Part shown: one piece after another, positions 1 through 54,766 of the stretch
How positions within the stretch are numbered: position 1 is the stretch's first letter
Layout: every line of letters begins with the position of its first letter
Origin: Gaiellales bacterium
GTDB taxonomy: Bacteria; Actinomycetota; Thermoleophilia; Gaiellales; JAICJC01
Direction of reading: 5' to 3'
DNA length: 54,766 nt
NCBI GenBank assembly: GCA_035639615.1
Contig: DASQXS010000370.1
Location: 1 to 54,766 of the forward strand
Notes under the pieces: model-generated
Told to the model about the DNA's origin: nothing
Databases searched by the model: none
The model's input: only the letters and a program-made list of their open reading frames with translations
Program-made: the position numbers and the translations under genes

Positions 1-210
1 CTTGGAGACGGCCGCCCGGACGACGCTGTGACGGCGCTCGGCCGCGCGCTCGAGCTCGAGGTCGAGCGGGGTGCGTCCTACTACGCGGCGACGTCGCGGC
101 TCGATCTCGCCACCGCGCTCGAGGCGACCGGCCGCGGCGACGACGCGGCCGAGGAGCGGGCGAAGGCGGCCCAGGTGCTCGAGCCGCTCGGCTGCGTGTA
201 CCCGGTGTGA
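1..210 (+). CDS. C-terminal fragment of a gene truncated by the window edge (helical, TPR-like tail); function not assignable
   Basis: Frame 1 is open from nt 1 to TGA 208-210. The track ORF 28..210 is only its internal GTG part. The tail is Ala/Leu/Glu-rich and helical. The stop overlaps the GTG of the next gene (GTGA). Confidence 0.4.
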   Translation, partial: LGDGRPDDAVTALGRALELEVERGASYYAATSRLDLATALEATGRGDDAAEERAKAAQVLEPLGCVYPV

Positions 211-734
211 GCGTTGTCCCGCTGGTGACGGCGCGGCTGCGGATCCGCCGCCTCAGGCCGGCGGACGCCGAAGCGCTCCACCGCATCTACGGCGACCCGG
301 ACGCGATGCGGTACGTCGGCCGGGAGGGGCGACCGCGCGACCGGGCGCGGACGGAGCAGATCCTCGCCGAGCTGATCCGGATTGAGCGCCGGCTGGGTTT
401 CGGCCTCTGGGCAGTCGTGCTCACAGCGGAGCGCCGCATGATCGGCATCGCCGGGGTGACCCTCGTCGAGGACGTCGGCCCCGACATCGAGCTCGTCTAC
501 CTGCTCGAGCAGGCCGCGTGGGGATACGGTTACGCCACCGAGGCGGCCCGCGCGTGCCTCGATGCGGCGTTTGGCCCGCTGGGCTTGGACCGCGTCGTCG
601 CGTTGGCCTACCCCGAGAACGCGGCGTCCATCCGGGTGATGCAGAAGCTCGGCATGCGGCCGGCGGGGGCCGTGACCGCCTACGGCCGCGAGCTCGTCAG
701 GTACGAGGCGCAGGCTAGGAGTAGTCCCCGGTGA
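207..734 (+). CDS. GNAT family N-acetyltransferase (RimJ/RimL-like)
   Basis: 175-aa ORF. N-terminus is 'LRIRRLRPADAEALHRIYGDPDAMRYV'. Core 'GYGYATEAARACLDAAF ... NAASIRVMQKLGM' is typical of RimJ/RimL-type GNATs. Confidence 0.85.
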   Translation: MSVVPLVTARLRIRRLRPADAEALHRIYGDPDAMRYVGREGRPRDRARTEQILAELIRIERRLGFGLWAVVLTAERRMIGIAGVTLVEDVGPDIELVYLLEQAAWGYGYATEAARACLDAAFGPLGLDRVVALAYPENAASIRVMQKLGMRPAGAVTAYGRELVRYEAQARSSPR

Positions 735-1041
735 GGACGATGAGCAAGAGCACCGCGAGGATGAGAAGTTGCGCGATGCCAACCGCAAGGTTCGCCCCAA
801 CGAGCCACTTTGCGATCACCTCTTCGCGGTCGGAGCGGGCCGTGTCCATCCCACGAACGCCGACGTACGCGCCGATCCCCGCGCCGACCCATACGCCCAG
901 GACGATCACGACGCCGTCACCGTGATCGGTGAGGTACGCGGTCCCGAGGAGCGCCGGTGCGGTGAAGAGCGACGCGAGGGAGACGTAGGTCCGGAACCCC
1001 CACCCCTCCTCGAACTGCGGGCCCGGCGCGTCCGCCTTCAC
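715..1041 (-). CDS. small integral membrane protein, function unknown
   Basis: Only the last 108 codons of track ORF 715..2367 look like protein, with hydrophobic helices 'VSLASLFTAPALLGTAYL', 'VVIVLGVWVGAGIGAYVGV' and 'LAVGIAQLLILAVLLLIVL'. The in-frame GTG at 1041 overlaps the recN stop (GTGA). Confidence 0.55.
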   Translation of the reverse strand: MKADAPGPQFEEGWGFRTYVSLASLFTAPALLGTAYLTDHGDGVVIVLGVWVGAGIGAYVGVRGMDTARSDREEVIAKWLVGANLAVGIAQLLILAVLLLIVLTGDYS

Positions 1042-2696
1042 GAACGCAGGGCTTCGGCGTGCCTGCGGGCGGCCTCGTCGTCGGGATCGCCGCCGAGCAT
1101 GCGCGCCAGCTCGTCGACGACCTCGTCGTCGCTCAGCCTGACCACCGTCGCAGCGGTCGGGTCGCCGGCCGACTTCTCGACCCGGAAGTGCGCGTCCGCG
1201 ACCCGCGCGATCTGGGGCAGATGCGTGATCACGAGCACCTGGGCGTCTGCGGCGAGGGTGCGCAGCCTGTCGGCCACCGCGCGCGCGGTGCGGCCGCCCA
1301 CCCCCGCGTCGACCTCGTCCAGCAGCAGGACGCCGGGGCCGCGGCGGGCGCGCGCCGCCACCCTGATCGCGAGGGCGATCCGCGAAAGCTCGCCGCCCGA
1401 CGCCGTCTCGGCGACGGGCCCGGCCGAGAGCCCCGGGTTCGCCGCAAGCTCGAGCGTCACGCGATCCGCGCCGCGCACGCCGATCTCGGCCGGCTCGAGG
1501 CGAACCATGACGGCGGCGCCCTCCATCCCGAGGTCTGACAGCTCCGCCTCCACGGCACGGGCGAACGGCTCCGCCGCGGCCGTGCGCGCTGCGGTGAGCT
1601 CGGCCGCGCGCGCCCGCGCCTCGTCGGCGGCGGCAGCGGCGGCCGCCTCGAGCCGCTGGAGCTCCTCGTCCGCCCCTTCCAGCCGCTCGAGCGCGCGCCG
1701 GGCGTCGGCGGCCATCTCGACCACCTGCTCGAGGGGCGCCGCGTAGCGACGCTCGAGCTCGGCGCACAGGTCGAGGCGCGCCTCGACCTCCGCGAGGCGG
1801 CCGGGGTCCGCATCGAGGTCGGCCAGGTAGGCGCGCAGCTCCATCGCCGCGTCCTGCATCCTCGCCGCCGCGTCGCGCAGATCGACCGCCACGTCCCCGA
1901 GCCTCGGCTCGAACTCCGCCGCGTTTGCCACCGTCTCGGCCGCGCGGGCCGCGAGCGCCTGCGCCCCCTCTCCGTCCGCCGGGCTCAGGAGCTCGGCAGC
2001 GCCGCCGGCCGCGGCCGTGAGCTCGTCCAGATGCCGAAGCCGCTCGCGCTCCCGTCCGAGGGCCTCCCGCTCCCCGGGAGCCGGGTCGAGCCGCTCGACG
2101 CGCGCCACGAGGTCCTCCAGGTCGAGCCGGCGCCTGGCCGCGTCGGCAGCATCGGCACGGGCAGCCGCGAGCGCCGCGGAGGCGTCGCGATGGGCCCGCC
2201 ACGCGGCTTCCATCGCCGCGACCGCACCGGCGGTTCCGGCGTGCGCGTCCAGGAGCTCGAGCTGACGCGAGGGGCGCGCCAGCCGGCGCGCCTCGTGCTG
2301 CGAGGACGCCTCGAGCAGGCGCTCGCCGAGCACCTCGAGGTCGGAGCGGGCGCACGTGCGCCCCCACACCAGCGCGCGGCTGCGCCCCGAGGCCGTGAGC
2401 CGGCGCGCGACGACCAGCGTCTCCTCCCCGTCGGGGCGCAGGCCCGCGACCGCCGCAAGCTCCGGATCGTCGAGCAGCCCGGCCGGCAGCTCGAACTCGG
2501 CCTCCACATACGCCTCGTCGGCGTGCGGCCCGACGAGGCCCACTGCCGATGCGGCCCCTGTGAGAAGGCCGATCGCCTGCGCGAGCATCGTCTTCCCCGC
2601 CCCCGTCTCGCCCGTGAGGACGTTGAGGCCGGGGGCGAGGTCGAGCTCGGCGCGCTCGATCAGCGCCAGGTTCTCGATGTGGAGCCGGACGAGCAT
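1038..2696 (-). CDS. recN: DNA repair protein RecN
   Basis: Start ATG 2696 inside track ORF 1038..3386 gives 552 aa. It begins 'MLVRLHIENLALIERAELDLAPGLNVLTGETGAGKTML' (Walker A). A long coiled-coil middle is followed by C-terminal 'SGGELSRIALAIRVA ... LLLDEVDAGVGG'. Confidence 0.95.
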   Translation of the reverse strand: MLVRLHIENLALIERAELDLAPGLNVLTGETGAGKTMLAQAIGLLTGAASAVGLVGPHADEAYVEAEFELPAGLLDDPELAAVAGLRPDGEETLVVARRLTASGRSRALVWGRTCARSDLEVLGERLLEASSQHEARRLARPSRQLELLDAHAGTAGAVAAMEAAWRAHRDASAALAAARADAADAARRRLDLEDLVARVERLDPAPGEREALGRERERLRHLDELTAAAGGAAELLSPADGEGAQALAARAAETVANAAEFEPRLGDVAVDLRDAAARMQDAAMELRAYLADLDADPGRLAEVEARLDLCAELERRYAAPLEQVVEMAADARRALERLEGADEELQRLEAAAAAAADEARARAAELTAARTAAAEPFARAVEAELSDLGMEGAAVMVRLEPAEIGVRGADRVTLELAANPGLSAGPVAETASGGELSRIALAIRVAARARRGPGVLLLDEVDAGVGGRTARAVADRLRTLAADAQVLVITHLPQIARVADAHFRVEKSAGDPTAATVVRLSDDEVVDELARMLGGDPDDEAARRHAEALRS

Positions 2697-3499
2697 CAGT
2701 GCGAGAACGTCTCCAGGTACCGCGAGAAGAAGGACGTGCCGGCGAGCCGAGCGAGCGTCGCGTGGACGTCGCCCATGCGGGCTTCGATCCGGCCGCCCGG
2801 CTCGACCGTGGCGGCGACGTGCCCGTCGACGACGACCTGGACCGGGACGTCCGCGGCGCGGTTCCAGAGCTGGACGGTGTGCGGCCGGCCGAGGACCATC
2901 GAGCGGGCGTGGAGCGAGTGCGGCGAGACGAAGGTGACCACGAACCCGTCGGTTCCCCACGCCAGCACTGGCCCGCCCGCCGAGAGGTTGTAGGCCGTCG
3001 AGCCGGTCGGCGTTGCCAGGATGACGCCGTCGCACCCGAGCTCGCCGAGGGACTGTCCGTCGACGGACCACTCGATCACCGCCATCCGGCCGACGCTCGC
3101 GCTCGTGAGCACGATGTCGTTGACGCCGGTGACCGTGCCGGCGCCTGCGTCCGCCCGGACCGTCGGCAGGTCCATGATCTCGATCTGGCCGGCGAAGGCC
3201 AGTCGCATCCCGGACTCGAGCTCGGCGCCCTCGATGCTGGTCAGGAAGCCGACGCGCCCGAAGTTCACGCCCAGGCACGGGACGGAGCTGCCCAGGTGCC
3301 GCTGGAGTGCCCGCAGCATCGTCCCGTCGCCGCCGAGCACGACCACGAGATCGGACGCCCCGTCGTCGACGATCTCGACGCCGCACTCCTCGGCCACCCG
3401 GCGCAGCCGGTCGACCGCGTCGCCGACGATCTCGGCCCGGCCGTGGAGCATGACCGCGGCACGCTCCACCGCGACGGCCTCACGGTGCGGCGATGGCAT
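2696..3499 (-). CDS. nadK: NAD kinase
   Basis: Carries the 'DLVVVLGGDGTMLRAL' GGDGT motif and an NAD-kinase C-terminal fold pattern. ATG 3499 overlaps tlyA by 20 nt. ATG 3451 ('MLHGRAEIV') is an alternative start. Its stop shares 1 nt with the recN ATG (TGATG). Confidence 0.9.
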   Translation of the reverse strand: MPSPHREAVAVERAAVMLHGRAEIVGDAVDRLRRVAEECGVEIVDDGASDLVVVLGGDGTMLRALQRHLGSSVPCLGVNFGRVGFLTSIEGAELESGMRLAFAGQIEIMDLPTVRADAGAGTVTGVNDIVLTSASVGRMAVIEWSVDGQSLGELGCDGVILATPTGSTAYNLSAGGPVLAWGTDGFVVTFVSPHSLHARSMVLGRPHTVQLWNRAADVPVQVVVDGHVAATVEPGGRIEARMGDVHATLARLAGTSFFSRYLETFSH

Positions 3500-4280
3500 C
3501 TTCGATCTGGGACTCGACGTCAGCTGTGCCCTCCTTCACCAGCGGGTGCCCGCCGGACGCGACGTACACGACGTACTCGCGGTTGCCGGCTGGCCCCGGA
3601 ACCCTAGAATCGCACACGCCGAGGACGGCCCAGCCACGTTCCCGCGCAAAGGCGTCGAAATCATGCAACACCCGTCGGCGCACGTCGGGGTCGCGGACGA
3701 CGCCGCGGCGGACGTCGCGGCGCCCCGCCTCGAACTGCGGCTTCACGAGGACGAGCGCCCGCCACGGTTCCGCCGCGCAGGCCACGGCCGGCGGCAGCAC
3801 GAGCCGGAGCGAGATGAAGGACACGTCCGCGGTCACGAGGCCCGGTCGGAAGGGCAGCGTCCGGCAGTCGAGCGTGCGGGCGTTCACGCCCTCGAGGACG
3901 GTCACGCGCGGGTCGGTCCGGAGCCGCTCGTGGAGCTGGTGTCGGCCCACGTCGAGGGCGGCGACGGCCGCCGCCCCGTGCTGGAGCAGGCAGTCGGTGA
4001 ACCCCCCGGTCGACGCGCCCACGTCGAGGCACCGCTCGCCGCCGACGTCGACGGCGAACGCGCGCAGCGCCGCCTCGAGCTTCTCACCACCCCGGGAGAC
4101 ATATCTCGGCGGCAGGGTCACCTCCACCTCGGCGCCGTCCGGCGTCGGCGTCCCCGCTTTGGTGACCGCGACGCCGTCGACCAGCACGCGGCCGGCCATG
4201 ATCAGGGCCTGGGCGCGGCTCCGCGTCTCGGCGAGGCCGCGCTCGACCAGGACGGCGTCAAGCCTCGGCCGCGTCGGCAT
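3480..4280 (-). CDS. tlyA: TlyA family rRNA 2'-O-methyltransferase
   Basis: Start ATG 4280 inside track ORF 3480..4661. S4 domain is 'RLDAVLVERGLAETRSRAQALIMAGRVLVDG'. FtsJ-type SAM site is 'CLDVGASTGGFTDCLLQHGA'. Confidence 0.9.
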   Translation of the reverse strand: MPTRPRLDAVLVERGLAETRSRAQALIMAGRVLVDGVAVTKAGTPTPDGAEVEVTLPPRYVSRGGEKLEAALRAFAVDVGGERCLDVGASTGGFTDCLLQHGAAAVAALDVGRHQLHERLRTDPRVTVLEGVNARTLDCRTLPFRPGLVTADVSFISLRLVLPPAVACAAEPWRALVLVKPQFEAGRRDVRRGVVRDPDVRRRVLHDFDAFARERGWAVLGVCDSRVPGPAGNREYVVYVASGGHPLVKEGTADVESQIEDAIAAP

Positions 4281-4764
4281 CGGCACCGAACCGGTACAGC
4301 AGGAGCTCGCCGGGCCGCAGCCCGCGCCGCTCGTAGAAGCGGATGGCGCCCGCGTTCCCCGCCATGACGGCCACCTCGAGGTCGGAGACGCCGGCGGCTG
4401 CGAGCCGCTCGTCCACCGCGTCCATGAGCGCGCTGCCGACGCCGGCGCCCCGCTCTTCGGGAAGGACGGCGAGCGACACGAGCTCCGCCCATCTCGTGCC
4501 CACCGGCCAGGTGTCGTCCGGCCCGGCGTGAAAATGCAGGAACGCGTAGCCCACCGCCCTGCCGTCGCGCTCGGCGAGGAGGAGCACGTCCTCGCCGCCG
4601 GCCAGCATCTCGAGGTACCAGGCCCGTCTCCGCCGCCACGACTCACCGTCGTCGGCGACAAGCGGGAGCGGCGACACGGACCGGTGGTGGCGGTGAAGCG
4701 ACGTCCAGAGCGGCTCCACCTCGTCGACCCGCTCGGGGCCGGCCGTGACGACGTCCACGCTCAC
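4258..4764 (-). CDS. GNAT family N-acetyltransferase
   Basis: GTG 4764 overlaps the upstream stop (GTGA). Acetyl-CoA motif is 'LAVLPEERGAGVGSALMDAV ... AGAIRFYERRGL'. Confidence 0.8.
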   Translation of the reverse strand: MSVDVVTAGPERVDEVEPLWTSLHRHHRSVSPLPLVADDGESWRRRRAWYLEMLAGGEDVLLLAERDGRAVGYAFLHFHAGPDDTWPVGTRWAELVSLAVLPEERGAGVGSALMDAVDERLAAAGVSDLEVAVMAGNAGAIRFYERRGLRPGELLLYRFGADADAAEA

Positions 4765-5480
4765 GCGTCCCGGTCCGCGACCTCGACGACCAACGCCTGC
4801 AGGTCGGCCGTCTCTCCCGGGCACGCCGCGAGCAGCTCGAGCGAGCGGGTGCGGGCGGCCGCAGCGAGCCGGCGTGCCCCGTCCAGGCCGTGCCGGCGGA
4901 CGTAGCTCGGCCCGTCCGCCCCGGCGTCCAGGACGTCGTCGACGATCTGGAAGAGCAGGCCCAGCTCGGCCGCGAACTCCCGGAAGGGCCGCTGGGCATC
5001 CGGGTGGAGCCCACCCACATGGAGCCCGCACGCGACCGCGGCGGAGATGAGCGAACCCGTTTTGAGGCGGTGCAGCCGCACCAGCCCGTCGGCATCCTGC
5101 TCGGGCGCCGTCACGTCGAGATACTGCCCGTCGATCATCCCGGCCACGCCGTCGGCGAGCTCCGCGACGACGCGCAGGCGCACCTCGGCCGGGATATCGA
5201 GCTGCTCGCTCACGAGCCGGAAGGCGGCGTTCAGGAGCCCGTCTCCGGCGAGGATCGCCACGGCTTCCCCGCGCGCCACGTGGAGCGACGGGCGGCCGCG
5301 GCGCTCGTCGTCGTCGTCCAGGGCCGGAAGGTCGTCATGGACGAGCGAGAAGGTGTGCACGAGCTCGACAGCAGCCGCCGCCGGGAGCGCGAGCGCCGGG
5401 TCCGCCCCGGCGGCGCGGGCCGCTGCGAGGCAGAGGCGCGGGCGGATTCGCTTCCCCCCGGCCGCGAGCGGATAGCGCAT
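4761..5480 (-). CDS. ispA: polyprenyl (farnesyl/geranylgeranyl) diphosphate synthase
   Basis: First Asp-rich motif is 'LVHDDLPALDDDDERRG'. Second is 'FQIVDDVLD'. 'GGKRIRP' lies near the N-terminus. The first canonical start is ATG 5480. The conserved N-terminal helix 'LIEAYLAELALAGEPGLADA' is encoded only if translation starts at CTG 5540. Confidence 0.85.
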   Translation of the reverse strand: MRYPLAAGGKRIRPRLCLAAARAAGADPALALPAAAAVELVHTFSLVHDDLPALDDDDERRGRPSLHVARGEAVAILAGDGLLNAAFRLVSEQLDIPAEVRLRVVAELADGVAGMIDGQYLDVTAPEQDADGLVRLHRLKTGSLISAAVACGLHVGGLHPDAQRPFREFAAELGLLFQIVDDVLDAGADGPSYVRRHGLDGARRLAAAARTRSLELLAACPGETADLQALVVEVADRDA

Positions 5481-5536
5481 CGCGTCGGCGAGGCCGGGCT
5501 CGCCCGCGAGCGCGAGCTCGGCCAGGTATGCCTCGA

Positions 5537-5725
5537 TCAGGGCCGGCCCTCCTCGTCCTCGAGCGCCTCGGCCCGCGCCTCGAGCGCGGCCACGGCCTCG
5601 TGGACGAGCGCGGTGATGCGCTCGAGCAGCTCTGTCGCCTGCTCCGGCGCGAGGTCGCCGCTCTCGAGCTCACCGCGGAGCCGCTCCAGGTCGGCTGCGA
5701 CCTGTTCGAGACGGGTCTCGTCTAT
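5537..5725 (-). CDS. xseB: exodeoxyribonuclease VII small subunit (start codon unresolved)
   Basis: This frame is below the 60-aa cutoff, so it is absent from the track. It reads '(I)DETRLEQVAADLERLRGELESGDLAPEQATELLERITALVHEAVAALEARAEALEDEEGRP*'. That is collinear with E. coli XseB '[26 protein letters not shown]...'. Third codon positions are almost all G/C. There is no in-frame ATG/GTG/TTG. The only sensible start is ATA 5725, which overlaps the nusB TAG. Confidence 0.5.
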   Translation of the reverse strand: MDETRLEQVAADLERLRGELESGDLAPEQATELLERITALVHEAVAALEARAEALEDEEGRP

Positions 5726-6123
5726 CTCCCGACCCCCTGCTCGCGGGCGATCCGTCCGAGGACGCCGTTCACGAACGCCGCCGCCTCCGGCGATGCGTAC
5801 CGCTTGGCGAGCGACACGGCCTCGTCGATAGCAACGGCCGGCGGCACCTCGCCCCGCTCGAGCTCCCAGACCGCGAGGCGGAGGATGTTCCGCTCGAGCA
5901 CGGCCATCCGCTCGGCGCTCCAGCCGCTCGCCGCGTCGTCGATGCTGCGGTCGATCCGGTCGCGGTCGGCCCAGGCCCCCTCAGCCTGCGCGCGCACGAA
6001 CTCCGTTACGCGCTGGCCGTGGTCGCGCTCGTACGCCTCGTAGAGCGACCGGAAGTCGCCGCCGGTCAGGTCCTTCTGGTAGAGCAGGAAGGCGGCGCCG
6101 CGGCGCTCGGAGCGGCGGCTCAT
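5722..6123 (-). CDS. nusB: transcription antitermination factor NusB
   Basis: ATG 6123 overlaps the asp23 stop (ATGA), giving 133 aa. Motifs: 'RSERRGAAFLLYQ', 'ERNILRLAVWEL', 'AIDEAVSLAKRY ... FVNGVLGRI'. Confidence 0.9.
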   Translation of the reverse strand: MSRRSERRGAAFLLYQKDLTGGDFRSLYEAYERDHGQRVTEFVRAQAEGAWADRDRIDRSIDDAASGWSAERMAVLERNILRLAVWELERGEVPPAVAIDEAVSLAKRYASPEAAAFVNGVLGRIAREQGVGR

Positions 6124-6452
6124 CGCTCGCCCTCCCGCGTGACCTCGGTCACGGTCACGTCGACCGCACGCACGTCGAGGCCCGTCATCCGCTGCACCTG
6201 CTCGGCAACGGCCTCGCGGACGTCCGCCGCCAGCTCCGGGAGCACATGGCCGTACCCGGCCGAAACGTCGACGTCGAACGTGATCTCCGAGCCCGAGATG
6301 TCCCATTCCACCGGCCCGCGTCGTCCCGGAAGCACCCGGGCGACGCGGCCCGGCGTGTCGAGCCGGGCGCCGGTCACGCTCGCGACGGCGCCGCGCACGA
6401 TCGTCTGCAGCGCCTCGTCGGCGACGGTGGCGGTCCCAAGCCGAAGCGGCAT
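6120..6452 (-). CDS. Asp23/Gls24 family envelope stress protein
   Basis: 110 aa. 'VADEALQTIVRGAVASVTG ... EVAEQVQRMTGLDVRAVDVTV' matches the Asp23 family pattern. It sits between accC and nusB, as yqhY does in Bacillus. Confidence 0.8.
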   Translation of the reverse strand: MPLRLGTATVADEALQTIVRGAVASVTGARLDTPGRVARVLPGRRGPVEWDISGSEITFDVDVSAGYGHVLPELAADVREAVAEQVQRMTGLDVRAVDVTVTEVTREGER

Positions 6453-7822
6453 CAGGCGGCCACCTCCGTCGACAAGGACGGCAGCCGGTCGCGGGCCGCC
6501 TCGAGATAGGCCGTCGTGTAGCGGCCGGCCCGAAAGGCCGGCTCCTCGACGATCTCGGCGAAGAGCCCGGCGGTCGTCGCGAGGCCCTCGATCTCGAGCT
6601 CGGCGAGCGCGCGCCGGGAGCGGTCGATCACCCGCTCGCGGTCAGGGCCCCAGACGATCAGCTTGGCGAGGAGCGAGTCGTAGAAGGGCGGCACCCGATA
6701 GCCCTCGTAGGCGTGCGTGTCGACCCGGACGCCGGGGCCGAGCGGCGGGCGGAAGCGGGTCACCGTGCCGGCCGCGGGCCGGAAGGCTCGGCGCGGATCC
6801 TCGCAGTTCACCCGGAACTCGATCGCGTGGCCGCGAAGCTCCGCCAGGCCGGTTCGCGCGAGCGGCTCTCCGGCGGCGATGCTGAGCTGCGCTGCTGCCA
6901 GGTCCCAGCCGGTCACCGCCTCGGAGACGGGGTGCTCGACCTGGAGGCGGGTGTTCATCTCGATGAACGAGAACCGCTCGTCGGCGTCGACGAGGAACTC
7001 GACGGTGCCCGCATTCTGGTAGCCGCATCCGGCGCATGCGAGGCGGGCGGCCTCGGCCATGTGCTCCCGGGTCTTCTCGCCGAGCGCCGGCGACGGGCCC
7101 TCCTCGATCAGCTTCTGGTGACGCCGCTGCACGGAGCAGTCGCGCTCGCCGAGCACCAGCACTCTCCCGGCCGCATCGGCGAGCACCTGCATCTCGACGT
7201 GTCGCGCGTCCGCGATGACCTTCTCCATGTACATCCCGCCGTCACCGAACGCCGACAGCGCCTCCGCCGACGCGATCCCGTAGGCGTCCTCGATGTCCAC
7301 CGCGTCGTCCACGAGCCGCATCCCGCGCCCACCGCCCCCGGCAACGGCCTTCAGCAGCACCGGGTAGCCGATCTCGGCCGCGAGCGAGCGGGCGTGATCC
7401 GCGCCGGACAGGCGATCCAGCGACCCGGGGACGAGCGGCACGCCGGCCGCCCGCATCGCCTCGCGGGCGCGGCTCTTGTCGCCCATCACCTCCATCGCCT
7501 CGGCGGGCGGGCCCACGAAGATCAGGTCGTTGTCTTCGCACGCGCGGGCGAACGCCGCGTTTTCGGCGAGGAAGCCCCAGCCGGGGTGGACGGCGTCGCA
7601 CCCGGTCGTCTCAGCCGCAGCGATCAGGTTGGGGACGTGCAGATAGCTCGCCGACGGCAGGTGCGGGCCGATGCAGACCGACCGATCCGCCTGGCGCACC
7701 CAGAGCCCGTCGCGGTCGGCGGTGGAGTAGACGGCGACCGCCTCGATGCCCGAGTCGTGGCACGCGCGCACCATGCGCACCGCACACTCCCCCCGATTGG
7801 CGACCAGCACCCTATTCAGCAC
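6452..7822 (-). CDS. accC: biotin carboxylase
   Basis: GTG 7822 gives 456 aa. Motifs: 'RVLVANRGECAVRMVRAC', ATP-grasp loop 'GGGGRGMR', 'EMNTRLQVEHPVSE'. Confidence 0.95.
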   Translation of the reverse strand: MLNRVLVANRGECAVRMVRACHDSGIEAVAVYSTADRDGLWVRQADRSVCIGPHLPSASYLHVPNLIAAAETTGCDAVHPGWGFLAENAAFARACEDNDLIFVGPPAEAMEVMGDKSRAREAMRAAGVPLVPGSLDRLSGADHARSLAAEIGYPVLLKAVAGGGGRGMRLVDDAVDIEDAYGIASAEALSAFGDGGMYMEKVIADARHVEMQVLADAAGRVLVLGERDCSVQRRHQKLIEEGPSPALGEKTREHMAEAARLACAGCGYQNAGTVEFLVDADERFSFIEMNTRLQVEHPVSEAVTGWDLAAAQLSIAAGEPLARTGLAELRGHAIEFRVNCEDPRRAFRPAAGTVTRFRPPLGPGVRVDTHAYEGYRVPPFYDSLLAKLIVWGPDRERVIDRSRRALAELEIEGLATTAGLFAEIVEEPAFRAGRYTTAYLEAARDRLPSLSTEVAA

Positions 7823-7897
7823 CGGTCCACCCAAGCCTGGGGTCTGACCCCGCAGGGCAGCGCGCAGCGCCGCCCACCGTTGCCCGGCCGCCCGGGA

Positions 7898-7936
7898 GCC
7901 CGAATTGCGCCGGCGGCACGCCGGGGCAATTCGGGC
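7898..7936 (-). promoter_or_regulatory. strong intercistronic hairpin between the BCCP-fusion gene and accC
   Basis: Plus strand reads gcccgaattgcgccggcg-gca-cgccggggcaattcgggc. This is an 18-bp stem with one mismatch and a 3-nt loop. It lies in the only sizeable gap (132 nt) of the operon and has no U-tract. Confidence 0.5.
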
Positions 7937-7954
7937 GCGTGATCGCAAACACCA

Positions 7955-9724
7955 TCACGCCGGCTCGAGCTCGAAGAGCGGCTGGCCGTACTCGACCGGC
8001 TCGGCGTTGGCGACGAGGATCTTGCGGATGACCCCGGCGTGGTCCGACTTGAACTCGTTGAAGAGCTTCATCGCCTCGAGGATGCACAGAGTCTGGCCCA
8101 CCTCGACGAGGTCGCCCTCGTCCACGAACGCCGGCTGGTTGGGGGAGGGCGCCCGGTAGAAGGTCCCGACCATCGGCGACTCGAGCCGGATCGCCGACGA
8201 TACCTCGGGCTCCTCGTCCGCCGCCTCCTCGACCGCCGCAGTCGCAGCCACCGCAGCCGGCGCCGGGGCCGGCCGGTCGTCGTGCCTCCGCACCGTGATC
8301 CGGACCGGGCCGTCCTCGAGGGTCAGCTCGCCGACGTCCGACCCTTCGACCATCCGGATCAGCTCGCGGATCCGCTCGGACTGCGACGGCTCGAGCTGGT
8401 CGGATCGCCGATCCGTCTCTTCCCCGCGCCCGCGAAGCGCGGCGAGCAGCCGAGCGGCAGGCTCGCCGAACAGGGCGAGAAGCAGCAGATCCTCTTCGCT
8501 CGGGGCGCCGCCCGCGCGCGCCTTCAGCTCGGCCATGTCCGGCTCGGGATCCATGGCCGCGCCGGCCTCCGCGAACGCTGCGGCGCCCGGAGCGACCGCC
8601 ATCGGCGGTGAGCCGTAGTCCCCGCCGAGAAGCCTTCGCATCTCGTCCGACGCGCTCGCCCACCGCTGCGCGGAGAGGACGTGGCGGACGGCCTGCCCTG
8701 CCAGGATGCCGCCGATCGGCTGCGCCAGCGGCGGCATGCCGCAGTCGTCGCGCACCCGCACCAGCTCCTCGAGCACCTCGTCCAGCCGATCGCCCGCGTC
8801 GGCGTGCCGCAGCCGCGCGTCGATCTCGGCCACGAGCCCGACGGGGATGCGGTTGAGCGCGGTGCGAAGCGTGATCCGCGGGGGGATGGGAAGCGTCGGC
8901 ATCTGCGACGTGACGTGGTCGTCGATGAACCGTGAGGCCTGCCAGACGCGAGCGGTTTCCACGCCGTGGTCGATGTCGAGCCCCGTGAGCGCGTCGCAGA
9001 GCACCTCGGCGGCAACGCGGTTGAGCGAGGCCGCAACGGGATAGACGGCGACGGCGATCGGCTCCGCGCCGGCCCGTGCCCCCTCGACCGCCATCGCGAG
9101 CGCGTTTCCGCCGGTGCCCTGGCAATAGAGGCCTGCCGGCACGCCGGACGCCTCGGCCAGGCGCGCGATCACCTTGCCGCACGTGCCCGGGTCGAGCGCG
9201 CCGGCGGGATCGTGCAGGAGCACGCGGTCGGCGCCGAGCTCGGCGAGCCGGCGCGCCTTCTCGACCACCCGCTCGAGGTTCGCCATGTGCCCCGAGAAGG
9301 CCAGCCCGGCGTAGAGGCGGCCGCCGGCCTCGCGTACCGCTGCGGCTGCCGGCGCGAGGTTCTCGACGTCGTTCAGCGGGTCGTGGAGGCGGAAGATGTC
9401 GATCCCGCTCTCGGCCGCCGAGAGGATGAACCGCCTCGCCAGGTCGTCGGAGACGGGGCGCGATCCCACCAGGAACCGGCCTCGAAGCGCCATCTGGAGC
9501 GGCGTCGTCGAGCACCGCGCCTTGAGCGCCCGGATCCGCTCCCACGGGCTCTCCACCGCCCGCCGCACCGCCGCGTCGAAGCAGCCGCCGCCGGATACCT
9601 CGAGCGACTCGAAGCCGGCCCCATCGAGGATCTCGGCCACCTCGAGCAACCGCGACGTCGACATCGTGCCTGCGAGCGGCTGCTGTGAGAGCAGCCTGAC
9701 TGTGGTGTCGACGATCCGGGTCAC
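7955..9724 (-). CDS. fusion of an OadA/PycB-type (5S) carboxyltransferase-like domain, apparently degenerate, with a full-length AccB-type biotin carboxyl carrier protein
   Basis: 589 aa. The N-terminus 'MTRIVDTTVRLLSQQPL ... SGGGCFD ... PWERIRALK ... TPLQMALRG ... GIDIFRLHD' is collinear with OadA/PycB. The C-terminus 'IRELIRMVEGSDVGELTLEDGPVRITVRR ... SPMVGTFYRAPSPNQPAFVDEGDLVEVGQTLCILEAMKLFNE' is collinear with E. coli AccB and includes the biotinyl-Lys motif AMK. GTG 9724 overlaps the efp stop (GTGA). Confidence 0.85.
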   Translation of the reverse strand: MTRIVDTTVRLLSQQPLAGTMSTSRLLEVAEILDGAGFESLEVSGGGCFDAAVRRAVESPWERIRALKARCSTTPLQMALRGRFLVGSRPVSDDLARRFILSAAESGIDIFRLHDPLNDVENLAPAAAAVREAGGRLYAGLAFSGHMANLERVVEKARRLAELGADRVLLHDPAGALDPGTCGKVIARLAEASGVPAGLYCQGTGGNALAMAVEGARAGAEPIAVAVYPVAASLNRVAAEVLCDALTGLDIDHGVETARVWQASRFIDDHVTSQMPTLPIPPRITLRTALNRIPVGLVAEIDARLRHADAGDRLDEVLEELVRVRDDCGMPPLAQPIGGILAGQAVRHVLSAQRWASASDEMRRLLGGDYGSPPMAVAPGAAAFAEAGAAMDPEPDMAELKARAGGAPSEEDLLLLALFGEPAARLLAALRGRGEETDRRSDQLEPSQSERIRELIRMVEGSDVGELTLEDGPVRITVRRHDDRPAPAPAAVAATAAVEEAADEEPEVSSAIRLESPMVGTFYRAPSPNQPAFVDEGDLVEVGQTLCILEAMKLFNEFKSDHAGVIRKILVANAEPVEYGQPLFELEPA

Positions 9725-10278
9725 GCCCGCGAGATGTAGCGCGCCTCGCGTGTGTCCACGCGGACACGCTCGCCCACGTTCACGAACAGCGGCACCGCGA
9801 CGACCGCGCCGGTCTCGAGCGTCGCCGGTTTGGTGACGTTCGACACGGTGTCACCCTTCACGCCCGGCTCGGTGTCCACAACCTCGAGCTCGACGGCCGC
9901 CGGCAGCTGCAGCCCGGACGGCGCCCCGTCCACGAGGAGGAGCTGGACGGTGTCGTTCTCCTTCATGAACCGAAGCTCCTCGGCGACCGACGCGACCGGC
10001 AGCGCGAGCTGATCGAACGTCTCTGCGTCCATCAGATGAACGTCGGAGCCGTCGTTATAGAGGTAGCTCACGTTTTTGACCTCGGTGCGGACGCGGGGCA
10101 TCTTCTCCCCAGCCCGGAAGGTCTTGTCGACGACCGCGCCGCTCTCGAGCGCCTTCAGCCTCGTCCGGACGAACGCGCCGCCCTTCCCCGGCTTCACATG
10201 CTGGAACTCGACGATGCGGTAGACCGTCCCGTCGACGTCGATGTGCATGCCGTTCTTGAACTGATTCGTCGAGATCAT
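9721..10278 (-). CDS. efp: elongation factor P
   Basis: 185 aa: 'MISTNQFKNGMHIDVDGTVYRIVEFQHVKPGKGGAFVRTRLK...'. Confidence 0.97.
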   Translation of the reverse strand: MISTNQFKNGMHIDVDGTVYRIVEFQHVKPGKGGAFVRTRLKALESGAVVDKTFRAGEKMPRVRTEVKNVSYLYNDGSDVHLMDAETFDQLALPVASVAEELRFMKENDTVQLLLVDGAPSGLQLPAAVELEVVDTEPGVKGDTVSNVTKPATLETGAVVAVPLFVNVGERVRVDTREARYISRA

Positions 10279-11363
10279 CGCGCCTGCCGGACGGTGGTCA
10301 GCCCCTTAGGGTAGCCGGTGAGGCGCTCGCATCCGTCCCCGGTGATGACGACCAGGTCTTCGATCCGTACGCCGCCGGCGCCGGGCAGATAGATCCCCGG
10401 CTCGACTGTGACGACCATCCCCGGTTCGAGGGTTGCAGCGGACGCCGCCGAGAGGCGCGGATCCTCATGGACGTCGAGTCCGACGCCGTGGCCGAGGGGG
10501 TGGCCGAAGTACTCGCTGAGTCCGGCCTTCTCGATGATGTCCCGCGCGATCGCGTCCGCGTCCTTGCAGGCCATCCCCGGCCCGATCGCGTCCATCGCGG
10601 CGAGCTGAGCCTCGAGGCAGATCGCGTAGGCGTCGCGCAGCCGCGGCGCGAGCGTCCCGGTCGCAAACGTGCGCGTGCAGTCCGAGCAGTAGCCGTCGAG
10701 GATGCAGCCCAGGTCGACGGTCACGAGCGTGTCCGGACCGATGGTGGCATCCCCCGCCTCGGCATGCGGCTGCGCGCCGCGCTCGTGGGAGGCGACGATC
10801 GGCGGGAAGCTCACCCCCTCGGCGCCCTGCTCATGGAAGAGCTCCTGGATGCGCCAGGCGACGTCTCGTTCGCGCCTCCCGGCGAGTCCCTCGTCGACGA
10901 GCGTCTCGAGCACCGGCTCGATCAGCGCTGCCGACCTGCGCACGGCGCCGATCTCGGCCTCGTCCTTCACCCGGCGCAGGCCCTCGATCGCACCGACCGT
11001 GGGGACGGGATCCGAGGGCGCGGCGGCGCGCAGCCGCTCGTGCTGGGCGACGCTCAGGTGCGCCGCCTCGAAGCCGATCCGCGTCGCGCCGGGCGCCAGC
11101 TCCGTGAGGTGCTCACACGCCGACCGAAGGACGTCCCGCTCGACCTGGCGCACCTCCATGTAGGCGGCGAGGGGCTCGGCCCGCTCGGTGTAGCGGAAGT
11201 CGGTCAGGAAGGTTGCCCCATCCGGTCGCAGGAGGACCGCCGCGTTGGTCCCGCCGAACCCCGTCAGGTAGCGGATGTTCACGGCTGAGGTGACGAGCAG
11301 GGCGTCCACCTCGAGCCCGTCGAGCAGGCCGCGCCCAGCATCCAGCCTGGCCGCGTAGCTCAC
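10275..11363 (-). CDS. M24 family Xaa-Pro aminopeptidase
   Basis: GTG 11363 overlaps the aroQ stop (GTGA), giving 362 aa. Metal-ligand contexts: 'DLGCILDGYCSDCTRTF', 'HPLGHGVGLDVHE', 'EPGIYLPGAGGVRIED'. The 1180-aa track ORF 10275..13817 is an artefact upstream of this start. Confidence 0.9.
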   Translation of the reverse strand: MSYAARLDAGRGLLDGLEVDALLVTSAVNIRYLTGFGGTNAAVLLRPDGATFLTDFRYTERAEPLAAYMEVRQVERDVLRSACEHLTELAPGATRIGFEAAHLSVAQHERLRAAAPSDPVPTVGAIEGLRRVKDEAEIGAVRRSAALIEPVLETLVDEGLAGRRERDVAWRIQELFHEQGAEGVSFPPIVASHERGAQPHAEAGDATIGPDTLVTVDLGCILDGYCSDCTRTFATGTLAPRLRDAYAICLEAQLAAMDAIGPGMACKDADAIARDIIEKAGLSEYFGHPLGHGVGLDVHEDPRLSAASAATLEPGMVVTVEPGIYLPGAGGVRIEDLVVITGDGCERLTGYPKGLTTVRQAR

Positions 11364-11791
11364 GCGCCGCGGCCCACGAGATGCTCGAGCGCCTCGCGAT
11401 AGCCCTCCGCCCCGCGCCCGGTGATGCGATGGGAGACGACGTCCCCGATCACCGACTGCCGCCGCCACTCCTCGCGGCGATCGACGTCGGAGATATGCAC
11501 CTCGATGATCGGGCCCGTGAAGATCTCGAGCGCATCGCGGATCGCGTAGCTGTAGTGGGTCCACGCGCCCGGGTTGACGACGAGCCCGTCGACCCCGTCG
11601 CAGGCTTCGTGGATCATCTCGACGAAGTCGCCCTCGCTGTTCGTCTGCCAGCAGCGAACCGATAGGTTGAGCTCCTTCGCCCAGGTGTAGATCATCGTCT
11701 CGAGCTGCGTCAGCGTTACGGTGCCGTACTGGGCCGGGTCGCGCCGGCCCAACATGCTGAGGTTGACACCGTTCAGGACCGCGACCTGCAT
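11360..11791 (-). CDS. aroQ: type II 3-dehydroquinate dehydratase
   Basis: 143 aa. Motifs: 'VLNGVNLSMLGRRDPAQYG', 'NPGAWTHYSYAIRDA', 'EVHISDVDRREEWR'. Confidence 0.95.
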   Translation of the reverse strand: MQVAVLNGVNLSMLGRRDPAQYGTVTLTQLETMIYTWAKELNLSVRCWQTNSEGDFVEMIHEACDGVDGLVVNPGAWTHYSYAIRDALEIFTGPIIEVHISDVDRREEWRRQSVIGDVVSHRITGRGAEGYREALEHLVGRGA

Positions 11792-11803
11792 GGACCGGGC
11801 AGG

Positions 11804-13282
11804 TTACTTGACCGTGGTCGCCCACAACCGGCCGCCGCCGGCGACGAGGCCCGCGAGCGCCGGCGCGATCCGCCTGGGCGGCGATGTCTCGAGGGTGCGG
11901 GGATCGATCCGGCTGAGCACGCCCGAGCGCGAGGCCACCCACACCCAGCGGCCGGCGGCAGCCACGGCGGAGGGAGCGGCGGCAACGGCGACGCGCCGCT
12001 GACGGTCGGGCGCGTCCGGATCGACACGCACGACGGCGCCCGCCGCAGCGTCCACGACCCACACCCGGCCGAACCCCACGGCCAGAGCGGCCGGTTCGAC
12101 ACCCACCGCCGCCTCCGCGGCGACGCGTCCCGAGGCCGGGTCGACGCGGACGAGGACGCCGTCCGCCGCGTCGGCGACCCAGAGCGACCCGAAGCCGTAC
12201 ACGGCGACGGGCTGCGCCCCCACATGGATGGGTGCGGAGACCGCAAGCGTCCGCGCATCGATCCGCCGGACGGTGCCTCGCTCCGGGTTCGTCACCCAGG
12301 CCGCCCCGGCTCCGGCGGTCACGGCAGCGGCGCCGGCGCCGACCGGCACCGGCGGGCCGTCCGGCGCGCCGAGCTCCGGGTCGATGCGGCGGACGGTCCC
12401 GTCGCCGGCGTCGACCACCCAGACGGCGCCGCCGGCGACCGCAACGCCCGCCGGCCCGGCGCCGCCGCTCGGCGACTCCACCGCGACGCCGGAGGCGGGG
12501 TCGATCCCGAGCACCCGTGACGCCGCCGGCTCGGCCACCCACAGCCGCCCCAGCCCGAACGCCGCGCCGCCGGGGGCGGCGGCAAGGCGGGTCTGGGCGA
12601 GGATCCGGCCCGACGATCCGGCGAGCTCTCCGACGGCGTCGGGATCGAGCGAGCGGATCCGATGCGACGCGAGCTGGGTCGCCGCGATCGCAACGGCCGC
12701 AGCGAGCGCGGCGATCACGCCGACGGCCGCCACCGCGAGACGCCCGGCTGTCCACGGCGACGGCGTCTCCGGGCGCGCGGGGGCGGCCGGAAACGTCGCG
12801 TCGTAGCGCTCCACGGCATCCCGAATGCCCTTCAGGACGACCGGCCCGCGGTCGACGAACGTGATCGCCTCCACTCCTTGGGTGCGCTCCGCCGCCCGCG
12901 CCGTGGCGATCACCCGCCCCGGCTCGGCGAGCCGGCACAGGCGGGACGCAACGCCGGCGTCGTCGCCGGCGTCGATCGCCATGCCGACGCGAAGCGGGAG
13001 CGACGGATCCGACCCGCCCAGCGCGGCGAACGCGCGCTGGGCATCCGCGGCGCACATGAACGCCGCCCGCGTCGTCGGGAAGGTGCAGACTGCCTCGTCC
13101 GCTCCCAGCTCGAGGACGACTCCGGCGCGGTCCTCGGCCGCCCAGTGCATCGTCTCGGCGAACCGCGCGGCGAGGCGCGCGGCGGCCTCGCCTCCGCGGG
13201 CGCGCGCGAACGAGCTGTATCCCCGCACCTCCGCGACGAGCACGGCACGGGCGGGCGGCAGGGTGCCCGCGTCCTCGCGCAC
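11804..13282 (-). CDS. membrane-anchored protein: N-terminal class III nucleotidyl cyclase homology domain, one TM helix, extracytoplasmic 7-repeat beta-propeller
   Basis: 492 aa. Cyclase-like region: 'AVLVAEVRGYSSF ... LELGADEAVCTF ... RVGMAIDAG ... VASRLCRLAEPGRV ... LKGI'. TM helix: 'LAVAAVGVIAALAAAVAIAA'. About seven repeats of roughly 40 aa follow, each with (L/V)WV..D....G.V.R(I/V)DP. Confidence 0.7.
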   Translation of the reverse strand: MREDAGTLPPARAVLVAEVRGYSSFARARGGEAAARLAARFAETMHWAAEDRAGVVLELGADEAVCTFPTTRAAFMCAADAQRAFAALGGSDPSLPLRVGMAIDAGDDAGVASRLCRLAEPGRVIATARAAERTQGVEAITFVDRGPVVLKGIRDAVERYDATFPAAPARPETPSPWTAGRLAVAAVGVIAALAAAVAIAATQLASHRIRSLDPDAVGELAGSSGRILAQTRLAAAPGGAAFGLGRLWVAEPAASRVLGIDPASGVAVESPSGGAGPAGVAVAGGAVWVVDAGDGTVRRIDPELGAPDGPPVPVGAGAAAVTAGAGAAWVTNPERGTVRRIDARTLAVSAPIHVGAQPVAVYGFGSLWVADAADGVLVRVDPASGRVAAEAAVGVEPAALAVGFGRVWVVDAAAGAVVRVDPDAPDRQRRVAVAAAPSAVAAAGRWVWVASRSGVLSRIDPRTLETSPPRRIAPALAGLVAGGGRLWATTVK

Positions 13283-13388
13283 GATGGTCCGAGTCTATCC
13301 GCGTCACAACTGTTACACGGCCGCCATTGCACCGTCGCCTGAGCGGGCGACAATCGGAGTACGGAGTGAGCCTGACGAAGGAGGAGAC

Positions 13389-14189
13389 ATGCGATGGGCA
13401 GTCCTGACGGTGTGCGCGCTCGCCGCGCTGGCGGTCCCGGGCGGCGCCGAGGCCGCCAGGGCGCATCCCGCCGCCACGCACACGCCCACCATCGGAGTGT
13501 GGTTTGGCCGAGACGGACACCTCTGGCAGACGAAGCGGACGATCGCCTCGACGCCGACCGTGGCGACGGCCGCCGTCCTCGCGCTCCTCGACGGCCCGAG
13601 CGCTGACGAGGCCGCCGCCGGTGTTCACTCGGCCGTCCCCGCCGGCACCCGCCTGCGCGGGATCCTGGTCCGCTCGGGGCTTGCGACGGTCAACCTGAGC
13701 AGCGCCTTCGCCGCGTCCGCGCCGCGGCGGCGCGTGCACATGCGGCTCGCCGAGCTCACCTACACGCTGACGCAGTTCCGGACGGTCGACGCTGTTCGGC
13801 TCGAGATCGACGGCCACGCCGTGAGCTCCATCGCCGGCGTGGCGGTGCCGTCACGCCTTGAGCGGGCCCGGTACGCGCGCCTCCTGCCGCCCATCCTCGT
13901 CTGGAACCCGGCGATCGGGGCCCGCATCCCGACCACGGTGACGGTGTCGGGCACCTCCGACGTGTTCGAGGCGAATATGGTCGTCAAGGTGAAGAACGCC
14001 CGCGGCCGCCTGCTCGCCAGGGTGTGGACGACGGCGTCGTGCGGCACCGGCTGCCGCGGCTCGTACCGCGTCCGGATCTCCTACCACGTGCGCCGGGCCC
14101 AGCGCGGCACCGTCGTGATCACGGACACCGGCGCCCGGACGTCCAGGCCGGAGCACATCGTGACGGTCCCTGTCTGGCTCAGCGCCTGA
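13389..14189 (+). CDS. secreted GerMN + Gmad2 (Ig-like) domain protein
   Basis: ATG 13389 is preceded by the SD-like sequence aaggagg (13378-13384). Signal peptide: 'MRWAVLTVCALAALAVPGGAEA'. GerMN-like: 'AVLALLDGPSADEAAAGVHSAVPAGTRL ... TVNLS'. Gmad2-like: 'VTVSGTSDVFEANMVVKVKNARG'. Confidence 0.7.
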   Translation: MRWAVLTVCALAALAVPGGAEAARAHPAATHTPTIGVWFGRDGHLWQTKRTIASTPTVATAAVLALLDGPSADEAAAGVHSAVPAGTRLRGILVRSGLATVNLSSAFAASAPRRRVHMRLAELTYTLTQFRTVDAVRLEIDGHAVSSIAGVAVPSRLERARYARLLPPILVWNPAIGARIPTTVTVSGTSDVFEANMVVKVKNARGRLLARVWTTASCGTGCRGSYRVRISYHVRRAQRGTVVITDTGARTSRPEHIVTVPVWLSA

Positions 14190-15681
14190 GCGCCACGGCC
14201 CGGGCGACGGCCTGCTCGACCAGCTCGTCGCCCGGGTCGACGTCCCAGACCGGCCGGCCGACTCCCTCGAGGAGCGCGAAGCGAACCCGCCCGTGGCGCG
14301 CCTTCTTGTCGTGGGCCATCGCCTCGACGATCGCCGCCGGGCTGACGTTCCGGGCGACGACCGGCAGGCCGTGGCGGCGGAGGAGGTCGCGCACCTCGTC
14401 CTCCACGCCCGGATCGAGGCCTGCGCACCTGGCGGAGAGCCAGAGCGCCGGGAGCAGACCGACGGCCACGGCCTCGCCGTGGGCGAACGCCTTGAATCCC
14501 GTGGCAGCCTCGATCGCGTGACCGATGGAGTGACCGAGGTTCAGCACCGCCCGCATCCCCTGCTCGGTCGGGTCGGCCGCCACCACGCGGGCCTTGTAGG
14601 CGGCGCAGCGGCGGATGAGCTCGAGCCGCTGCTCGGGCGTCCCTCTTCCGGGATCCCATCTCCGCACGAGCTCCCAGAGGCGGCCGCCGGCGAGAAGCGC
14701 CGTCTTCACGACCTCGGCGAATCCAGAGGCCCACTCCCGCACCGGCAGGGTCTCGAGCGTCGCGGGGTCGCAGACGACCCACTCGGGCTGGTGGAACGCG
14801 CCCACCGCGTTCTTCGCCTGCGCCAGGTCGAGGCCGGTCTTGCCGCCGATCGCCGCGTCGACCATCCCGACGAGCGACGTCGGGACGGCGATCCACGGGA
14901 CGCCGCGCAGGTACGTCGCCGCGACGAAACCTGCCGTGTCGGTGGCCGCGCCCCCGCCCAGGCCGACGACGACGTCGCCGCGCTCGACGCCGAACTCGGC
15001 GAGCCGCGTCCACGCCTGGCGGGCGACGGCGACCGTCTTCGCCGCCTCGCCCACCGGCAGCCGCACGGTGACGAGCGGCTCAACCGGCGGCCCGACCACG
15101 CGAAGCACGGACCGGTCGGCCACGAGCGCGGCGCGGCGCGCGCCGACGAGACGGGGGAGCTCGGCCAGCGCGGCCGGCCGCGACAGGGGCGCGATCAGCG
15201 CCTCGTCGCCGGCCGGCTCGTCCGCGTCGATCAGCGCGTCGCACACGCCGTGGTAGAGCGGCCGCCGCTCCTCGTAGAGCTCGGCGAAGCCGCGCGCCTC
15301 TCTCGCAAGGGGCCGGTCGCCGGCCTGGGCCTCGATCCGCCTCCATGCGGTCTGGGGCGACACGTCGAGCAGGATCGTGAAGCTGCCGTTTCGCAGCCGC
15401 TGCCGCGTCGTCGCCGAGAGGATCGCTCCGCCGCCGAGCGCGACGACGACACTCGTCTCGGCCAGGAGCCGGGCGATCACATGCTCCTCGAGCGCGCGGA
15501 AGGCCGCCTCTCCCTCGTCGGCGAAGATCGCGCCGACCGCCTTCCCCGCCTCGCGCTCGACCTCGCGGTCGGCGTCGACGAACCTCCACCCGAGCCGTCG
15601 TGCGAGCCGATCCCCGGCCGTCGTCTTACCCGCGCCCATGAAGCCGATGAGCGCGACGTTCCGGTACGGGCCGGGAATCAT
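14179..15681 (-). CDS. aroKB: bifunctional shikimate kinase / 3-dehydroquinate synthase (AroK-AroB fusion)
   Basis: ATG 15681 overlaps the aroC stop (ATGA), giving 500 aa. N-terminal Walker A: 'NVALIGFMGAGKTT'. DHQS motifs: 'GLGGGAATDTAGFVAATYLRGVPWIAVPTSLVGMVDAAIGGKTG', 'NLGHSIGHAIE'. Confidence 0.92.
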   Translation of the reverse strand: MIPGPYRNVALIGFMGAGKTTAGDRLARRLGWRFVDADREVEREAGKAVGAIFADEGEAAFRALEEHVIARLLAETSVVVALGGGAILSATTRQRLRNGSFTILLDVSPQTAWRRIEAQAGDRPLAREARGFAELYEERRPLYHGVCDALIDADEPAGDEALIAPLSRPAALAELPRLVGARRAALVADRSVLRVVGPPVEPLVTVRLPVGEAAKTVAVARQAWTRLAEFGVERGDVVVGLGGGAATDTAGFVAATYLRGVPWIAVPTSLVGMVDAAIGGKTGLDLAQAKNAVGAFHQPEWVVCDPATLETLPVREWASGFAEVVKTALLAGGRLWELVRRWDPGRGTPEQRLELIRRCAAYKARVVAADPTEQGMRAVLNLGHSIGHAIEAATGFKAFAHGEAVAVGLLPALWLSARCAGLDPGVEDEVRDLLRRHGLPVVARNVSPAAIVEAMAHDKKARHGRVRFALLEGVGRPVWDVDPGDELVEQAVARAVALRR

Positions 15682-16862
15682 GCCCGCGCGATGCGCTCGG
15701 TGTACGCGGCGTGCGCCGCCACGAAGTCGGCGATCGCGTCCCCGCCGAACTTCTCGCGCGCGGCCCGAGCAAGCTCCCACGCGACGGCGGCTTCCGCCAC
15801 GACCGCGGCCGCCGGGAGCACCGTGACGTCGGAGCGCTCGACGTGCGCCTCTCGCGGCTCGTGCGACCCCAGCTCCGCGGAGCGCAGCGGCCGCATGAGC
15901 GTGGGCAGCGGCTTCCAGATCGTGCGCACGACCACGTCGGCGCCGTTGGTCATCCCGCCCTCGAGCCCGCCGGCACGATCGGTCTCGCGGTACCAGCCGC
16001 GGTCATCGGAGTGGAAGATCTCGTCGTGCACGCTCGATCCCCGCCGTGCCGAGGAGGCGATCGCGTCGCCGATCTCGACCGCCTTCGCGGACTGGATCGA
16101 GAGCATCGCGGCCGCGAGGCGGCCGTCCAGCCGCGCGCCTGCCGAGACGTGCGAGCCGAGGCCCGGCGGCACCCCGAATGCCCGCACCTCGGTCAGGCCG
16201 CCGAGCGTATCGCGGTCGCGCTTCGCGGCCTCGATCTCGGCGATCATCGCCGCCTCGGCGTCCGGGTCGATGCACCGGACGGGCGACCGCTCGGCCCGGT
16301 CGAGGTCGGCCGCGGACAGCCACGCCGGCGGCGTCGCCCGCACGTGCCCGACCTGGAGGACGTGCGAGCGCACCTCGATCCCGATCGTGGCGATGAGCGC
16401 ACGGGCGACGGCCCCGGCCGCCACGCGGGCGGCGGTCTCGCGCGCGCTCGCCCGCTCGAGCACGTTGCGGACGTCGTCGTAGCCGTACTTGAGGGCGCCG
16501 GCGAGGTCGGCGTGGCCGGGCCGCGGCAGCCTGACGGCCTTCCCGCGCCAGCCGTAGCCGTCGAGCTCGGCCGGCTCCACCGGCCAGGCGCTCATCGGCG
16601 CGGCCCAGTTGGCGTGGTCGCGGTTCTGGATGAAGAAGGCGAGCGGGCTCCCCAGCGTGCGGCCGTGGCGGAGGCCGCCGCGGGGCTCGACATCGTCCTG
16701 CTCGAGCTGCTGGCGGGGGCTTCTGCCGTACCCGGCCTGGCGGCGGGCGAGATCCCGGCGGATGAGCTCATGGTCGAGCTCGAGCCCCGCCGGGAGGCCG
16801 CTCACGACGACGGTCAAGCCGGGGCCATGCGACTCGCCGGCGGTGACGTAGGAGAGCTCCAT
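15678..16862 (-). CDS. aroC: chorismate synthase
   Basis: 394 aa. 'MELSYVTAGESHGPGLTVVVSGLPAG ... RRQAGYGRSPRQ' and the C-terminal FMN-binding region. Confidence 0.95.
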   Translation of the reverse strand: MELSYVTAGESHGPGLTVVVSGLPAGLELDHELIRRDLARRQAGYGRSPRQQLEQDDVEPRGGLRHGRTLGSPLAFFIQNRDHANWAAPMSAWPVEPAELDGYGWRGKAVRLPRPGHADLAGALKYGYDDVRNVLERASARETAARVAAGAVARALIATIGIEVRSHVLQVGHVRATPPAWLSAADLDRAERSPVRCIDPDAEAAMIAEIEAAKRDRDTLGGLTEVRAFGVPPGLGSHVSAGARLDGRLAAAMLSIQSAKAVEIGDAIASSARRGSSVHDEIFHSDDRGWYRETDRAGGLEGGMTNGADVVVRTIWKPLPTLMRPLRSAELGSHEPREAHVERSDVTVLPAAAVVAEAAVAWELARAAREKFGGDAIADFVAAHAAYTERIARA

Positions 16863-16905
16863 GGCAGGCCTGGGAGCCTAAACGACGCCCCAGGCTTGCC
16901 GGATC

Positions 16906-17541
16906 TCACCCGATCATGTACCAGTCCCAGATCTGCGGGCCGAAGAGCAGCGCCACCATCGCCCCGAACGCGAGGAAGGGGCCGAACGGGAATCCGATCT
17001 TGCGCGCCCGCAGGCCCTTCACGAGAAGAAGCGCGAGCGACGGGATCAGCGACAGGCTGAAGGCGGCGACGAGGGCGATGCCCACGTACTTGCCGAGGGC
17101 GAGCCCGATCATGAGGGTCATCTTCACGTCGCCGAGGCCCATGCCCTTCGGCGAGACGACCCAGCCGAGGCCGAGGAAGAGGAACCCAGCCAGGCCGCCG
17201 ACCAGAAGCTCGGCCCAGCGGTCGGGCTGCGCCACCACGGCGGTGGCGTAGACGACGAGCGCGCCCGGCAGGTTGATCGCGTTCGGGATGATGCGGTGCT
17301 TCAGGTCGATCGCCGAGGCGGGCACGACGAGCGACGTGACGAGGAGCGCCGGCACGAGCCGGGCGTGCAGGCCGATCTCGACCGCCAGCGCGGCAAAGAG
17401 CGCCGCGGTGACGGCGGCGACGATCCACCGGCGCATCGCCGACGGGGCCGTGCCCTCCCCGTGCGGAAAGCGCTGGATCAGCCATTCCATCGGCCACCCG
17501 AGGGCGAAGCCGGCGCCGGCGAGAGGAAGGACGATCTCCAT
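16906..17541 (-). CDS. A24 family prepilin peptidase (no N-terminal methyltransferase/Zn domain)
   Basis: ATG 17541 inside track ORF 16906..17745 gives 211 aa. It is a polytopic membrane protein. Aspartyl contexts: 'SAIDLKHRIIPN' and 'GMGLGDVKM'. Confidence 0.8.
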   Translation of the reverse strand: MEIVLPLAGAGFALGWPMEWLIQRFPHGEGTAPSAMRRWIVAAVTAALFAALAVEIGLHARLVPALLVTSLVVPASAIDLKHRIIPNAINLPGALVVYATAVVAQPDRWAELLVGGLAGFLFLGLGWVVSPKGMGLGDVKMTLMIGLALGKYVGIALVAAFSLSLIPSLALLLVKGLRARKIGFPFGPFLAFGAMVALLFGPQIWDWYMIG

Positions 17542-17589
17542 ACCCGGGTCTATCGGCCGCCGCCGGCCGGGGCTATAGGCTGGACGCGG

Positions 17590-18729
17590 ATGCCGGACGT
17601 CATCGTGATCGGAGGCGGGGTCATCGGCACCGCGGCGGCGTGGCTTGCGGCGGAGGCCGGCGCGGAGGTGACGCTCGTCGAGCGCGGCGCGCTCGCGTCG
17701 GGCGCGACCGGGCGGAGCCAGGGCCTCGTGCTCCCACCCGACCACATCGAGCTCATCCCGCTATGGCGCGAGAGCATCGCCCTCTACGAGCGGCTGGCCG
17801 CCCGGCATGACTTCGGCTTCGACGCGCAGCCGATCGGCACCCTGCTCCTGGCGACAGACGACGACCAGCTGGCGGCGCTCGCCGAGGTGCCCCATCCCGG
17901 GGAGCTGCTCGACGGCGCAGGGGTCGCGGACGCCGAGCCGGCGCTCGCGGCGGGGATGGCAGGCGGGCTCCTGATTGCGGAGGGACGGCGCAGCGACCCC
18001 GCGGCGCTCACGGCCGCCGCCGCGGAGGAGGCGCGGGCTGCGGGCGCCGACGTGCGGGCGCACGTCGAGGTGAAGCTGCTTCGGGCCGGCCGCGTCGTGA
18101 CCGACCAGGGCGCGTTCGACGCGGGAACGGTCGTCCTGGCCGCCGGTGCGTGGTCGCGCGGCCTCGCGCGGATGCTCGGCCACGAGCTCCCGGTCCGGCC
18201 CGTGCGAGGCTGGATCGCGCTGACCGCCCCCGGCCCGCCGCTCCTTCGCCACGTGATCTACGAGGCCGCATATACCCCGGCGCCGGGCGTGGCTCCGGAC
18301 GGGCCGGTGACGCTGGCCCAGCTCGGCGAGGGCGATCTGGTCGAGCGCGGCGCGCCGCCGGTCCACGCCCTCGGGGCGCACCAGAACGCCGACGGGACCG
18401 TCATGATCGGCGCGTCGCGCTCCCTGGCCCTTCACGAGGGGCACGAGAGCCTGGCCGGATTGCGCGGGAACGCCCGGCGGGCCTGCGAGGTGGTCCCCGC
18501 CCTGGCCGAGCGCGAGGTGGCGACCACCTGGACCGGCCTGCGGCCGTTCTCCCACGACGGCCTCCCGTACGTCGGTCGGCTCGACGGGCACACCGTTGTC
18601 TGTGCCGGGCACGGGAGCGAGGGGATCCTGACCGGCGCCGGCTCGGGCCGCCTGGCCGCAGAGCTCGCCCTCGGGCGGACGCCGTTCTGCGACGCCACCC
18701 CGTTCAACCCGGCACGGCTCGCAGGCTGA
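17590..18729 (+). CDS. FAD-dependent oxidoreductase (DAO family, glycine/D-amino-acid oxidase-like)
   Basis: ATG 17590 gives 379 aa. 'VIVIGGGVIGTAAAWLAAEAGAEVTLVERG' is the dinucleotide-binding fold. C-terminal 'GHGSEGILTGAGSG' is present. Confidence 0.8.
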   Translation: MPDVIVIGGGVIGTAAAWLAAEAGAEVTLVERGALASGATGRSQGLVLPPDHIELIPLWRESIALYERLAARHDFGFDAQPIGTLLLATDDDQLAALAEVPHPGELLDGAGVADAEPALAAGMAGGLLIAEGRRSDPAALTAAAAEEARAAGADVRAHVEVKLLRAGRVVTDQGAFDAGTVVLAAGAWSRGLARMLGHELPVRPVRGWIALTAPGPPLLRHVIYEAAYTPAPGVAPDGPVTLAQLGEGDLVERGAPPVHALGAHQNADGTVMIGASRSLALHEGHESLAGLRGNARRACEVVPALAEREVATTWTGLRPFSHDGLPYVGRLDGHTVVCAGHGSEGILTGAGSGRLAAELALGRTPFCDATPFNPARLAG

Positions 18730-18788
18730 CCAGCGACCGGCACACCTGTCAAGGATCGCTCGCGGCGTGCATGCAGCCGTGTGCCAAT

Positions 18789-18893
18789 CTGAAACAGAGG
18801 GACCAGGTCCACCTGTTTCACGGCTGAAACAGAGGGACCAGGTCCGCCTGTTTCACGGCTGAAACGGAGGGACCAGGTCCGGCTGTTTCACGC
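18789..18893. repeat. three abutting 35-bp direct repeats, each an imperfect 31-bp palindrome
   Basis: Units start at 18789, 18824 and 18859. They read ctgaaacagagggaccaggtccacctgtttcacgg, ctgaaacagagggaccaggtccgcctgtttcacgg and ctgaaacggagggaccaggtccggctgtttcacgc. Arms are TGAAACAG...CTGTTTCA and GGACC-A-GGTCC. The array lies between convergent genes, and the last unit contains the aroE stop codon. Confidence 0.9.
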
Positions 18894-19688
18894 CCGGACG
18901 GCCCGGCGCATGACCTCCACCGGGGCGTCGCGCCCGGTCAGAAGCTCGAAGGCGAAGATGCCCTGGCCGAGCAGCACGTCGAGGCCGTCGACGACTTGGG
19001 CGCCGCGGGCGTGAGCGGCCGCGCAGAGCGGCGTCTCCGAGCCGTCGCCGCGGTAGGCGAGGTCGACGACGATGGTGCCGGGGCCGAGGTGCTTCGGGTC
19101 GATCGGAACCGATACATCCACCCCTGTGGGCGCCGGGTCCTCCCGCTGGCCGAGCGGGGTTGCGTGCACGACGAGGCGCGCACCGTGCGGTGCGGGCCAC
19201 GGCACCGTGGCCGCGCCCAGGTCGTACGCCGCCCTGGGCCGCCGTGCGCTCACCGCCACCCGCCAGCCGGCGTCCTGAAGCGCCGCGACGGCGGCCCGCG
19301 CCGCGCCCCCCGCGCCGAGCACGAGCGCGTCGGCGGGCTTGACCTCCCCCAACGCCCAGAGGAGCCCGCGGCCGTCGGTGCTCTCGCCCAGCAGGCCGTC
19401 CTCGCCGACGAGCAGCGTGTTCACCGATCCGGCCCGGCGCGCCTCGGCGGAGAGCTCGTCGCACAGCGAGATCACGGCCTGCTTGTGCGGGATCGTGACG
19501 TTCACGCCCGCGAATCCGGCCGCGTCCATCCCGGCGACGAACTCCTCCAGCCGGTCGGGCGGGACGTCGACGGCCGCGTACTCCCACGGGAGGCCGAGGG
19601 CGGCGTACGCGGCGTTGTGCATCGCCGGCGAGCGGGAGTGTCCGACCGGGTGGCCGATCACCGCCGCACGGCGGCGCTCATCCGCCAT
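18888..19688 (-). CDS. aroE: shikimate dehydrogenase
   Basis: 266 aa. Motifs: 'VIGHPVGHSRSPAMHNAAY', 'NVTIPHK', 'VLGAGGAARA'. Confidence 0.93.
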   Translation of the reverse strand: MADERRRAAVIGHPVGHSRSPAMHNAAYAALGLPWEYAAVDVPPDRLEEFVAGMDAAGFAGVNVTIPHKQAVISLCDELSAEARRAGSVNTLLVGEDGLLGESTDGRGLLWALGEVKPADALVLGAGGAARAAVAALQDAGWRVAVSARRPRAAYDLGAATVPWPAPHGARLVVHATPLGQREDPAPTGVDVSVPIDPKHLGPGTIVVDLAYRGDGSETPLCAAAHARGAQVVDGLDVLLGQGIFAFELLTGRDAPVEVMRRAVRA

Positions 19689-20673
19689 GGGCGACGAAGT
19701 CCTGGTGGCTCGACGTGAAGTACTGCGCCGCCTTGCCCGGGATCGCCACGTAGTACAGGTAGTCGACCTTGGCCGGATGGGCGGCCGCCTGAAGCGACGC
19801 CAGCCCCGGGTTGCAGATCGGCGTCGGCGGCAGGCCCGGATGCTTGCGGGTGTTGTACGGCTCCGGGTCGTCGATATCGGACTGATGGATCGTCGCCGTC
19901 CACGAGCCGAGGTGGTAGAGGATGGTGGCGTCGATCCCGAGGTTCATCCCCAGGTGGAGCCGGTTGTAGATGACCGCCGCGACCTTGGCACGGTCACGGG
20001 GAACCCGGGCCTCGCGCTCGATCATCGACGCGACCGTGAGCACGTCATAGGGCGTCAGGTTCTTCGACCGCGCATAGCTCATGTCCACCTCGGCGAAATT
20101 GGCGCGGAAGGCCGCGAGCTGCTGCGACACGAGCGTCGCCGGCCGTTCGCCGGGGTGAATCTCGTATGTCGCCGGGAACATGAACCCCTCCATGTTCAGG
20201 TGATGGCCGAAGCCCGGCGGCGGCACCGCCCGGCGGACGGCGCGCGCATACGCCGTGGGGTTGAGCCCGACCGACGGCAGCCGCGCCTCGATCTCGGTCA
20301 GGCGGAAGCCCTCGGGGATGACCAGCGTCCGGACGTCGGCGGTCGGGCCGTGGTCGAGGAGGCGGATCAGCGCGTCGTACCCGGTGCCGGCCCGAATCTC
20401 GTACGTCCCCGCTTCGAACGCCGACCCCTCGCCCTGGCCCTTCGCGTACTCGCGGAAGTTGCCGCCGTCGGCGATCACCCCGCGATCCTGCAGGATGCCG
20501 CCGATCTCGGAGGCATCGGCACCGGGCGGAATGACGACCTTGATCGGCGGCCCGTGCGGGTCGGCCTTCGGGGCGGAGGCGTCCGACCCGAGGTTCGCAG
20601 ACACCCAGCCCAGGCCGCGCGCCATGCCCACGACCGCAGCCAGGAACACCACGACGAGGGCTACTCGACGCAC
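19678..20673 (-). CDS. mltG: endolytic murein transglycosylase MltG (YceG-like)
   Basis: GTG 20673 gives 331 aa. TM anchor: 'VALVVVFLAAVVGMA'. 'LTVASMIEREA' and 'YNTRKHPGLPPTPICNPG' are YceG signatures. It overlaps ruvX by 13 nt and aroE by 11 nt. Confidence 0.88.
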   Translation of the reverse strand: MRRVALVVVFLAAVVGMARGLGWVSANLGSDASAPKADPHGPPIKVVIPPGADASEIGGILQDRGVIADGGNFREYAKGQGEGSAFEAGTYEIRAGTGYDALIRLLDHGPTADVRTLVIPEGFRLTEIEARLPSVGLNPTAYARAVRRAVPPPGFGHHLNMEGFMFPATYEIHPGERPATLVSQQLAAFRANFAEVDMSYARSKNLTPYDVLTVASMIEREARVPRDRAKVAAVIYNRLHLGMNLGIDATILYHLGSWTATIHQSDIDDPEPYNTRKHPGLPPTPICNPGLASLQAAAHPAKVDYLYYVAIPGKAAQYFTSSHQDFVAHGG

Positions 20674-21047
20674 CGCTCCAGGTACCCCTGAAGGAGGTGG
20701 GCGGCGGCGACGGCATCCTCGCCCGCGCGGCCCTCGCCCCTCACCGCAAGAGCCGTCGTGAACCGCTCGTCGTAGGTGTCTATCGGCACCGGGCACCGCT
20801 CGGCCAGCTCGCGGACGAACTCAAGCGTCTCCGAGGCCTGCGCCCCATGCTCGCCGCGGAGCGTGAGCGGGAGCCCGACGACGACACGGTCCGGTGCCAG
20901 GCCGGCGATCGTCGCCACGAGCTCGCGCATCCCGTCCGGCCGGCGGACGCGGCGCACCACGCCGACCGGCCGCGCGACCGTGCCCGTCTCGTCGCTTACG
21001 GCAACCCCTGTCCGGGAGCTGCCGTAGTCGAGGGCGACGACCCTCAA
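20661..21047 (-). CDS. ruvX: Holliday junction resolvase-like RuvX (YqgF)
   Basis: TTG 21047 overlaps the alaS TGA (TTGA), giving 128 aa. 'LRVVALDYGSSRTGVAVSD ... VVGLPLTLRGEHG ... DERFTT'. The start codon is less certain than the gene call. Confidence 0.85.
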   Translation of the reverse strand: MRVVALDYGSSRTGVAVSDETGTVARPVGVVRRVRRPDGMRELVATIAGLAPDRVVVGLPLTLRGEHGAQASETLEFVRELAERCPVPIDTYDERFTTALAVRGEGRAGEDAVAAAHLLQGYLERCVE

Positions 21048-23599
21048 GACCGCAGCTTCTCGCGGATCGCGTCCTCGGCGGCCCGCACCGCGTCCTCGAG
21101 CCGGGACGGGTCCTTCCCGCCCGCACGCGCCATCGCGGGCCGGCCGCCGCCCCCGCCGTCCACGATCGGCGCCACCGCGCGGATGACGTCGACGGCGGAG
21201 AGCCCCCGCTCCTGCGCGCCTCCGTCGAAGCTCGCCACAAGGTGGGCCTTCCCGCCGGCCGCGCCGCCGAGGACGACGGCCGCGGGCGAGAGCTTGGCCT
21301 TGATCCGGTCGGACATGGCGAGCAACGCGTCGCCGTCGGCGTCGTCGACGATGCCCACCACGATCCGCACTCCGGCCTCCTCGGTGGCGCCGTCGATGAG
21401 GCCGGCGACGCGCCCGTTCGCCGAGGGCGGGCCCGCGGCCTTTGGCGCCCGCTTGAGCTCCGCCTCGAGCTCGCTCACCCGGCCACGCAGCACGGCGGCG
21501 TCGGCCGCCTCCGCGCGCAGGTGCGCGAGCGCGGCGCCGGCCGTGATCGCCTCGACGCGGCGAATGCCCTGCGCGGAGCTCGTCTCGCGGGTGATGACGA
21601 ACGCCCCGATCTCCGCAGTCGAGCGGACGTACGTCCCGCCGCAGAGCTCGCGCGACACCTCGGGGATCTCGACGACCCGCACGTGGTCGCCGTACTTCTC
21701 GCCGAAGAGCATCATGGCGCCCAGCTCGCGGGCGTGGTCGCGGCCGGTGACGAAGACGTGCAGGGGATGGTTGGCGACGACGTGGTCGTTCACGAACTGC
21801 TCGACCCCGGCGACCTCCTCGGTGCTGAGCGGCCCGCCGTGACGGAAGTCGAACCGGAGCTTGTCGGGGCCGACGTACGAGCCGGCCTGGGTGACATGGT
21901 CGCCGAGCACCGACCGCAGCGCGGCATGCAGCAGGTGGGTGGCGGTGTGGTTGGCCATTGTCGGCCGCCGCGCCTGCGGGTCGACGTGGGCCCGGACGCG
22001 CTCGCCGGCGTGGAGTTCGCCCCGCTCGAGCCGGGCGACGACGACCTGGTCGGCGTCGAGGCGGACGACGTCCTCGACGATGGCCCGGCCGCCCTCGGAC
22101 TCGATCCAGCCGGTGTCGGCGACCTGGCCGCCTCCGGTCGCGTAGAAGGGAGACTCGCGCAGCTTGAGGAGCAGGGCCCCGTCGCCGCGGTCGGCCAGCG
22201 CGCCGATCTGGGTGGCCACGTCGAGGTGCTCGTAGCCGACGAACTCCGAGGCGAAGTCCGATTCGAGCTCGGAGACGTCGACCCTGGAGCCGGCCGCGGC
22301 GCTCCGGGCGCGGTCGCGCTGCTCGTCCATGAGCCTCGCGAAGCCGGCCTCGTCCACGCTCTTCCCATGCTCGCCGGCGATCTCGACGGTGAGCTCCACC
22401 GGGAACCCGAAGGTGTCGTGGAGCCGGAAGGCGTCCTCGCCGGCGACGTGGTCGGACGAGGCCAGGACCTCGTCCAGGAGCGCCTGCCCCGAGGCGAGCG
22501 TGCGCGAGAACCGGGCCTCCTCCTCGCGCAGGATCGCCGCAACCTGGTCGCGCCGGTTGCGGAGCTCCGGGTGAACACCGCCCAGGAGCTCGACCACCCG
22601 CTCCGAGAGCCGGTCGAGGAACGGGCCGTCGATGCCGACCGAGCGGCCGCTTCGCACGGCCCGGCGGATCACCCGCCGGAGCACGTACCCGCGCCCCTCG
22701 TTGGCCGGCTCGATGCCGTCGGCGGCGAGGAACGTCATCGCACGGCCGTGGTCGGCGAGCACCTTGAGCGCCTTGGTCTCGGGCTCGGTGCGGCCGTACC
22801 TCGCGCCGCTCCAGCCTTCGACGGTCGAGATCACGTCGCCGAACGCGTCGGTCTCGTAGACGCTCCCGACCTCCTGGGCCAGCATCGTCACCCGCTCGAG
22901 CCCCGCACCGGTATCGATGCTCGGCCGCGGGAGCGGCTCGAGGCTCCCGTCGTCGAGCATGTTGTACTGCATGAAGACGAGGTTCCAGAACTCGATGAAC
23001 CGGTCGCAGTCGCAGTCCGGCCCGCACTCGGGCCGTCCGCAGCCATGCTCCTCCCCGCGATCGTAGTGGAGCTCGGAGCACGGGCCGCATGGCCCGACCG
23101 GGCCGGCCTGCCAGAAGTTGTCGGATCCGAGCCGGAGGATGCGGTCGGCGGGCACCCCGACGGCGTGCCAGAGCTCGATCGCCTCCTCGTCCGCCGGGAC
23201 GGTCTCGTCCCCCCGGTAGACGGTCGCCCAGAGCCGGCCCGGGTCGAACCCGAAGCCGCTCGGGTCGGTCACGAGCTCCCACGCGCTCCTGACGGCGAAC
23301 TCTTTGAAGTAGTCGCCGATCGAGAAGTTCCCGAGCATCTCGAAGAACGTGAGGTGATGGGCGGTGCGGCCGACCTCGTCGATGTCGACGGTACGGAAGC
23401 ACTTCTGCACCGTCACGAGCCGGCGCTGGGGCGGCTCGTCGAGGCCCAGGAAGTAGCGCTTGAGCGGCTGCATGCCGGCGGTCGTGATGAGCACGCTCTG
23501 ATCCCAGGCCGGCGGCACCAGCGACCCGCTGGGCAGCTGCCTGTGCCCGGACGCTGAGTAGTAGTCGATGAACCGCCGCCGGATGTCGTGGGAATCCAT
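21044..23599 (-). CDS. alaS: alanine--tRNA ligase
   Basis: 851 aa. Motifs: 'FEMLGNFSIGDYFK', editing-domain 'HTATHLLHAALR', C-terminal DHHA1-like region. Confidence 0.97.
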   Translation of the reverse strand: MDSHDIRRRFIDYYSASGHRQLPSGSLVPPAWDQSVLITTAGMQPLKRYFLGLDEPPQRRLVTVQKCFRTVDIDEVGRTAHHLTFFEMLGNFSIGDYFKEFAVRSAWELVTDPSGFGFDPGRLWATVYRGDETVPADEEAIELWHAVGVPADRILRLGSDNFWQAGPVGPCGPCSELHYDRGEEHGCGRPECGPDCDCDRFIEFWNLVFMQYNMLDDGSLEPLPRPSIDTGAGLERVTMLAQEVGSVYETDAFGDVISTVEGWSGARYGRTEPETKALKVLADHGRAMTFLAADGIEPANEGRGYVLRRVIRRAVRSGRSVGIDGPFLDRLSERVVELLGGVHPELRNRRDQVAAILREEEARFSRTLASGQALLDEVLASSDHVAGEDAFRLHDTFGFPVELTVEIAGEHGKSVDEAGFARLMDEQRDRARSAAAGSRVDVSELESDFASEFVGYEHLDVATQIGALADRGDGALLLKLRESPFYATGGGQVADTGWIESEGGRAIVEDVVRLDADQVVVARLERGELHAGERVRAHVDPQARRPTMANHTATHLLHAALRSVLGDHVTQAGSYVGPDKLRFDFRHGGPLSTEEVAGVEQFVNDHVVANHPLHVFVTGRDHARELGAMMLFGEKYGDHVRVVEIPEVSRELCGGTYVRSTAEIGAFVITRETSSAQGIRRVEAITAGAALAHLRAEAADAAVLRGRVSELEAELKRAPKAAGPPSANGRVAGLIDGATEEAGVRIVVGIVDDADGDALLAMSDRIKAKLSPAAVVLGGAAGGKAHLVASFDGGAQERGLSAVDVIRAVAPIVDGGGGGRPAMARAGGKDPSRLEDAVRAAEDAIREKLRS

Positions 23600-23642
23600 G
23601 GGGCGGCAATTCTATCGGTGCGGCCTCCGCTACCCTTGGAAC

Positions 23643-23957
23643 ATGCACGGAGACGACACGCTCTCTCGGTTCGAGCGGGCCGAGCGCGGGTCGCGCGGCG
23701 TCGAGCCGCTGGACAGCTTCGTCCTCCTCGAGCCAGTGGACGACGAGACCGAGACGTCGGCCGGCCTCATCATCCCCGCAAGCGCCGAGGCGGCCTGCCA
23801 GTCGGGCGTCGTGGTCGCCGTCGGCGACGACGTCCTCGGCGTTGGGCCGGGCGACAAGGTGCTCTACCCGCGCGGCGCGGGGTACGAGCTGCGGCTGAGC
23901 GGCGAGCCCAAACGGCTTGTCGACCGGCGCGAGCTCATCGCCCGGATCGCGGACTGA
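23643..23957 (+). CDS. GroES (Cpn10)-like small protein, orphan
   Basis: ATG 23643 inside track ORF 23568..23957 gives 104 aa. 'LLEPVDDETETSAGLIIPASAEAACQSGVVVAVGDDVLGVGPGDKVLYPRGAGYELRLSGE' follows the GroES pattern (mobile-loop region, 'GD.V'). No groEL is nearby. Confidence 0.6.
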   Translation: MHGDDTLSRFERAERGSRGVEPLDSFVLLEPVDDETETSAGLIIPASAEAACQSGVVVAVGDDVLGVGPGDKVLYPRGAGYELRLSGEPKRLVDRRELIARIAD

Positions 23958-23964
23958 CCGCTCG

Positions 23965-24192
23965 CTACTCGGTGCCGACGTCGGCGGCGGCGCGCTGCGC
24001 GGCCGTGCGGCCCTCCTCGGCCGCCGCGCGCAGGTCGCCCGGGATGGTGCCGAGATCGTTCCAGAGCCGCCCGGGCAGCTCGGAGATGACGTCGATGAGG
24101 GGCCTGTCCTCCTGCTCGGCGATCTCCTGGGCGCGACGGTAGAGAGCGGCGCCGCCGGCGACCAGCGCGGCCGCGAACAGGAGACGCCTCAC
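23965..24192 (-). CDS. small protein with N-terminal TM helix (YtxH-like partner of DUF948)
   Basis: GTG 24192 overlaps the DUF948 stop (GTGA), giving 75 aa: 'VRRLLFAAALVAGGAALYRRAQEIAEQEDRP...'. Third codon positions are G/C-rich. Confidence 0.55.
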   Translation of the reverse strand: MRRLLFAAALVAGGAALYRRAQEIAEQEDRPLIDVISELPGRLWNDLGTIPGDLRAAAEEGRTAAQRAAADVGTE

Positions 24193-24590
24193 ACCATGCC
24201 TCCCCGCCGCTCCCGCTTCGCCCGGAACGTCTCGAACGCGTGCGAGACGCCCTCGGTGAATCCCGCGGCCGCCTTCGCGGGCCGTTTGACCGCATCGGAG
24301 ACCGCCCGCACCGCCGAGTCGACCTTCTCGGTCGCATCGACCGCCGAGTCCGTGATATGGCCGACCTTGTCGAGCTCCTCGTTCACATGGTCGAGGGAGG
24401 TCGACACCTTGCCGAGCATCGGCAGGACCTCGCCCATCAGCCCGTCGAGCGCGTTGTTCACGCGGCCGAGCGTCCCGGCAATCCGCACGAGCACGAACGC
24501 GATCGTGGCGCCGGTCAGGACGAGGAAGAGCGCCAGCGCGTACCTCCACGCGTCCGACGAGCCGGCCAGGATGGTCAGGTGGGCGTCCAT
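24189..24590 (-). CDS. DUF948-type membrane-anchored stress protein
   Basis: 133 aa. N-terminal TM 'YALALFLVLTGATIAFVLV' is followed by a helical region 'LDHVNEELDKVGHITDSAVDATEKVDSAV'. Confidence 0.65.
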   Translation of the reverse strand: MDAHLTILAGSSDAWRYALALFLVLTGATIAFVLVRIAGTLGRVNNALDGLMGEVLPMLGKVSTSLDHVNEELDKVGHITDSAVDATEKVDSAVRAVSDAVKRPAKAAAGFTEGVSHAFETFRAKRERRGGMV

Positions 24591-24599
24591 CGCGTCATC

Positions 24600-26015
24600 C
24601 TATGCGATCGTCCCGGCGCCGACGACCGCATCGCCGTCGTAGAGCACCGCCGCCTGCCCGGGGGCGACGCCCTCCACCGGCTGGTCGAGGTCGAGCGTGA
24701 AGCCGCCGTTCCCCGGGTGCACGGTCGCCCACACCGGCGCCTGCCGGTAGCGGAGCTTGGCCTGGACGCGCGCGGCCGGGATGTAGACGGCGCCGGGCGC
24801 GACCCGCACCGACGAGCGCGCGAGCGCCTCCCTGCGGCCGACGACGACCCGGCCGCTCTCCGGCTCGGTGCGGACGACGTAGAGGGCCTCGCCGCCCCCC
24901 AGGCCGAGGCCGCGGCGCTGGCCCGGCGTGAACCGGTGCAGGCCGCCGTGCCGCCCGAGGACGCGGCCCCCGCCGTCGACGATCTCCCCGACCGGCCCGG
25001 CGCCGCCGCGTCGCTCGACGAAGGCGCGGTGATCGCCGCCGCCGACGAAGCACACCTCCTGGCTCTCGGCGCGGCCCGCGGCCGCGAGCGCCGCCCGCCG
25101 CGCCTGCGCCCGGGTCTCGGCCTTCGTCTGACCGCCCAGAGGAAACCAGCACCGCTCGAGGATGTCGGCGGGGACCGACGCCAGCATGTACGACTGGTCC
25201 TTCGCCGAGTCGACCCCGCGCGCCACCAGGGTGCGCCCCGCGCGGCGCTCGAGCCGCGCATAGTGGCCGGTGGCGATCCCGGCCGCGCCGAGCCGGTCGG
25301 CGGCCTCCGCGAGGGCGGCGAACCGGAAGGTGCCGTTGCAGCGCATGCAGGGGTTGGGCGTGCGGCCGGCGGCGTGGGCGGCGACGAAGTCGTCCACGAC
25401 CGCGGCCCGGAAGCCGTCCCGCAGGTCGAGGCCGAGGTGCGGCACCCCGAGCGCGTGGCACGCGGCCCGCGCGTCCCGGACGGACCGCGGCGAGCAGCAG
25501 GCGCGCTCGCCGTCGGGCGCGTCGGGGTCGATCCAGAGCCGGAGCGTGACCCCGACGGGCTCGAACCCCGCCTCCGCCGCCTTCAGCAGGGCCACGGCCG
25601 AGTCGACGCCGCCGCTCATGGCCACGACCACCCGGCCGGCGGCAAGCGGCAGGGTCAGATGGTCGACGGCGCGGGCGAGAGCGGCATGGAGGGCGTCGGC
25701 GGCGAGCGCCACGCAGGGCCGGTTCGCGTCAGGCGGCGCGAGTGCCCGCTCGAGGTCGCCCGCACCGATCCGAGCCGCCTGGAGCAGGTCGCGGCCCTCG
25801 GCGAGGGCGCAGGCGAGGGCGGCCGCAGCCGTCGCATGGGGGCAGCCGAACGTCCGGTGGCGGGCCGCCTCGATGCGACCGCCTGCGAGCAGGAGCTCGA
25901 TCCGCACCGCGTCTCCACAGGCGGCGTTCCCGGCCTCGCCGGCCACGGCTCCCGGCCCCGCCGGGCCGGCCCGCTCGACGCTCAGCGCGTGCTCGATGGT
26001 CGCGGCCGAATACAC
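24600..26015 (-). CDS. mnmA: IscU/NifU-N scaffold domain fused to tRNA 2-thiouridylase MnmA
   Basis: GTG 26015 gives 471 aa. Residues 1 to about 125, 'VYSAATIEH ... NAACGDAVRIEL ... TFGCPHATAAA ... RPCVALAADAL', are collinear with E. coli IscU and include its three Cys. Then MnmA follows: 'VVVAMSGGVDSAV' (PP-loop), 'RTPNPCMRCNG', 'ATGHYAR', 'KDQSYML', 'SQEVCFVGG'. TTG 26024 is an alternative start. Confidence 0.85.
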   Translation of the reverse strand: MYSAATIEHALSVERAGPAGPGAVAGEAGNAACGDAVRIELLLAGGRIEAARHRTFGCPHATAAAALACALAEGRDLLQAARIGAGDLERALAPPDANRPCVALAADALHAALARAVDHLTLPLAAGRVVVAMSGGVDSAVALLKAAEAGFEPVGVTLRLWIDPDAPDGERACCSPRSVRDARAACHALGVPHLGLDLRDGFRAAVVDDFVAAHAAGRTPNPCMRCNGTFRFAALAEAADRLGAAGIATGHYARLERRAGRTLVARGVDSAKDQSYMLASVPADILERCWFPLGGQTKAETRAQARRAALAAAGRAESQEVCFVGGGDHRAFVERRGGAGPVGEIVDGGGRVLGRHGGLHRFTPGQRRGLGLGGGEALYVVRTEPESGRVVVGRREALARSSVRVAPGAVYIPAARVQAKLRYRQAPVWATVHPGNGGFTLDLDQPVEGVAPGQAAVLYDGDAVVGAGTIA

Positions 26016-26050
26016 GGGCCCCAAGCGTACGCCAGCGGAGGCCGGATCGC

Positions 26051-26455
26051 CTACGCAGGTTCGGGCGCCCGGCGGTCGCGATCCCAGCCGCGGCGCCCGC
26101 CCTGAGGATGGGAGGACGCGCTCGCCACGATGAGGAGCAGGCAGATCGCCACGAAGTTTCGGAACGTCGGCTCGGGCCAGTGAAGCGTCGCGGAACGGTG
26201 AAGCCAGGCGGGGTCGAGGAGGAACACGATCCCGACCATGACCACCCGCGGGGCGAGCCCCACCGCCAGGAAGACGGCGACCAGCACGACGCCCCAGAAG
26301 CCGAGCTCGCCGGCTCCGACCGCGTGGCCGAGGTCGAGGACGTTCCAGGAGAGCCAGACGAGCAGCGGGCCGATGAGGAGGCCTGCGACGACCAGGACCG
26401 CCGCGCCTGCGACGAGGGCGCCGATGCCGAGGATGGCGAGCACCCAGGCGAGCAT
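26051..26455 (-). CDS. integral membrane protein, function unknown
   Basis: 134 aa with four hydrophobic segments ('VLAILGIGALVAGAAVLVVAGLLIGPLLVWL', 'FWGVVLVAVFLAVGL', 'VVMVGIVFLL', 'FVAICLLLIVA'). It lies between iscS and iscU::mnmA. Confidence 0.55.
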   Translation of the reverse strand: MLAWVLAILGIGALVAGAAVLVVAGLLIGPLLVWLSWNVLDLGHAVGAGELGFWGVVLVAVFLAVGLAPRVVMVGIVFLLDPAWLHRSATLHWPEPTFRNFVAICLLLIVASASSHPQGGRRGWDRDRRAPEPA

Positions 26456-26499
26456 TGGGCCACCTTCGGTGCCCGCCGGCCGGCTCCTGCAGCGCGAGC

Positions 26500-27627
26500 T
26501 CAGGCCGCGGGGAGCATGCCCTGGCGCAGCTCGCCGACGCAGCGGCGCAGCGCGGCGGTGAAGCCGTCCACCTCCGCCTCGGTCGTGCGCAGTCCGAGGG
26601 ACACCCGGATGACGCTGCGGGCATCCTGCGCGGACATGCCCTGCGCGGTCAGGACGTGGCTCGGGGCCGCGTCGCCCGACGAGCAGGCCGAGCCCGCCGC
26701 GACGGCGTATCCGGCCCGGTCGAGGGCGAGCACGAGGAGCTCGGCGCGTACGCCGGGGACGAAGAGCAGCGCGTGGCCCGGAAGCCGTGGCGCCGAGCCG
26801 CCCACCACGGCGACATCTGGGTCGAGCGCCGCCTCGAGCCGGCGCCGGAGCGTAAGGCGGGCGTCCGCGGCTGACCGGGCCGCCGCCAGTGCGGCGGCGA
26901 ACCCGACGATTCCCGGGATGTTCTCGGTGCCCGAGCGGCGGCCTCCCTCCTGTCCCCCGCCCCAGATGAGCGGCGGCAGCCGCGCGGGATCGCGGGCGAC
27001 CAGACAGCCGACGCCCTTCGGGCCGTGGAGCTTGTGCGCCGAGAGCGCGATCGAGTCGACGCCCGCGGTGCGGAAGCGGATCGGAAGCGACGCCGCCGCC
27101 TGCACGGCGTCGCAGTGGAACGGCACGCCCCGCTCACGGGCGACGCCGGCGAGCTCCTCGACCGGCTGCAGCACGCCCGTCACGTTGTTGGCCCACATGA
27201 CGGCCGCCAGCCGGTCACCGGGGCGGACGAGAGCGGCGAAGGCCGCGACGTCGACGACGCCCTCACCGTCGACCGGCGCCCACGCCAGCTCGAACCCCTG
27301 CCGCTCCAGCTCGAGCACCGGCTCGCGAACGGCGGAGTGCTCGATCGCCGAGATGACGAGCCGACCGAGCGGCCGGCCGCAGAACCCGAAGACGGCCTGG
27401 TTGTCGGCCTCGGTCCCCCCGGAGGTGAACACGACCTGGCCCGGCTCGCAGTCGAGGAGCTCGGCGATGGTGCGGCGCGAACCCTCGAGGGCAGAGCGCG
27501 CGTCGCGGCCGAGCTCGTGCGGCTCCGACGCGTTGCCGAACCGCTCGCCCAGGTAGGGCTCCATCGCCGCGCGCGCCTCCGGGCCGACGCCCGTCGTGGC
27601 GGCGTGGTCGAGGTAGACGCGACTCAC
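26500..27627 (-). CDS. iscS: cysteine desulfurase (IscS/NifS class)
   Basis: 375 aa. 'VYLDHAATT', PLP-lysine context 'SAHKLHGPKGVG', catalytic-Cys loop 'GSACSSG'. Confidence 0.92.
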   Translation of the reverse strand: MSRVYLDHAATTGVGPEARAAMEPYLGERFGNASEPHELGRDARSALEGSRRTIAELLDCEPGQVVFTSGGTEADNQAVFGFCGRPLGRLVISAIEHSAVREPVLELERQGFELAWAPVDGEGVVDVAAFAALVRPGDRLAAVMWANNVTGVLQPVEELAGVARERGVPFHCDAVQAAASLPIRFRTAGVDSIALSAHKLHGPKGVGCLVARDPARLPPLIWGGGQEGGRRSGTENIPGIVGFAAALAAARSAADARLTLRRRLEAALDPDVAVVGGSAPRLPGHALLFVPGVRAELLVLALDRAGYAVAAGSACSSGDAAPSHVLTAQGMSAQDARSVIRVSLGLRTTEAEVDGFTAALRRCVGELRQGMLPAA

Positions 27628-27679
27628 GCCCGTAGGCTATCTCCCGCGACGGTCAGGCGATCGGCCGTACAGTAGGTGG

Positions 27680-28633
27680 GTGCGGATCCTGTTCGTCGGG
27701 GGGACCGGGTTCCTCGGCAGCGCGACGATCCCGCTGCTCTCCGCCGCGGGCGCCGAGGTCGCGGTCGCCCACCGGGCGGTGACGGAGCCGAAGGAGATCG
27801 GCGCGGTCGAGCACCTCCACGGGCCCCGCCACGACCTCCTGCGGCCGAACGGACCGGTCGAGCGCTGGGGGCCGGACGTCCTGATCGACACCTTCGGGGG
27901 CGGGGCGACGGCCGCCGCCGGCCACGAGCTCAGCGCCTGCGCCAGGCGCGCCGGCACTCGCCACATGATCGCGATCAGCTCGATGGACGTCTACCAGGCA
28001 TGCGTCGACGCGGGCGTCGACGACGGCGAGGTGACGGCGCTCTACGAGCACCCGCTTCCGATCGAGGAGACCGCGCTGCTGCGCGCTCCCCACCCACGCG
28101 GTGCCGCACACGACAACGTCGCGATGGAAGGCGCGCTCGGCGGCGATCAGGTCACGATCCTGCGTCCGGGCGCGATCTACGGGCCCGGGCTCGGCGTTGG
28201 AGGACAGCAGCCGAACCGCGAGTGGACCCTCGTCGCCCGGGTCGCGGCCGGTGATCACCGTCTCGATCTCCCGGACGGCGGCGACCAGCTCTTCCATCGG
28301 GTGGCCGTGGAGCGGGTCGCGCGCGCGATCCTCGCTGCCGTGGAGCGCGCGCCGGCGGGCGTATGGGCGTGCAACGTCGTCGACCCCTACGGGTGGACCT
28401 ACGCCGGGCTCGCGGCCGAGGTGGGACGGATCCTCGACTGGTCGTGGGAGCCCGTGCGAGTGGCGTTCGACGCCGCCGACCACCCGTGGCAGACGGCCCA
28501 TCCGATCATCGGGTCGGACCGCCGGCTCCGAGAGGTCCTCGGCGTCTGCGAGCCGGATCCCCGCGCGGCCCTCGCCGGCACGATCCGCTGGTTATGGGAG
28601 CGCCGCGACGACCTGGCGAGCGCTCCCGTCTGA
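27680..28633 (+). CDS. NAD-dependent epimerase/dehydratase family protein
   Basis: 317 aa with GTG start. 'ILFVGGTGFLGSA' is the Rossmann motif in an extended-SDR layout. Confidence 0.75.
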   Translation: MRILFVGGTGFLGSATIPLLSAAGAEVAVAHRAVTEPKEIGAVEHLHGPRHDLLRPNGPVERWGPDVLIDTFGGGATAAAGHELSACARRAGTRHMIAISSMDVYQACVDAGVDDGEVTALYEHPLPIEETALLRAPHPRGAAHDNVAMEGALGGDQVTILRPGAIYGPGLGVGGQQPNREWTLVARVAAGDHRLDLPDGGDQLFHRVAVERVARAILAAVERAPAGVWACNVVDPYGWTYAGLAAEVGRILDWSWEPVRVAFDAADHPWQTAHPIIGSDRRLREVLGVCEPDPRAALAGTIRWLWERRDDLASAPV

Positions 28634-28773
28634 TCCGGGCGGGACCAGGCCGGCGCCTGAGGCTCGGCGGGCGGCCACTTTCTGGATGCTTCGACCGCTC
28701 CGACCACCGCCTCGGCGCTGGAAGTGTTCGCACGACGTGATGAGGTGCGCGTCTCTCAATGGCGCCGGCTTGT

Positions 28774-30552
28774 TCACACCTTAGCGTCTCCCGCCGGTTC
28801 CGCAACCACCCGGATGCCGTACTGGCGAAGGTCGGCGTCCGGCGCCGGCGTCGGAGCGCCTGTCAGCGGGTCGGCGCCGCCCTGCCCCTTGGGGAAGGCG
28901 GTCACGTCGCGCAGCGACTCGGCGCGGGCGAGGAGCATCGCCAGACGGTCGATCCCGAACGCGATGCCGCCGTGCGGCGGCGCACCCATCCTGAGCGCGC
29001 GCAGCAGGAACGAGAACTTCTCCTCGGCCTCCTCGTCGCTCATACCGAGCATCCGGAAGACGCGCATCTGGACGTCGGCGCGATGGTTTCGGATCGAGCC
29101 GCCGCCGATCTCGTTGCCGTTCAGGACGAGGTCGTACTGCCGTGCGATCGCCTCGGCCGGCCGCGCCTCGAAGTCATCCACGTCGGCGGGCGCGGGCGCC
29201 GAGAAGGGGTTGTGGCCCGCCTTCCAGCGCTGCTCGTCGTGCAGCCACTCGAACATCGGAAACTCGGTGATCCAGACGAAGTTCCATCCGTCGCCGATGA
29301 GCCGAAGCCGCTCCCCCAGGTGCAGCCGGAGCGGGCCGAGCACGCGCACGGCCGCGTCCTCGGCGTCTGCGACGAGGAGCACGGTGTCGCCGTCTCCCGC
29401 CCCCACCCCGCCGGTGATCGCCTCGATCTCGGCCGGCGAGAGGAACTTGGCGATCGGCGAGCGCACCTCGCCGCCGTCCAGCTGGAGCCAGGCGACGCCC
29501 TTCCCGCCCCAGGCCTTCGCGAAGTCGACAAGCCCCTCGAAGTCCTTGCGGGAGTAGTCGAGCGCGCCGGGCACCGCGAAGCCGCGCACCACACCGCCGG
29601 CGTCGATCACGCCGCGAAACGCCTTGAACTCCGTGCCACGGAGCGCGCCGGTCACGTCGGCGATCTCGCACCCGAAACGCGTCTCCGGCTTGTCCGATCC
29701 ATAGCGCAGCATCGCCTCGGCGTGGGTCAGCCGCGGGAACGGGGTCTCGAGGTGCTCGCCGAGGACGTCGCGCCAGACGGCCTGAAAGAGGCCCTCCATC
29801 AAGGCGTGCAGCTCGTCGGGCTCGAGGAACGCCATCTCCAGGTCGAGCTGGGTGAACTCGGCCGTACGGTCGGCCCGGGTGGCCTCGTCGCGGAAGCAGC
29901 GCGCGATCTGGTAGTAGCGCTCGTAACCCGCGATCACGTAGAGCTGCTTGTACGTCTGCGGGGACTGCGGCAGCGCGTAGAAGCGGCCGGGGTGCGACGA
30001 GGTGGGCACGAGGAACTCGCGCGCGCCCTCGGGCGTCGACTTGTAGAGGAGCGGGGTCTCGAGCTCCCAGAAGTCGCGCTCCTCGAGGAAGCGGCGGATC
30101 GTCTGCGTGAGCTTGAACCGCACCCACAGGTTCCTGCGCATGGCGTCGCGGCGCAGGTCGAGATAGCGGTGGCGCAGGCGCAGGGTCTCGTCGACGCCGT
30201 CGTCGTCGAGCTGGAACGGCAGCACCGGGGCCGTGTTCAGGACCTCGACCGTGTCTACGTGGATCTCGATCTCGCCCGTCTCGAGCTTCGGGTTCACCGT
30301 CTCCGGCGCCCGCCGGCGGACGACGCCCTCCGCCCGGATCACGAACTCGGTTCGAAGCGCGTGGGACGCCGCGTGGGCCTCCGGCCGCTCGTCGGGGTTG
30401 AACACGAGCTGGACGAGCCCGGCCTGGTCGCGGACGTCGACGAAGACGAGGCCGCCGTGGTCGCGCCGGCGCGCGACCCAGCCTGCGACCGTCACCCGCT
30501 CGCCCTCCTCTTGAGCCCGCAGGCTCCCGCCCATGTGCGTCCGGTAGGTCAC
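28774..30552 (-). CDS. aspS: aspartate--tRNA ligase
   Basis: GTG 30552 overlaps the hisS stop (GTGA), giving 592 aa. Motifs: 'FYALPQSPQ', 'QIARCFRDE', 'GGGSIR', 'GIAFGIDRL'. The bacterial-type insertion domain is present. Confidence 0.96.
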   Translation of the reverse strand: MTYRTHMGGSLRAQEEGERVTVAGWVARRRDHGGLVFVDVRDQAGLVQLVFNPDERPEAHAASHALRTEFVIRAEGVVRRRAPETVNPKLETGEIEIHVDTVEVLNTAPVLPFQLDDDGVDETLRLRHRYLDLRRDAMRRNLWVRFKLTQTIRRFLEERDFWELETPLLYKSTPEGAREFLVPTSSHPGRFYALPQSPQTYKQLYVIAGYERYYQIARCFRDEATRADRTAEFTQLDLEMAFLEPDELHALMEGLFQAVWRDVLGEHLETPFPRLTHAEAMLRYGSDKPETRFGCEIADVTGALRGTEFKAFRGVIDAGGVVRGFAVPGALDYSRKDFEGLVDFAKAWGGKGVAWLQLDGGEVRSPIAKFLSPAEIEAITGGVGAGDGDTVLLVADAEDAAVRVLGPLRLHLGERLRLIGDGWNFVWITEFPMFEWLHDEQRWKAGHNPFSAPAPADVDDFEARPAEAIARQYDLVLNGNEIGGGSIRNHRADVQMRVFRMLGMSDEEAEEKFSFLLRALRMGAPPHGGIAFGIDRLAMLLARAESLRDVTAFPKGQGGADPLTGAPTPAPDADLRQYGIRVVAEPAGDAKV

Positions 30553-31805
30553 GCGCTGAGCTCCTCCACCAGCCGGTCGAGCGCCACCCGGCGCTGATCC
30601 CCGGAAGTCATATCGCGGAGCGCCGCCTCGCCCGCCGACCACTCGTCCTCGCCGACGATCACCGCCGTCGCGGCGCCGCGGCGGTCGGCCAGCTCGAGCG
30701 CCCGCTTCAGCCTCCGCCCGCCGTAGGCGGCGTCGCAGCGGACGCCGGCGGCGCGCGCCTCCTCCATGAGCGCGTGGAGCCGCGGCCGGGCGTCGGCCGC
30801 GAGCACGGCGAAGAAGGCGTCGACCGGCCGCTCTCCGCCAAGGGTGGCGCCCATCGCCTCGAGCGTGAGCACCAGCCGCTCGACGCCGGCGCCGAAGCCC
30901 ACCCCGGGCGTGTGCTGCCCGCCCAGCTGCTCCGCGAGGCCGTCGTAGCGCCCGCCCCCGGAGAGCGCTGACTGCGCCCCGAGCTCGGCCCACTGCCACT
31001 CCCAGGCGGTGCGGGTGTAGTAGTCGAGCCCGCGGACGAGGCCCGTATCGACGGTGTGGGCGACGCCGGCGGCCTCGAGATGGCTCAGCACGTCGGCGAA
31101 GTGGGCGGCGCACGGCTCGCACAGGTGGTCGGTGATCCGCGGCGCGCCGGCCAGCACCGCCCGGCAGCGCTCGTTCTTGCAGTCGAACGTCCTGAGCGGG
31201 TTCACGTCACGGCGCTCCCGGCACTCCTCGCAGAGCTCCTCGGCGTGCTCGTCCAGATAGGCCACGAGGAGCTCGAGGTACGCCGGGCGGCAGACGCCGT
31301 CCCCGATCGAGTTCACGGCCAGCGTGAGGTTGGTGACACCGACGTCGCCGTACCAGCGCCGCTGGAGCGCGATGAGCTCCGCGTCGAGGGCGGGGTCGTC
31401 CGATCCGATCGCCTCGGCGCCGAACTGGTAGTGCTCCCGGTAGCGGCCCCGCTGCACGGCGGCGTACCGGAACATGGGCACCTCGTACCAGACCTTCACC
31501 GGCTGCGGCGCTCGTGTCATGTGTTCGAGGTAGGCCCGCATCACGCCCGCCGTCCCCTCGGGCCGCAGCGTCAGGCTGCGGCCGCTGCGGTCGGCGAAGG
31601 TGTACATCTCCCTGCGGACGACGTCCGAGCCCTCGCCTGACGTGCGGGCGAAGACGCCGGTGTCCTCGAACGTGGGCGTCACGACCTGCGTGTAGCCCGC
31701 TCCGTCGAACACAGCACGTGCCGCGTCGAGCACGCGCCGGCGCAGGCCGGCGCGGGCGCCGTACCAGTCCAGGGTGCCGCGAGGCGCCTGGAACTCTGCG
31801 CTCAT
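30549..31805 (-). CDS. hisS: histidine--tRNA ligase
   Basis: ATG 31805 overlaps the MBL gene stop (ATGA), giving 418 aa. Motifs: 'LRPEGTAGVMRAY', 'RYREHYQFG', 'GGGRYDGL'. Confidence 0.96.
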   Translation of the reverse strand: MSAEFQAPRGTLDWYGARAGLRRRVLDAARAVFDGAGYTQVVTPTFEDTGVFARTSGEGSDVVRREMYTFADRSGRSLTLRPEGTAGVMRAYLEHMTRAPQPVKVWYEVPMFRYAAVQRGRYREHYQFGAEAIGSDDPALDAELIALQRRWYGDVGVTNLTLAVNSIGDGVCRPAYLELLVAYLDEHAEELCEECRERRDVNPLRTFDCKNERCRAVLAGAPRITDHLCEPCAAHFADVLSHLEAAGVAHTVDTGLVRGLDYYTRTAWEWQWAELGAQSALSGGGRYDGLAEQLGGQHTPGVGFGAGVERLVLTLEAMGATLGGERPVDAFFAVLAADARPRLHALMEEARAAGVRCDAAYGGRRLKRALELADRRGAATAVIVGEDEWSAGEAALRDMTSGDQRRVALDRLVEELSA

Positions 31806-32422
31806 GCCCTGAGCGGCTCCAGAAACGGGTTCTGGGCCCGCTCGCGGCCGAGTGTCGTCGCCGGCCCGTGGCCGGGAAGCACGGTCGTCTCGGCCGGATA
31901 GGCGGCCATGAGCCGCTCGATGCTCGCGAGCAGCATGGCCATGTCGCCGCCCGCCAGGTCGGTGCGACCGACCGACCCGGCGAAGAGCACGTCCCCGGAG
32001 AAGAGAAGGCCGGCGGCGTGGTAGGCGATCGACGCGGGCGAGTGGCCCGGGACGGCCGTCGTCGCAAAGTCGATGCCGGCCACTGTCACGGTCTCGCCGC
32101 CGTCGAGCAGGTGCTCGGGATCGTACGGCGCCCACTCCAGCCCGCGCAGCGAGTCGGCCTCGCCGCGCGGCATCCACACGTCGGCTCCGGTCGCGGCCGC
32201 GATCGCCGCGACGGCGCCGAGGTGGTCGAAGTGCCCGTGGGTGACGAGGATCGCTCCCGCCCGCCAGCGGCGCCGCTCCAGCTCGGCGAGCACGACGGCC
32301 GGCTCGTCGCCGGGATCGATCACCGCGGCCTCGACCGCGTCCGGGCGGGCGGCCAGGTAGCAGTTCGTCTGGTACGCGCCGAGTGGGAGCTGGGCGACCT
32401 CGAGGCCGGCCGCCCCCGTCAC
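31802..32422 (-). CDS. MBL-fold metallo-hydrolase (glyoxalase II-like)
   Basis: 206 aa. Carries the 'VTHGHFDHLG' HxHxDH motif. Confidence 0.85.
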   Translation of the reverse strand: MTGAAGLEVAQLPLGAYQTNCYLAARPDAVEAAVIDPGDEPAVVLAELERRRWRAGAILVTHGHFDHLGAVAAIAAATGADVWMPRGEADSLRGLEWAPYDPEHLLDGGETVTVAGIDFATTAVPGHSPASIAYHAAGLLFSGDVLFAGSVGRTDLAGGDMAMLLASIERLMAAYPAETTVLPGHGPATTLGRERAQNPFLEPLRA

Positions 32423-32769
32423 GCCGGCGGGCCGCCGTGCTTCTTCTGGTAGCGGCGCCAGACGAAGCTCTCCACCATCCAGCCCATCGACCAGAAGAGC
32501 ACGAACATCACCGCCGTGTTCGCGAGCTTGACGCCGGGGCTCACGCCGCTCGACGTGAACGTGATGACGAGGTAGAAGAGCACCGAGAAGAGCAGCGCCC
32601 GCCTGGCGGTCCGCATCGGCGAGGGCGGCAACGGCTGCCCTCGCACCGGGCGCCGCTCCGGGGCGCGATCGGGCTTTTCGCCCGGCTCCGCCGGCTCGTA
32701 GCCCTGGTGCAGCTTGCCCCGCCCCACCGCGCGCTGATACTTGCGTCGCTGCTGTTTCTTCGTGGCCAT
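32419..32769 (-). CDS. small membrane protein with basic N-terminal tail
   Basis: 116 aa. 'MATKKQQRRKYQRAVGRGK' is followed by two TM helices. Its stop overlaps the GTG of the MBL gene (GTGA). Confidence 0.55.
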   Translation of the reverse strand: MATKKQQRRKYQRAVGRGKLHQGYEPAEPGEKPDRAPERRPVRGQPLPPSPMRTARRALLFSVLFYLVITFTSSGVSPGVKLANTAVMFVLFWSMGWMVESFVWRRYQKKHGGPPA

Positions 32770-32773
32770 CGTG

Positions 32774-33343
32774 TCAGTGTATCGAGGCCGCGGGCTCGGG
32801 ATCGGAAGGCAGCCGCGAGAACATGATGAGGTCGCGCCGGGTGCCTCCGTAGACGGCGCTCGAGCGGAGCAGCCCCTCGCGCACGAATCCGGCCCGCTCG
32901 GCCGTGCGGATCGAGGCGACGTTCCAGGGCTCCGCGGTCAGCTGCACGCGTCCGAAGCCCGCCTCCGCGAGCGCCCACCGCGTGACGACGCGGACCGCCT
33001 CGGCGGCGATCCCGCGGCCACGGGCCGAGCCCGCGAGCCAGTAGCCCAGCTCCCCCACTCCGTGCCCGCGCAGCCACAGGCCGATCAGCCCCATGGCCTC
33101 GCCCGATGCGGCGTCGGCGATCGCGAACGGCCAGCCCTCGCGGTCGGCGAGCCGCCCCGCCTGGCGGGCGACCCACGCCCGCCCCTCCGCGTCCGTGTAC
33201 TCGGCCGGCACCGTCGTGATGAGCGGGATGTAGGGGTCGGTGGCCGCCTCGGCGACGGCGGGGAGGTCGCCGTCGGTCCAGGCGCGCAGGACGATGCGCG
33301 GCCCCCGCAGGGGCGGGTCGGGCAGCCGCAGCGGCTCGGTCAC
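32774..33343 (-). CDS. GNAT family N-acetyltransferase (RimJ/RimL-like)
   Basis: GTG 33343 overlaps the hutI stop (GTGA), giving 189 aa. 'GYWLAGSARGRGIAAEAVRVV ... NVASIRTAERAGF'. Confidence 0.8.
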   Translation of the reverse strand: MTEPLRLPDPPLRGPRIVLRAWTDGDLPAVAEAATDPYIPLITTVPAEYTDAEGRAWVARQAGRLADREGWPFAIADAASGEAMGLIGLWLRGHGVGELGYWLAGSARGRGIAAEAVRVVTRWALAEAGFGRVQLTAEPWNVASIRTAERAGFVREGLLRSSAVYGGTRRDLIMFSRLPSDPEPAASIH

Positions 33344-34575
33344 AGGACAACGCCGCGCTTGTAGACGGCGGCGATGTCCCGGCCGGCGAGGTGGTAGGCG
33401 ACGTGGCGCCAGTCGGGCGCGTCCAGGAGCACGATGTCGGCGTCGTATCCGGGAGCGAGCCGGCCGACCCGGTCGGCGCGGCCGAGCACCCAGGCGGCGT
33501 TCACCGTGCACGCGCACAACGCCTCCGCGGGCGTCATCGCAAGCTGGGTGCAGGCGAGCGTCATCACCGCCGGAAGGGAGTCGCAGTAGGCGCTTCCGGG
33601 GTTGAAGTCGGTTGCGAGGACGGCGATCGCACCCGCGTCGATCAGCGCCCGCGCGGGTGGGGCCGGCCGGCGCAGGTAGAGGGCCGCAACGGGAAGCATC
33701 ACCGCCGCGACCTCGCTCTGGGCGAGCATCGCCGCTCCCGCACGGCCGGTCGCCTCCAGGTGGTCGACCGAGCGAGCGCCGAGCTCCACGGCGAGCGGAA
33801 TCGCGCCGGACTCGGTGAACTGGTCGCCGTGCAGGCGGGGGACCAGCCCGTGCTCCTGCGCCGCCCGCAGGAACCTGGCGGCCTCGTCGGCCGAGAACGC
33901 GCCCCGCTCGAGGAAGACGTCCGCCGCCTCCGCGACGGCGGCCGCGGCCGGAAGCACCTCGGCGAGGGCGAAGTCGAGATACTCGCCGGCCGACCCGAAC
34001 TCGGCCGGGACAGCATGGGCGCCCAGATACGTCGGCACCGTCTCGATCGGATGCGGCCCGCGCACCGCGTCGAGGCTTGCGAGCTCGGTCTCGCGGTCGA
34101 GCCCGTAGCCGGACTTCCCTTCGGCGGTCGTCGTGCCGTTGGCCGCCATCCAGGCGAGGTGGCGCGCCGTCGCCGTGGCCAGCTCGCGCCCGCCGAGGGC
34201 GCGCGTCGCGGCGACCGTCGAGCGGATGCCGCCGCCCGACGCGTGGATGCGCTCGTAGTCGGCGCCCTGGGCGCGCAGGTCGAACTCGCCGGCGCGGTGG
34301 CCGCCGAACGCCGGGTGCGTGTGGCAGTCGACGAGCCCCGGGATCGCCACCCGGCCGCCGCCGTCGACGGGCTCGAGGCCGGCGTGGTCGCCCTCGACCT
34401 CGCCGGGCGGTCCGACCGCGGCGATCCGGCCCTCGACCACCGCGATCGCCGCCGGCGAGACTACCTCGACGCTGTACGCCGCGGGCCCGCGCAGCGGCGC
34501 GTCGCGCCCGGCCGGGGTTGCGGCCGCCGCGAGGCCCGAGAGCAGGAAGCTCGGCCCCGCCTCAGGCCCTGCCAT
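33340..34575 (-). CDS. hutI: imidazolonepropionase
   Basis: 411 aa. 'IPGLVDCHTHPAFGG', 'GGGIRSTV' and 'HGDQF' are amidohydrolase metal-site contexts typical of HutI. Confidence 0.9.
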   Translation of the reverse strand: MAGPEAGPSFLLSGLAAAATPAGRDAPLRGPAAYSVEVVSPAAIAVVEGRIAAVGPPGEVEGDHAGLEPVDGGGRVAIPGLVDCHTHPAFGGHRAGEFDLRAQGADYERIHASGGGIRSTVAATRALGGRELATATARHLAWMAANGTTTAEGKSGYGLDRETELASLDAVRGPHPIETVPTYLGAHAVPAEFGSAGEYLDFALAEVLPAAAAVAEAADVFLERGAFSADEAARFLRAAQEHGLVPRLHGDQFTESGAIPLAVELGARSVDHLEATGRAGAAMLAQSEVAAVMLPVAALYLRRPAPPARALIDAGAIAVLATDFNPGSAYCDSLPAVMTLACTQLAMTPAEALCACTVNAAWVLGRADRVGRLAPGYDADIVLLDAPDWRHVAYHLAGRDIAAVYKRGVVL

Positions 34576-35245
34576 ACGCCGGGATCATCCCGCCGGACAG
34601 GGGCGCCGACGCGTCCGAGCAGAGCCACTCGATCGCCTCGGCGAGCTCGGATCCGGTCGTCCACCGCGAGAAGTCGGCGTCGGGGTTCTCGGCCCGGTTT
34701 CGGGGCGTGTCCACGATCTTCACGACGACCACGTTCGCGCGGATCCCCTGCCGTCGCACCTCGGCGTCCACGCAGCGCATGAGGCCGCCCAGCGCGACCT
34801 TCGAGACGATGTAGCCGGCGGCTCCCGGGAACGGCGCCAGCATCGCCGACGTGCCGATGTAGACGATCGAGCCGCGGCCGGCCGCCTTCATCGGCCCGAG
34901 GGCCGCGCGGGTCATGTGATAGGCCGTGTCCAGGTTGATCGCCATCTGGCGCCGCCACACGTCGACCGGCGCCTCGTCGATCGGCCCTGCCGCGTCGTAG
35001 CCGCCGGCGATGTTCGCCAGCGCGTCCACCGCGCCGAAACGATCCATCGCGGCATCGACGACGGCCTGGGCCTGGCCTGCGTCGGAGAGGTCGGCGGCGA
35101 CCGGCAGCACGCTGTCGGGGAGGTCGTCGGGTGCGGCGCCGTGGTGGGTGGCGGCGACCTGCCAGCCGCGCTCGACGAAGAGGTCGAGGACCGCCCTTCC
35201 CCAGCCGCCGGTGACACCGGTCAGGACGGCCGTCCGTGCGGCCAC
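34562..35245 (-). CDS. short-chain dehydrogenase/reductase
   Basis: GTG 35245 gives 227 aa. 'AVLTGVTGGWG' is the cofactor motif and 'YIVSKVAL' is the YxxxK motif. It lies between hutU and hutI. Confidence 0.8.
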   Translation of the reverse strand: MAARTAVLTGVTGGWGRAVLDLFVERGWQVAATHHGAAPDDLPDSVLPVAADLSDAGQAQAVVDAAMDRFGAVDALANIAGGYDAAGPIDEAPVDVWRRQMAINLDTAYHMTRAALGPMKAAGRGSIVYIGTSAMLAPFPGAAGYIVSKVALGGLMRCVDAEVRRQGIRANVVVVKIVDTPRNRAENPDADFSRWTTGSELAEAIEWLCSDASAPLSGGMIPAYGRA

Positions 35246-35247
35246 TC

Positions 35248-36945
35248 CTACTGCTCCATGGGCAGGCGAACGCCCTTCTCGTGGGCGGTGTCGAGCGCCT
35301 CTTGGTAGCCGGCGTCCGCGTGCCGGGCGACGCCGATGCCGGGGTCGTTCGTCAGCACCCGCTCGAGCCGCTCGTCCATCTCGTCGCTGCCGTCGGCGAC
35401 GATGACGAGGCCGGCGTGGATGGCGTTGCCGATGCCGACGCCGCCGCCGTGGTGCACGGACACCCACGACGCGCCCGACGCGGTGGACAGGAGCGCGTTC
35501 AGGATCGGCCAGTCGGCGATCGCGTCCGATCCGTCGCGCATCGACTCGGTCTCCCGGAACGGCGAGGCGACCGACCCCGTGTCGAGATGGTCGCGGCCGA
35601 TCACCACCGGCGCCTTGAGCTCGCCGCGGCGCACGAGGTCGTTGAAGATGAGGCCCGCACGGACGCGGTCGCCGTAGCCGAGCCAGCAGATTCTGGCCGG
35701 CAGGCCCTGGAACGCGACCCGCTCGGGCGCGAGCCGGAGCCAGCGCTGCAGGAGGGCGTCGTCGGGGAAGGCCGCGAGCAGCGCCGCGTCGATCCTGCTG
35801 ATGTCGGCTGGGTCGCCCGAGAGCGCGGCCCACCGGAACGGCCCGGCGCCGCGGCAGAAGAGCGGGCGCACATAGGCGGGTACGAAGCCGGGGTAGTCGA
35901 ACGCCTGCGCGAGGCCGGCGTCATGGGCCTCGGTGCGCAGGTTGTTGCCGTAGTCGAAGACGTGGCTGCCGGCCGCCTTCAGGTCGAGCATCGCCTGCAC
36001 GTGGCGCACCGCCGTCGCCCGTGCCCGGCGGACGTACTCGTCGGGGTCGGAGGCGCGCAGGGAGAGCGCGTCGGCCAGCGGGATCCCCGCGGGGACGTAG
36101 CCGTTCAGCATGTCGTGTGCCGACGTCTGGTCGGTGACCAGGTCGAAGTGCACGCCCCGGCCGGCGATCTCCGCGAACGCGTCGGCGGCGTTTGCGAGAA
36201 GGCCGACCGAGACGCCGCGGCGGTCAGCCGCGAAGCGCTCGACTCGGGCGAGGGCGTCGTCGAGGTCGTCGGCGACCTCGTCCAGGTACCGCGTCTCGAG
36301 CCGGCGCTCGATCCGGTGCGGGTCGACCTCGACGTTCAGGCTGGCGGCGCCGGCTAGAGAGGCGGCCAGGGGCTGGGCTCCTCCCATGCCGCCGAGCCCG
36401 GCGGTCAGGATCGTCCGCCCGGCGAGGTCCGGCGATCCCCAGTGCGCCTCGCCGGCGGCCGAGAACGTCTGGTAGGTGCCCTGGAGGATCCCCTGGGTGC
36501 CGATGTAGATCCACGACCCTGCGGTCATCTGCCCGAACATCGTGAGCCCCTCCGCCTCGAGCCGGCGGAACTCGTCCCAGTTCGCAAATCGGGGCACGAG
36601 GAGCGAGTTGGCGATGAGGACGCGGGGCGCGCCGGGATGCGTGCGGAAGACGGCGACGGGCTTCCCGCTCTGCACGAGCAGCGTCTCGTCGTTCTCGAGC
36701 TCGATCAGGGCGGCCACGATCGCGCGCAGCGCCTCGTGGCTGCGCGCGGCCCGGCCGGAGCCGCCGTAGACGATCAGCCGTTCGGGGTCCTCCGCCACCT
36801 CGGCGTCGAGGTTGTTGAGGAGCATGCGCAGGGCCGCCTCCTGGTGCCAGCCCTTGCAGCGCCGCTCGCCACCGCGCGGCGCGCGGACGGCGGCGAGATC
36901 GCCGACCAGCGCCTCGACCTCGGAGTGCACGGCCGCGGTGGCCAT
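35248..36945 (-). CDS. hutU: urocanate hydratase
   Basis: ATG 36945 gives 565 aa. Motifs: '[32 protein letters not shown]', '[20 protein letters not shown]', '[10 protein letters not shown]'. Confidence 0.95.
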
Positions 36946-36985
36946 CACCGAAACGCTATCAGGGAGCGAGCTAGCATCCGCGCCC

Positions 36986-38077
36986 ATGAAGCGGGCGGGG
37001 CTCCTCATCATCTGCGCCGCCGCGGTCCTGCTTGCGGCCGGCACCGCCCGCGCCGAGGCGTCGGTGCGGCTGCTTCGCATCGCCCACGGGCTCTCGAGCC
37101 CGCTCTACCTGACGGCGCCGCGCGGAGACCCGCGCCTCTTCATCGTCCAGCAGACCGGCCAGATCCGCGTCTATCGCGGCGGCCGGGTGCGCTCGCGGCC
37201 GTTCCTCGACATCTCTGGGCATGTCAGCTGCTGCGGCGAGCAGGGCCTCCTGTCGATGGCGTTCGACCCGAACTACCGCCGCACCGGCCGCTTCTACGTC
37301 GACTACACGAACCGTCGCGGCGATTCGCGCGTCGCCCAGTTCCGCGTCCTCGCCGGCCATCCCAACCGGGCGAACCCGTTCTCGAAGCGCGTGCTCCTGA
37401 AGGTCCACCAGCCGTTCTCGAACCACAACGGCGGCCAGCTGCAGTTCGGCCCCGACGGGCTCCTCTACGTCTCATTCGGCGACGGCGGGAGCGAGGGCGA
37501 CCCCAACCTCATCGGGCAGAAGAAGCGCGGTGCGCTCAGCAAGATCCTGCGGCTCAACGTCAACAAGGCGCACCCGTCGCCCGCGGTCTACGCGTACGGC
37601 CTGCGCAATCCGTGGCGGTTCTCGTTCGACCGCAAGACCGGCGGCCTCTGGATCGGCGACGTCGGCCAGGACCGCTGGGAGGAGGTCGACCACCTGAAGC
37701 ACGGCGCGGCGCCCGGCGCCAACTTCGGTTGGAGCTACTACGAGGGCACGCACGTCTTCAAGACCCAGCGGATCGACCGCTCGCACCTCCGCTTCCCGGT
37801 GAAGCAGTACGCGCACAGCGTCGGCGGCCCGGACAACTGCTCCGTCACCGGCGGGTACGTCTACCGCGGCCACGACATCCCCAGGCTGCGCGGGCACTAC
37901 CTCTATGCCGACTTCTGCTCTGGACGGATCTGGAAGCTGCCCGTGACCGGCGGCCGCGCCCGGCTCATGCCCATCAGCTTCAGGGCGGCCCAGATCTCCT
38001 CGTTCGGGCAGGGGTCGCGGGGCGAGCTCTACGTCGTCTCGCTCGCCGGCTCGGTCTACAAGATCGTGCGCCGCTGA
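36986..38077 (+). CDS. secreted PQQ-dependent sugar dehydrogenase (soluble aldose/sorbosone dehydrogenase family)
   Basis: ATG 36986 gives 363 aa. Signal peptide: '[23 protein letters not shown]'. Motifs: '[11 protein letters not shown]', '[22 protein letters not shown]', '[11 protein letters not shown]'. Confidence 0.85.
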
Positions 38078-38126
38078 TCGCAGGCAGCTGAAGCATCGGC
38101 GCAGGGCTGCCGATGACGGTCGAGAC

Positions 38127-38682
38127 GTGAACCGACCAGCCCGACGCTTGTTCACGCTCGTCACCGGCCTCGCAATCGTCGCCGCGTGCGGCCCGACGAG
38201 CTCGACCGCACATCTCCCGCGTGGCGACGCAACGCTCGTCGCCCGGGCAAGCGCCGCCACCGCCGCCGCGAGGACCGCCCATGTATGGATCAGAACGGTC
38301 GATCAGTCGTCCGACTTCGGCCGGGTCGAAACCGTGGCGACCGGCGTCGTGACCCTCGACTCCCCACTCCGAGGCCGGTTGGCCACCCGCATCACGCTGC
38401 CTGGTGGGGCCGGCGTGATGCGCGGCACGCAGCCTTTGACCTGGCCGCGGATCTACGTGATGTCGCACCGCGACGGTACGCGGTGTGCCAACGGTCCACT
38501 TGGCGCTGAGGCTCACGGACGCGCACTATCCGGCAGAGGTGTGGATCGATGGGGACGCCCGCCTTCGACGTGAGCGGATCGCACTCCCCGAGACGCGCGG
38601 CAACCGATGGACAGCAACCATCGAGTTCACGAGCTTCGGTGCCCCGGCCCTGGTCGACTTCCCCCGGCGAGGAGCGTGGTGA
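38127..38682 (+). pseudogene. lipoprotein gene interrupted by a frameshift near 38461-38490 (pseudogene or sequencing error)
   Basis: ORF 38127..38573 starts with the lipobox 'LVTGLAIVAAC' but ends in an Arg/Gly-rich tail with poor third-position G/C. From about 38485 the +1 frame (ORF 38485..38682, 'PTVHLALRLTDAHYPAEVWIDGDARLRRERIAL...') has the coding-like third-position bias. That frame is closed upstream by TGA 38458-38460. Confidence 0.45.
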
Positions 38683-38743
38683 GGGTCGACCGGTCGGATC
38701 TCTACACAGTTGCCGAGTATCCCGCCTGGTCGCAGTAGACGGC

Positions 38744-40276
38744 CTACCGCAGCTCCCCCGCGGCCCCCTCGACCTCGGCCAGGATCGAGCCGTCGCGTAC
38801 TGCCGCGGCGAGCTGATCGATCTCCGCCGCGAGCGACCGGTCGCGCTCGAGGTGCGGCGAGCGCCGCCGCACCGCCTCGTGCAGCACCGAGACGCCCGGG
38901 CCGGGCGTGAGTGGCGCCAGGAAGTCGAGCCCCTGGGCGCCGCAGAGGAGCTCGACCGCGAGCACCCGCTCGACGTTCGCGCACACCTGCCACAGGTGGA
39001 CGGCCGCCGTGGCGCCCATCGACACGTGATCCTCCTGTCCGGCGCTCGTCGGGATCGAATCGACGCTCGCCGGGTGCGCCAGCACCTTGTTCTCGGAGAC
39101 GAGGCTGGCGGCGACGTACTGGGCGATCATGAAGCCGGAGTTGAGACCGCCGTCCTCGGTCAGAAAGGCCGGCAGGCCGTTCGACATCGTCGGGTTCAGC
39201 ATCCGCTCGATCCGCCGCTCCGAGATCCCGGCGAGCTCCGCCAGGGCGATCTTGAGGGCGTCGAGCGGGATCGCCACGGGCTCGCCGTGGAAGTTGCCGT
39301 TCGAGACGACCTCCTCCCTGTCGGCGAGGACGAGCGGGTTGTCCGTGGCGGCGTTCAGCTCGACCGAGACCGCCCGCGCGCAGTAGTCGAGCGCGTCGCG
39401 CACCGCCCCGTGCACCTGCGGCGTGCACCGAAGCGAGTAGGCGTCCTGCACGCGCCCGCACCAGCGGTGTGACGCCACGATCTGCGAGTCGTCGAGCAGG
39501 CGGTACAGGTTCAGCGCCGACGCCTCCTGCCCGGGATGCGGGCGAAGCGCTTGGAGCTCGGGCGCGAAGGGAGTGCGCGAGCCGCGCACGGCCTCGATCG
39601 TCTGGGCCGCGGCAAGGTCGGCGAGCTTGACCATGCGGCGGGCGCGGCACACGGTGAGGGCGCCGATCGCCGCCATGAACTGGGTGCCGTTGATCAGCGC
39701 CAGCCCCTCCTTGGCGGCGAGCACGATCGGCGTGAGCCCGGCGCGGGCCAGCGCGTCCGCTCCGGGAAGCGTCTCCCCGTCGACGCGCGCCTCGCCCTCG
39801 CCCACCAGCACGAGGGCGAGATGGGCGAGCGGCGCCAGGTCGCCGCTCGCGCCGAGCGACCCGCGCGACGGCACGACTGGATGCACCCCGGCCGCGAGCA
39901 TGTCGAGGAGGAGCTGGACGGTCTCGCGGCGCACGCCGGAGGTGCCCGTGGCGAGCGCGTTCGCGCGCAGGAGCGTCGCGCCGCGGACGATCTCGTCCGG
40001 AAACGCCGCGCCCGTACCGCACGCGTGGCTCCGGAGCAGGTTCAGCTGCAGATCGGCCGCCTGAGCGGCGTCGATGTGGACGTCGACCAGACGCCCGAAG
40101 CCGGTGTTCACGCCGTAGGTCGGCCGCCCCTCCGCGACAACGCGTTCGATCAGCTCCCGCGAGGCCGCGATCTGCCGCTCGGCCTCGGGCGCGAGCTCGA
40201 TCTCGGGACGGCCGTGAGCCACCCGCTCGACGTCGTCGATTGCGAGATCGTGACCGCTGAGCCTGATCCCCTGCAC
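38744..40276 (-). CDS. hutH: histidine ammonia-lyase
   Basis: 510 aa with GTG start. 'YGVNTGFG' is present, and 'GSLGASGDLAPLAH' carries the MIO-forming Ala-Ser-Gly. Confidence 0.96.
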   Translation of the reverse strand: MQGIRLSGHDLAIDDVERVAHGRPEIELAPEAERQIAASRELIERVVAEGRPTYGVNTGFGRLVDVHIDAAQAADLQLNLLRSHACGTGAAFPDEIVRGATLLRANALATGTSGVRRETVQLLLDMLAAGVHPVVPSRGSLGASGDLAPLAHLALVLVGEGEARVDGETLPGADALARAGLTPIVLAAKEGLALINGTQFMAAIGALTVCRARRMVKLADLAAAQTIEAVRGSRTPFAPELQALRPHPGQEASALNLYRLLDDSQIVASHRWCGRVQDAYSLRCTPQVHGAVRDALDYCARAVSVELNAATDNPLVLADREEVVSNGNFHGEPVAIPLDALKIALAELAGISERRIERMLNPTMSNGLPAFLTEDGGLNSGFMIAQYVAASLVSENKVLAHPASVDSIPTSAGQEDHVSMGATAAVHLWQVCANVERVLAVELLCGAQGLDFLAPLTPGPGVSVLHEAVRRRSPHLERDRSLAAEIDQLAAAVRDGSILAEVEGAAGELR

Positions 40277-40289
40277 CCGGTCGCGAAGG

Positions 40290-41198
40290 CTACCGTCCCG
40301 GCGCGTCGCTCACCGCCCCGAACTCGCCGGCCACAGCCACCTCGAGCAGCCGGTCCGGGCGCATCTCGAGAAGCCGCAGGGCGTCGCCGGCGGCCGCGGC
40401 CGCCACCCCGGCCGGCATCAACCCGACCAGCTCGCCTCCGGCGACGCCGACCCCGCGCCCGGCCGCCAGCCGCGCGACCTCGGCGACGACGCGGTGAAGC
40501 GGGGTCGCGGCGACGTCGATCAGGTTCATCGAGACCTGCGCCCGGCCGCTTCGGCGCAGCCCGAGGCCGAGCGCCTGGACGCCCGCCAGGCCCCCGTCAC
40601 GCTCCCGAATCGCGGTCGCGATCGCCCGCGCCACCTCGACGTCGGAGGTCTCGAGATCCACGTTGAAGGCCACGAGCGGCGGGCGGACGCCGACGAGCAC
40701 GGCCCCGGCGCTCGGGTGAAGGCGCATCGGCCCCCAGAGGGGGGCCGCCTCGGCGGCGTCGACGCGGCCCTGAAGCCCCGCCGTCCCGCCTGCGCGGAAG
40801 AACGCCGGGCGAAGCCCACCGCCCAGATCGGCGTACCCGAAGACCGGGATCCCGGACGCGCCGATGCGCTCGCCCAGCTCGCGGGCGGCGCGCTCGGGCA
40901 CAGGATCGCCCGGCCGGAAGCGCACGAAGGGGACGACGTCGGCCGCGCCGACGCGCGGATGCACGCCTTCGTGGCGGCGAAGGTCGATCCGATCGGCCGC
41001 CACGGCAACCGCCGCGGCGAGGCCTGAGACGAGCCCGTCGGGATCCCCCACGCAGGTGAAGACCGAGCGGTTGTGGTCGGAGTCGGCATGGACGTCGAGC
41101 ACGCGCGCGTGCCCGTCGATCGCGGCGCGGATCGCGGCCAGGACGTCCGGGTCGCGTCCCTCCGAGAAGTTCGGCACTGACTCGAGGAGGCCGCGCAT
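40290..41198 (-). CDS. glutamate formimidoyltransferase (transferase domain only, no cyclodeaminase domain)
   Basis: 302 aa. 'LESVPNFSEGRD', 'DHNRSVFT' and 'HPRVGAADVVPF' are typical of the FTCD N-terminal and central subdomains. Confidence 0.85.
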   Translation of the reverse strand: MRGLLESVPNFSEGRDPDVLAAIRAAIDGHARVLDVHADSDHNRSVFTCVGDPDGLVSGLAAAVAVAADRIDLRRHEGVHPRVGAADVVPFVRFRPGDPVPERAARELGERIGASGIPVFGYADLGGGLRPAFFRAGGTAGLQGRVDAAEAAPLWGPMRLHPSAGAVLVGVRPPLVAFNVDLETSDVEVARAIATAIRERDGGLAGVQALGLGLRRSGRAQVSMNLIDVAATPLHRVVAEVARLAAGRGVGVAGGELVGLMPAGVAAAAAGDALRLLEMRPDRLLEVAVAGEFGAVSDAPGR

Positions 41199-41229
41199 GG
41201 CCGGCCATTATCCGGGAACGGCGCGCCTC

Positions 41230-41795
41230 TCGAGCGGGCCTCCAGTGGGAGGCCCGCCTGAGGGAGATAACGCGTCCTGGGGGGAGAACGTCGTCATGGC
41301 CTGGCGTCTGCGCGAACGTGCCCGGGAGGAAGCCGGATCGGCCAGGCGCTTACAGTCTCGACAAAGACCGGGCCGCGTGCATGCCCCTTTCGGGGGATCC
41401 GGCCTCCGCCCAGGCACGGGGCATACCTCAAAATGGTGATCGAACTCCCACCGAACGAGCGACGACGGCGGGTGTGGCTCCGACGATCATGTGAGTACGG
41501 ATCGAAAAGGCAAACTCGCCGCGAGGCGAGCACGCAAAGCTAGAGGTCTCGCAAGAGACAGCTCGGCTGCCGAAACCGGGCCCCCCTCACGATGCGACGT
41601 CCGGATCCGCGGAAGAACGCGGGTTCGTACCTTGCGAGGGAGGCTCCCAGCGACGACTCTCGTCGCGCCGCGCACTCGGGATAGGCACCCGGATGCGCAC
41701 CTCGATCCGACTCGACACGGTGCGGACGGTGGGCGCTGCGGGGGGCAGTGCCACAAGGTGGCAGTGAGGCCCACCGTCCGCCCCGTCACCTGGTC
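41230..41795. ncRNA. unassigned hairpin-rich non-coding region (candidate structured RNA or long leader); strand and class unknown
   Basis: A 600-nt gap with no ORF of genome-like codon bias. It contains A/T-rich stretches (ctcaaaatggtgatcgaact, ggatcgaaaaggcaaact). Hairpins: 41236-41255 (gggcctcc-agtg-ggaggccc), 41384-41395 (cccc-tttc-gggg), 41515-41530 (ctcgcc-GCGA-ggcgag), 41546-41559 (gtctc-GCAA-gagac), 41607-41622, 41650-41666, and a 13-bp stem pairing 41722-41734 with 41769-41781. Confidence 0.4.
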
Positions 41796-41798
41796 CCG

Positions 41799-42569
41799 TC
41801 ACGGCCGCGTCCACAGGGCGCCCGAGCTGTAGCGGCGCAGGCCGAGCGCGAACGACACGGAGCCGAGCACGGCGAAGGCGACCGCCGCGCCGGCGGCGCC
41901 AGCCGCCACCGGCCAGCTCCAGCCGTCGACCAGCCGCGTGGGAAGGCCGGTCACGAACGCCGCCGGGACGGCGGTGAACAGAAAGAGCTTCGTGAGGCCG
42001 CCGAACACGTCCAGCGGATACGACGCGAAGATCAGGATCGCCTGGAAGCCCAGGTCGGCCTGCTCGCCGCGGCCGCCGGCGAAGAGGGTCACCGAGCCCA
42101 GCGCGACGAGAAACCCGACGAGCACCACCGCGCCGCACAGCGAGCCGAAGACGAACACGGCCGCGCGCTCGGGAGTCGGGTCGCCGGCGGTGGCGAACAG
42201 GATCGGGCCGAACGCGAGGTCGCCGAGGAGGGCCGTGTCCACCCTGCGTGTGAGCAGGTAGGGAAGCGGGCTCGTCGGGAGGGCGAGCACGGCGTCGAGG
42301 CCGCCGCCGGCGACCAGCTCCCCGATCCTGCGGGCGTTGGCGAGCAACCCGAGCCCGATCCCGGTGACGGTCGTCAGGATCGCGAACAGCAAGAGCACCC
42401 GGTGGGTGTCCCACCCGCGCAGCGAGCCGACGCGGTTGAAGAAGAGCACCCAGAACACGACCCAGGCGACGTCGTTCGCGATCATGATCGAGACCTGGAA
42501 CCAGAACCCGCGCCGGTTCGACCACGCCTCGAGGACGGCGGTGCGGAGGGTGGCCGCGACGACCGTCAC
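41799..42569 (-). CDS. ABC-2 family transporter permease
   Basis: 256 aa with six hydrophobic segments. GTG 42569 overlaps the upstream stop (GTGA). It is a paralogue of the preceding permease. Confidence 0.8.
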   Translation of the reverse strand: MTVVAATLRTAVLEAWSNRRGFWFQVSIMIANDVAWVVFWVLFFNRVGSLRGWDTHRVLLLFAILTTVTGIGLGLLANARRIGELVAGGGLDAVLALPTSPLPYLLTRRVDTALLGDLAFGPILFATAGDPTPERAAVFVFGSLCGAVVLVGFLVALGSVTLFAGGRGEQADLGFQAILIFASYPLDVFGGLTKLFLFTAVPAAFVTGLPTRLVDGWSWPVAAGAAGAAVAFAVLGSVSFALGLRRYSSGALWTRP

Positions 42570-43342
42570 CCGCCCACCACCTGGAGGCGCCGCTCGCCGG
42601 CGCGGAAGACGCCGGCCGCAGCGGCGGCGAGCGCGACGAGCCAGGCGGCCTGCTCTGCCAGGAGCCAGGGCTCAAGGTGGCCCGACATCAACCGGGCGGG
42701 GGCGTACGCCATGGTCGAGAACGGGAGCGCCCTGGCGGCCTCGGCGAGCGGGCCGGGCAGGAACTCGAGCGGCAGCAGCATCCCGCCGAGCAGGAAGACG
42801 AGCTTCTGGTAGAGGAACCACGAGGAGCGCGCATCGCGAAGCCAGAACGCCGCCCCGGCGAACGCGTGCTGGGCGGAGAGGTTGCACGCGACCGCGAGGA
42901 CAGACGCCGGCAGGGCCAGCAGTGCCGCGCCGGCGTCCGGCGGCGGGCCGACGTAGAGCCAGGCGATGACCGCGGCGACCATCCAGGCACACACCAGGCG
43001 GACGAGCGCCTCCCCGAGCTCCGCCGCCAGCCGCAGCCCGATGACGGACGCCGGCCGCAGCATCTCGGTGACGATCGCCCCGGAGGCGATGTCCCAGCCG
43101 ATCGTCTCGATCATCCGCGGCTTGGTGGCGATCACGGCGCCCTCCGCCGCGGCGATGTACCAGAGCAGCGCCCGCTGGTTGTAGCCGGCGATCGCGCCGT
43201 CGCTCGCCTTGACTGCCGCGCCCCAGAGCGCCGCGAACACCACCAGGATGAAGGCGTAGAAGGTGACCCGGACGGCGAGCTCGCCGGGCTGTCCGAACAC
43301 GCGCCGGGCAGCCCAGCGGGCCTGGGCGGCGGCCGCGCTCAT
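42566..43342 (-). CDS. ABC-2 family transporter permease
   Basis: 258 aa polytopic protein. ATG 43342 overlaps the ATPase stop (ATGA). Confidence 0.8.
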   Translation of the reverse strand: MSAAAAQARWAARRVFGQPGELAVRVTFYAFILVVFAALWGAAVKASDGAIAGYNQRALLWYIAAAEGAVIATKPRMIETIGWDIASGAIVTEMLRPASVIGLRLAAELGEALVRLVCAWMVAAVIAWLYVGPPPDAGAALLALPASVLAVACNLSAQHAFAGAAFWLRDARSSWFLYQKLVFLLGGMLLPLEFLPGPLAEAARALPFSTMAYAPARLMSGHLEPWLLAEQAAWLVALAAAAAGVFRAGERRLQVVGG

Positions 43343-44280
43343 CGCTGCACCTCGTAGATCTCCGAGATCACCTGTTCGAGCGGCGGGTCGACGACCGAGA
43401 TGTCGGCGATCGGGTGGGCGTCCAGCAGCTCGTCGAGGACGGCCCGCACCGAGGCCCGGCGCGTGTCGACGACGAGGCGGTACACGGTGTCGGACTCGGC
43501 CTTCACCTCGACTCCGTCGATGCGGAGGTCGTGCGTCGGATCGTCGAAGCGCACCTCGAGCAGCTTGGTCTGCAGGAGCGAGGTTCGCATCCGCTGCACC
43601 GCGTCGTCGTAGATCACCGTGCCGTGGTTGATCACGACGACCCGGTTCGCGACGTGCTCGATGTCGGCCACGTCATGCGAGGTGAGAAACACGGTCGTCC
43701 CGCGCTCCTCGTTCAAGCGCACCACCATCTCGCGGAAGCGCTGCTTCGCGATCAGGTCAAGGCCGATCGTCGGCTCGTCGAGGAAGAGCACCTCGGGGCC
43801 GTGGAGCACCGTCGCCGCTAGCTCGCAGCGCATCCGCTGACCCAGCGAGAGGGTGCGGACGGGCAGGTCGAGCAGCTCGCCGGCGTCGAGCAGCTCGGCC
43901 AGCTCGTCGATGCGGCGGCGGGTCTCAGCCGGGTCGAGGCGATAGATGCGCGCGAGCAGCCGCAGCGTCTGGCGGCTCGTGAGCTCGAACCAGAGCTGAG
44001 AGCGCTGGCCGAAGAGCGTGCCGATCCGGCGGGCGAGCTCGCGCCGCCGCTTCCACGGCACGATGCCGAGGACGGTCGCATCGCCCCGGGTCGGGTGCAG
44101 GATGCCCGTGAGCATCTTGATCGACGTCGACTTGCCGGCGCCGTTCGGGCCGATGTACGCCAGGCGCTCGCCGCGCTCCACCGCGAAGGTGATGTCGCGC
44201 ACGGCCTCGACCGTCCGCCGCCCGCGGCCGCGGCCGGAGGTGAAGGCCTTGCTCAGCTCGGATGTCTCGATTGCCAGCAT
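43339..44280 (-). CDS. ABC transporter ATP-binding protein (ABC-2 exporter type)
   Basis: 313 aa. Walker A 'GPNGAGKST', signature 'LSLGQRMR', Walker B 'LFLDEPTIGLD', plus a C-terminal accessory domain. Confidence 0.9.
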   Translation of the reverse strand: MLAIETSELSKAFTSGRGRGRRTVEAVRDITFAVERGERLAYIGPNGAGKSTSIKMLTGILHPTRGDATVLGIVPWKRRRELARRIGTLFGQRSQLWFELTSRQTLRLLARIYRLDPAETRRRIDELAELLDAGELLDLPVRTLSLGQRMRCELAATVLHGPEVLFLDEPTIGLDLIAKQRFREMVVRLNEERGTTVFLTSHDVADIEHVANRVVVINHGTVIYDDAVQRMRTSLLQTKLLEVRFDDPTHDLRIDGVEVKAESDTVYRLVVDTRRASVRAVLDELLDAHPIADISVVDPPLEQVISEIYEVQR

Positions 44281-44299
44281 GGGTTCCGCGAGTGGTCAG

Positions 44300-44333
44300 A
44301 CAAAAACGCCCCGGATGGTTGCTCCCGGGGCGT
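44300..44333 (-). terminator. intrinsic terminator-like hairpin with U-tract, 20 nt upstream of the ABC-2 operon start (attenuator candidate)
   Basis: Minus strand reads ACGCCCCGG-gagcaaccat-CCGGGGCGT-TTTTTG. This is a 9-bp perfect stem. A near-copy of the 3' arm (CCGGGCGT, plus-strand 44370-44377) lies upstream and could pair with the 5' arm instead. Confidence 0.55.
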
Positions 44334-44509
44334 CGGCGGTCAGAGTGGTTGATCCGTCTAGTGCGCGCGACGCCCGGGCCCGGGGGGCTCCCCAGGCGTG
44401 ACCGTGATCTCGGTGTACGGGCGGCACGTCATCCAGCGGCACCATAGCCGCGGCCCGGGCGCGGCCGCAAGGCCCGCGCAGGCGCGGTTCGCGACGTATC
44501 CTGGCCGCG

Positions 44510-46438
44510 ATGCTGGACAGGCTCTTCTCGCCGCTCGAGCTGGGGCCGGTGACGATCCCGAACCGGGTCGTCTCGACCTCGCACCAGACCTCGCTCGTCC
44601 ACGACCACCTGCCGACCGAGGACCTGGTCGCCTATCACCGGGCGCGCGCCGCTGGCGGCGCGGGGCTGATCGTCGTCGAGGCGACGGCGGTCCATCCGAC
44701 CGGGCTTCTGACGGCCCACACGATCGGCGGCTACCTCCCGGAGATCGTCCCGGTCTGGGCGAGGCTCGCCGAGGCGGTGCACGAGCACGGAACCCGGATC
44801 ATGTGCCAGCTCTTCCACGGCGGCCGCGAGGTGATCGCGTCGGGAACGCGGCCCCCTGCCGTCGCGCCGAGCCCGATCCCCTCAGCCCGCTTCAAGACCG
44901 AGCCCCGCGGGCTCACCCGGGCGGAGATCCGGGAGATGCTCGAGGGCTACCGGCACGCCGCCGCGTACGCCGCCGAGGGAGGCCTCGACGGGGTCGAGGT
45001 GTGCGCCGGGTTCGGCTACCTGCCGACGCAGTTCCTCTCCCGCCACGCGAACGCCCGCACCGACGAGTACGGCGGCAGCTTCGAGAACCGGCTCCGGTTC
45101 CTGCGCGAGGTGCTCGAGGCGATGCGTGCCGGCTTCGGCCCGAACGGCGCGATCGGCTGCCGGCTCACGGACGAGAGCACCTCCGCCGAGGGCACCGACA
45201 CCGAGGACGTCCTGGCGGCGGCCGAGTCCCTGAGCCGGACCGGCGCCGCCGACTACATCTCGGTCGCCCTCGGCTCCTCGCCCACGTACCGCGGCTCGAC
45301 CTGGATCGTCCCGCCGTCGCCGGCGCCCCGAAACGCCGTCGAGGGCTTCGCGCGCGCGGTGAAGGCGCGAACGTCCGTGCCGGTGATCGCGGCGGGCCGC
45401 GTCGTCGACCCCGCCGACGCGGAGCGGCTGATCGCGGAGGGCGCCTGCGACGCCGTCGGGATGACGCGAGCGCAGATCGCAGACCCAGAGCTCGCGCGGC
45501 GGGCCCGATCCGGGCTCCCGGTCACGCGGTGCATCGGATGCAACCAGGGCTGCATCGGCCACTACCACGCCGGCGTCCCGATCGCGTGCACCGTGAACCC
45601 GTGGGCCGGCTACGAGCGGACGCTCCCGCTGCCGACGGCGGCGGCCTCGCCGGGGACGGTGGTCGTCGTCGGCGCGGGCCCGGGCGGCTGTGCGGCCGCC
45701 GCTGCCGCCGCCGCACGCGGCCACCGGGTCGTGGTCTTCGAGCGCCGGCAGGGCCCGGGCGGCCAGATGCGGCTCGCGCGGGCGGCGCCCGGCCACGCCG
45801 AGGTGGCCGAGGAGCTCCTGCGCATCCTCTCGCGATGGCTGGGCGGTGCCGATGCGCGCTTCGGGCGCGACGCCTCGAGCGCGGAGATCCTGGACGAGGA
45901 GCCGAGCCGGGTGATCCTCGCGACCGGCGCCGAGCCGCACCGCCCTGCGCTCGCCGGCGACGGGGTGCGGGTCGTCCAGGCGTGGGACGTCCTGGCCGGG
46001 GCAGAGACGGGCGAGCGCGTGCTCGTGAGCGACTGGGGCGGCGACTGGACCGGCCTCGATACCGCCGAGGCGCTCGCCGGTCGCGGTGCCCGGGTGCGGC
46101 TCGTCACGTCCGCGGTCGGCTTCGGCGAGGCCGTCCACCAGTACCAGCGCAACCTCTACCTCGCCCGGCTCGACGAGGCGGGCGTCGAGCTCCTCCACCA
46201 CCTCCGCCCGGTGGCGCTCGCCCCGGGCGCCGTCGCCTGCGAGAACGTGTTCTCGGGCCGGCGAGTCGAGCTGGAGAACGTCGACACGCTCGTCCTGAGC
46301 GCCGGCCGCACGCTCCGAGACGGCCTCTTCGAGGAGCTGGCCGAGACCGGCGTCGCCGTGGAGCGGGTGGGCGACTGCCTGGGCCCGCGCTCCTTCGAGG
46401 AGGCCATCCGCGAGGGCACCCTCGCCGGCCTTCGATAA
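44510..46438 (+). CDS. OYE-family NADH:flavin oxidoreductase / 2,4-dienoyl-CoA reductase-like Fe-S flavoenzyme
   Basis: 642 aa. It has an OYE TIM-barrel N-terminus ('IPNRVVSTSHQT', 'QLFHGGR'). The Cys cluster 'CIGCNQGCIGHY ... IACTVNP' follows. A Rossmann fold 'VVVVGAGPGGCAAA' is also present. Confidence 0.85.
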   Translation: MLDRLFSPLELGPVTIPNRVVSTSHQTSLVHDHLPTEDLVAYHRARAAGGAGLIVVEATAVHPTGLLTAHTIGGYLPEIVPVWARLAEAVHEHGTRIMCQLFHGGREVIASGTRPPAVAPSPIPSARFKTEPRGLTRAEIREMLEGYRHAAAYAAEGGLDGVEVCAGFGYLPTQFLSRHANARTDEYGGSFENRLRFLREVLEAMRAGFGPNGAIGCRLTDESTSAEGTDTEDVLAAAESLSRTGAADYISVALGSSPTYRGSTWIVPPSPAPRNAVEGFARAVKARTSVPVIAAGRVVDPADAERLIAEGACDAVGMTRAQIADPELARRARSGLPVTRCIGCNQGCIGHYHAGVPIACTVNPWAGYERTLPLPTAAASPGTVVVVGAGPGGCAAAAAAAARGHRVVVFERRQGPGGQMRLARAAPGHAEVAEELLRILSRWLGGADARFGRDASSAEILDEEPSRVILATGAEPHRPALAGDGVRVVQAWDVLAGAETGERVLVSDWGGDWTGLDTAEALAGRGARVRLVTSAVGFGEAVHQYQRNLYLARLDEAGVELLHHLRPVALAPGAVACENVFSGRRVELENVDTLVLSAGRTLRDGLFEELAETGVAVERVGDCLGPRSFEEAIREGTLAGLR

Positions 46439-46440
46439 CC

Positions 46441-46521
46441 GTGGGGGCGCAGGCTCCCCCACGAGCCCCCCGACGGGTTGCTCGAACCGTCCGTGCGAGG
46501 CCGGGAGCCAAGCTCCCGGCC
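46441..46521 (+). terminator. two GC-rich hairpins after the flavoenzyme gene (terminator-like, no U-tract)
   Basis: 46441-46462 reads gtggggg-cgcaggct-cccccac. 46499-46521 reads ggccgggagc-caa-gctcccggcc (10-bp stem). Confidence 0.35.
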
Positions 46522-46630
46522 TCAGCCGTTCCAGCCCGGCGGCTTCCGCCTTCCGCTGAAAGGACGGGGTCAGGCACCGTCATTGCATGCTTGGACGTCA
46601 CGGGAGGTGAAGTCCGGCCGCCGGGTGACG

Positions 46631-46954
46631 ATGACCAGGGGCATGCCGACCTGGCCGCCCGACGCCCTTCACCACCTGGCGCTGGGGCTCATCCCCGCCC
46701 TCCCGGTGACGCTGCCAGCGGTGCGCAGCGACGGCGGCGGGGTGACACCGCTCTACCTCGGGGAGGCCGACGACGGGTCGATCACCGGTGTCCTGCCGGG
46801 CCCGCCCCCAGCGCTCGGGCTCGCGCTCACGGCGCACGTCGGCGACGGGCCGCGGAGCCGATACGAGCTCGACCTGCGGGTGTGGTCGGCCGAACGGATC
46901 CGCAGGACAGAATCGCTCGTCCGCCTCGTCGTCTCGGGCTGTCAGCCGGCCTGA
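46631..46954 (+). CDS. stand-alone paralogue of the N-terminal (YcgR/PilZN-like) domain of the downstream PilZ protein
   Basis: ATG 46631 gives 107 aa. 'LHHLALGLIPALP ... SDGGG ... RSRYELDLRV ... LVRLVVSG' aligns with 'LLTLALGVLPPPP ... SEDGGA ... RGRYEVEFEV ... LVHAAISG' of ORF 47427..48158. Confidence 0.5.
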   Translation: MTRGMPTWPPDALHHLALGLIPALPVTLPAVRSDGGGVTPLYLGEADDGSITGVLPGPPPALGLALTAHVGDGPRSRYELDLRVWSAERIRRTESLVRLVVSGCQPA

Positions 46955-47361
46955 ACGGGCCGCACCCGGTCGCCCAGCTCGATCGGCTCGATCTCGGTCC
47001 AGACGGCGTCGGCGCCGCAGCCGGGGCAGAAGCGCGGCTCCTCGGCGTAATGGTCCGCCTCCATGAGCGCCTCGCGCACGAGCCGTGTCTCCACGTCGAA
47101 GGCCGCCTGCCCGGTGCGGCGGGCGATGCGCTCGGCCTCGGCGTGCAGCCGGGCCGCGTCGTAGCCGAGCGTGATCCGGGTGCCGCAGTAGGCGCAGAGC
47201 GCCATTCGCAGCGCCGGCGTCCCGGTCGAGGGCCGGTCCTCGTCGAACCGCCGGAAGGCGAGCCAGAGCGCGACCAGGATGCCCACCAGCGGCAGCTTCA
47301 GGACGAGCGCGAGGAAGATCACGACCCAGACGTCCGCCGACCACAGCGCGAGGAGCGCCAT
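46942..47361 (-). CDS. membrane-anchored zinc-ribbon protein
   Basis: 139 aa. Two N-terminal TM helices are followed by 'CAYCG ... CPGCG' (CxxC x2). Confidence 0.55.
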   Translation of the reverse strand: MALLALWSADVWVVIFLALVLKLPLVGILVALWLAFRRFDEDRPSTGTPALRMALCAYCGTRITLGYDAARLHAEAERIARRTGQAAFDVETRLVREALMEADHYAEEPRFCPGCGADAVWTEIEPIELGDRVRPVQAG

Positions 47362-47426
47362 GCCGACACCTTACCCCACGACGGCTACAGTAACCCGATG
47401 CCGGCGCCGATCCCGGTCTCGGGCCT

Positions 47427-48158
47427 ATGAGGAAACCGACCCGCCAGGAGCTTCTCACCCTCGCCCTGGGCGTTCTGCCGCCCCCGCCCACCCACGTCGA
47501 GGTGCTGTCCGAGGACGGCGGCGCGTTCGACCTCAGGATCGTCGAGGTGGAGGGCGAGATCCTCCACGCCTACGCCCCGCGCACGCGCGTCCGCAAGGAG
47601 CTCCACCTCCTGGCCCGTGTGACCGACGAGGAGCGCGGGCGCTACGAGGTCGAGTTCGAGGTCGACGAGACCTACTTCCACAGCGGCGCGGAGGCGCTCG
47701 TCCACGCGGCGATCTCGGGCGTGCGCCATCGCAAGATGCGGCGGGCCGCGCCCCGGATCCCGGTCACCGAGCGCGCCGAGGTGCGGGTGATCTTCGGTCG
47801 CACGCTCGCGCGCGACTCGACGTTCGACGTGCGCCTGACCGACGTCTCGACGACGGGCGTCGGCTTCACGTGCGCGGACACCGTCCACCCGGGCGACATC
47901 CTGAGCGTGGCGACGTCGCTCAAGGGGCACGGCGTCGAGATCGAGGCCCGGGTCGTCAGGGTCGACCCGGCGCCGTACGGCCGCATTCGCGTCGGCGGTG
48001 AGATCACCGAGGTCGACGACGACCACCGCCGCCTGATCGCCCAGCTCGCCACGGAGGAGGGCCAGGCCGGGTCGGAGGCCGAGCGCCGGGCCCACACCGA
48101 GGCATTCCGCCGCGGCGGCGACGGCGGCGGCCTGCGCACGCGCGTCGAGCGCAGCTGA
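47427..48158 (+). CDS. PilZ domain protein (YcgR-like two-domain architecture)
   Basis: 243 aa. The c-di-GMP-binding signatures are 'RRAAPR' (RRxxxR) and 'DVSTTG' (D/NxSxxG). Confidence 0.8.
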   Translation: MRKPTRQELLTLALGVLPPPPTHVEVLSEDGGAFDLRIVEVEGEILHAYAPRTRVRKELHLLARVTDEERGRYEVEFEVDETYFHSGAEALVHAAISGVRHRKMRRAAPRIPVTERAEVRVIFGRTLARDSTFDVRLTDVSTTGVGFTCADTVHPGDILSVATSLKGHGVEIEARVVRVDPAPYGRIRVGGEITEVDDDHRRLIAQLATEEGQAGSEAERRAHTEAFRRGGDGGGLRTRVERS

Positions 48159-48207
48159 CCGAACGGGGGATCAAGACCCGGCCGGGCGTGCCGATACCTG
48201 TCTAGCA

Positions 48208-48228
48208 GGGCGGACGAACGCTCCGCCC
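48208..48228 (+). terminator. hairpin after the PilZ gene (terminator-like)
   Basis: gggcgga-cgaacgc-tccgccc, a 7-bp stem followed by gggttctc. Confidence 0.3.
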
Positions 48229-48252
48229 GGGTTCTCGACAAGGGGGTCAAGG

Positions 48253-48420
48253 GTGGGCGTGCTCATGGGCGTCTTCACCAATCAACGGGGCAGCGTCGCC
48301 TCGGAGCTGAGCTTCGGTGCAATGGTCGTCGGCATCCTCGTGATGGGAGGCCTGTACATGGTCGCCCAGATCGAGGGCGTGTCGTTCACCGTGCTCCTGC
48401 ACCAGCTCAAGGGCGGCTGA
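48253..48420 (+). CDS. small hydrophobic protein with Flp/type IV pilin-like leader (G|xxxxE)
   Basis: 55 codons, below the track cutoff: 'VGVLMGVFTNQRG|SVASELSFGAMVVGILVMGGLYMVAQIEGVSFTVLLHQLKGG'. Third codon positions are almost all G/C. aagggggt lies upstream. Glu sits at +5 after the Gly, followed by a hydrophobic helix. ATG 48265 is an alternative start. Confidence 0.4.
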   Translation: MGVLMGVFTNQRGSVASELSFGAMVVGILVMGGLYMVAQIEGVSFTVLLHQLKGG

Positions 48421-48454
48421 CAGAGGCCGTTTCACCGCCCGCTAACCTGAGCGG

Positions 48455-50266
48455 GTGACCTTTCGGCGACTGCTGGGATTCCTGCGCCCGTACCGGGGGC
48501 AGGTGGTCGCATCGTCGCTCCTCGCAGTGTGCTCGCAGGCCGCCGGGCTGACGATCCCCTACCTGACGGGCCAGGTCATCGACACGGTGAACGCGGCATC
48601 GCACTCGGATCGCCGCCTCTTCACCTACGCCGGGCTGGTGGTCGCCGCCGGCGCGGTCAAGGGCGTCCTCATGCTCTTTCGCCGCTGGCTCGCGGGGCGG
48701 CTGTCGCTCGCCGTCGAGTTCGACCTCCGAAACGCCATGTACGGGCACCTGCAGCGCCTGTCGTTCGGGTTCTTCGACCGCCACCAGACCGGCCAGCTGA
48801 TGTCCCGCGCCACCGTCGACCTGCAGTCGGTCCGGTTCTTCCTCGGCTACGGGCTGATCTTCTTCACCCAGAACCTGATCACGCTCGCGATCGTGGCGAT
48901 CGCGCTCGTCCTGATCAGCTGGCAGCTGGCGCTCATCGCCTTCGCGGTCGCGCCGATCCTCACCCGGAGCGCCTACCGGTACTCGCGCGTCAGCCATCCC
49001 GTGTTGAAGGAGGTGCAGCAGCGGGTGGCCGACGTCACGACGCAGGCCGAGGAGAACATCGTCGGCGTGCGCGTCGTGAAGGCGTTCGCCCAGGAGCCGC
49101 GCCAGCTGCGCCGCTTCGCCGCAGGCACCGAGCGCATCTTCGACCAGGCCATCCTGGCTGCCCGGCTGCAGTCCCGCTACGTGCCGTTCATGTCGTCACT
49201 CCCGAACCTCGCCATGGCCGCGGTGGTGCTTGTCGGCGGCTACCAGGTCGTCCACCACGAGCTCAGCCTGGGATCGTTCTTTGCGATTAACGGCTACCTC
49301 CTGATGCTCGTCGTCCCGCTGCGCTCGATCGGCATGTGGGTCGGGCAGTACCAGCGCGCCATGGCCTCCGGCGAGCGCATCTTCGAGGTGCTGGACGTCG
49401 ACCGCGACATCCTCGAGCGGCCCGGGGCCGTCCCGCTCGCCCCCGGCCCCGGGGCGATCCACATGGGCGGCGTCCGCTTCGGCTACAGCCCCGACCGGCC
49501 CGTCCTGCACGGCATCGACCTCGACATCGCGCCCGGGTCGACCGTCGCCCTGATCGGACCGACCGGGTGCGGAAAGACCACCCTGACGACGCTCATCCCC
49601 CGCTTCTACGACGTCCAGGCCGGCGCGATCGAGGTCGACGGGCAGGATGTCCGCGACGTGACGCTCGACTCGCTCCGGGCCGCCGTCGGCATCGTCAGCC
49701 AGGACACCTTCCTCTTCTCGACGACCGTCGCCGAGAACATCGCCTACGGCACGCCGGGCGCCTCGCCGGACGAGATCGTCGCCGCCGCCCGCCAGGCCCA
49801 GGCGCACGAGTTCATCTGCGACCTCCCGGACGGATACGAGACGCTCGTCGGCGAGCGCGGCCTGTCGCTCTCCGGCGGTCAGCGGCAGCGGATCGCCATC
49901 GCGCGGGCCCTGCTCATGAACCCGCGCGTGCTCATCCTCGACGACGCCACCGCCTCCGTCGACGCCTCGACCGAGGCTCGGATCAAGCTGGCCCTGCGGG
50001 AGGTCATGAAGGGCCGGACGACCCTGATCATCGCGCACCGGCTGTCGACCATCTCCCTCGCCGACGAGGTGGTGGTGCTCGACCGCGGCCGGATCGTCGC
50101 CCGCGGCCGCCACGACGAGCTCGTGGAGGAGAGCCCGGTCTACCGCCAGATCCACGACCACGGTCTGGTCGACCGGCGCTTCGTCCATCTCGACCCGGAC
50201 GGCGCGCCGATCGAGAAGGACGGCGACGAGCGCCGCCGGGCCGCGTCGTCGGGGCGGCTGCCGTGA
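48455..50266 (+). CDS. ABC exporter, fused permease/ATPase (MdlA/MsbA-like half transporter)
   Basis: 603 aa. Six-TM domain, Walker A 'GPTGCGKTT', signature 'LSGGQRQRIAIARAL', Walker B 'LILDDATASVD'. Confidence 0.92.
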   Translation: MTFRRLLGFLRPYRGQVVASSLLAVCSQAAGLTIPYLTGQVIDTVNAASHSDRRLFTYAGLVVAAGAVKGVLMLFRRWLAGRLSLAVEFDLRNAMYGHLQRLSFGFFDRHQTGQLMSRATVDLQSVRFFLGYGLIFFTQNLITLAIVAIALVLISWQLALIAFAVAPILTRSAYRYSRVSHPVLKEVQQRVADVTTQAEENIVGVRVVKAFAQEPRQLRRFAAGTERIFDQAILAARLQSRYVPFMSSLPNLAMAAVVLVGGYQVVHHELSLGSFFAINGYLLMLVVPLRSIGMWVGQYQRAMASGERIFEVLDVDRDILERPGAVPLAPGPGAIHMGGVRFGYSPDRPVLHGIDLDIAPGSTVALIGPTGCGKTTLTTLIPRFYDVQAGAIEVDGQDVRDVTLDSLRAAVGIVSQDTFLFSTTVAENIAYGTPGASPDEIVAAARQAQAHEFICDLPDGYETLVGERGLSLSGGQRQRIAIARALLMNPRVLILDDATASVDASTEARIKLALREVMKGRTTLIIAHRLSTISLADEVVVLDRGRIVARGRHDELVEESPVYRQIHDHGLVDRRFVHLDPDGAPIEKDGDERRRAASSGRLP

Positions 50267-52068
50267 GCACGTTCGGCAGCCACATCGGCCGCATGGGCGC
50301 CGACCCCGCCGGTCTGGGCGCGCGCCGGACGCTGCGCCGGGTGCGCGCGCTCCTCGCCTACACGTGGCCCTACAAGGGCCGGGCGGGGCTGGCGCTCGCG
50401 GCGCTCCTGGCGTCGACCGCGACGGCGATCGCCGGCCCGGTCGTGATCAAGCTGGCGATCGACCGCGGCATCGCGGGCTCGCACCCGGATTTCGGCCAAG
50501 TCGAGCTGTGGGTGGCCGTCTTCGTCCTCGTGACGGCGCTCAACTGGGGGGCCGGCTGCGCCCAGACGTATCTCACGTCGTGGGTCGGCACGCGCGTCCT
50601 TGCCGACCTCCGCACGGGCATCTTCGCCCACCTCCAGCGGCTCGACCTGGGCTTCTATGAACGAAACCGCGCCGGGGTCGTGATCTCCCGCCTCACGAAC
50701 GACATCGAGGCGCTCGTGAGCGCCGTCGTCGACGGCCCGACGACGCTCGTCCAGAACACCATCACGCTGATCGGCTCGGCGGCCGTCCTCATCTACTTCG
50801 ACTGGCGGCTCGCGCTCGCCACGCTCACCGTGTTTCCGGGGATGGCGATCGGGACGGCCATCTTCCGGTACTACTCCGGGCGCGCGTACCGGCTCACCCG
50901 GCGGCGATTGGCCGAGGTCACGGGGCAGCTCCAGGAGGACATCTCAGGCGTGCGGGTGGTGCAGGCGTTCCGGCGGGAGCAGGCCAACTACGGCCGCTTC
51001 GTCGATATCAACAGCGAGTACCGCGCGGCCAACGTCCAGACCGTGAACGCCTCGGCGATCTACTTCCCGTACGTCGACCTGCTGTCGGCCGCGGCGATGG
51101 CGGTCGTGCTCGGCTACGGCGGCACGCTCGTCTTCCACCATCAGCTGACGCCGGGCGCCCTCTTCGTCTTCATCGGGCTTCTCGCGAACTTCTTCGACCC
51201 GGTGCAGCAGCTCTCCCAGTTCTACCAGACGTTCCTGGCGGCGACGGCGGCGCTCGACAACATCTTCACGGTGCTCGACACCGAGCCCGACCTGACGGAC
51301 GCGCCCGACGCGCGCGAGATACCGCCGATCCGAGGCGAGGTCGTCTTCGAGGACGTCCGGTTCGCCTACGGGCCGGAGACGCCCGAGGTGCTGCACGGCG
51401 TCTCCTTCGCCGTCCCCGCAGGGCGGACCGTGGCGCTCGTCGGCCACACCGGCGCCGGCAAGTCCACGATCGTGAAGCTCCTCGCCCGCTTCTACGACCC
51501 GACCGCCGGGCGGATCACGGTCGACGGGCACGACCTGCGCGACGTGACCGTGGCGTCGCTCCGCCGCCAGCTCGGGATCGTGCCCCAGGAGGGCTTCCTC
51601 TTCGCCGGATCCGTGCGCTCGAACATCGCCTTCGGCCGTCCCGACGCGACCGAGGCGGAGATCCGCGCCGCGGCGGAGGCCGTCGGCGCCGACGAGTTCA
51701 TCCGTGAGCTTCCCGACGGCTACGAGACCGACATCCAGGAGCGGGGCGCGCGGCTCTCGATCGGGCAGCGGCAGCTCGTGGCGTTCGCCCGCGCCCTTCT
51801 CGCCGACCCGCGGATCCTGATCCTGGACGAGGCGACCTCGTCGGTCGACATCCCGACCGAGGCCAGGATCGAGCGCGCGCTCGAGACGCTCCTCCGCGAC
51901 CGGACGGCGTTCGTGGTCGCGCACCGGCTGTCCACCATCCGCCGGGCCGACATGATCATCGTCCTGGAGCACGGCGAGGTGATCGAGGCGGGCACCCACG
52001 ACGAGCTCATCTCGCGCCGCGGGCGCTACTTCTCGCTGTACGACGACTGGGTCGAGGCCGTCGCCTAG
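50263..52068 (+). CDS. ABC exporter, fused permease/ATPase (MdlB-like partner half transporter)
   Basis: GTG 50263 overlaps the upstream stop (GTGA), giving 601 aa. Motifs: 'GHTGAGKST', 'LSIGQRQLVAFARAL', 'LILDEATSSVD'. Confidence 0.92.
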   Translation: MSTFGSHIGRMGADPAGLGARRTLRRVRALLAYTWPYKGRAGLALAALLASTATAIAGPVVIKLAIDRGIAGSHPDFGQVELWVAVFVLVTALNWGAGCAQTYLTSWVGTRVLADLRTGIFAHLQRLDLGFYERNRAGVVISRLTNDIEALVSAVVDGPTTLVQNTITLIGSAAVLIYFDWRLALATLTVFPGMAIGTAIFRYYSGRAYRLTRRRLAEVTGQLQEDISGVRVVQAFRREQANYGRFVDINSEYRAANVQTVNASAIYFPYVDLLSAAAMAVVLGYGGTLVFHHQLTPGALFVFIGLLANFFDPVQQLSQFYQTFLAATAALDNIFTVLDTEPDLTDAPDAREIPPIRGEVVFEDVRFAYGPETPEVLHGVSFAVPAGRTVALVGHTGAGKSTIVKLLARFYDPTAGRITVDGHDLRDVTVASLRRQLGIVPQEGFLFAGSVRSNIAFGRPDATEAEIRAAAEAVGADEFIRELPDGYETDIQERGARLSIGQRQLVAFARALLADPRILILDEATSSVDIPTEARIERALETLLRDRTAFVVAHRLSTIRRADMIIVLEHGEVIEAGTHDELISRRGRYFSLYDDWVEAVA

Positions 52069-52075
52069 TCAACGT

Positions 52076-52096
52076 GGGGGAACCCATGGTTCCCCC
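52076..52096 (+). terminator. terminator hairpin after the ABC exporter pair
   Basis: gggggaacc-cat-ggttccccc, a 9-bp perfect stem. It starts 8 nt after the TAG and is followed by tccttc. Confidence 0.55.
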
Positions 52097-52101
52097 TCCT
52101 T

Positions 52102-52236
52102 CGGACGAGCCGCATCGCCGTCGCGCTCCGGCGAGAGCGCGGTCTCGCCTCCGCCGCGGACGCGTAGATCCACCCTGAACGCGCCCGTCCCCGAGAAGCG
52201 CTCGCGGGCTGCGCGGCTAAAGCGTAGGCTCGTCCG
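52102..52236 (+). promoter_or_regulatory. helix-enclosed 5' leader of the NlpC/P60 gene (riboswitch-like; class unverified)
   Basis: cggacgagcc (52102-52111) pairs perfectly with ggctcgtccg (52227-52236). The 3' strand ends 5 nt before ATG 52242. Inside are mutually exclusive hairpins: 52122-52141 (cgcgctc/gagcgcg) and 52130-52149 (ggcgaga/tctcgcc). Confidence 0.35.
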
Positions 52237-52241
52237 GGCCG

Positions 52242-53378
52242 ATGACGTGTCCGATGAGGGGTCGATGCGCTCTCGTTGCCGCGGTCCTGGCCGCGCTCTT
52301 CGCGTTCCCGCAGGCCGCGCTCGCCGGCTTCGTCGACGTGCCCAAGGGCTTCTGGGCCCGGCCCGAGATCCGGTGGGCGACGCGCTACGGCTGGATCGCG
52401 CCGCGGACGCCGACGAGGTTCGCCCCACACCACAGCGTGAGCCGGCTGAACGCGAGCCGTGTGCTCGTCCGGATCGCCCATAGCCTCTTCGGTGCCGCCG
52501 CCGGGCCCGATCCGTTCGCGCAGGCCGTTGCGGCCGGATGGATCTCGAAGGGCGACGGCTCGAACGGGACGATCACCCAGCTCGAGTTCGACCGCGGGCT
52601 GGTGCGCGTCCTCGGCCTCGCGCACGCCGCCAAGACCCTGAACCACCTCCAGACCGCCGACGGCTGGGCGCCGCGCCTCCCCGACGGCTTCGGCGTCGAG
52701 CAGGAGGTGCGGGCGGTCGGCGCCCGCCTCAACGTGCCCGACGGCTTCGACGACTGGGAGCTTTGGCCGTCCGACACCCTGCGCCGCGCCGACGTCGCCG
52801 TGCAGGCGTTCCAGGTGATGCACATGTCGTCCTGGTCGATCGACGCCGCCAAGGCGAAGGTGGCGCTCGCCCGGGCCCTCCCCGCCTGGTCTCCGCTCAA
52901 GCGCAAGGTGCTCGGATTCGCGCTCCGGTACGCCGGGGCGCCGTACGTCTGGGGCGGGACGTCGCCCGACCCGCAGTCGCCGCTGGGGTCGCCCGTCGCG
53001 GGCGGCTTCGACTGCTCGGGATTCGTGTGGTGGGTGATGAAGCTCCAGACGTACCACGCCGGCGGCGTCACGTGGACGGGGAACGCCGCGATCCAGGCCA
53101 GGACCACCTACGACATGGCCGCGTCCCTCGGCGTCAAGCATCGCGTGCCGCGCTCCAAGCTGCGGCCGGGCGACATCCTCTTCTGGAGCTCCGATCCCAA
53201 GGGCGTCCGGACAAGCTGGAGGACCGTCTACCACGCGGGCATCTACCTCGGGAACGGCTGGACGGTCAACAGCCACGGCTCCGGCGCCGGCGTGACGATC
53301 GACTACATGGGCGCGGGCGCCGGCTGGTTCCACGACGCGTTCGCGTTCGGATGGCGCGTCATGCCCCGGGGGGCGTGA
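52242..53378 (+). CDS. secreted NlpC/P60 family peptidoglycan hydrolase
   Basis: 378 aa. Signal peptide: 'ALVAAVLAALFAFPQAALA'. The catalytic-Cys context 'GGFDCSGFVWWV' and the His context 'YHAGIYLG' are present. The N-terminal half is SLH-like. Confidence 0.88.
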   Translation: MTCPMRGRCALVAAVLAALFAFPQAALAGFVDVPKGFWARPEIRWATRYGWIAPRTPTRFAPHHSVSRLNASRVLVRIAHSLFGAAAGPDPFAQAVAAGWISKGDGSNGTITQLEFDRGLVRVLGLAHAAKTLNHLQTADGWAPRLPDGFGVEQEVRAVGARLNVPDGFDDWELWPSDTLRRADVAVQAFQVMHMSSWSIDAAKAKVALARALPAWSPLKRKVLGFALRYAGAPYVWGGTSPDPQSPLGSPVAGGFDCSGFVWWVMKLQTYHAGGVTWTGNAAIQARTTYDMAASLGVKHRVPRSKLRPGDILFWSSDPKGVRTSWRTVYHAGIYLGNGWTVNSHGSGAGVTIDYMGAGAGWFHDAFAFGWRVMPRGA

Positions 53379-53826
53379 GCCGCTTCGAGAAGTAGACCCG
53401 GGCGAAGCCGCGCTCGACGCGGCGCCCGGTCTCGCGGTATCCCAGCCGCGGATACCACTCCAGGTTCTCGACCATACGCTCGTTGGTGTAGAGGCGAAGC
53501 TCCAGGACGCCGAGGCCGCGGGCCTGCTCCTCGGCGTGGTCCATCAGGAGCCGGCCGAGCCCGCGCCCCTGGGCAGACGGGTGGACGGCGATGTTCTCGA
53601 CCAGCAGGTGATCCTCGGCCGGCACCAGCACGATCGCCCCGACGACCCTGCCCTCGGCCTCGATCACCGTCACCCGGCCCGCGGCAATCGCGGCGCCGTG
53701 GTCGGCGTCCATCGGCGCCGGCCGGCGGCCAATCCGGCCGACGTACACCGCGTACGCCTCCTCGACCAGCCGGTGCATAGCCTCGCCGTCCGCCGCATTC
53801 GCCCGGCGTAGCCGCTCCGCTCCCAC
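53359..53826 (-). CDS. GNAT family N-acetyltransferase
   Basis: 155 aa with GTG start. Motif: 'IAVHPSAQGRGLGRLLMDHAE'. Its 3' end overlaps the convergent NlpC/P60 gene by 20 nt. Confidence 0.82.
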   Translation of the reverse strand: MGAERLRRANAADGEAMHRLVEEAYAVYVGRIGRRPAPMDADHGAAIAAGRVTVIEAEGRVVGAIVLVPAEDHLLVENIAVHPSAQGRGLGRLLMDHAEEQARGLGVLELRLYTNERMVENLEWYPRLGYRETGRRVERGFARVYFSKRLTPPGA

Positions 53827-53858
53827 GGCCCAATCCTAGATATCGATAGGCTGCTCCC

Positions 53859-54761
53859 ATGACCGCCGACGCCGAGTCATCGCCCGATCCGGAGGAGGTC
53901 CCCGCCGGCGCGGAGCCCGAGGCGGGGAAGCCGATCAGCGTCCGGGCCGAGCGCGGCGCACGGATGACCCCGGCCGAGGCGGTGCGCGACATGCGCATCA
54001 CGCTCCCGGCCCGCGGCAACCGGACGCTGCGCGACCTGATCGAGCGGGTGAACCGCGACACCGAGCTGAAGGCGCTCTGGCACGCCGCCAACGTGAACGC
54101 CGTCACCCGGCTCCAGATCAACGACCACTCCTGGGTCCACATCCAGATCGTCACGAACATCGGCCTGAAGCTCCTGCGCGAGCTGCGCCGCGCCGGCGTC
54201 GAGCCGGGCATGGTCGCCGACTACGGCATGCGCCAGGACGACGCCGAGGTGGTCGTCGTCCTCGGCTGCCTCACCCACTGTCTCGGGATGGCGATCCACC
54301 GCACCGGGCACGAGGACATGAGCCTCTTCCTCGCCGCCGACAGGATGCCCCGGCTGCTCGAAGGGCTCTACGAGGAGCCGGAGCGCACGATCGTGCAGGC
54401 GGAGGTCCTGCAGACGATCATCAGCCACCGCTCGGACGGCGTCCCCCTCTCCGTCGAGGCCGGCGTGGTGCGCGTGGCGGACGCGCTCGACATGGCCAAG
54501 GGGCGCTCGCGGATCCCGTTCGAGTCGGGCCGCGTGTCGATCCACTCGCTCTCCGCGGCAGCGATCGAGGAGGTCCACATCCGAAGCGCCGAGGGCCACG
54601 TTCTGATCGAGGTCGAGATGAATAACTCCGCCGGCCTCTACCAGGTCGACAACCTGCTGCGGTCGAAGCTGCGCGGCTCGGGGCTCGAGAACCGCATCGA
54701 GGTCGAGGCGATGATCGAGGGCGAGTCCGAGAAGCGGCTCCTGCCGTCGTTCCGGCTCTGA
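53859..54761 (+). CDS. HD-domain-like metal-dependent phosphohydrolase family protein
   Basis: 300 aa. The helical core reads 'DHSWVHIQIVTNIGLKLL ... VVVLGCLTHCLGMAIHRTGHE ... RVADALDMAKGR'. The usual 'HD' dyad position appears to read 'HC'. Confidence 0.55.
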   Translation: MTADAESSPDPEEVPAGAEPEAGKPISVRAERGARMTPAEAVRDMRITLPARGNRTLRDLIERVNRDTELKALWHAANVNAVTRLQINDHSWVHIQIVTNIGLKLLRELRRAGVEPGMVADYGMRQDDAEVVVVLGCLTHCLGMAIHRTGHEDMSLFLAADRMPRLLEGLYEEPERTIVQAEVLQTIISHRSDGVPLSVEAGVVRVADALDMAKGRSRIPFESGRVSIHSLSAAAIEEVHIRSAEGHVLIEVEMNNSAGLYQVDNLLRSKLRGSGLENRIEVEAMIEGESEKRLLPSFRL

Positions 54762-54766
54762 GATTG

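Follow-up and report, generated by a model that had tools for sequence, protein, structure and literature searches.

The accB position of a Gaiellales bacterium is occupied by a fusion gene whose product is probably a working biotin carboxyl carrier protein (AccB) bearing a non-catalytic pyruvate carboxylase/acetyl-CoA carboxylase (PC/ACC) hybrid relic at its N-terminus, and this relic is most likely kept as an oligomerisation or scaffold module for the pairing of biotin carboxylase (BC) with its carrier (BCCP). The proposal is drawn from sequence and fold comparisons: a complete carrier at the C-terminus, a full-length carboxyltransferase (CT) domain from which the catalytic residues have disappeared, strong conservation of what replaced them, and relatives in other bacteria whose gene holds the corresponding slot and whose active site is intact.

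Gene organization of the accB slot

The fusion gene (7955..9724, minus strand, 589 aa) runs from a GTG start codon at 9722-9724 to a TGA stop codon at 7955-7957, both on the minus strand, in the window (the whole stretch of DNA analysed, 54,766 nt or 54.8 kb). Directly upstream lies efp (9721..10278, minus strand); because its TGA stop overlaps the GTG start of the fusion (GTGA), the arrangement suggests that the two genes may be translationally coupled. Downstream follows accC (6452..7822, minus strand), which encodes a 456-aa biotin carboxylase with a GTG start (MLNRVLVANRGE...), carries the Pfam domains Biotin_carb_N, CPSase_L_D2 and Biotin_carb_C, and scores 618 against NCBIfam model NF006367 (cutoff 597). 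The C-terminus of AccC reads ...AARDRLPSLSTEVAA and lacks the Ala-rich C-terminal helix of the PycA type. An asp23-family gene (6120-6452) and nusB (5722-6123), both on the minus strand, complete the conserved block efp-[accB slot]-accC-asp23-nusB. The 132-nt spacer between the fusion and accC (7823..7954, minus strand) contains a strong, GC-rich hairpin with a perfect 11-bp inverted repeat, GCCCGAATTGC/GCAATTCGGGC (-80.4 kcal/mol, z = -2.39); hairpins are also present at this place in relatives, their sequence not being conserved among them. In each of the 20+ Thermoleophilia loci the fusion occupies the efp...nusB slot and adjoins accC, an upstream placement shared by all related loci, and no stand-alone form of accB was seen in the Thermoleophilia loci examined.

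The product is identical to a database protein (P0001) named by NCBI as 'acetyl-CoA carboxylase biotin carboxyl carrier protein [Gaiellales bacterium]', while JGI names most of its relatives 'oxaloacetate decarboxylase (Na+ extruding) subunit alpha'. An earlier, sequence-only reading of this DNA had placed a 589-aa protein in the accB position, with about 150 C-terminal residues collinear with Escherichia coli AccB and about 440 N-terminal residues collinear with the carboxyltransferase family. The first of these claims is borne out by the ORF calls, the Pfam domains and the flanking genes (all on the minus strand), and the other two held as well, on the evidence of the next two sections; the three Pfam families that it expected (PF00682, PF02436 and PF00364) were all found above their gathering scores.

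A complete carrier protein at the C-terminus

Residues 445-589 are confirmed, by sequence comparison, as a complete AccB, comprising an N-terminal module, a Pro/Ala-rich linker, a thumb, and the biotinyl-Lys553. The tail matches the AccB equivalog model TIGR00531 over residues 451-587 (model positions 5-155/156; 128.6 bits, cutoff 115.2) and can be aligned, at 38% identity (E = 9e-34), with residues 5-156 of E. coli AccB, a stretch that takes in the N-module, the thumb and the MK motif. The N-module (aa 445-480, SERIRELIRMVEGSDVGELTLEDGPVRITVRR; 8285..8392, minus strand), probably the AccC-docking element, aligns to E. coli AccB residues 5-35, the TIGR00531 match likewise beginning at model position 5, and is modelled by AF2 as a helix (446-461) followed by a beta-hairpin (466-479). 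The flexible Pro/Ala/Glu-rich linker (aa 481-511; 8192..8284, minus strand) is the counterpart of the E. coli AccB linker; its residues 482-509 have an AF2 pLDDT below 50, and its sequence entropy is the highest of the whole protein. The biotinyl domain (aa 512-589; 7958..8191, minus strand) has an ACC-type thumb (FYRAPSPNQPAF, which lines up with E. coli FYRTPSPDAKAF) and the EAMKL motif, in which the codon of the biotinyl Lys553 is AAG at 8066-8068 (minus strand). It matches PDB entries 1BDO and 4HR7 and Pfam Biotin_lipoyl PF00364 (residues 514-586, E = 2e-19, above the gathering score), and K553 is invariant in 205 relatives, the sequences of clade A. Classical OadA and PycB tails have neither the ACC-type thumb nor the N-module.

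Compared with E. coli-type AccB (TIGR00531; PDB 1BDO, 4HR7), the 145-aa C-terminus is thus collinear with the whole protein, passes the equivalog cutoff, and is encoded immediately before accC within the block from efp to nusB. What differs is size: a stand-alone AccB has about 150-180 aa, whereas the fusion, at 589 aa, is about four times larger, carries a 440-aa N-terminal pseudo-CT, and starts at the efp stop codon.

A carboxyltransferase fold without its metal site

The N-terminal part consists of an eight-stranded beta/alpha HMGL-like (DRE-TIM) barrel with a remodelled former active site (aa 1-270; 8915..9724, minus strand) and a helical region of the PYC_OADA type (aa 271-443; 8396..8914, minus strand), matched above gathering scores by Pfam HMGL-like PF00682 (residues 3-267) and PYC_OADA PF02436 (residues 291-431), and further by NCBIfam models and PDB entries. 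The AF2 model (overall pLDDT 84.9) places the barrel strands at residues 4-6, 40-44, 76-81, 108-113, 136-142, 167-172, 197-202 and 223-226, with pLDDT mostly above 90. Superposition of this model shows that the carboxyltransferase fold has been kept: the TM-score is 0.85-0.86 to the CT of OadA (Vibrio cholerae 2NX9) and 0.82 to transcarboxylase 5S (1RQB), with an rmsd of about 3 A over about 450 residues. NF006761, the model of the PycB domain, can be aligned over its whole length, at a score of 358.7 that falls below its cutoff of 402; the intact fusions of Bacillota described below score 837-866 against the same model.

All four metal-ligand positions are replaced, as the sequence-only reading had put forward from a hand alignment that might have been shifted. 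It was not shifted: HMMER alignments to 5KS8, 2NX9 and 1RQB turn RDAHQS into R10-L11-L12-S13-Q14-Q15, KDMAG into H171-D-P-A-G, and H-x-H into Y200-C-Q202, and MAFFT alignments of 150 representatives and of 40 genomic loci give identical columns. Numbering the ligand columns by the chain of 5S, with codons verified, Leu11 (CTG, 9692..9694, minus strand) stands at the metal-ligand Asp23, the D of RDAHQS; His171 (CAC, 9212..9214, minus strand) at the carbamylated Lys KCX184, the K of KDMAG; and Tyr200-Cys201-Gln202 (TAT-TGC-CAG, 9119..9127, minus strand) at the His-x-His ligands His215/His217. HMMER, MAFFT and the fold comparison agree that the Asp, carbamyl-Lys, His and His sites are taken by L11, H171, Y200 and Q202, and three independent sequence alignments (HMMER and the two MAFFT sets) show L/H/Y/Q in these columns. 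Leu is incapable of metal ligation, and four of four ligands are replaced. In the pyruvate-type CT family, the members so far characterised rely, to our knowledge, on an Asp/KCX/His/His metal site for their activity.

The former catalytic loop (A334-Q335-P336-I337-G338-G339; 8708-8725, minus strand) has changed as well. Where the family has V-T-P-S/T-S-Q/K the fusion reads AQPIGG, so that the essential Thr is gone and the following Ser and Lys/Gln are both Gly. Q335, which is variable within clade A (Q/S/A), is by motif and index arithmetic, as opposed to residue-level alignment, the equivalent of T882 in RePC, where the Thr is essential and the T882A mutation abolishes activity (PMC5895798). 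The reading of the domain as dead but retained is therefore supported by the replacement of four of four ligands and of the Thr, the PycB score below cutoff, the preserved fold and the slow evolution reported next: the CT domain appears to be catalytically dead yet full-length, and fused to the carrier that AccC would carboxylate.

Constraint on the remodelled domain

The substitutions were surveyed in orthologues through a clade A sample of 205 sequences, where they are kept: L11 in 100%, H171 in 98%, Y200 in 99%, C201 in 100% and Q202 in 100%; in the wider clade A, position 171 holds H, L, N, D or Q. R10, Q14 and R81 are 100% conserved, and R83 and H114 belong with the other new residues in the range of 98-100%; R83, H114 and H171 line the pocket as new basic residues. 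We take R10, Q14 and R81 to correspond to the pyruvate-contacting residues of PC structures. Between the intact group and clade A we count 24 fixed switches, 12 of which fall at the C-terminal ends of beta-strands, where 56 of all 430 positions are located (p = 6e-6), and 55 positions that are fixed and identical in both. Across the clade A sample the remodelled pocket does not vary, and it is on the catalytic face of the barrel that the fixed substitutions are concentrated.

Purifying selection acts on the domain as a whole with nearly the strength that it has on AccC. Near-invariant positions make up 140 of the 430 in the pseudo-CT, and the ratio of (1 - identity) in the CT domain to (1 - identity) in AccC is 1.14 in clade A versus 0.86 in intact lineages; relative to AccC, the pseudo-CT evolves faster than intact CT domains only by about 1.3x.

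Intact relatives and origin

Several Clostridia/Bacillota carry in their accB slot a CT::AccB fusion whose catalytic residues are intact. In one spore-former (L005) the order is efp-spoIIIAA..AH-fusion-accC-asp23-nusB-folD-xseAB-ispA, and other intact-ligand fusions come from Thermincola ferriacetica (L027), Desulfitobacterium sp. (L028), a member of the Peptococcaceae (L023) and a groundwater contig. These Bacillota fusions share with ours the architecture, the AccB-type tail and the slot before accC, at 31-36% identity; unlike ours, they keep RDAHQS, KDMAG, HxH and VTPTSQ and pass the curated cutoffs of both PycB and AccB, and for these reasons they presumably are active pyruvate carboxyltransferases. 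A Met is still present in their tails where AccB has its first residue.

Differently degenerate sites occur in at least four lineages, three of them with Actinomycetota-type synteny, and all keep an AccB-type tail adjoining accC. Degenerate clades B, C and D have pocket residues quite unlike those of clade A and retain neither Q14 nor R81. Among 50%-identity representatives, AccB-type tails go with 20 degenerate and 6 intact sites, PC/OadA-type tails with 6 degenerate and 15 intact ones (Fisher p = 0.0013). Degenerate clade C adjoins bioY, with fabZ-fabD-fabG-fabF and an E. coli-type accD 4-8 kb away; its locus L004 alone shows accD and fab genes nearby. Another relative (P0139) adjoins a biotin-protein ligase gene; these neighbourhoods link such proteins with the housekeeping functions of biotin and fatty-acid metabolism.

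The sequence-only reading had also considered a pyruvate-carboxylase relic recruited into ACC. The relic part gains from the intact CT::AccB fusions in the shared efp...accC...nusB slot of Bacillota; the direction of recruitment was rather the reverse, a full AccB having apparently gained a CT domain, which then died. Judged from these sequences, the Gaiellales fusion may be regarded as the fossil of a fusion that is still intact in the same gene slot of Clostridia.

Probable function and alternative explanations

The comparison indicates that a complete accB became fused behind an OadA/PycB-like CT gene. Together with AccC, the intact fusion that persists in several Clostridia/Bacillota should form a two-subunit pyruvate carboxylase, an enzyme whose BC and carrier probably also serve ACC. 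The Thermoleophilia appear to have lost the CT chemistry (all four metal ligands, along with the essential Thr, the Ser and the Lys/Gln that come after it), the domain being kept after the loss and its catalytic face first remodelled and then held fixed. At present Lys553 would be biotinylated by BirA; the N-module (aa 445-480) would dock the protein on the AccC dimer; AccC would carboxylate the biotin; and the flexible 30-aa linker would let the biotinyl domain swing over to a carboxyltransferase of the CoA type, either AccA/AccD or a beta subunit of the AccD type, whose gene would lie elsewhere and whose product would be malonyl-CoA. The 440-aa pseudo-CT would do no chemistry and would most likely serve as a folded oligomerisation or scaffold module of the BC-BCCP subcomplex, much as CT dimers do in pyruvate carboxylases; with L11, R83, H114, H171, Y200 and Q202 in place of the metal centre, its pocket may in addition bind a small ligand. 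It counts against this proposal that the CT partner was not found nearby: Pfam scans of 35 window proteins gave no Carboxyl_trans match, and tblastn with E. coli AccA/AccD gave none in the 54.8-kb window or within 10 kb on either side of related Thermoleophilia loci. Should the genome hold a second, stand-alone accB, the fusion need not be the ACC carrier.

Since a purely scaffolding role needs neither an invariant R10, Q14 and R81 nor a basic pocket, these hint at ligand binding or residual chemistry. The domain could be a pseudoenzyme regulator of acetyl-CoA carboxylase, beyond a scaffold, in which the metal-free pocket binds a metabolite (pyruvate, oxaloacetate or a similar 2-oxoacid or dicarboxylate, or else carboxybiotin/BCCP itself) and allosterically controls the access of the tethered carrier to AccC or to the CT enzyme. 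The conserved Arg/Gln/Arg set, the new residues R83, H114, H171, Y200 and Q202, and the concentration of fixed switches on the catalytic face all speak for it, as does G47, which stands at the site of CT-inactivating A-to-T mutations and shows no such inactivating change here. We nevertheless hold it to be unlikely: the differing pockets of clades B, C and D make a ligand shared across lineages improbable, and conservation of buried barrel-top residues is often due to stability alone. Similarly doubtful is the wider claim that the pocket (R10, Q14, R81, R83, H114, H171, Y200, Q202) is a new functional site of the DRE-TIM barrel, be it a carrier-gating metabolite sensor that makes the domain an ACC pseudoenzyme regulator or even a metal-independent carboxyl-transfer or decarboxylation centre, and that the Clostridia hold an unrecognised enzyme class in which one AccB/AccC pair serves pyruvate and acetyl-CoA carboxylation through a fused CT.

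That the fusion is still an enzyme, a two-subunit biotin carboxylase with AccC in which CO2 would pass to pyruvate or some other acceptor through an altered or metal-independent mechanism (for example with Arg83 or His171 in place of the metal), appears quite improbable. Strong purifying selection, the invariant pocket, the retained substrate-contacting Arg/Gln/Arg, and an architecture and gene pairing as in PycB/PycA-like enzymes would fit such activity; against it stand the loss of the whole metal site, one ligand having become Leu, the variable residue in place of the essential Thr and the Gly/Gly after it, a PycB score that stays below the curated cutoff and is less than half that of the intact fusions, and the mutually incompatible 'active sites' of different clades.

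A functionless N-terminal domain on its way to deletion, suggested by the lost catalytic residues, is very hard to believe and is contradicted by conservation: the domain persists at full length in at least three Actinomycetota clades and over 200 sequence clusters, its rate of evolution is about as low as that of AccC, its fold is predicted with confidence, and its codon-position GC is typical of expressed genes (GC3 0.92). Hardly any credence can be given to the name of Na+-pumping oxaloacetate decarboxylase (OAD) alpha subunit, or to an ordinary PycB: in spite of the JGI naming and an overall OadA/PycB-like domain order, the scores lie far below the cutoffs (TIGR01108 oadA, 308.8 versus 756.5; PRK14040, 261 versus 892), ligands and catalytic Thr are absent, the tail is of the AccB type (N-module and thumb), the BT-like segment is unmatched (of the 5KS8 chain, only residues 6-437 and 561-616 are aligned), and the neighbours are efp, accC, asp23 and nusB, with no OAD beta/gamma membrane subunit in the Pfam scan of 35 window proteins, a set that leaves out about 15 smaller gene calls.

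Comparison with known biotin-dependent systems

The best match is PycB of the two-subunit pyruvate carboxylase (M. flagellatus 5KS8; NF006761), by sequence (E = 9.6e-64) and by Foldseek (E = 1e-38). Both proteins have the order CT barrel, helical domain, BCCP, and a separate BC subunit as partner; they differ in the metal ligands and catalytic Thr, in the score relative to the curated cutoff, and in the AccB N-module that the fusion has instead of the BT-like beta-sheet wrapping the C-terminal helix of PycA, its BC partner being of the AccC type and lacking that helix. In the alpha2beta4 PycA/PycB enzyme, the BT-like domain of the beta subunit (four-stranded sheets, HGE motif) encloses the Ala-rich C-terminal helix of the BC subunit (PMC5059739). 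The OadA CT and transcarboxylase 5S resemble the fusion in fold at a sequence identity of 26-31%, whereas the fusion lacks their metal site and has no membrane-pump or 12S partners nearby; OadA moreover has a thumb-less BCCP in contrast to the AccB-type tail here, and the 5S subunit has no BCCP at all. A further parallel is offered by the BADC proteins of plants, pseudo-subunits that resemble BCCP, lack biotin and regulate heteromeric ACC. There too, a component of ACC devoid of catalytic or cofactor residues is conserved as a non-catalytic part of the complex, but in BADC it is the carrier, a separate subunit, that is dead, whereas the Gaiellales protein has an intact carrier to which a dead transferase domain from another enzyme is fused.

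Significance

The Gaiellales and other Thermoleophilia are abundant soil bacteria, and the only gene in their accB slot is named OAD alpha subunit by one pipeline and 'AccB' by another. The former name would wrongly put a sodium pump or an anaplerotic pyruvate carboxylase into metabolic reconstructions, while the latter conceals a 440-aa domain. The intact Clostridial fusions join a full AccB to a pyruvate CT within the ACC operon, an organisation for which we found no description in the literature searched, and in them one BC/BCCP pair may feed two different carboxyltransferases. Several lineages in which the site has degenerated differently while the fold stays under strong constraint present a natural series from enzyme domain to structural or regulatory pseudoenzyme, and would provide matched active and dead pairs for work on ACC assembly.

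Gene organization

The G+C content of the window is about 73%, and the fusion of a carboxyltransferase (CT)-like domain with AccB is encoded by an ORF of 589 aa (7955-9724, minus strand). The databases contain the identical protein from a Gaiellales MAG, where NCBI names it 'acetyl-CoA carboxylase biotin carboxyl carrier protein', and its relatives carry the JGI name 'oxaloacetate decarboxylase (Na+ extruding) subunit alpha'. The three Pfam domains anticipated by the sequence-only reading were all matched: HMGL-like (aa 3-267); PYC_OADA (aa 291-431); and Biotin_lipoyl (aa 514-586). The PycB domain model NF006761 (NCBIfam) aligned end to end at 358.7 bits versus a cutoff of 402, while the AccB equivalog TIGR00531 (positions 5-155/156 on fusion residues 451-587) scored 128.6 bits versus a cutoff of 115.2.

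The TGA stop of efp overlaps the GTG start of the fusion (GTGA, 9721-9724), which suggests that translation of the carrier protein is coupled to that of elongation factor P; the two genes also abut in the related loci L008 and L009. The accC gene starts with GTG at 7822 on the minus strand (the protein begins MLNRVLVANRGE), and is followed by asp23 and then nusB. A spacer of 132 nt (7823-7954, minus strand) separates the fusion from accC; it has a very stable fold (-80.4 kcal/mol, z = -2.39) built on a perfect 11-bp inverted repeat without a T-run, and this hairpin may tune the ratio in which the carrier and biotin carboxylase (BC) are expressed. Strong GC hairpins directly follow the fusion stop in relatives as well (L008 and others), but their sequence is not conserved, and a conserved regulatory RNA was rejected.

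The window is a housekeeping region, with recN, nadK, ispA, nusB through efp, pepP, aroQ, aroKB, aroC, aroE, mltG, alaS, mnmA, iscS, aspS, hisS, the hut genes, and those of ABC transporters. The order aroC-aroK-aroB-aroQ-pepP-efp...nusB (5722-16862) is also that of M. tuberculosis, where nusB lies directly after efp. Thermoleophilia would thus have retained an accB-accC-asp23 insert resembling that of Bacillota, which the class Actinomycetes appears to lack. Two more fused genes are present: a shikimate kinase with 3-dehydroquinate synthase (aroK-aroB; 14179-15681, minus strand), and an MnmA-type tRNA 2-thiouridylase with an N-terminal NifU-like domain (24600-26024, minus strand) that adjoins a cysteine desulfurase gene. 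Between aroQ and aroKB lies a 492-aa ORF (11804-13282, minus strand) with an uncharacterised N-terminal region and weak Pfam matches of beta-propeller type (DUF6923, Vgb_lyase). A c-di-GMP-I-GGC riboswitch aptamer (41500-41575, plus strand; Rfam RF03167, 64.4 bits versus a gathering score of 59) is flanked by a formiminotransferase-like gene (40290-41198, minus strand) and ABC-2 permease genes (41799-43342, minus strand), with no convincing plus-strand ORF downstream of it; a gene for a PilZ-domain protein lies at 47427-48158 (plus strand).

Loss of the catalytic residues

The claim that all four metal-ligand positions of the CT-like domain are replaced was borne out by HMMER pairwise alignments to 5KS8 (the beta subunit of the two-subunit pyruvate carboxylase of M. 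flagellatus, MfPC), 2NX9 (OadA), and 1RQB (transcarboxylase 5S). In all three, the RDAHQS column is R10-L11-L12-S13-Q14-Q15 in the fusion, the KDMAG column is H171-D-P-A-G, and the H-x-H column is Y200-C-Q202. In 1RQB chain numbering (paper numbering + 11), L11, H171, Y200, and Q202 thus stand at Asp23, carbamyl-Lys184, His215, and His217, the established metal ligands of 5S. Two MAFFT alignments, one with 150 representatives and the other with 40 genomic loci, gave identical ligand columns. A shifted alignment, in which a curated comparison might restore Asp/Lys/His/His, is ruled out, since the HMMER pairs with three crystal-structure sequences, both MAFFT alignments, and the fold match agree on L/H/Y/Q.

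One substitution goes beyond those noticed earlier: the loop V-T-P-S/T-S-Q/K reads A-Q335-P-I-G-G. By conserved motif and index arithmetic, rather than by residue-level alignment to R. etli pyruvate carboxylase (PC), Q335 is equivalent to Thr882 of that enzyme, which is 'catalytically essential' and whose T882A mutant is inactive (PMC5895798). In MfPC, the mutation A49T kills the CT (PMC5059739); index arithmetic pairs A49 with G47 of the fusion, so that there is no inactivating change of the A-to-T type at that position, and Cys48 is ruled out as a blocking residue mimicking A49T. The alignments thus show the loss of all the residues whose requirement in CT chemistry is known.

The fold of the domain is nevertheless predicted to be intact. 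An AF2 model built from a 59-sequence alignment (mean pLDDT 84.9, pTM 0.71) has eight beta/alpha units followed by a second domain that is helical; then come the AccB N-module (helix 446-461 and a hairpin), a linker predicted as disordered (482-509), and a biotinyl sandwich. The suggested superposition gave, with Foldseek, a TM of 0.85-0.86 for 2NX9 (rmsd ~3 A) and of 0.82 for 1RQB; 5KS8 had the best E-value.

The AccB-type tail and its partners

As proposed from the sequence, the fusion ends in a complete AccB: residues 451-589 align to E. coli AccB 5-156 (38% identity, E = 9e-34) across the N-terminal module, the P/A linker, the ACC-specific thumb (FYRAPSPNQPAF versus FYRTPSPDAKAF in E. coli AccB), and the MK motif. 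The carriers of classical OadA and PycB, in contrast, have neither N-module nor thumb. The BT-like segment of 5KS8 (chain residues 438-560), which docks PycA in true two-subunit PCs (PMC5059739), is skipped in the alignment with the fusion. The neighbouring BC is of AccC type (NF006367, 618 versus a cutoff of 597) and does not end in an Ala-rich helix; a BT-like domain in the fusion with a PycA-type helix in AccC was therefore rejected. With the AccB N-module present, the BT-like segment absent, and an AccC-type BC, the link to the BC is of the AccB kind and not the PycB kind.

No carboxyltransferase, PC, or PEPC was found in the window (Pfam; 35/48 gene calls plus two extra ORFs). Searching the window and 1.3 Mb of retrieved loci by tblastn with E. 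coli AccA and AccD gave matches only in L004 (accD) and two Bathyarchaeia loci, and none in the window or in the flanks of the related Thermoleophilia loci.

Relatives and their genomic slots

A search of 1.84 billion representatives returned only 361 relatives with E <= 1e-30. Four clades have degenerate ligand columns (given in the order Asp, carbamyl-Lys, His, His). Clade A, from Gaiellales/Gaiellaceae, which includes the window fusion, has L, H (or L/N/D/Q), Y (or H/F), and Q, in the order efp-fusion-accC-(asp23)-nusB; clade D, from Miltoncostaeaceae and other Thermoleophilia, has D, S, Q, and Q in efp-fusion-accC-nusB; clade B, with Actinomycetota-like synteny (aroC-aroK-aroB-aroQ-pepP-efp-fusion-accC-asp23-nusB...nadK-recN), has S, K, D/N, and D; and clade C has D, K, S, and K, adjoining bioY with fabZ-fabD-fabG-fabF and an E. 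coli-type accD 4-8 kb away. Single sequences of various taxa add other patterns, e.g., D, M, H, and H in P0139, which is encoded beside a biotin-protein ligase. The order efp-fusion-accC-(asp23)-nusB occurs in every Thermoleophilia locus examined.

Intact fusions (D, K, H, and H) occupy the accB slot in Bacillota and on a groundwater contig. In these forms RDAHQS, KDMAG, HxH, and VTPTSQ are all intact, with an AccB-type tail as in the window fusion. One is from a spore-former (L005: efp-spoIIIAA..AH-fusion-accC-asp23-nusB-folD-xseAB-ispA), in the classic accB position of B. subtilis; others come from Thermincola ferriacetica, a Desulfitobacterium, a Peptococcaceae MAG, and other Clostridia. 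Their tails carry Met at AccB position 1, as expected of a fused accB start. The intact fusions score above both the PycB (837-866 bits) and AccB cutoffs, and all four degenerate clades score below the former and above the latter. Among 50%-identity representatives, AccB-type tails were found on 20 degenerate and 6 intact proteins, and PC/OadA-type tails on 6 and 15 (Fisher p = 0.0013), counts that are indicative only, since the query by which the representatives were ranked for similarity was itself degenerate. The NJ tree is subject to long-branch effects and does not separate single from several activity losses in clades A, B, and D. Fusion and fission of BCCP and PCT have happened many times in general (evolutionary survey, PMC3199775); full-text literature searches gave no description of a CT::AccB fusion or of any pseudo-carboxyltransferase.

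Some other loci deserve mention. The fusion in a MAG labelled Verrucomicrobiota (L031) belongs to clade A (53% identity) and has the gene order of Thermoleophilia, efp-fusion-accC-nusB, on a contig that is probably mis-binned. Casimicrobiaceae and other proteobacterial MAGs (L040, L041, and L044) have an unfused trio accB-accC-CT, the CT being without BCCP and carrying RDAHQC, IKDP(S/T)G, H-S-H-C, and VSPFAQ instead of VTPTSQ; the trio seems to represent a separate family of AccB/AccC-dependent pyruvate-type carboxylases, apparently uncharacterised. In two Bathyarchaeia MAGs (L032 and L034), the gene for an intact CT with BCCP adjoins a PccB-like carboxyltransferase gene, with accC about 6 kb off: another arrangement, mixing pyruvate-type and CoA-type transferases around one carrier.

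Constraint on the CT-like domain

As synonymous sites are saturated (72-85% protein identity, GC3 0.92), rates relative to AccC were used rather than dN/dS. Mean pairwise identity over 17 clade A loci came to 0.62 (CT-like part), 0.68 (biotinyl domain), and 0.67 (AccC); the CT/AccC divergence ratio was 1.14 in clade A, as against 1.61 in clade D and 0.86 in the intact Bacillota fusions. Near-invariance was seen at 140 of 430 positions in a sample of 205 clade A sequences, which fall into two subclades sharing about 52% identity. The question, raised by the sequence-only reading, of whether orthologues conserve the substitutions was answered by the same sample: L11 100%, H171 98%, Y200 99%, and Q202 100%. 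R10, Q14, and R81, presumably the pyruvate-contacting residues of PC structures, are each 100% conserved, as is R83 (H114, 98%); the residue standing in for the catalytic Thr is variable (Q 52%, S 37%, A 12%). An unbiased list holds 24 positions at which clade A and 22 intact enzymes are each fixed, but for different residues, among them D11L, W44S, A47G, T48C, L79A, Q83R, F114H, A116P, K171H, H200Y, H202Q, D224A, and S338G. Twelve of these lie at C-ends of beta-strands (background 56/430, p = 6e-6), and another 55 positions are fixed for one residue common to the two groups. The catalytic face was thus first rebuilt and afterwards frozen, around a core that stayed conserved. The CT-like domain is under strong purifying selection, contradicting neutral decay; with ligands and Thr replaced, the earlier view of a domain retained at full length that looks catalytically dead has held up.

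Possible function

The fusion architecture, a carrier with all the hallmarks of AccB, and strict adjacency to accC are firm, and intact, progenitor-like forms occupy the same slot. We infer that acetyl-CoA carboxylase would use the fusion as its carrier, with the biotinyl domain moving back and forth from AccC to a CoA-type CT whose gene lies elsewhere. In the intact Bacillota fusions, a single BC/BCCP pair may be common to pyruvate and acetyl-CoA carboxylation. The pseudo-CT would survive as an assembly scaffold, much as CT dimers organise pyruvate carboxylases, with L11, Y200, and R83 perhaps taking up the space once occupied by the metal. The invariant Arg/Gln/Arg (R10, Q14, and R81) and the new basic residues would also suit a pocket that senses a metabolite, which we consider rather unlikely, or one with an altered catalysis, which is more doubtful still. 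The OadA/PycB annotations are contradicted.

The ACC carrier with a pseudo-CT scaffold, our preferred reading, concerns a real, conserved, and lineage-wide feature. It is a new combination of known parts: AccB, and a pseudoenzyme derived from a PC/OadA carboxyltransferase. The evolutionary source of the fusion is clear, and there are direct consequences for annotation.
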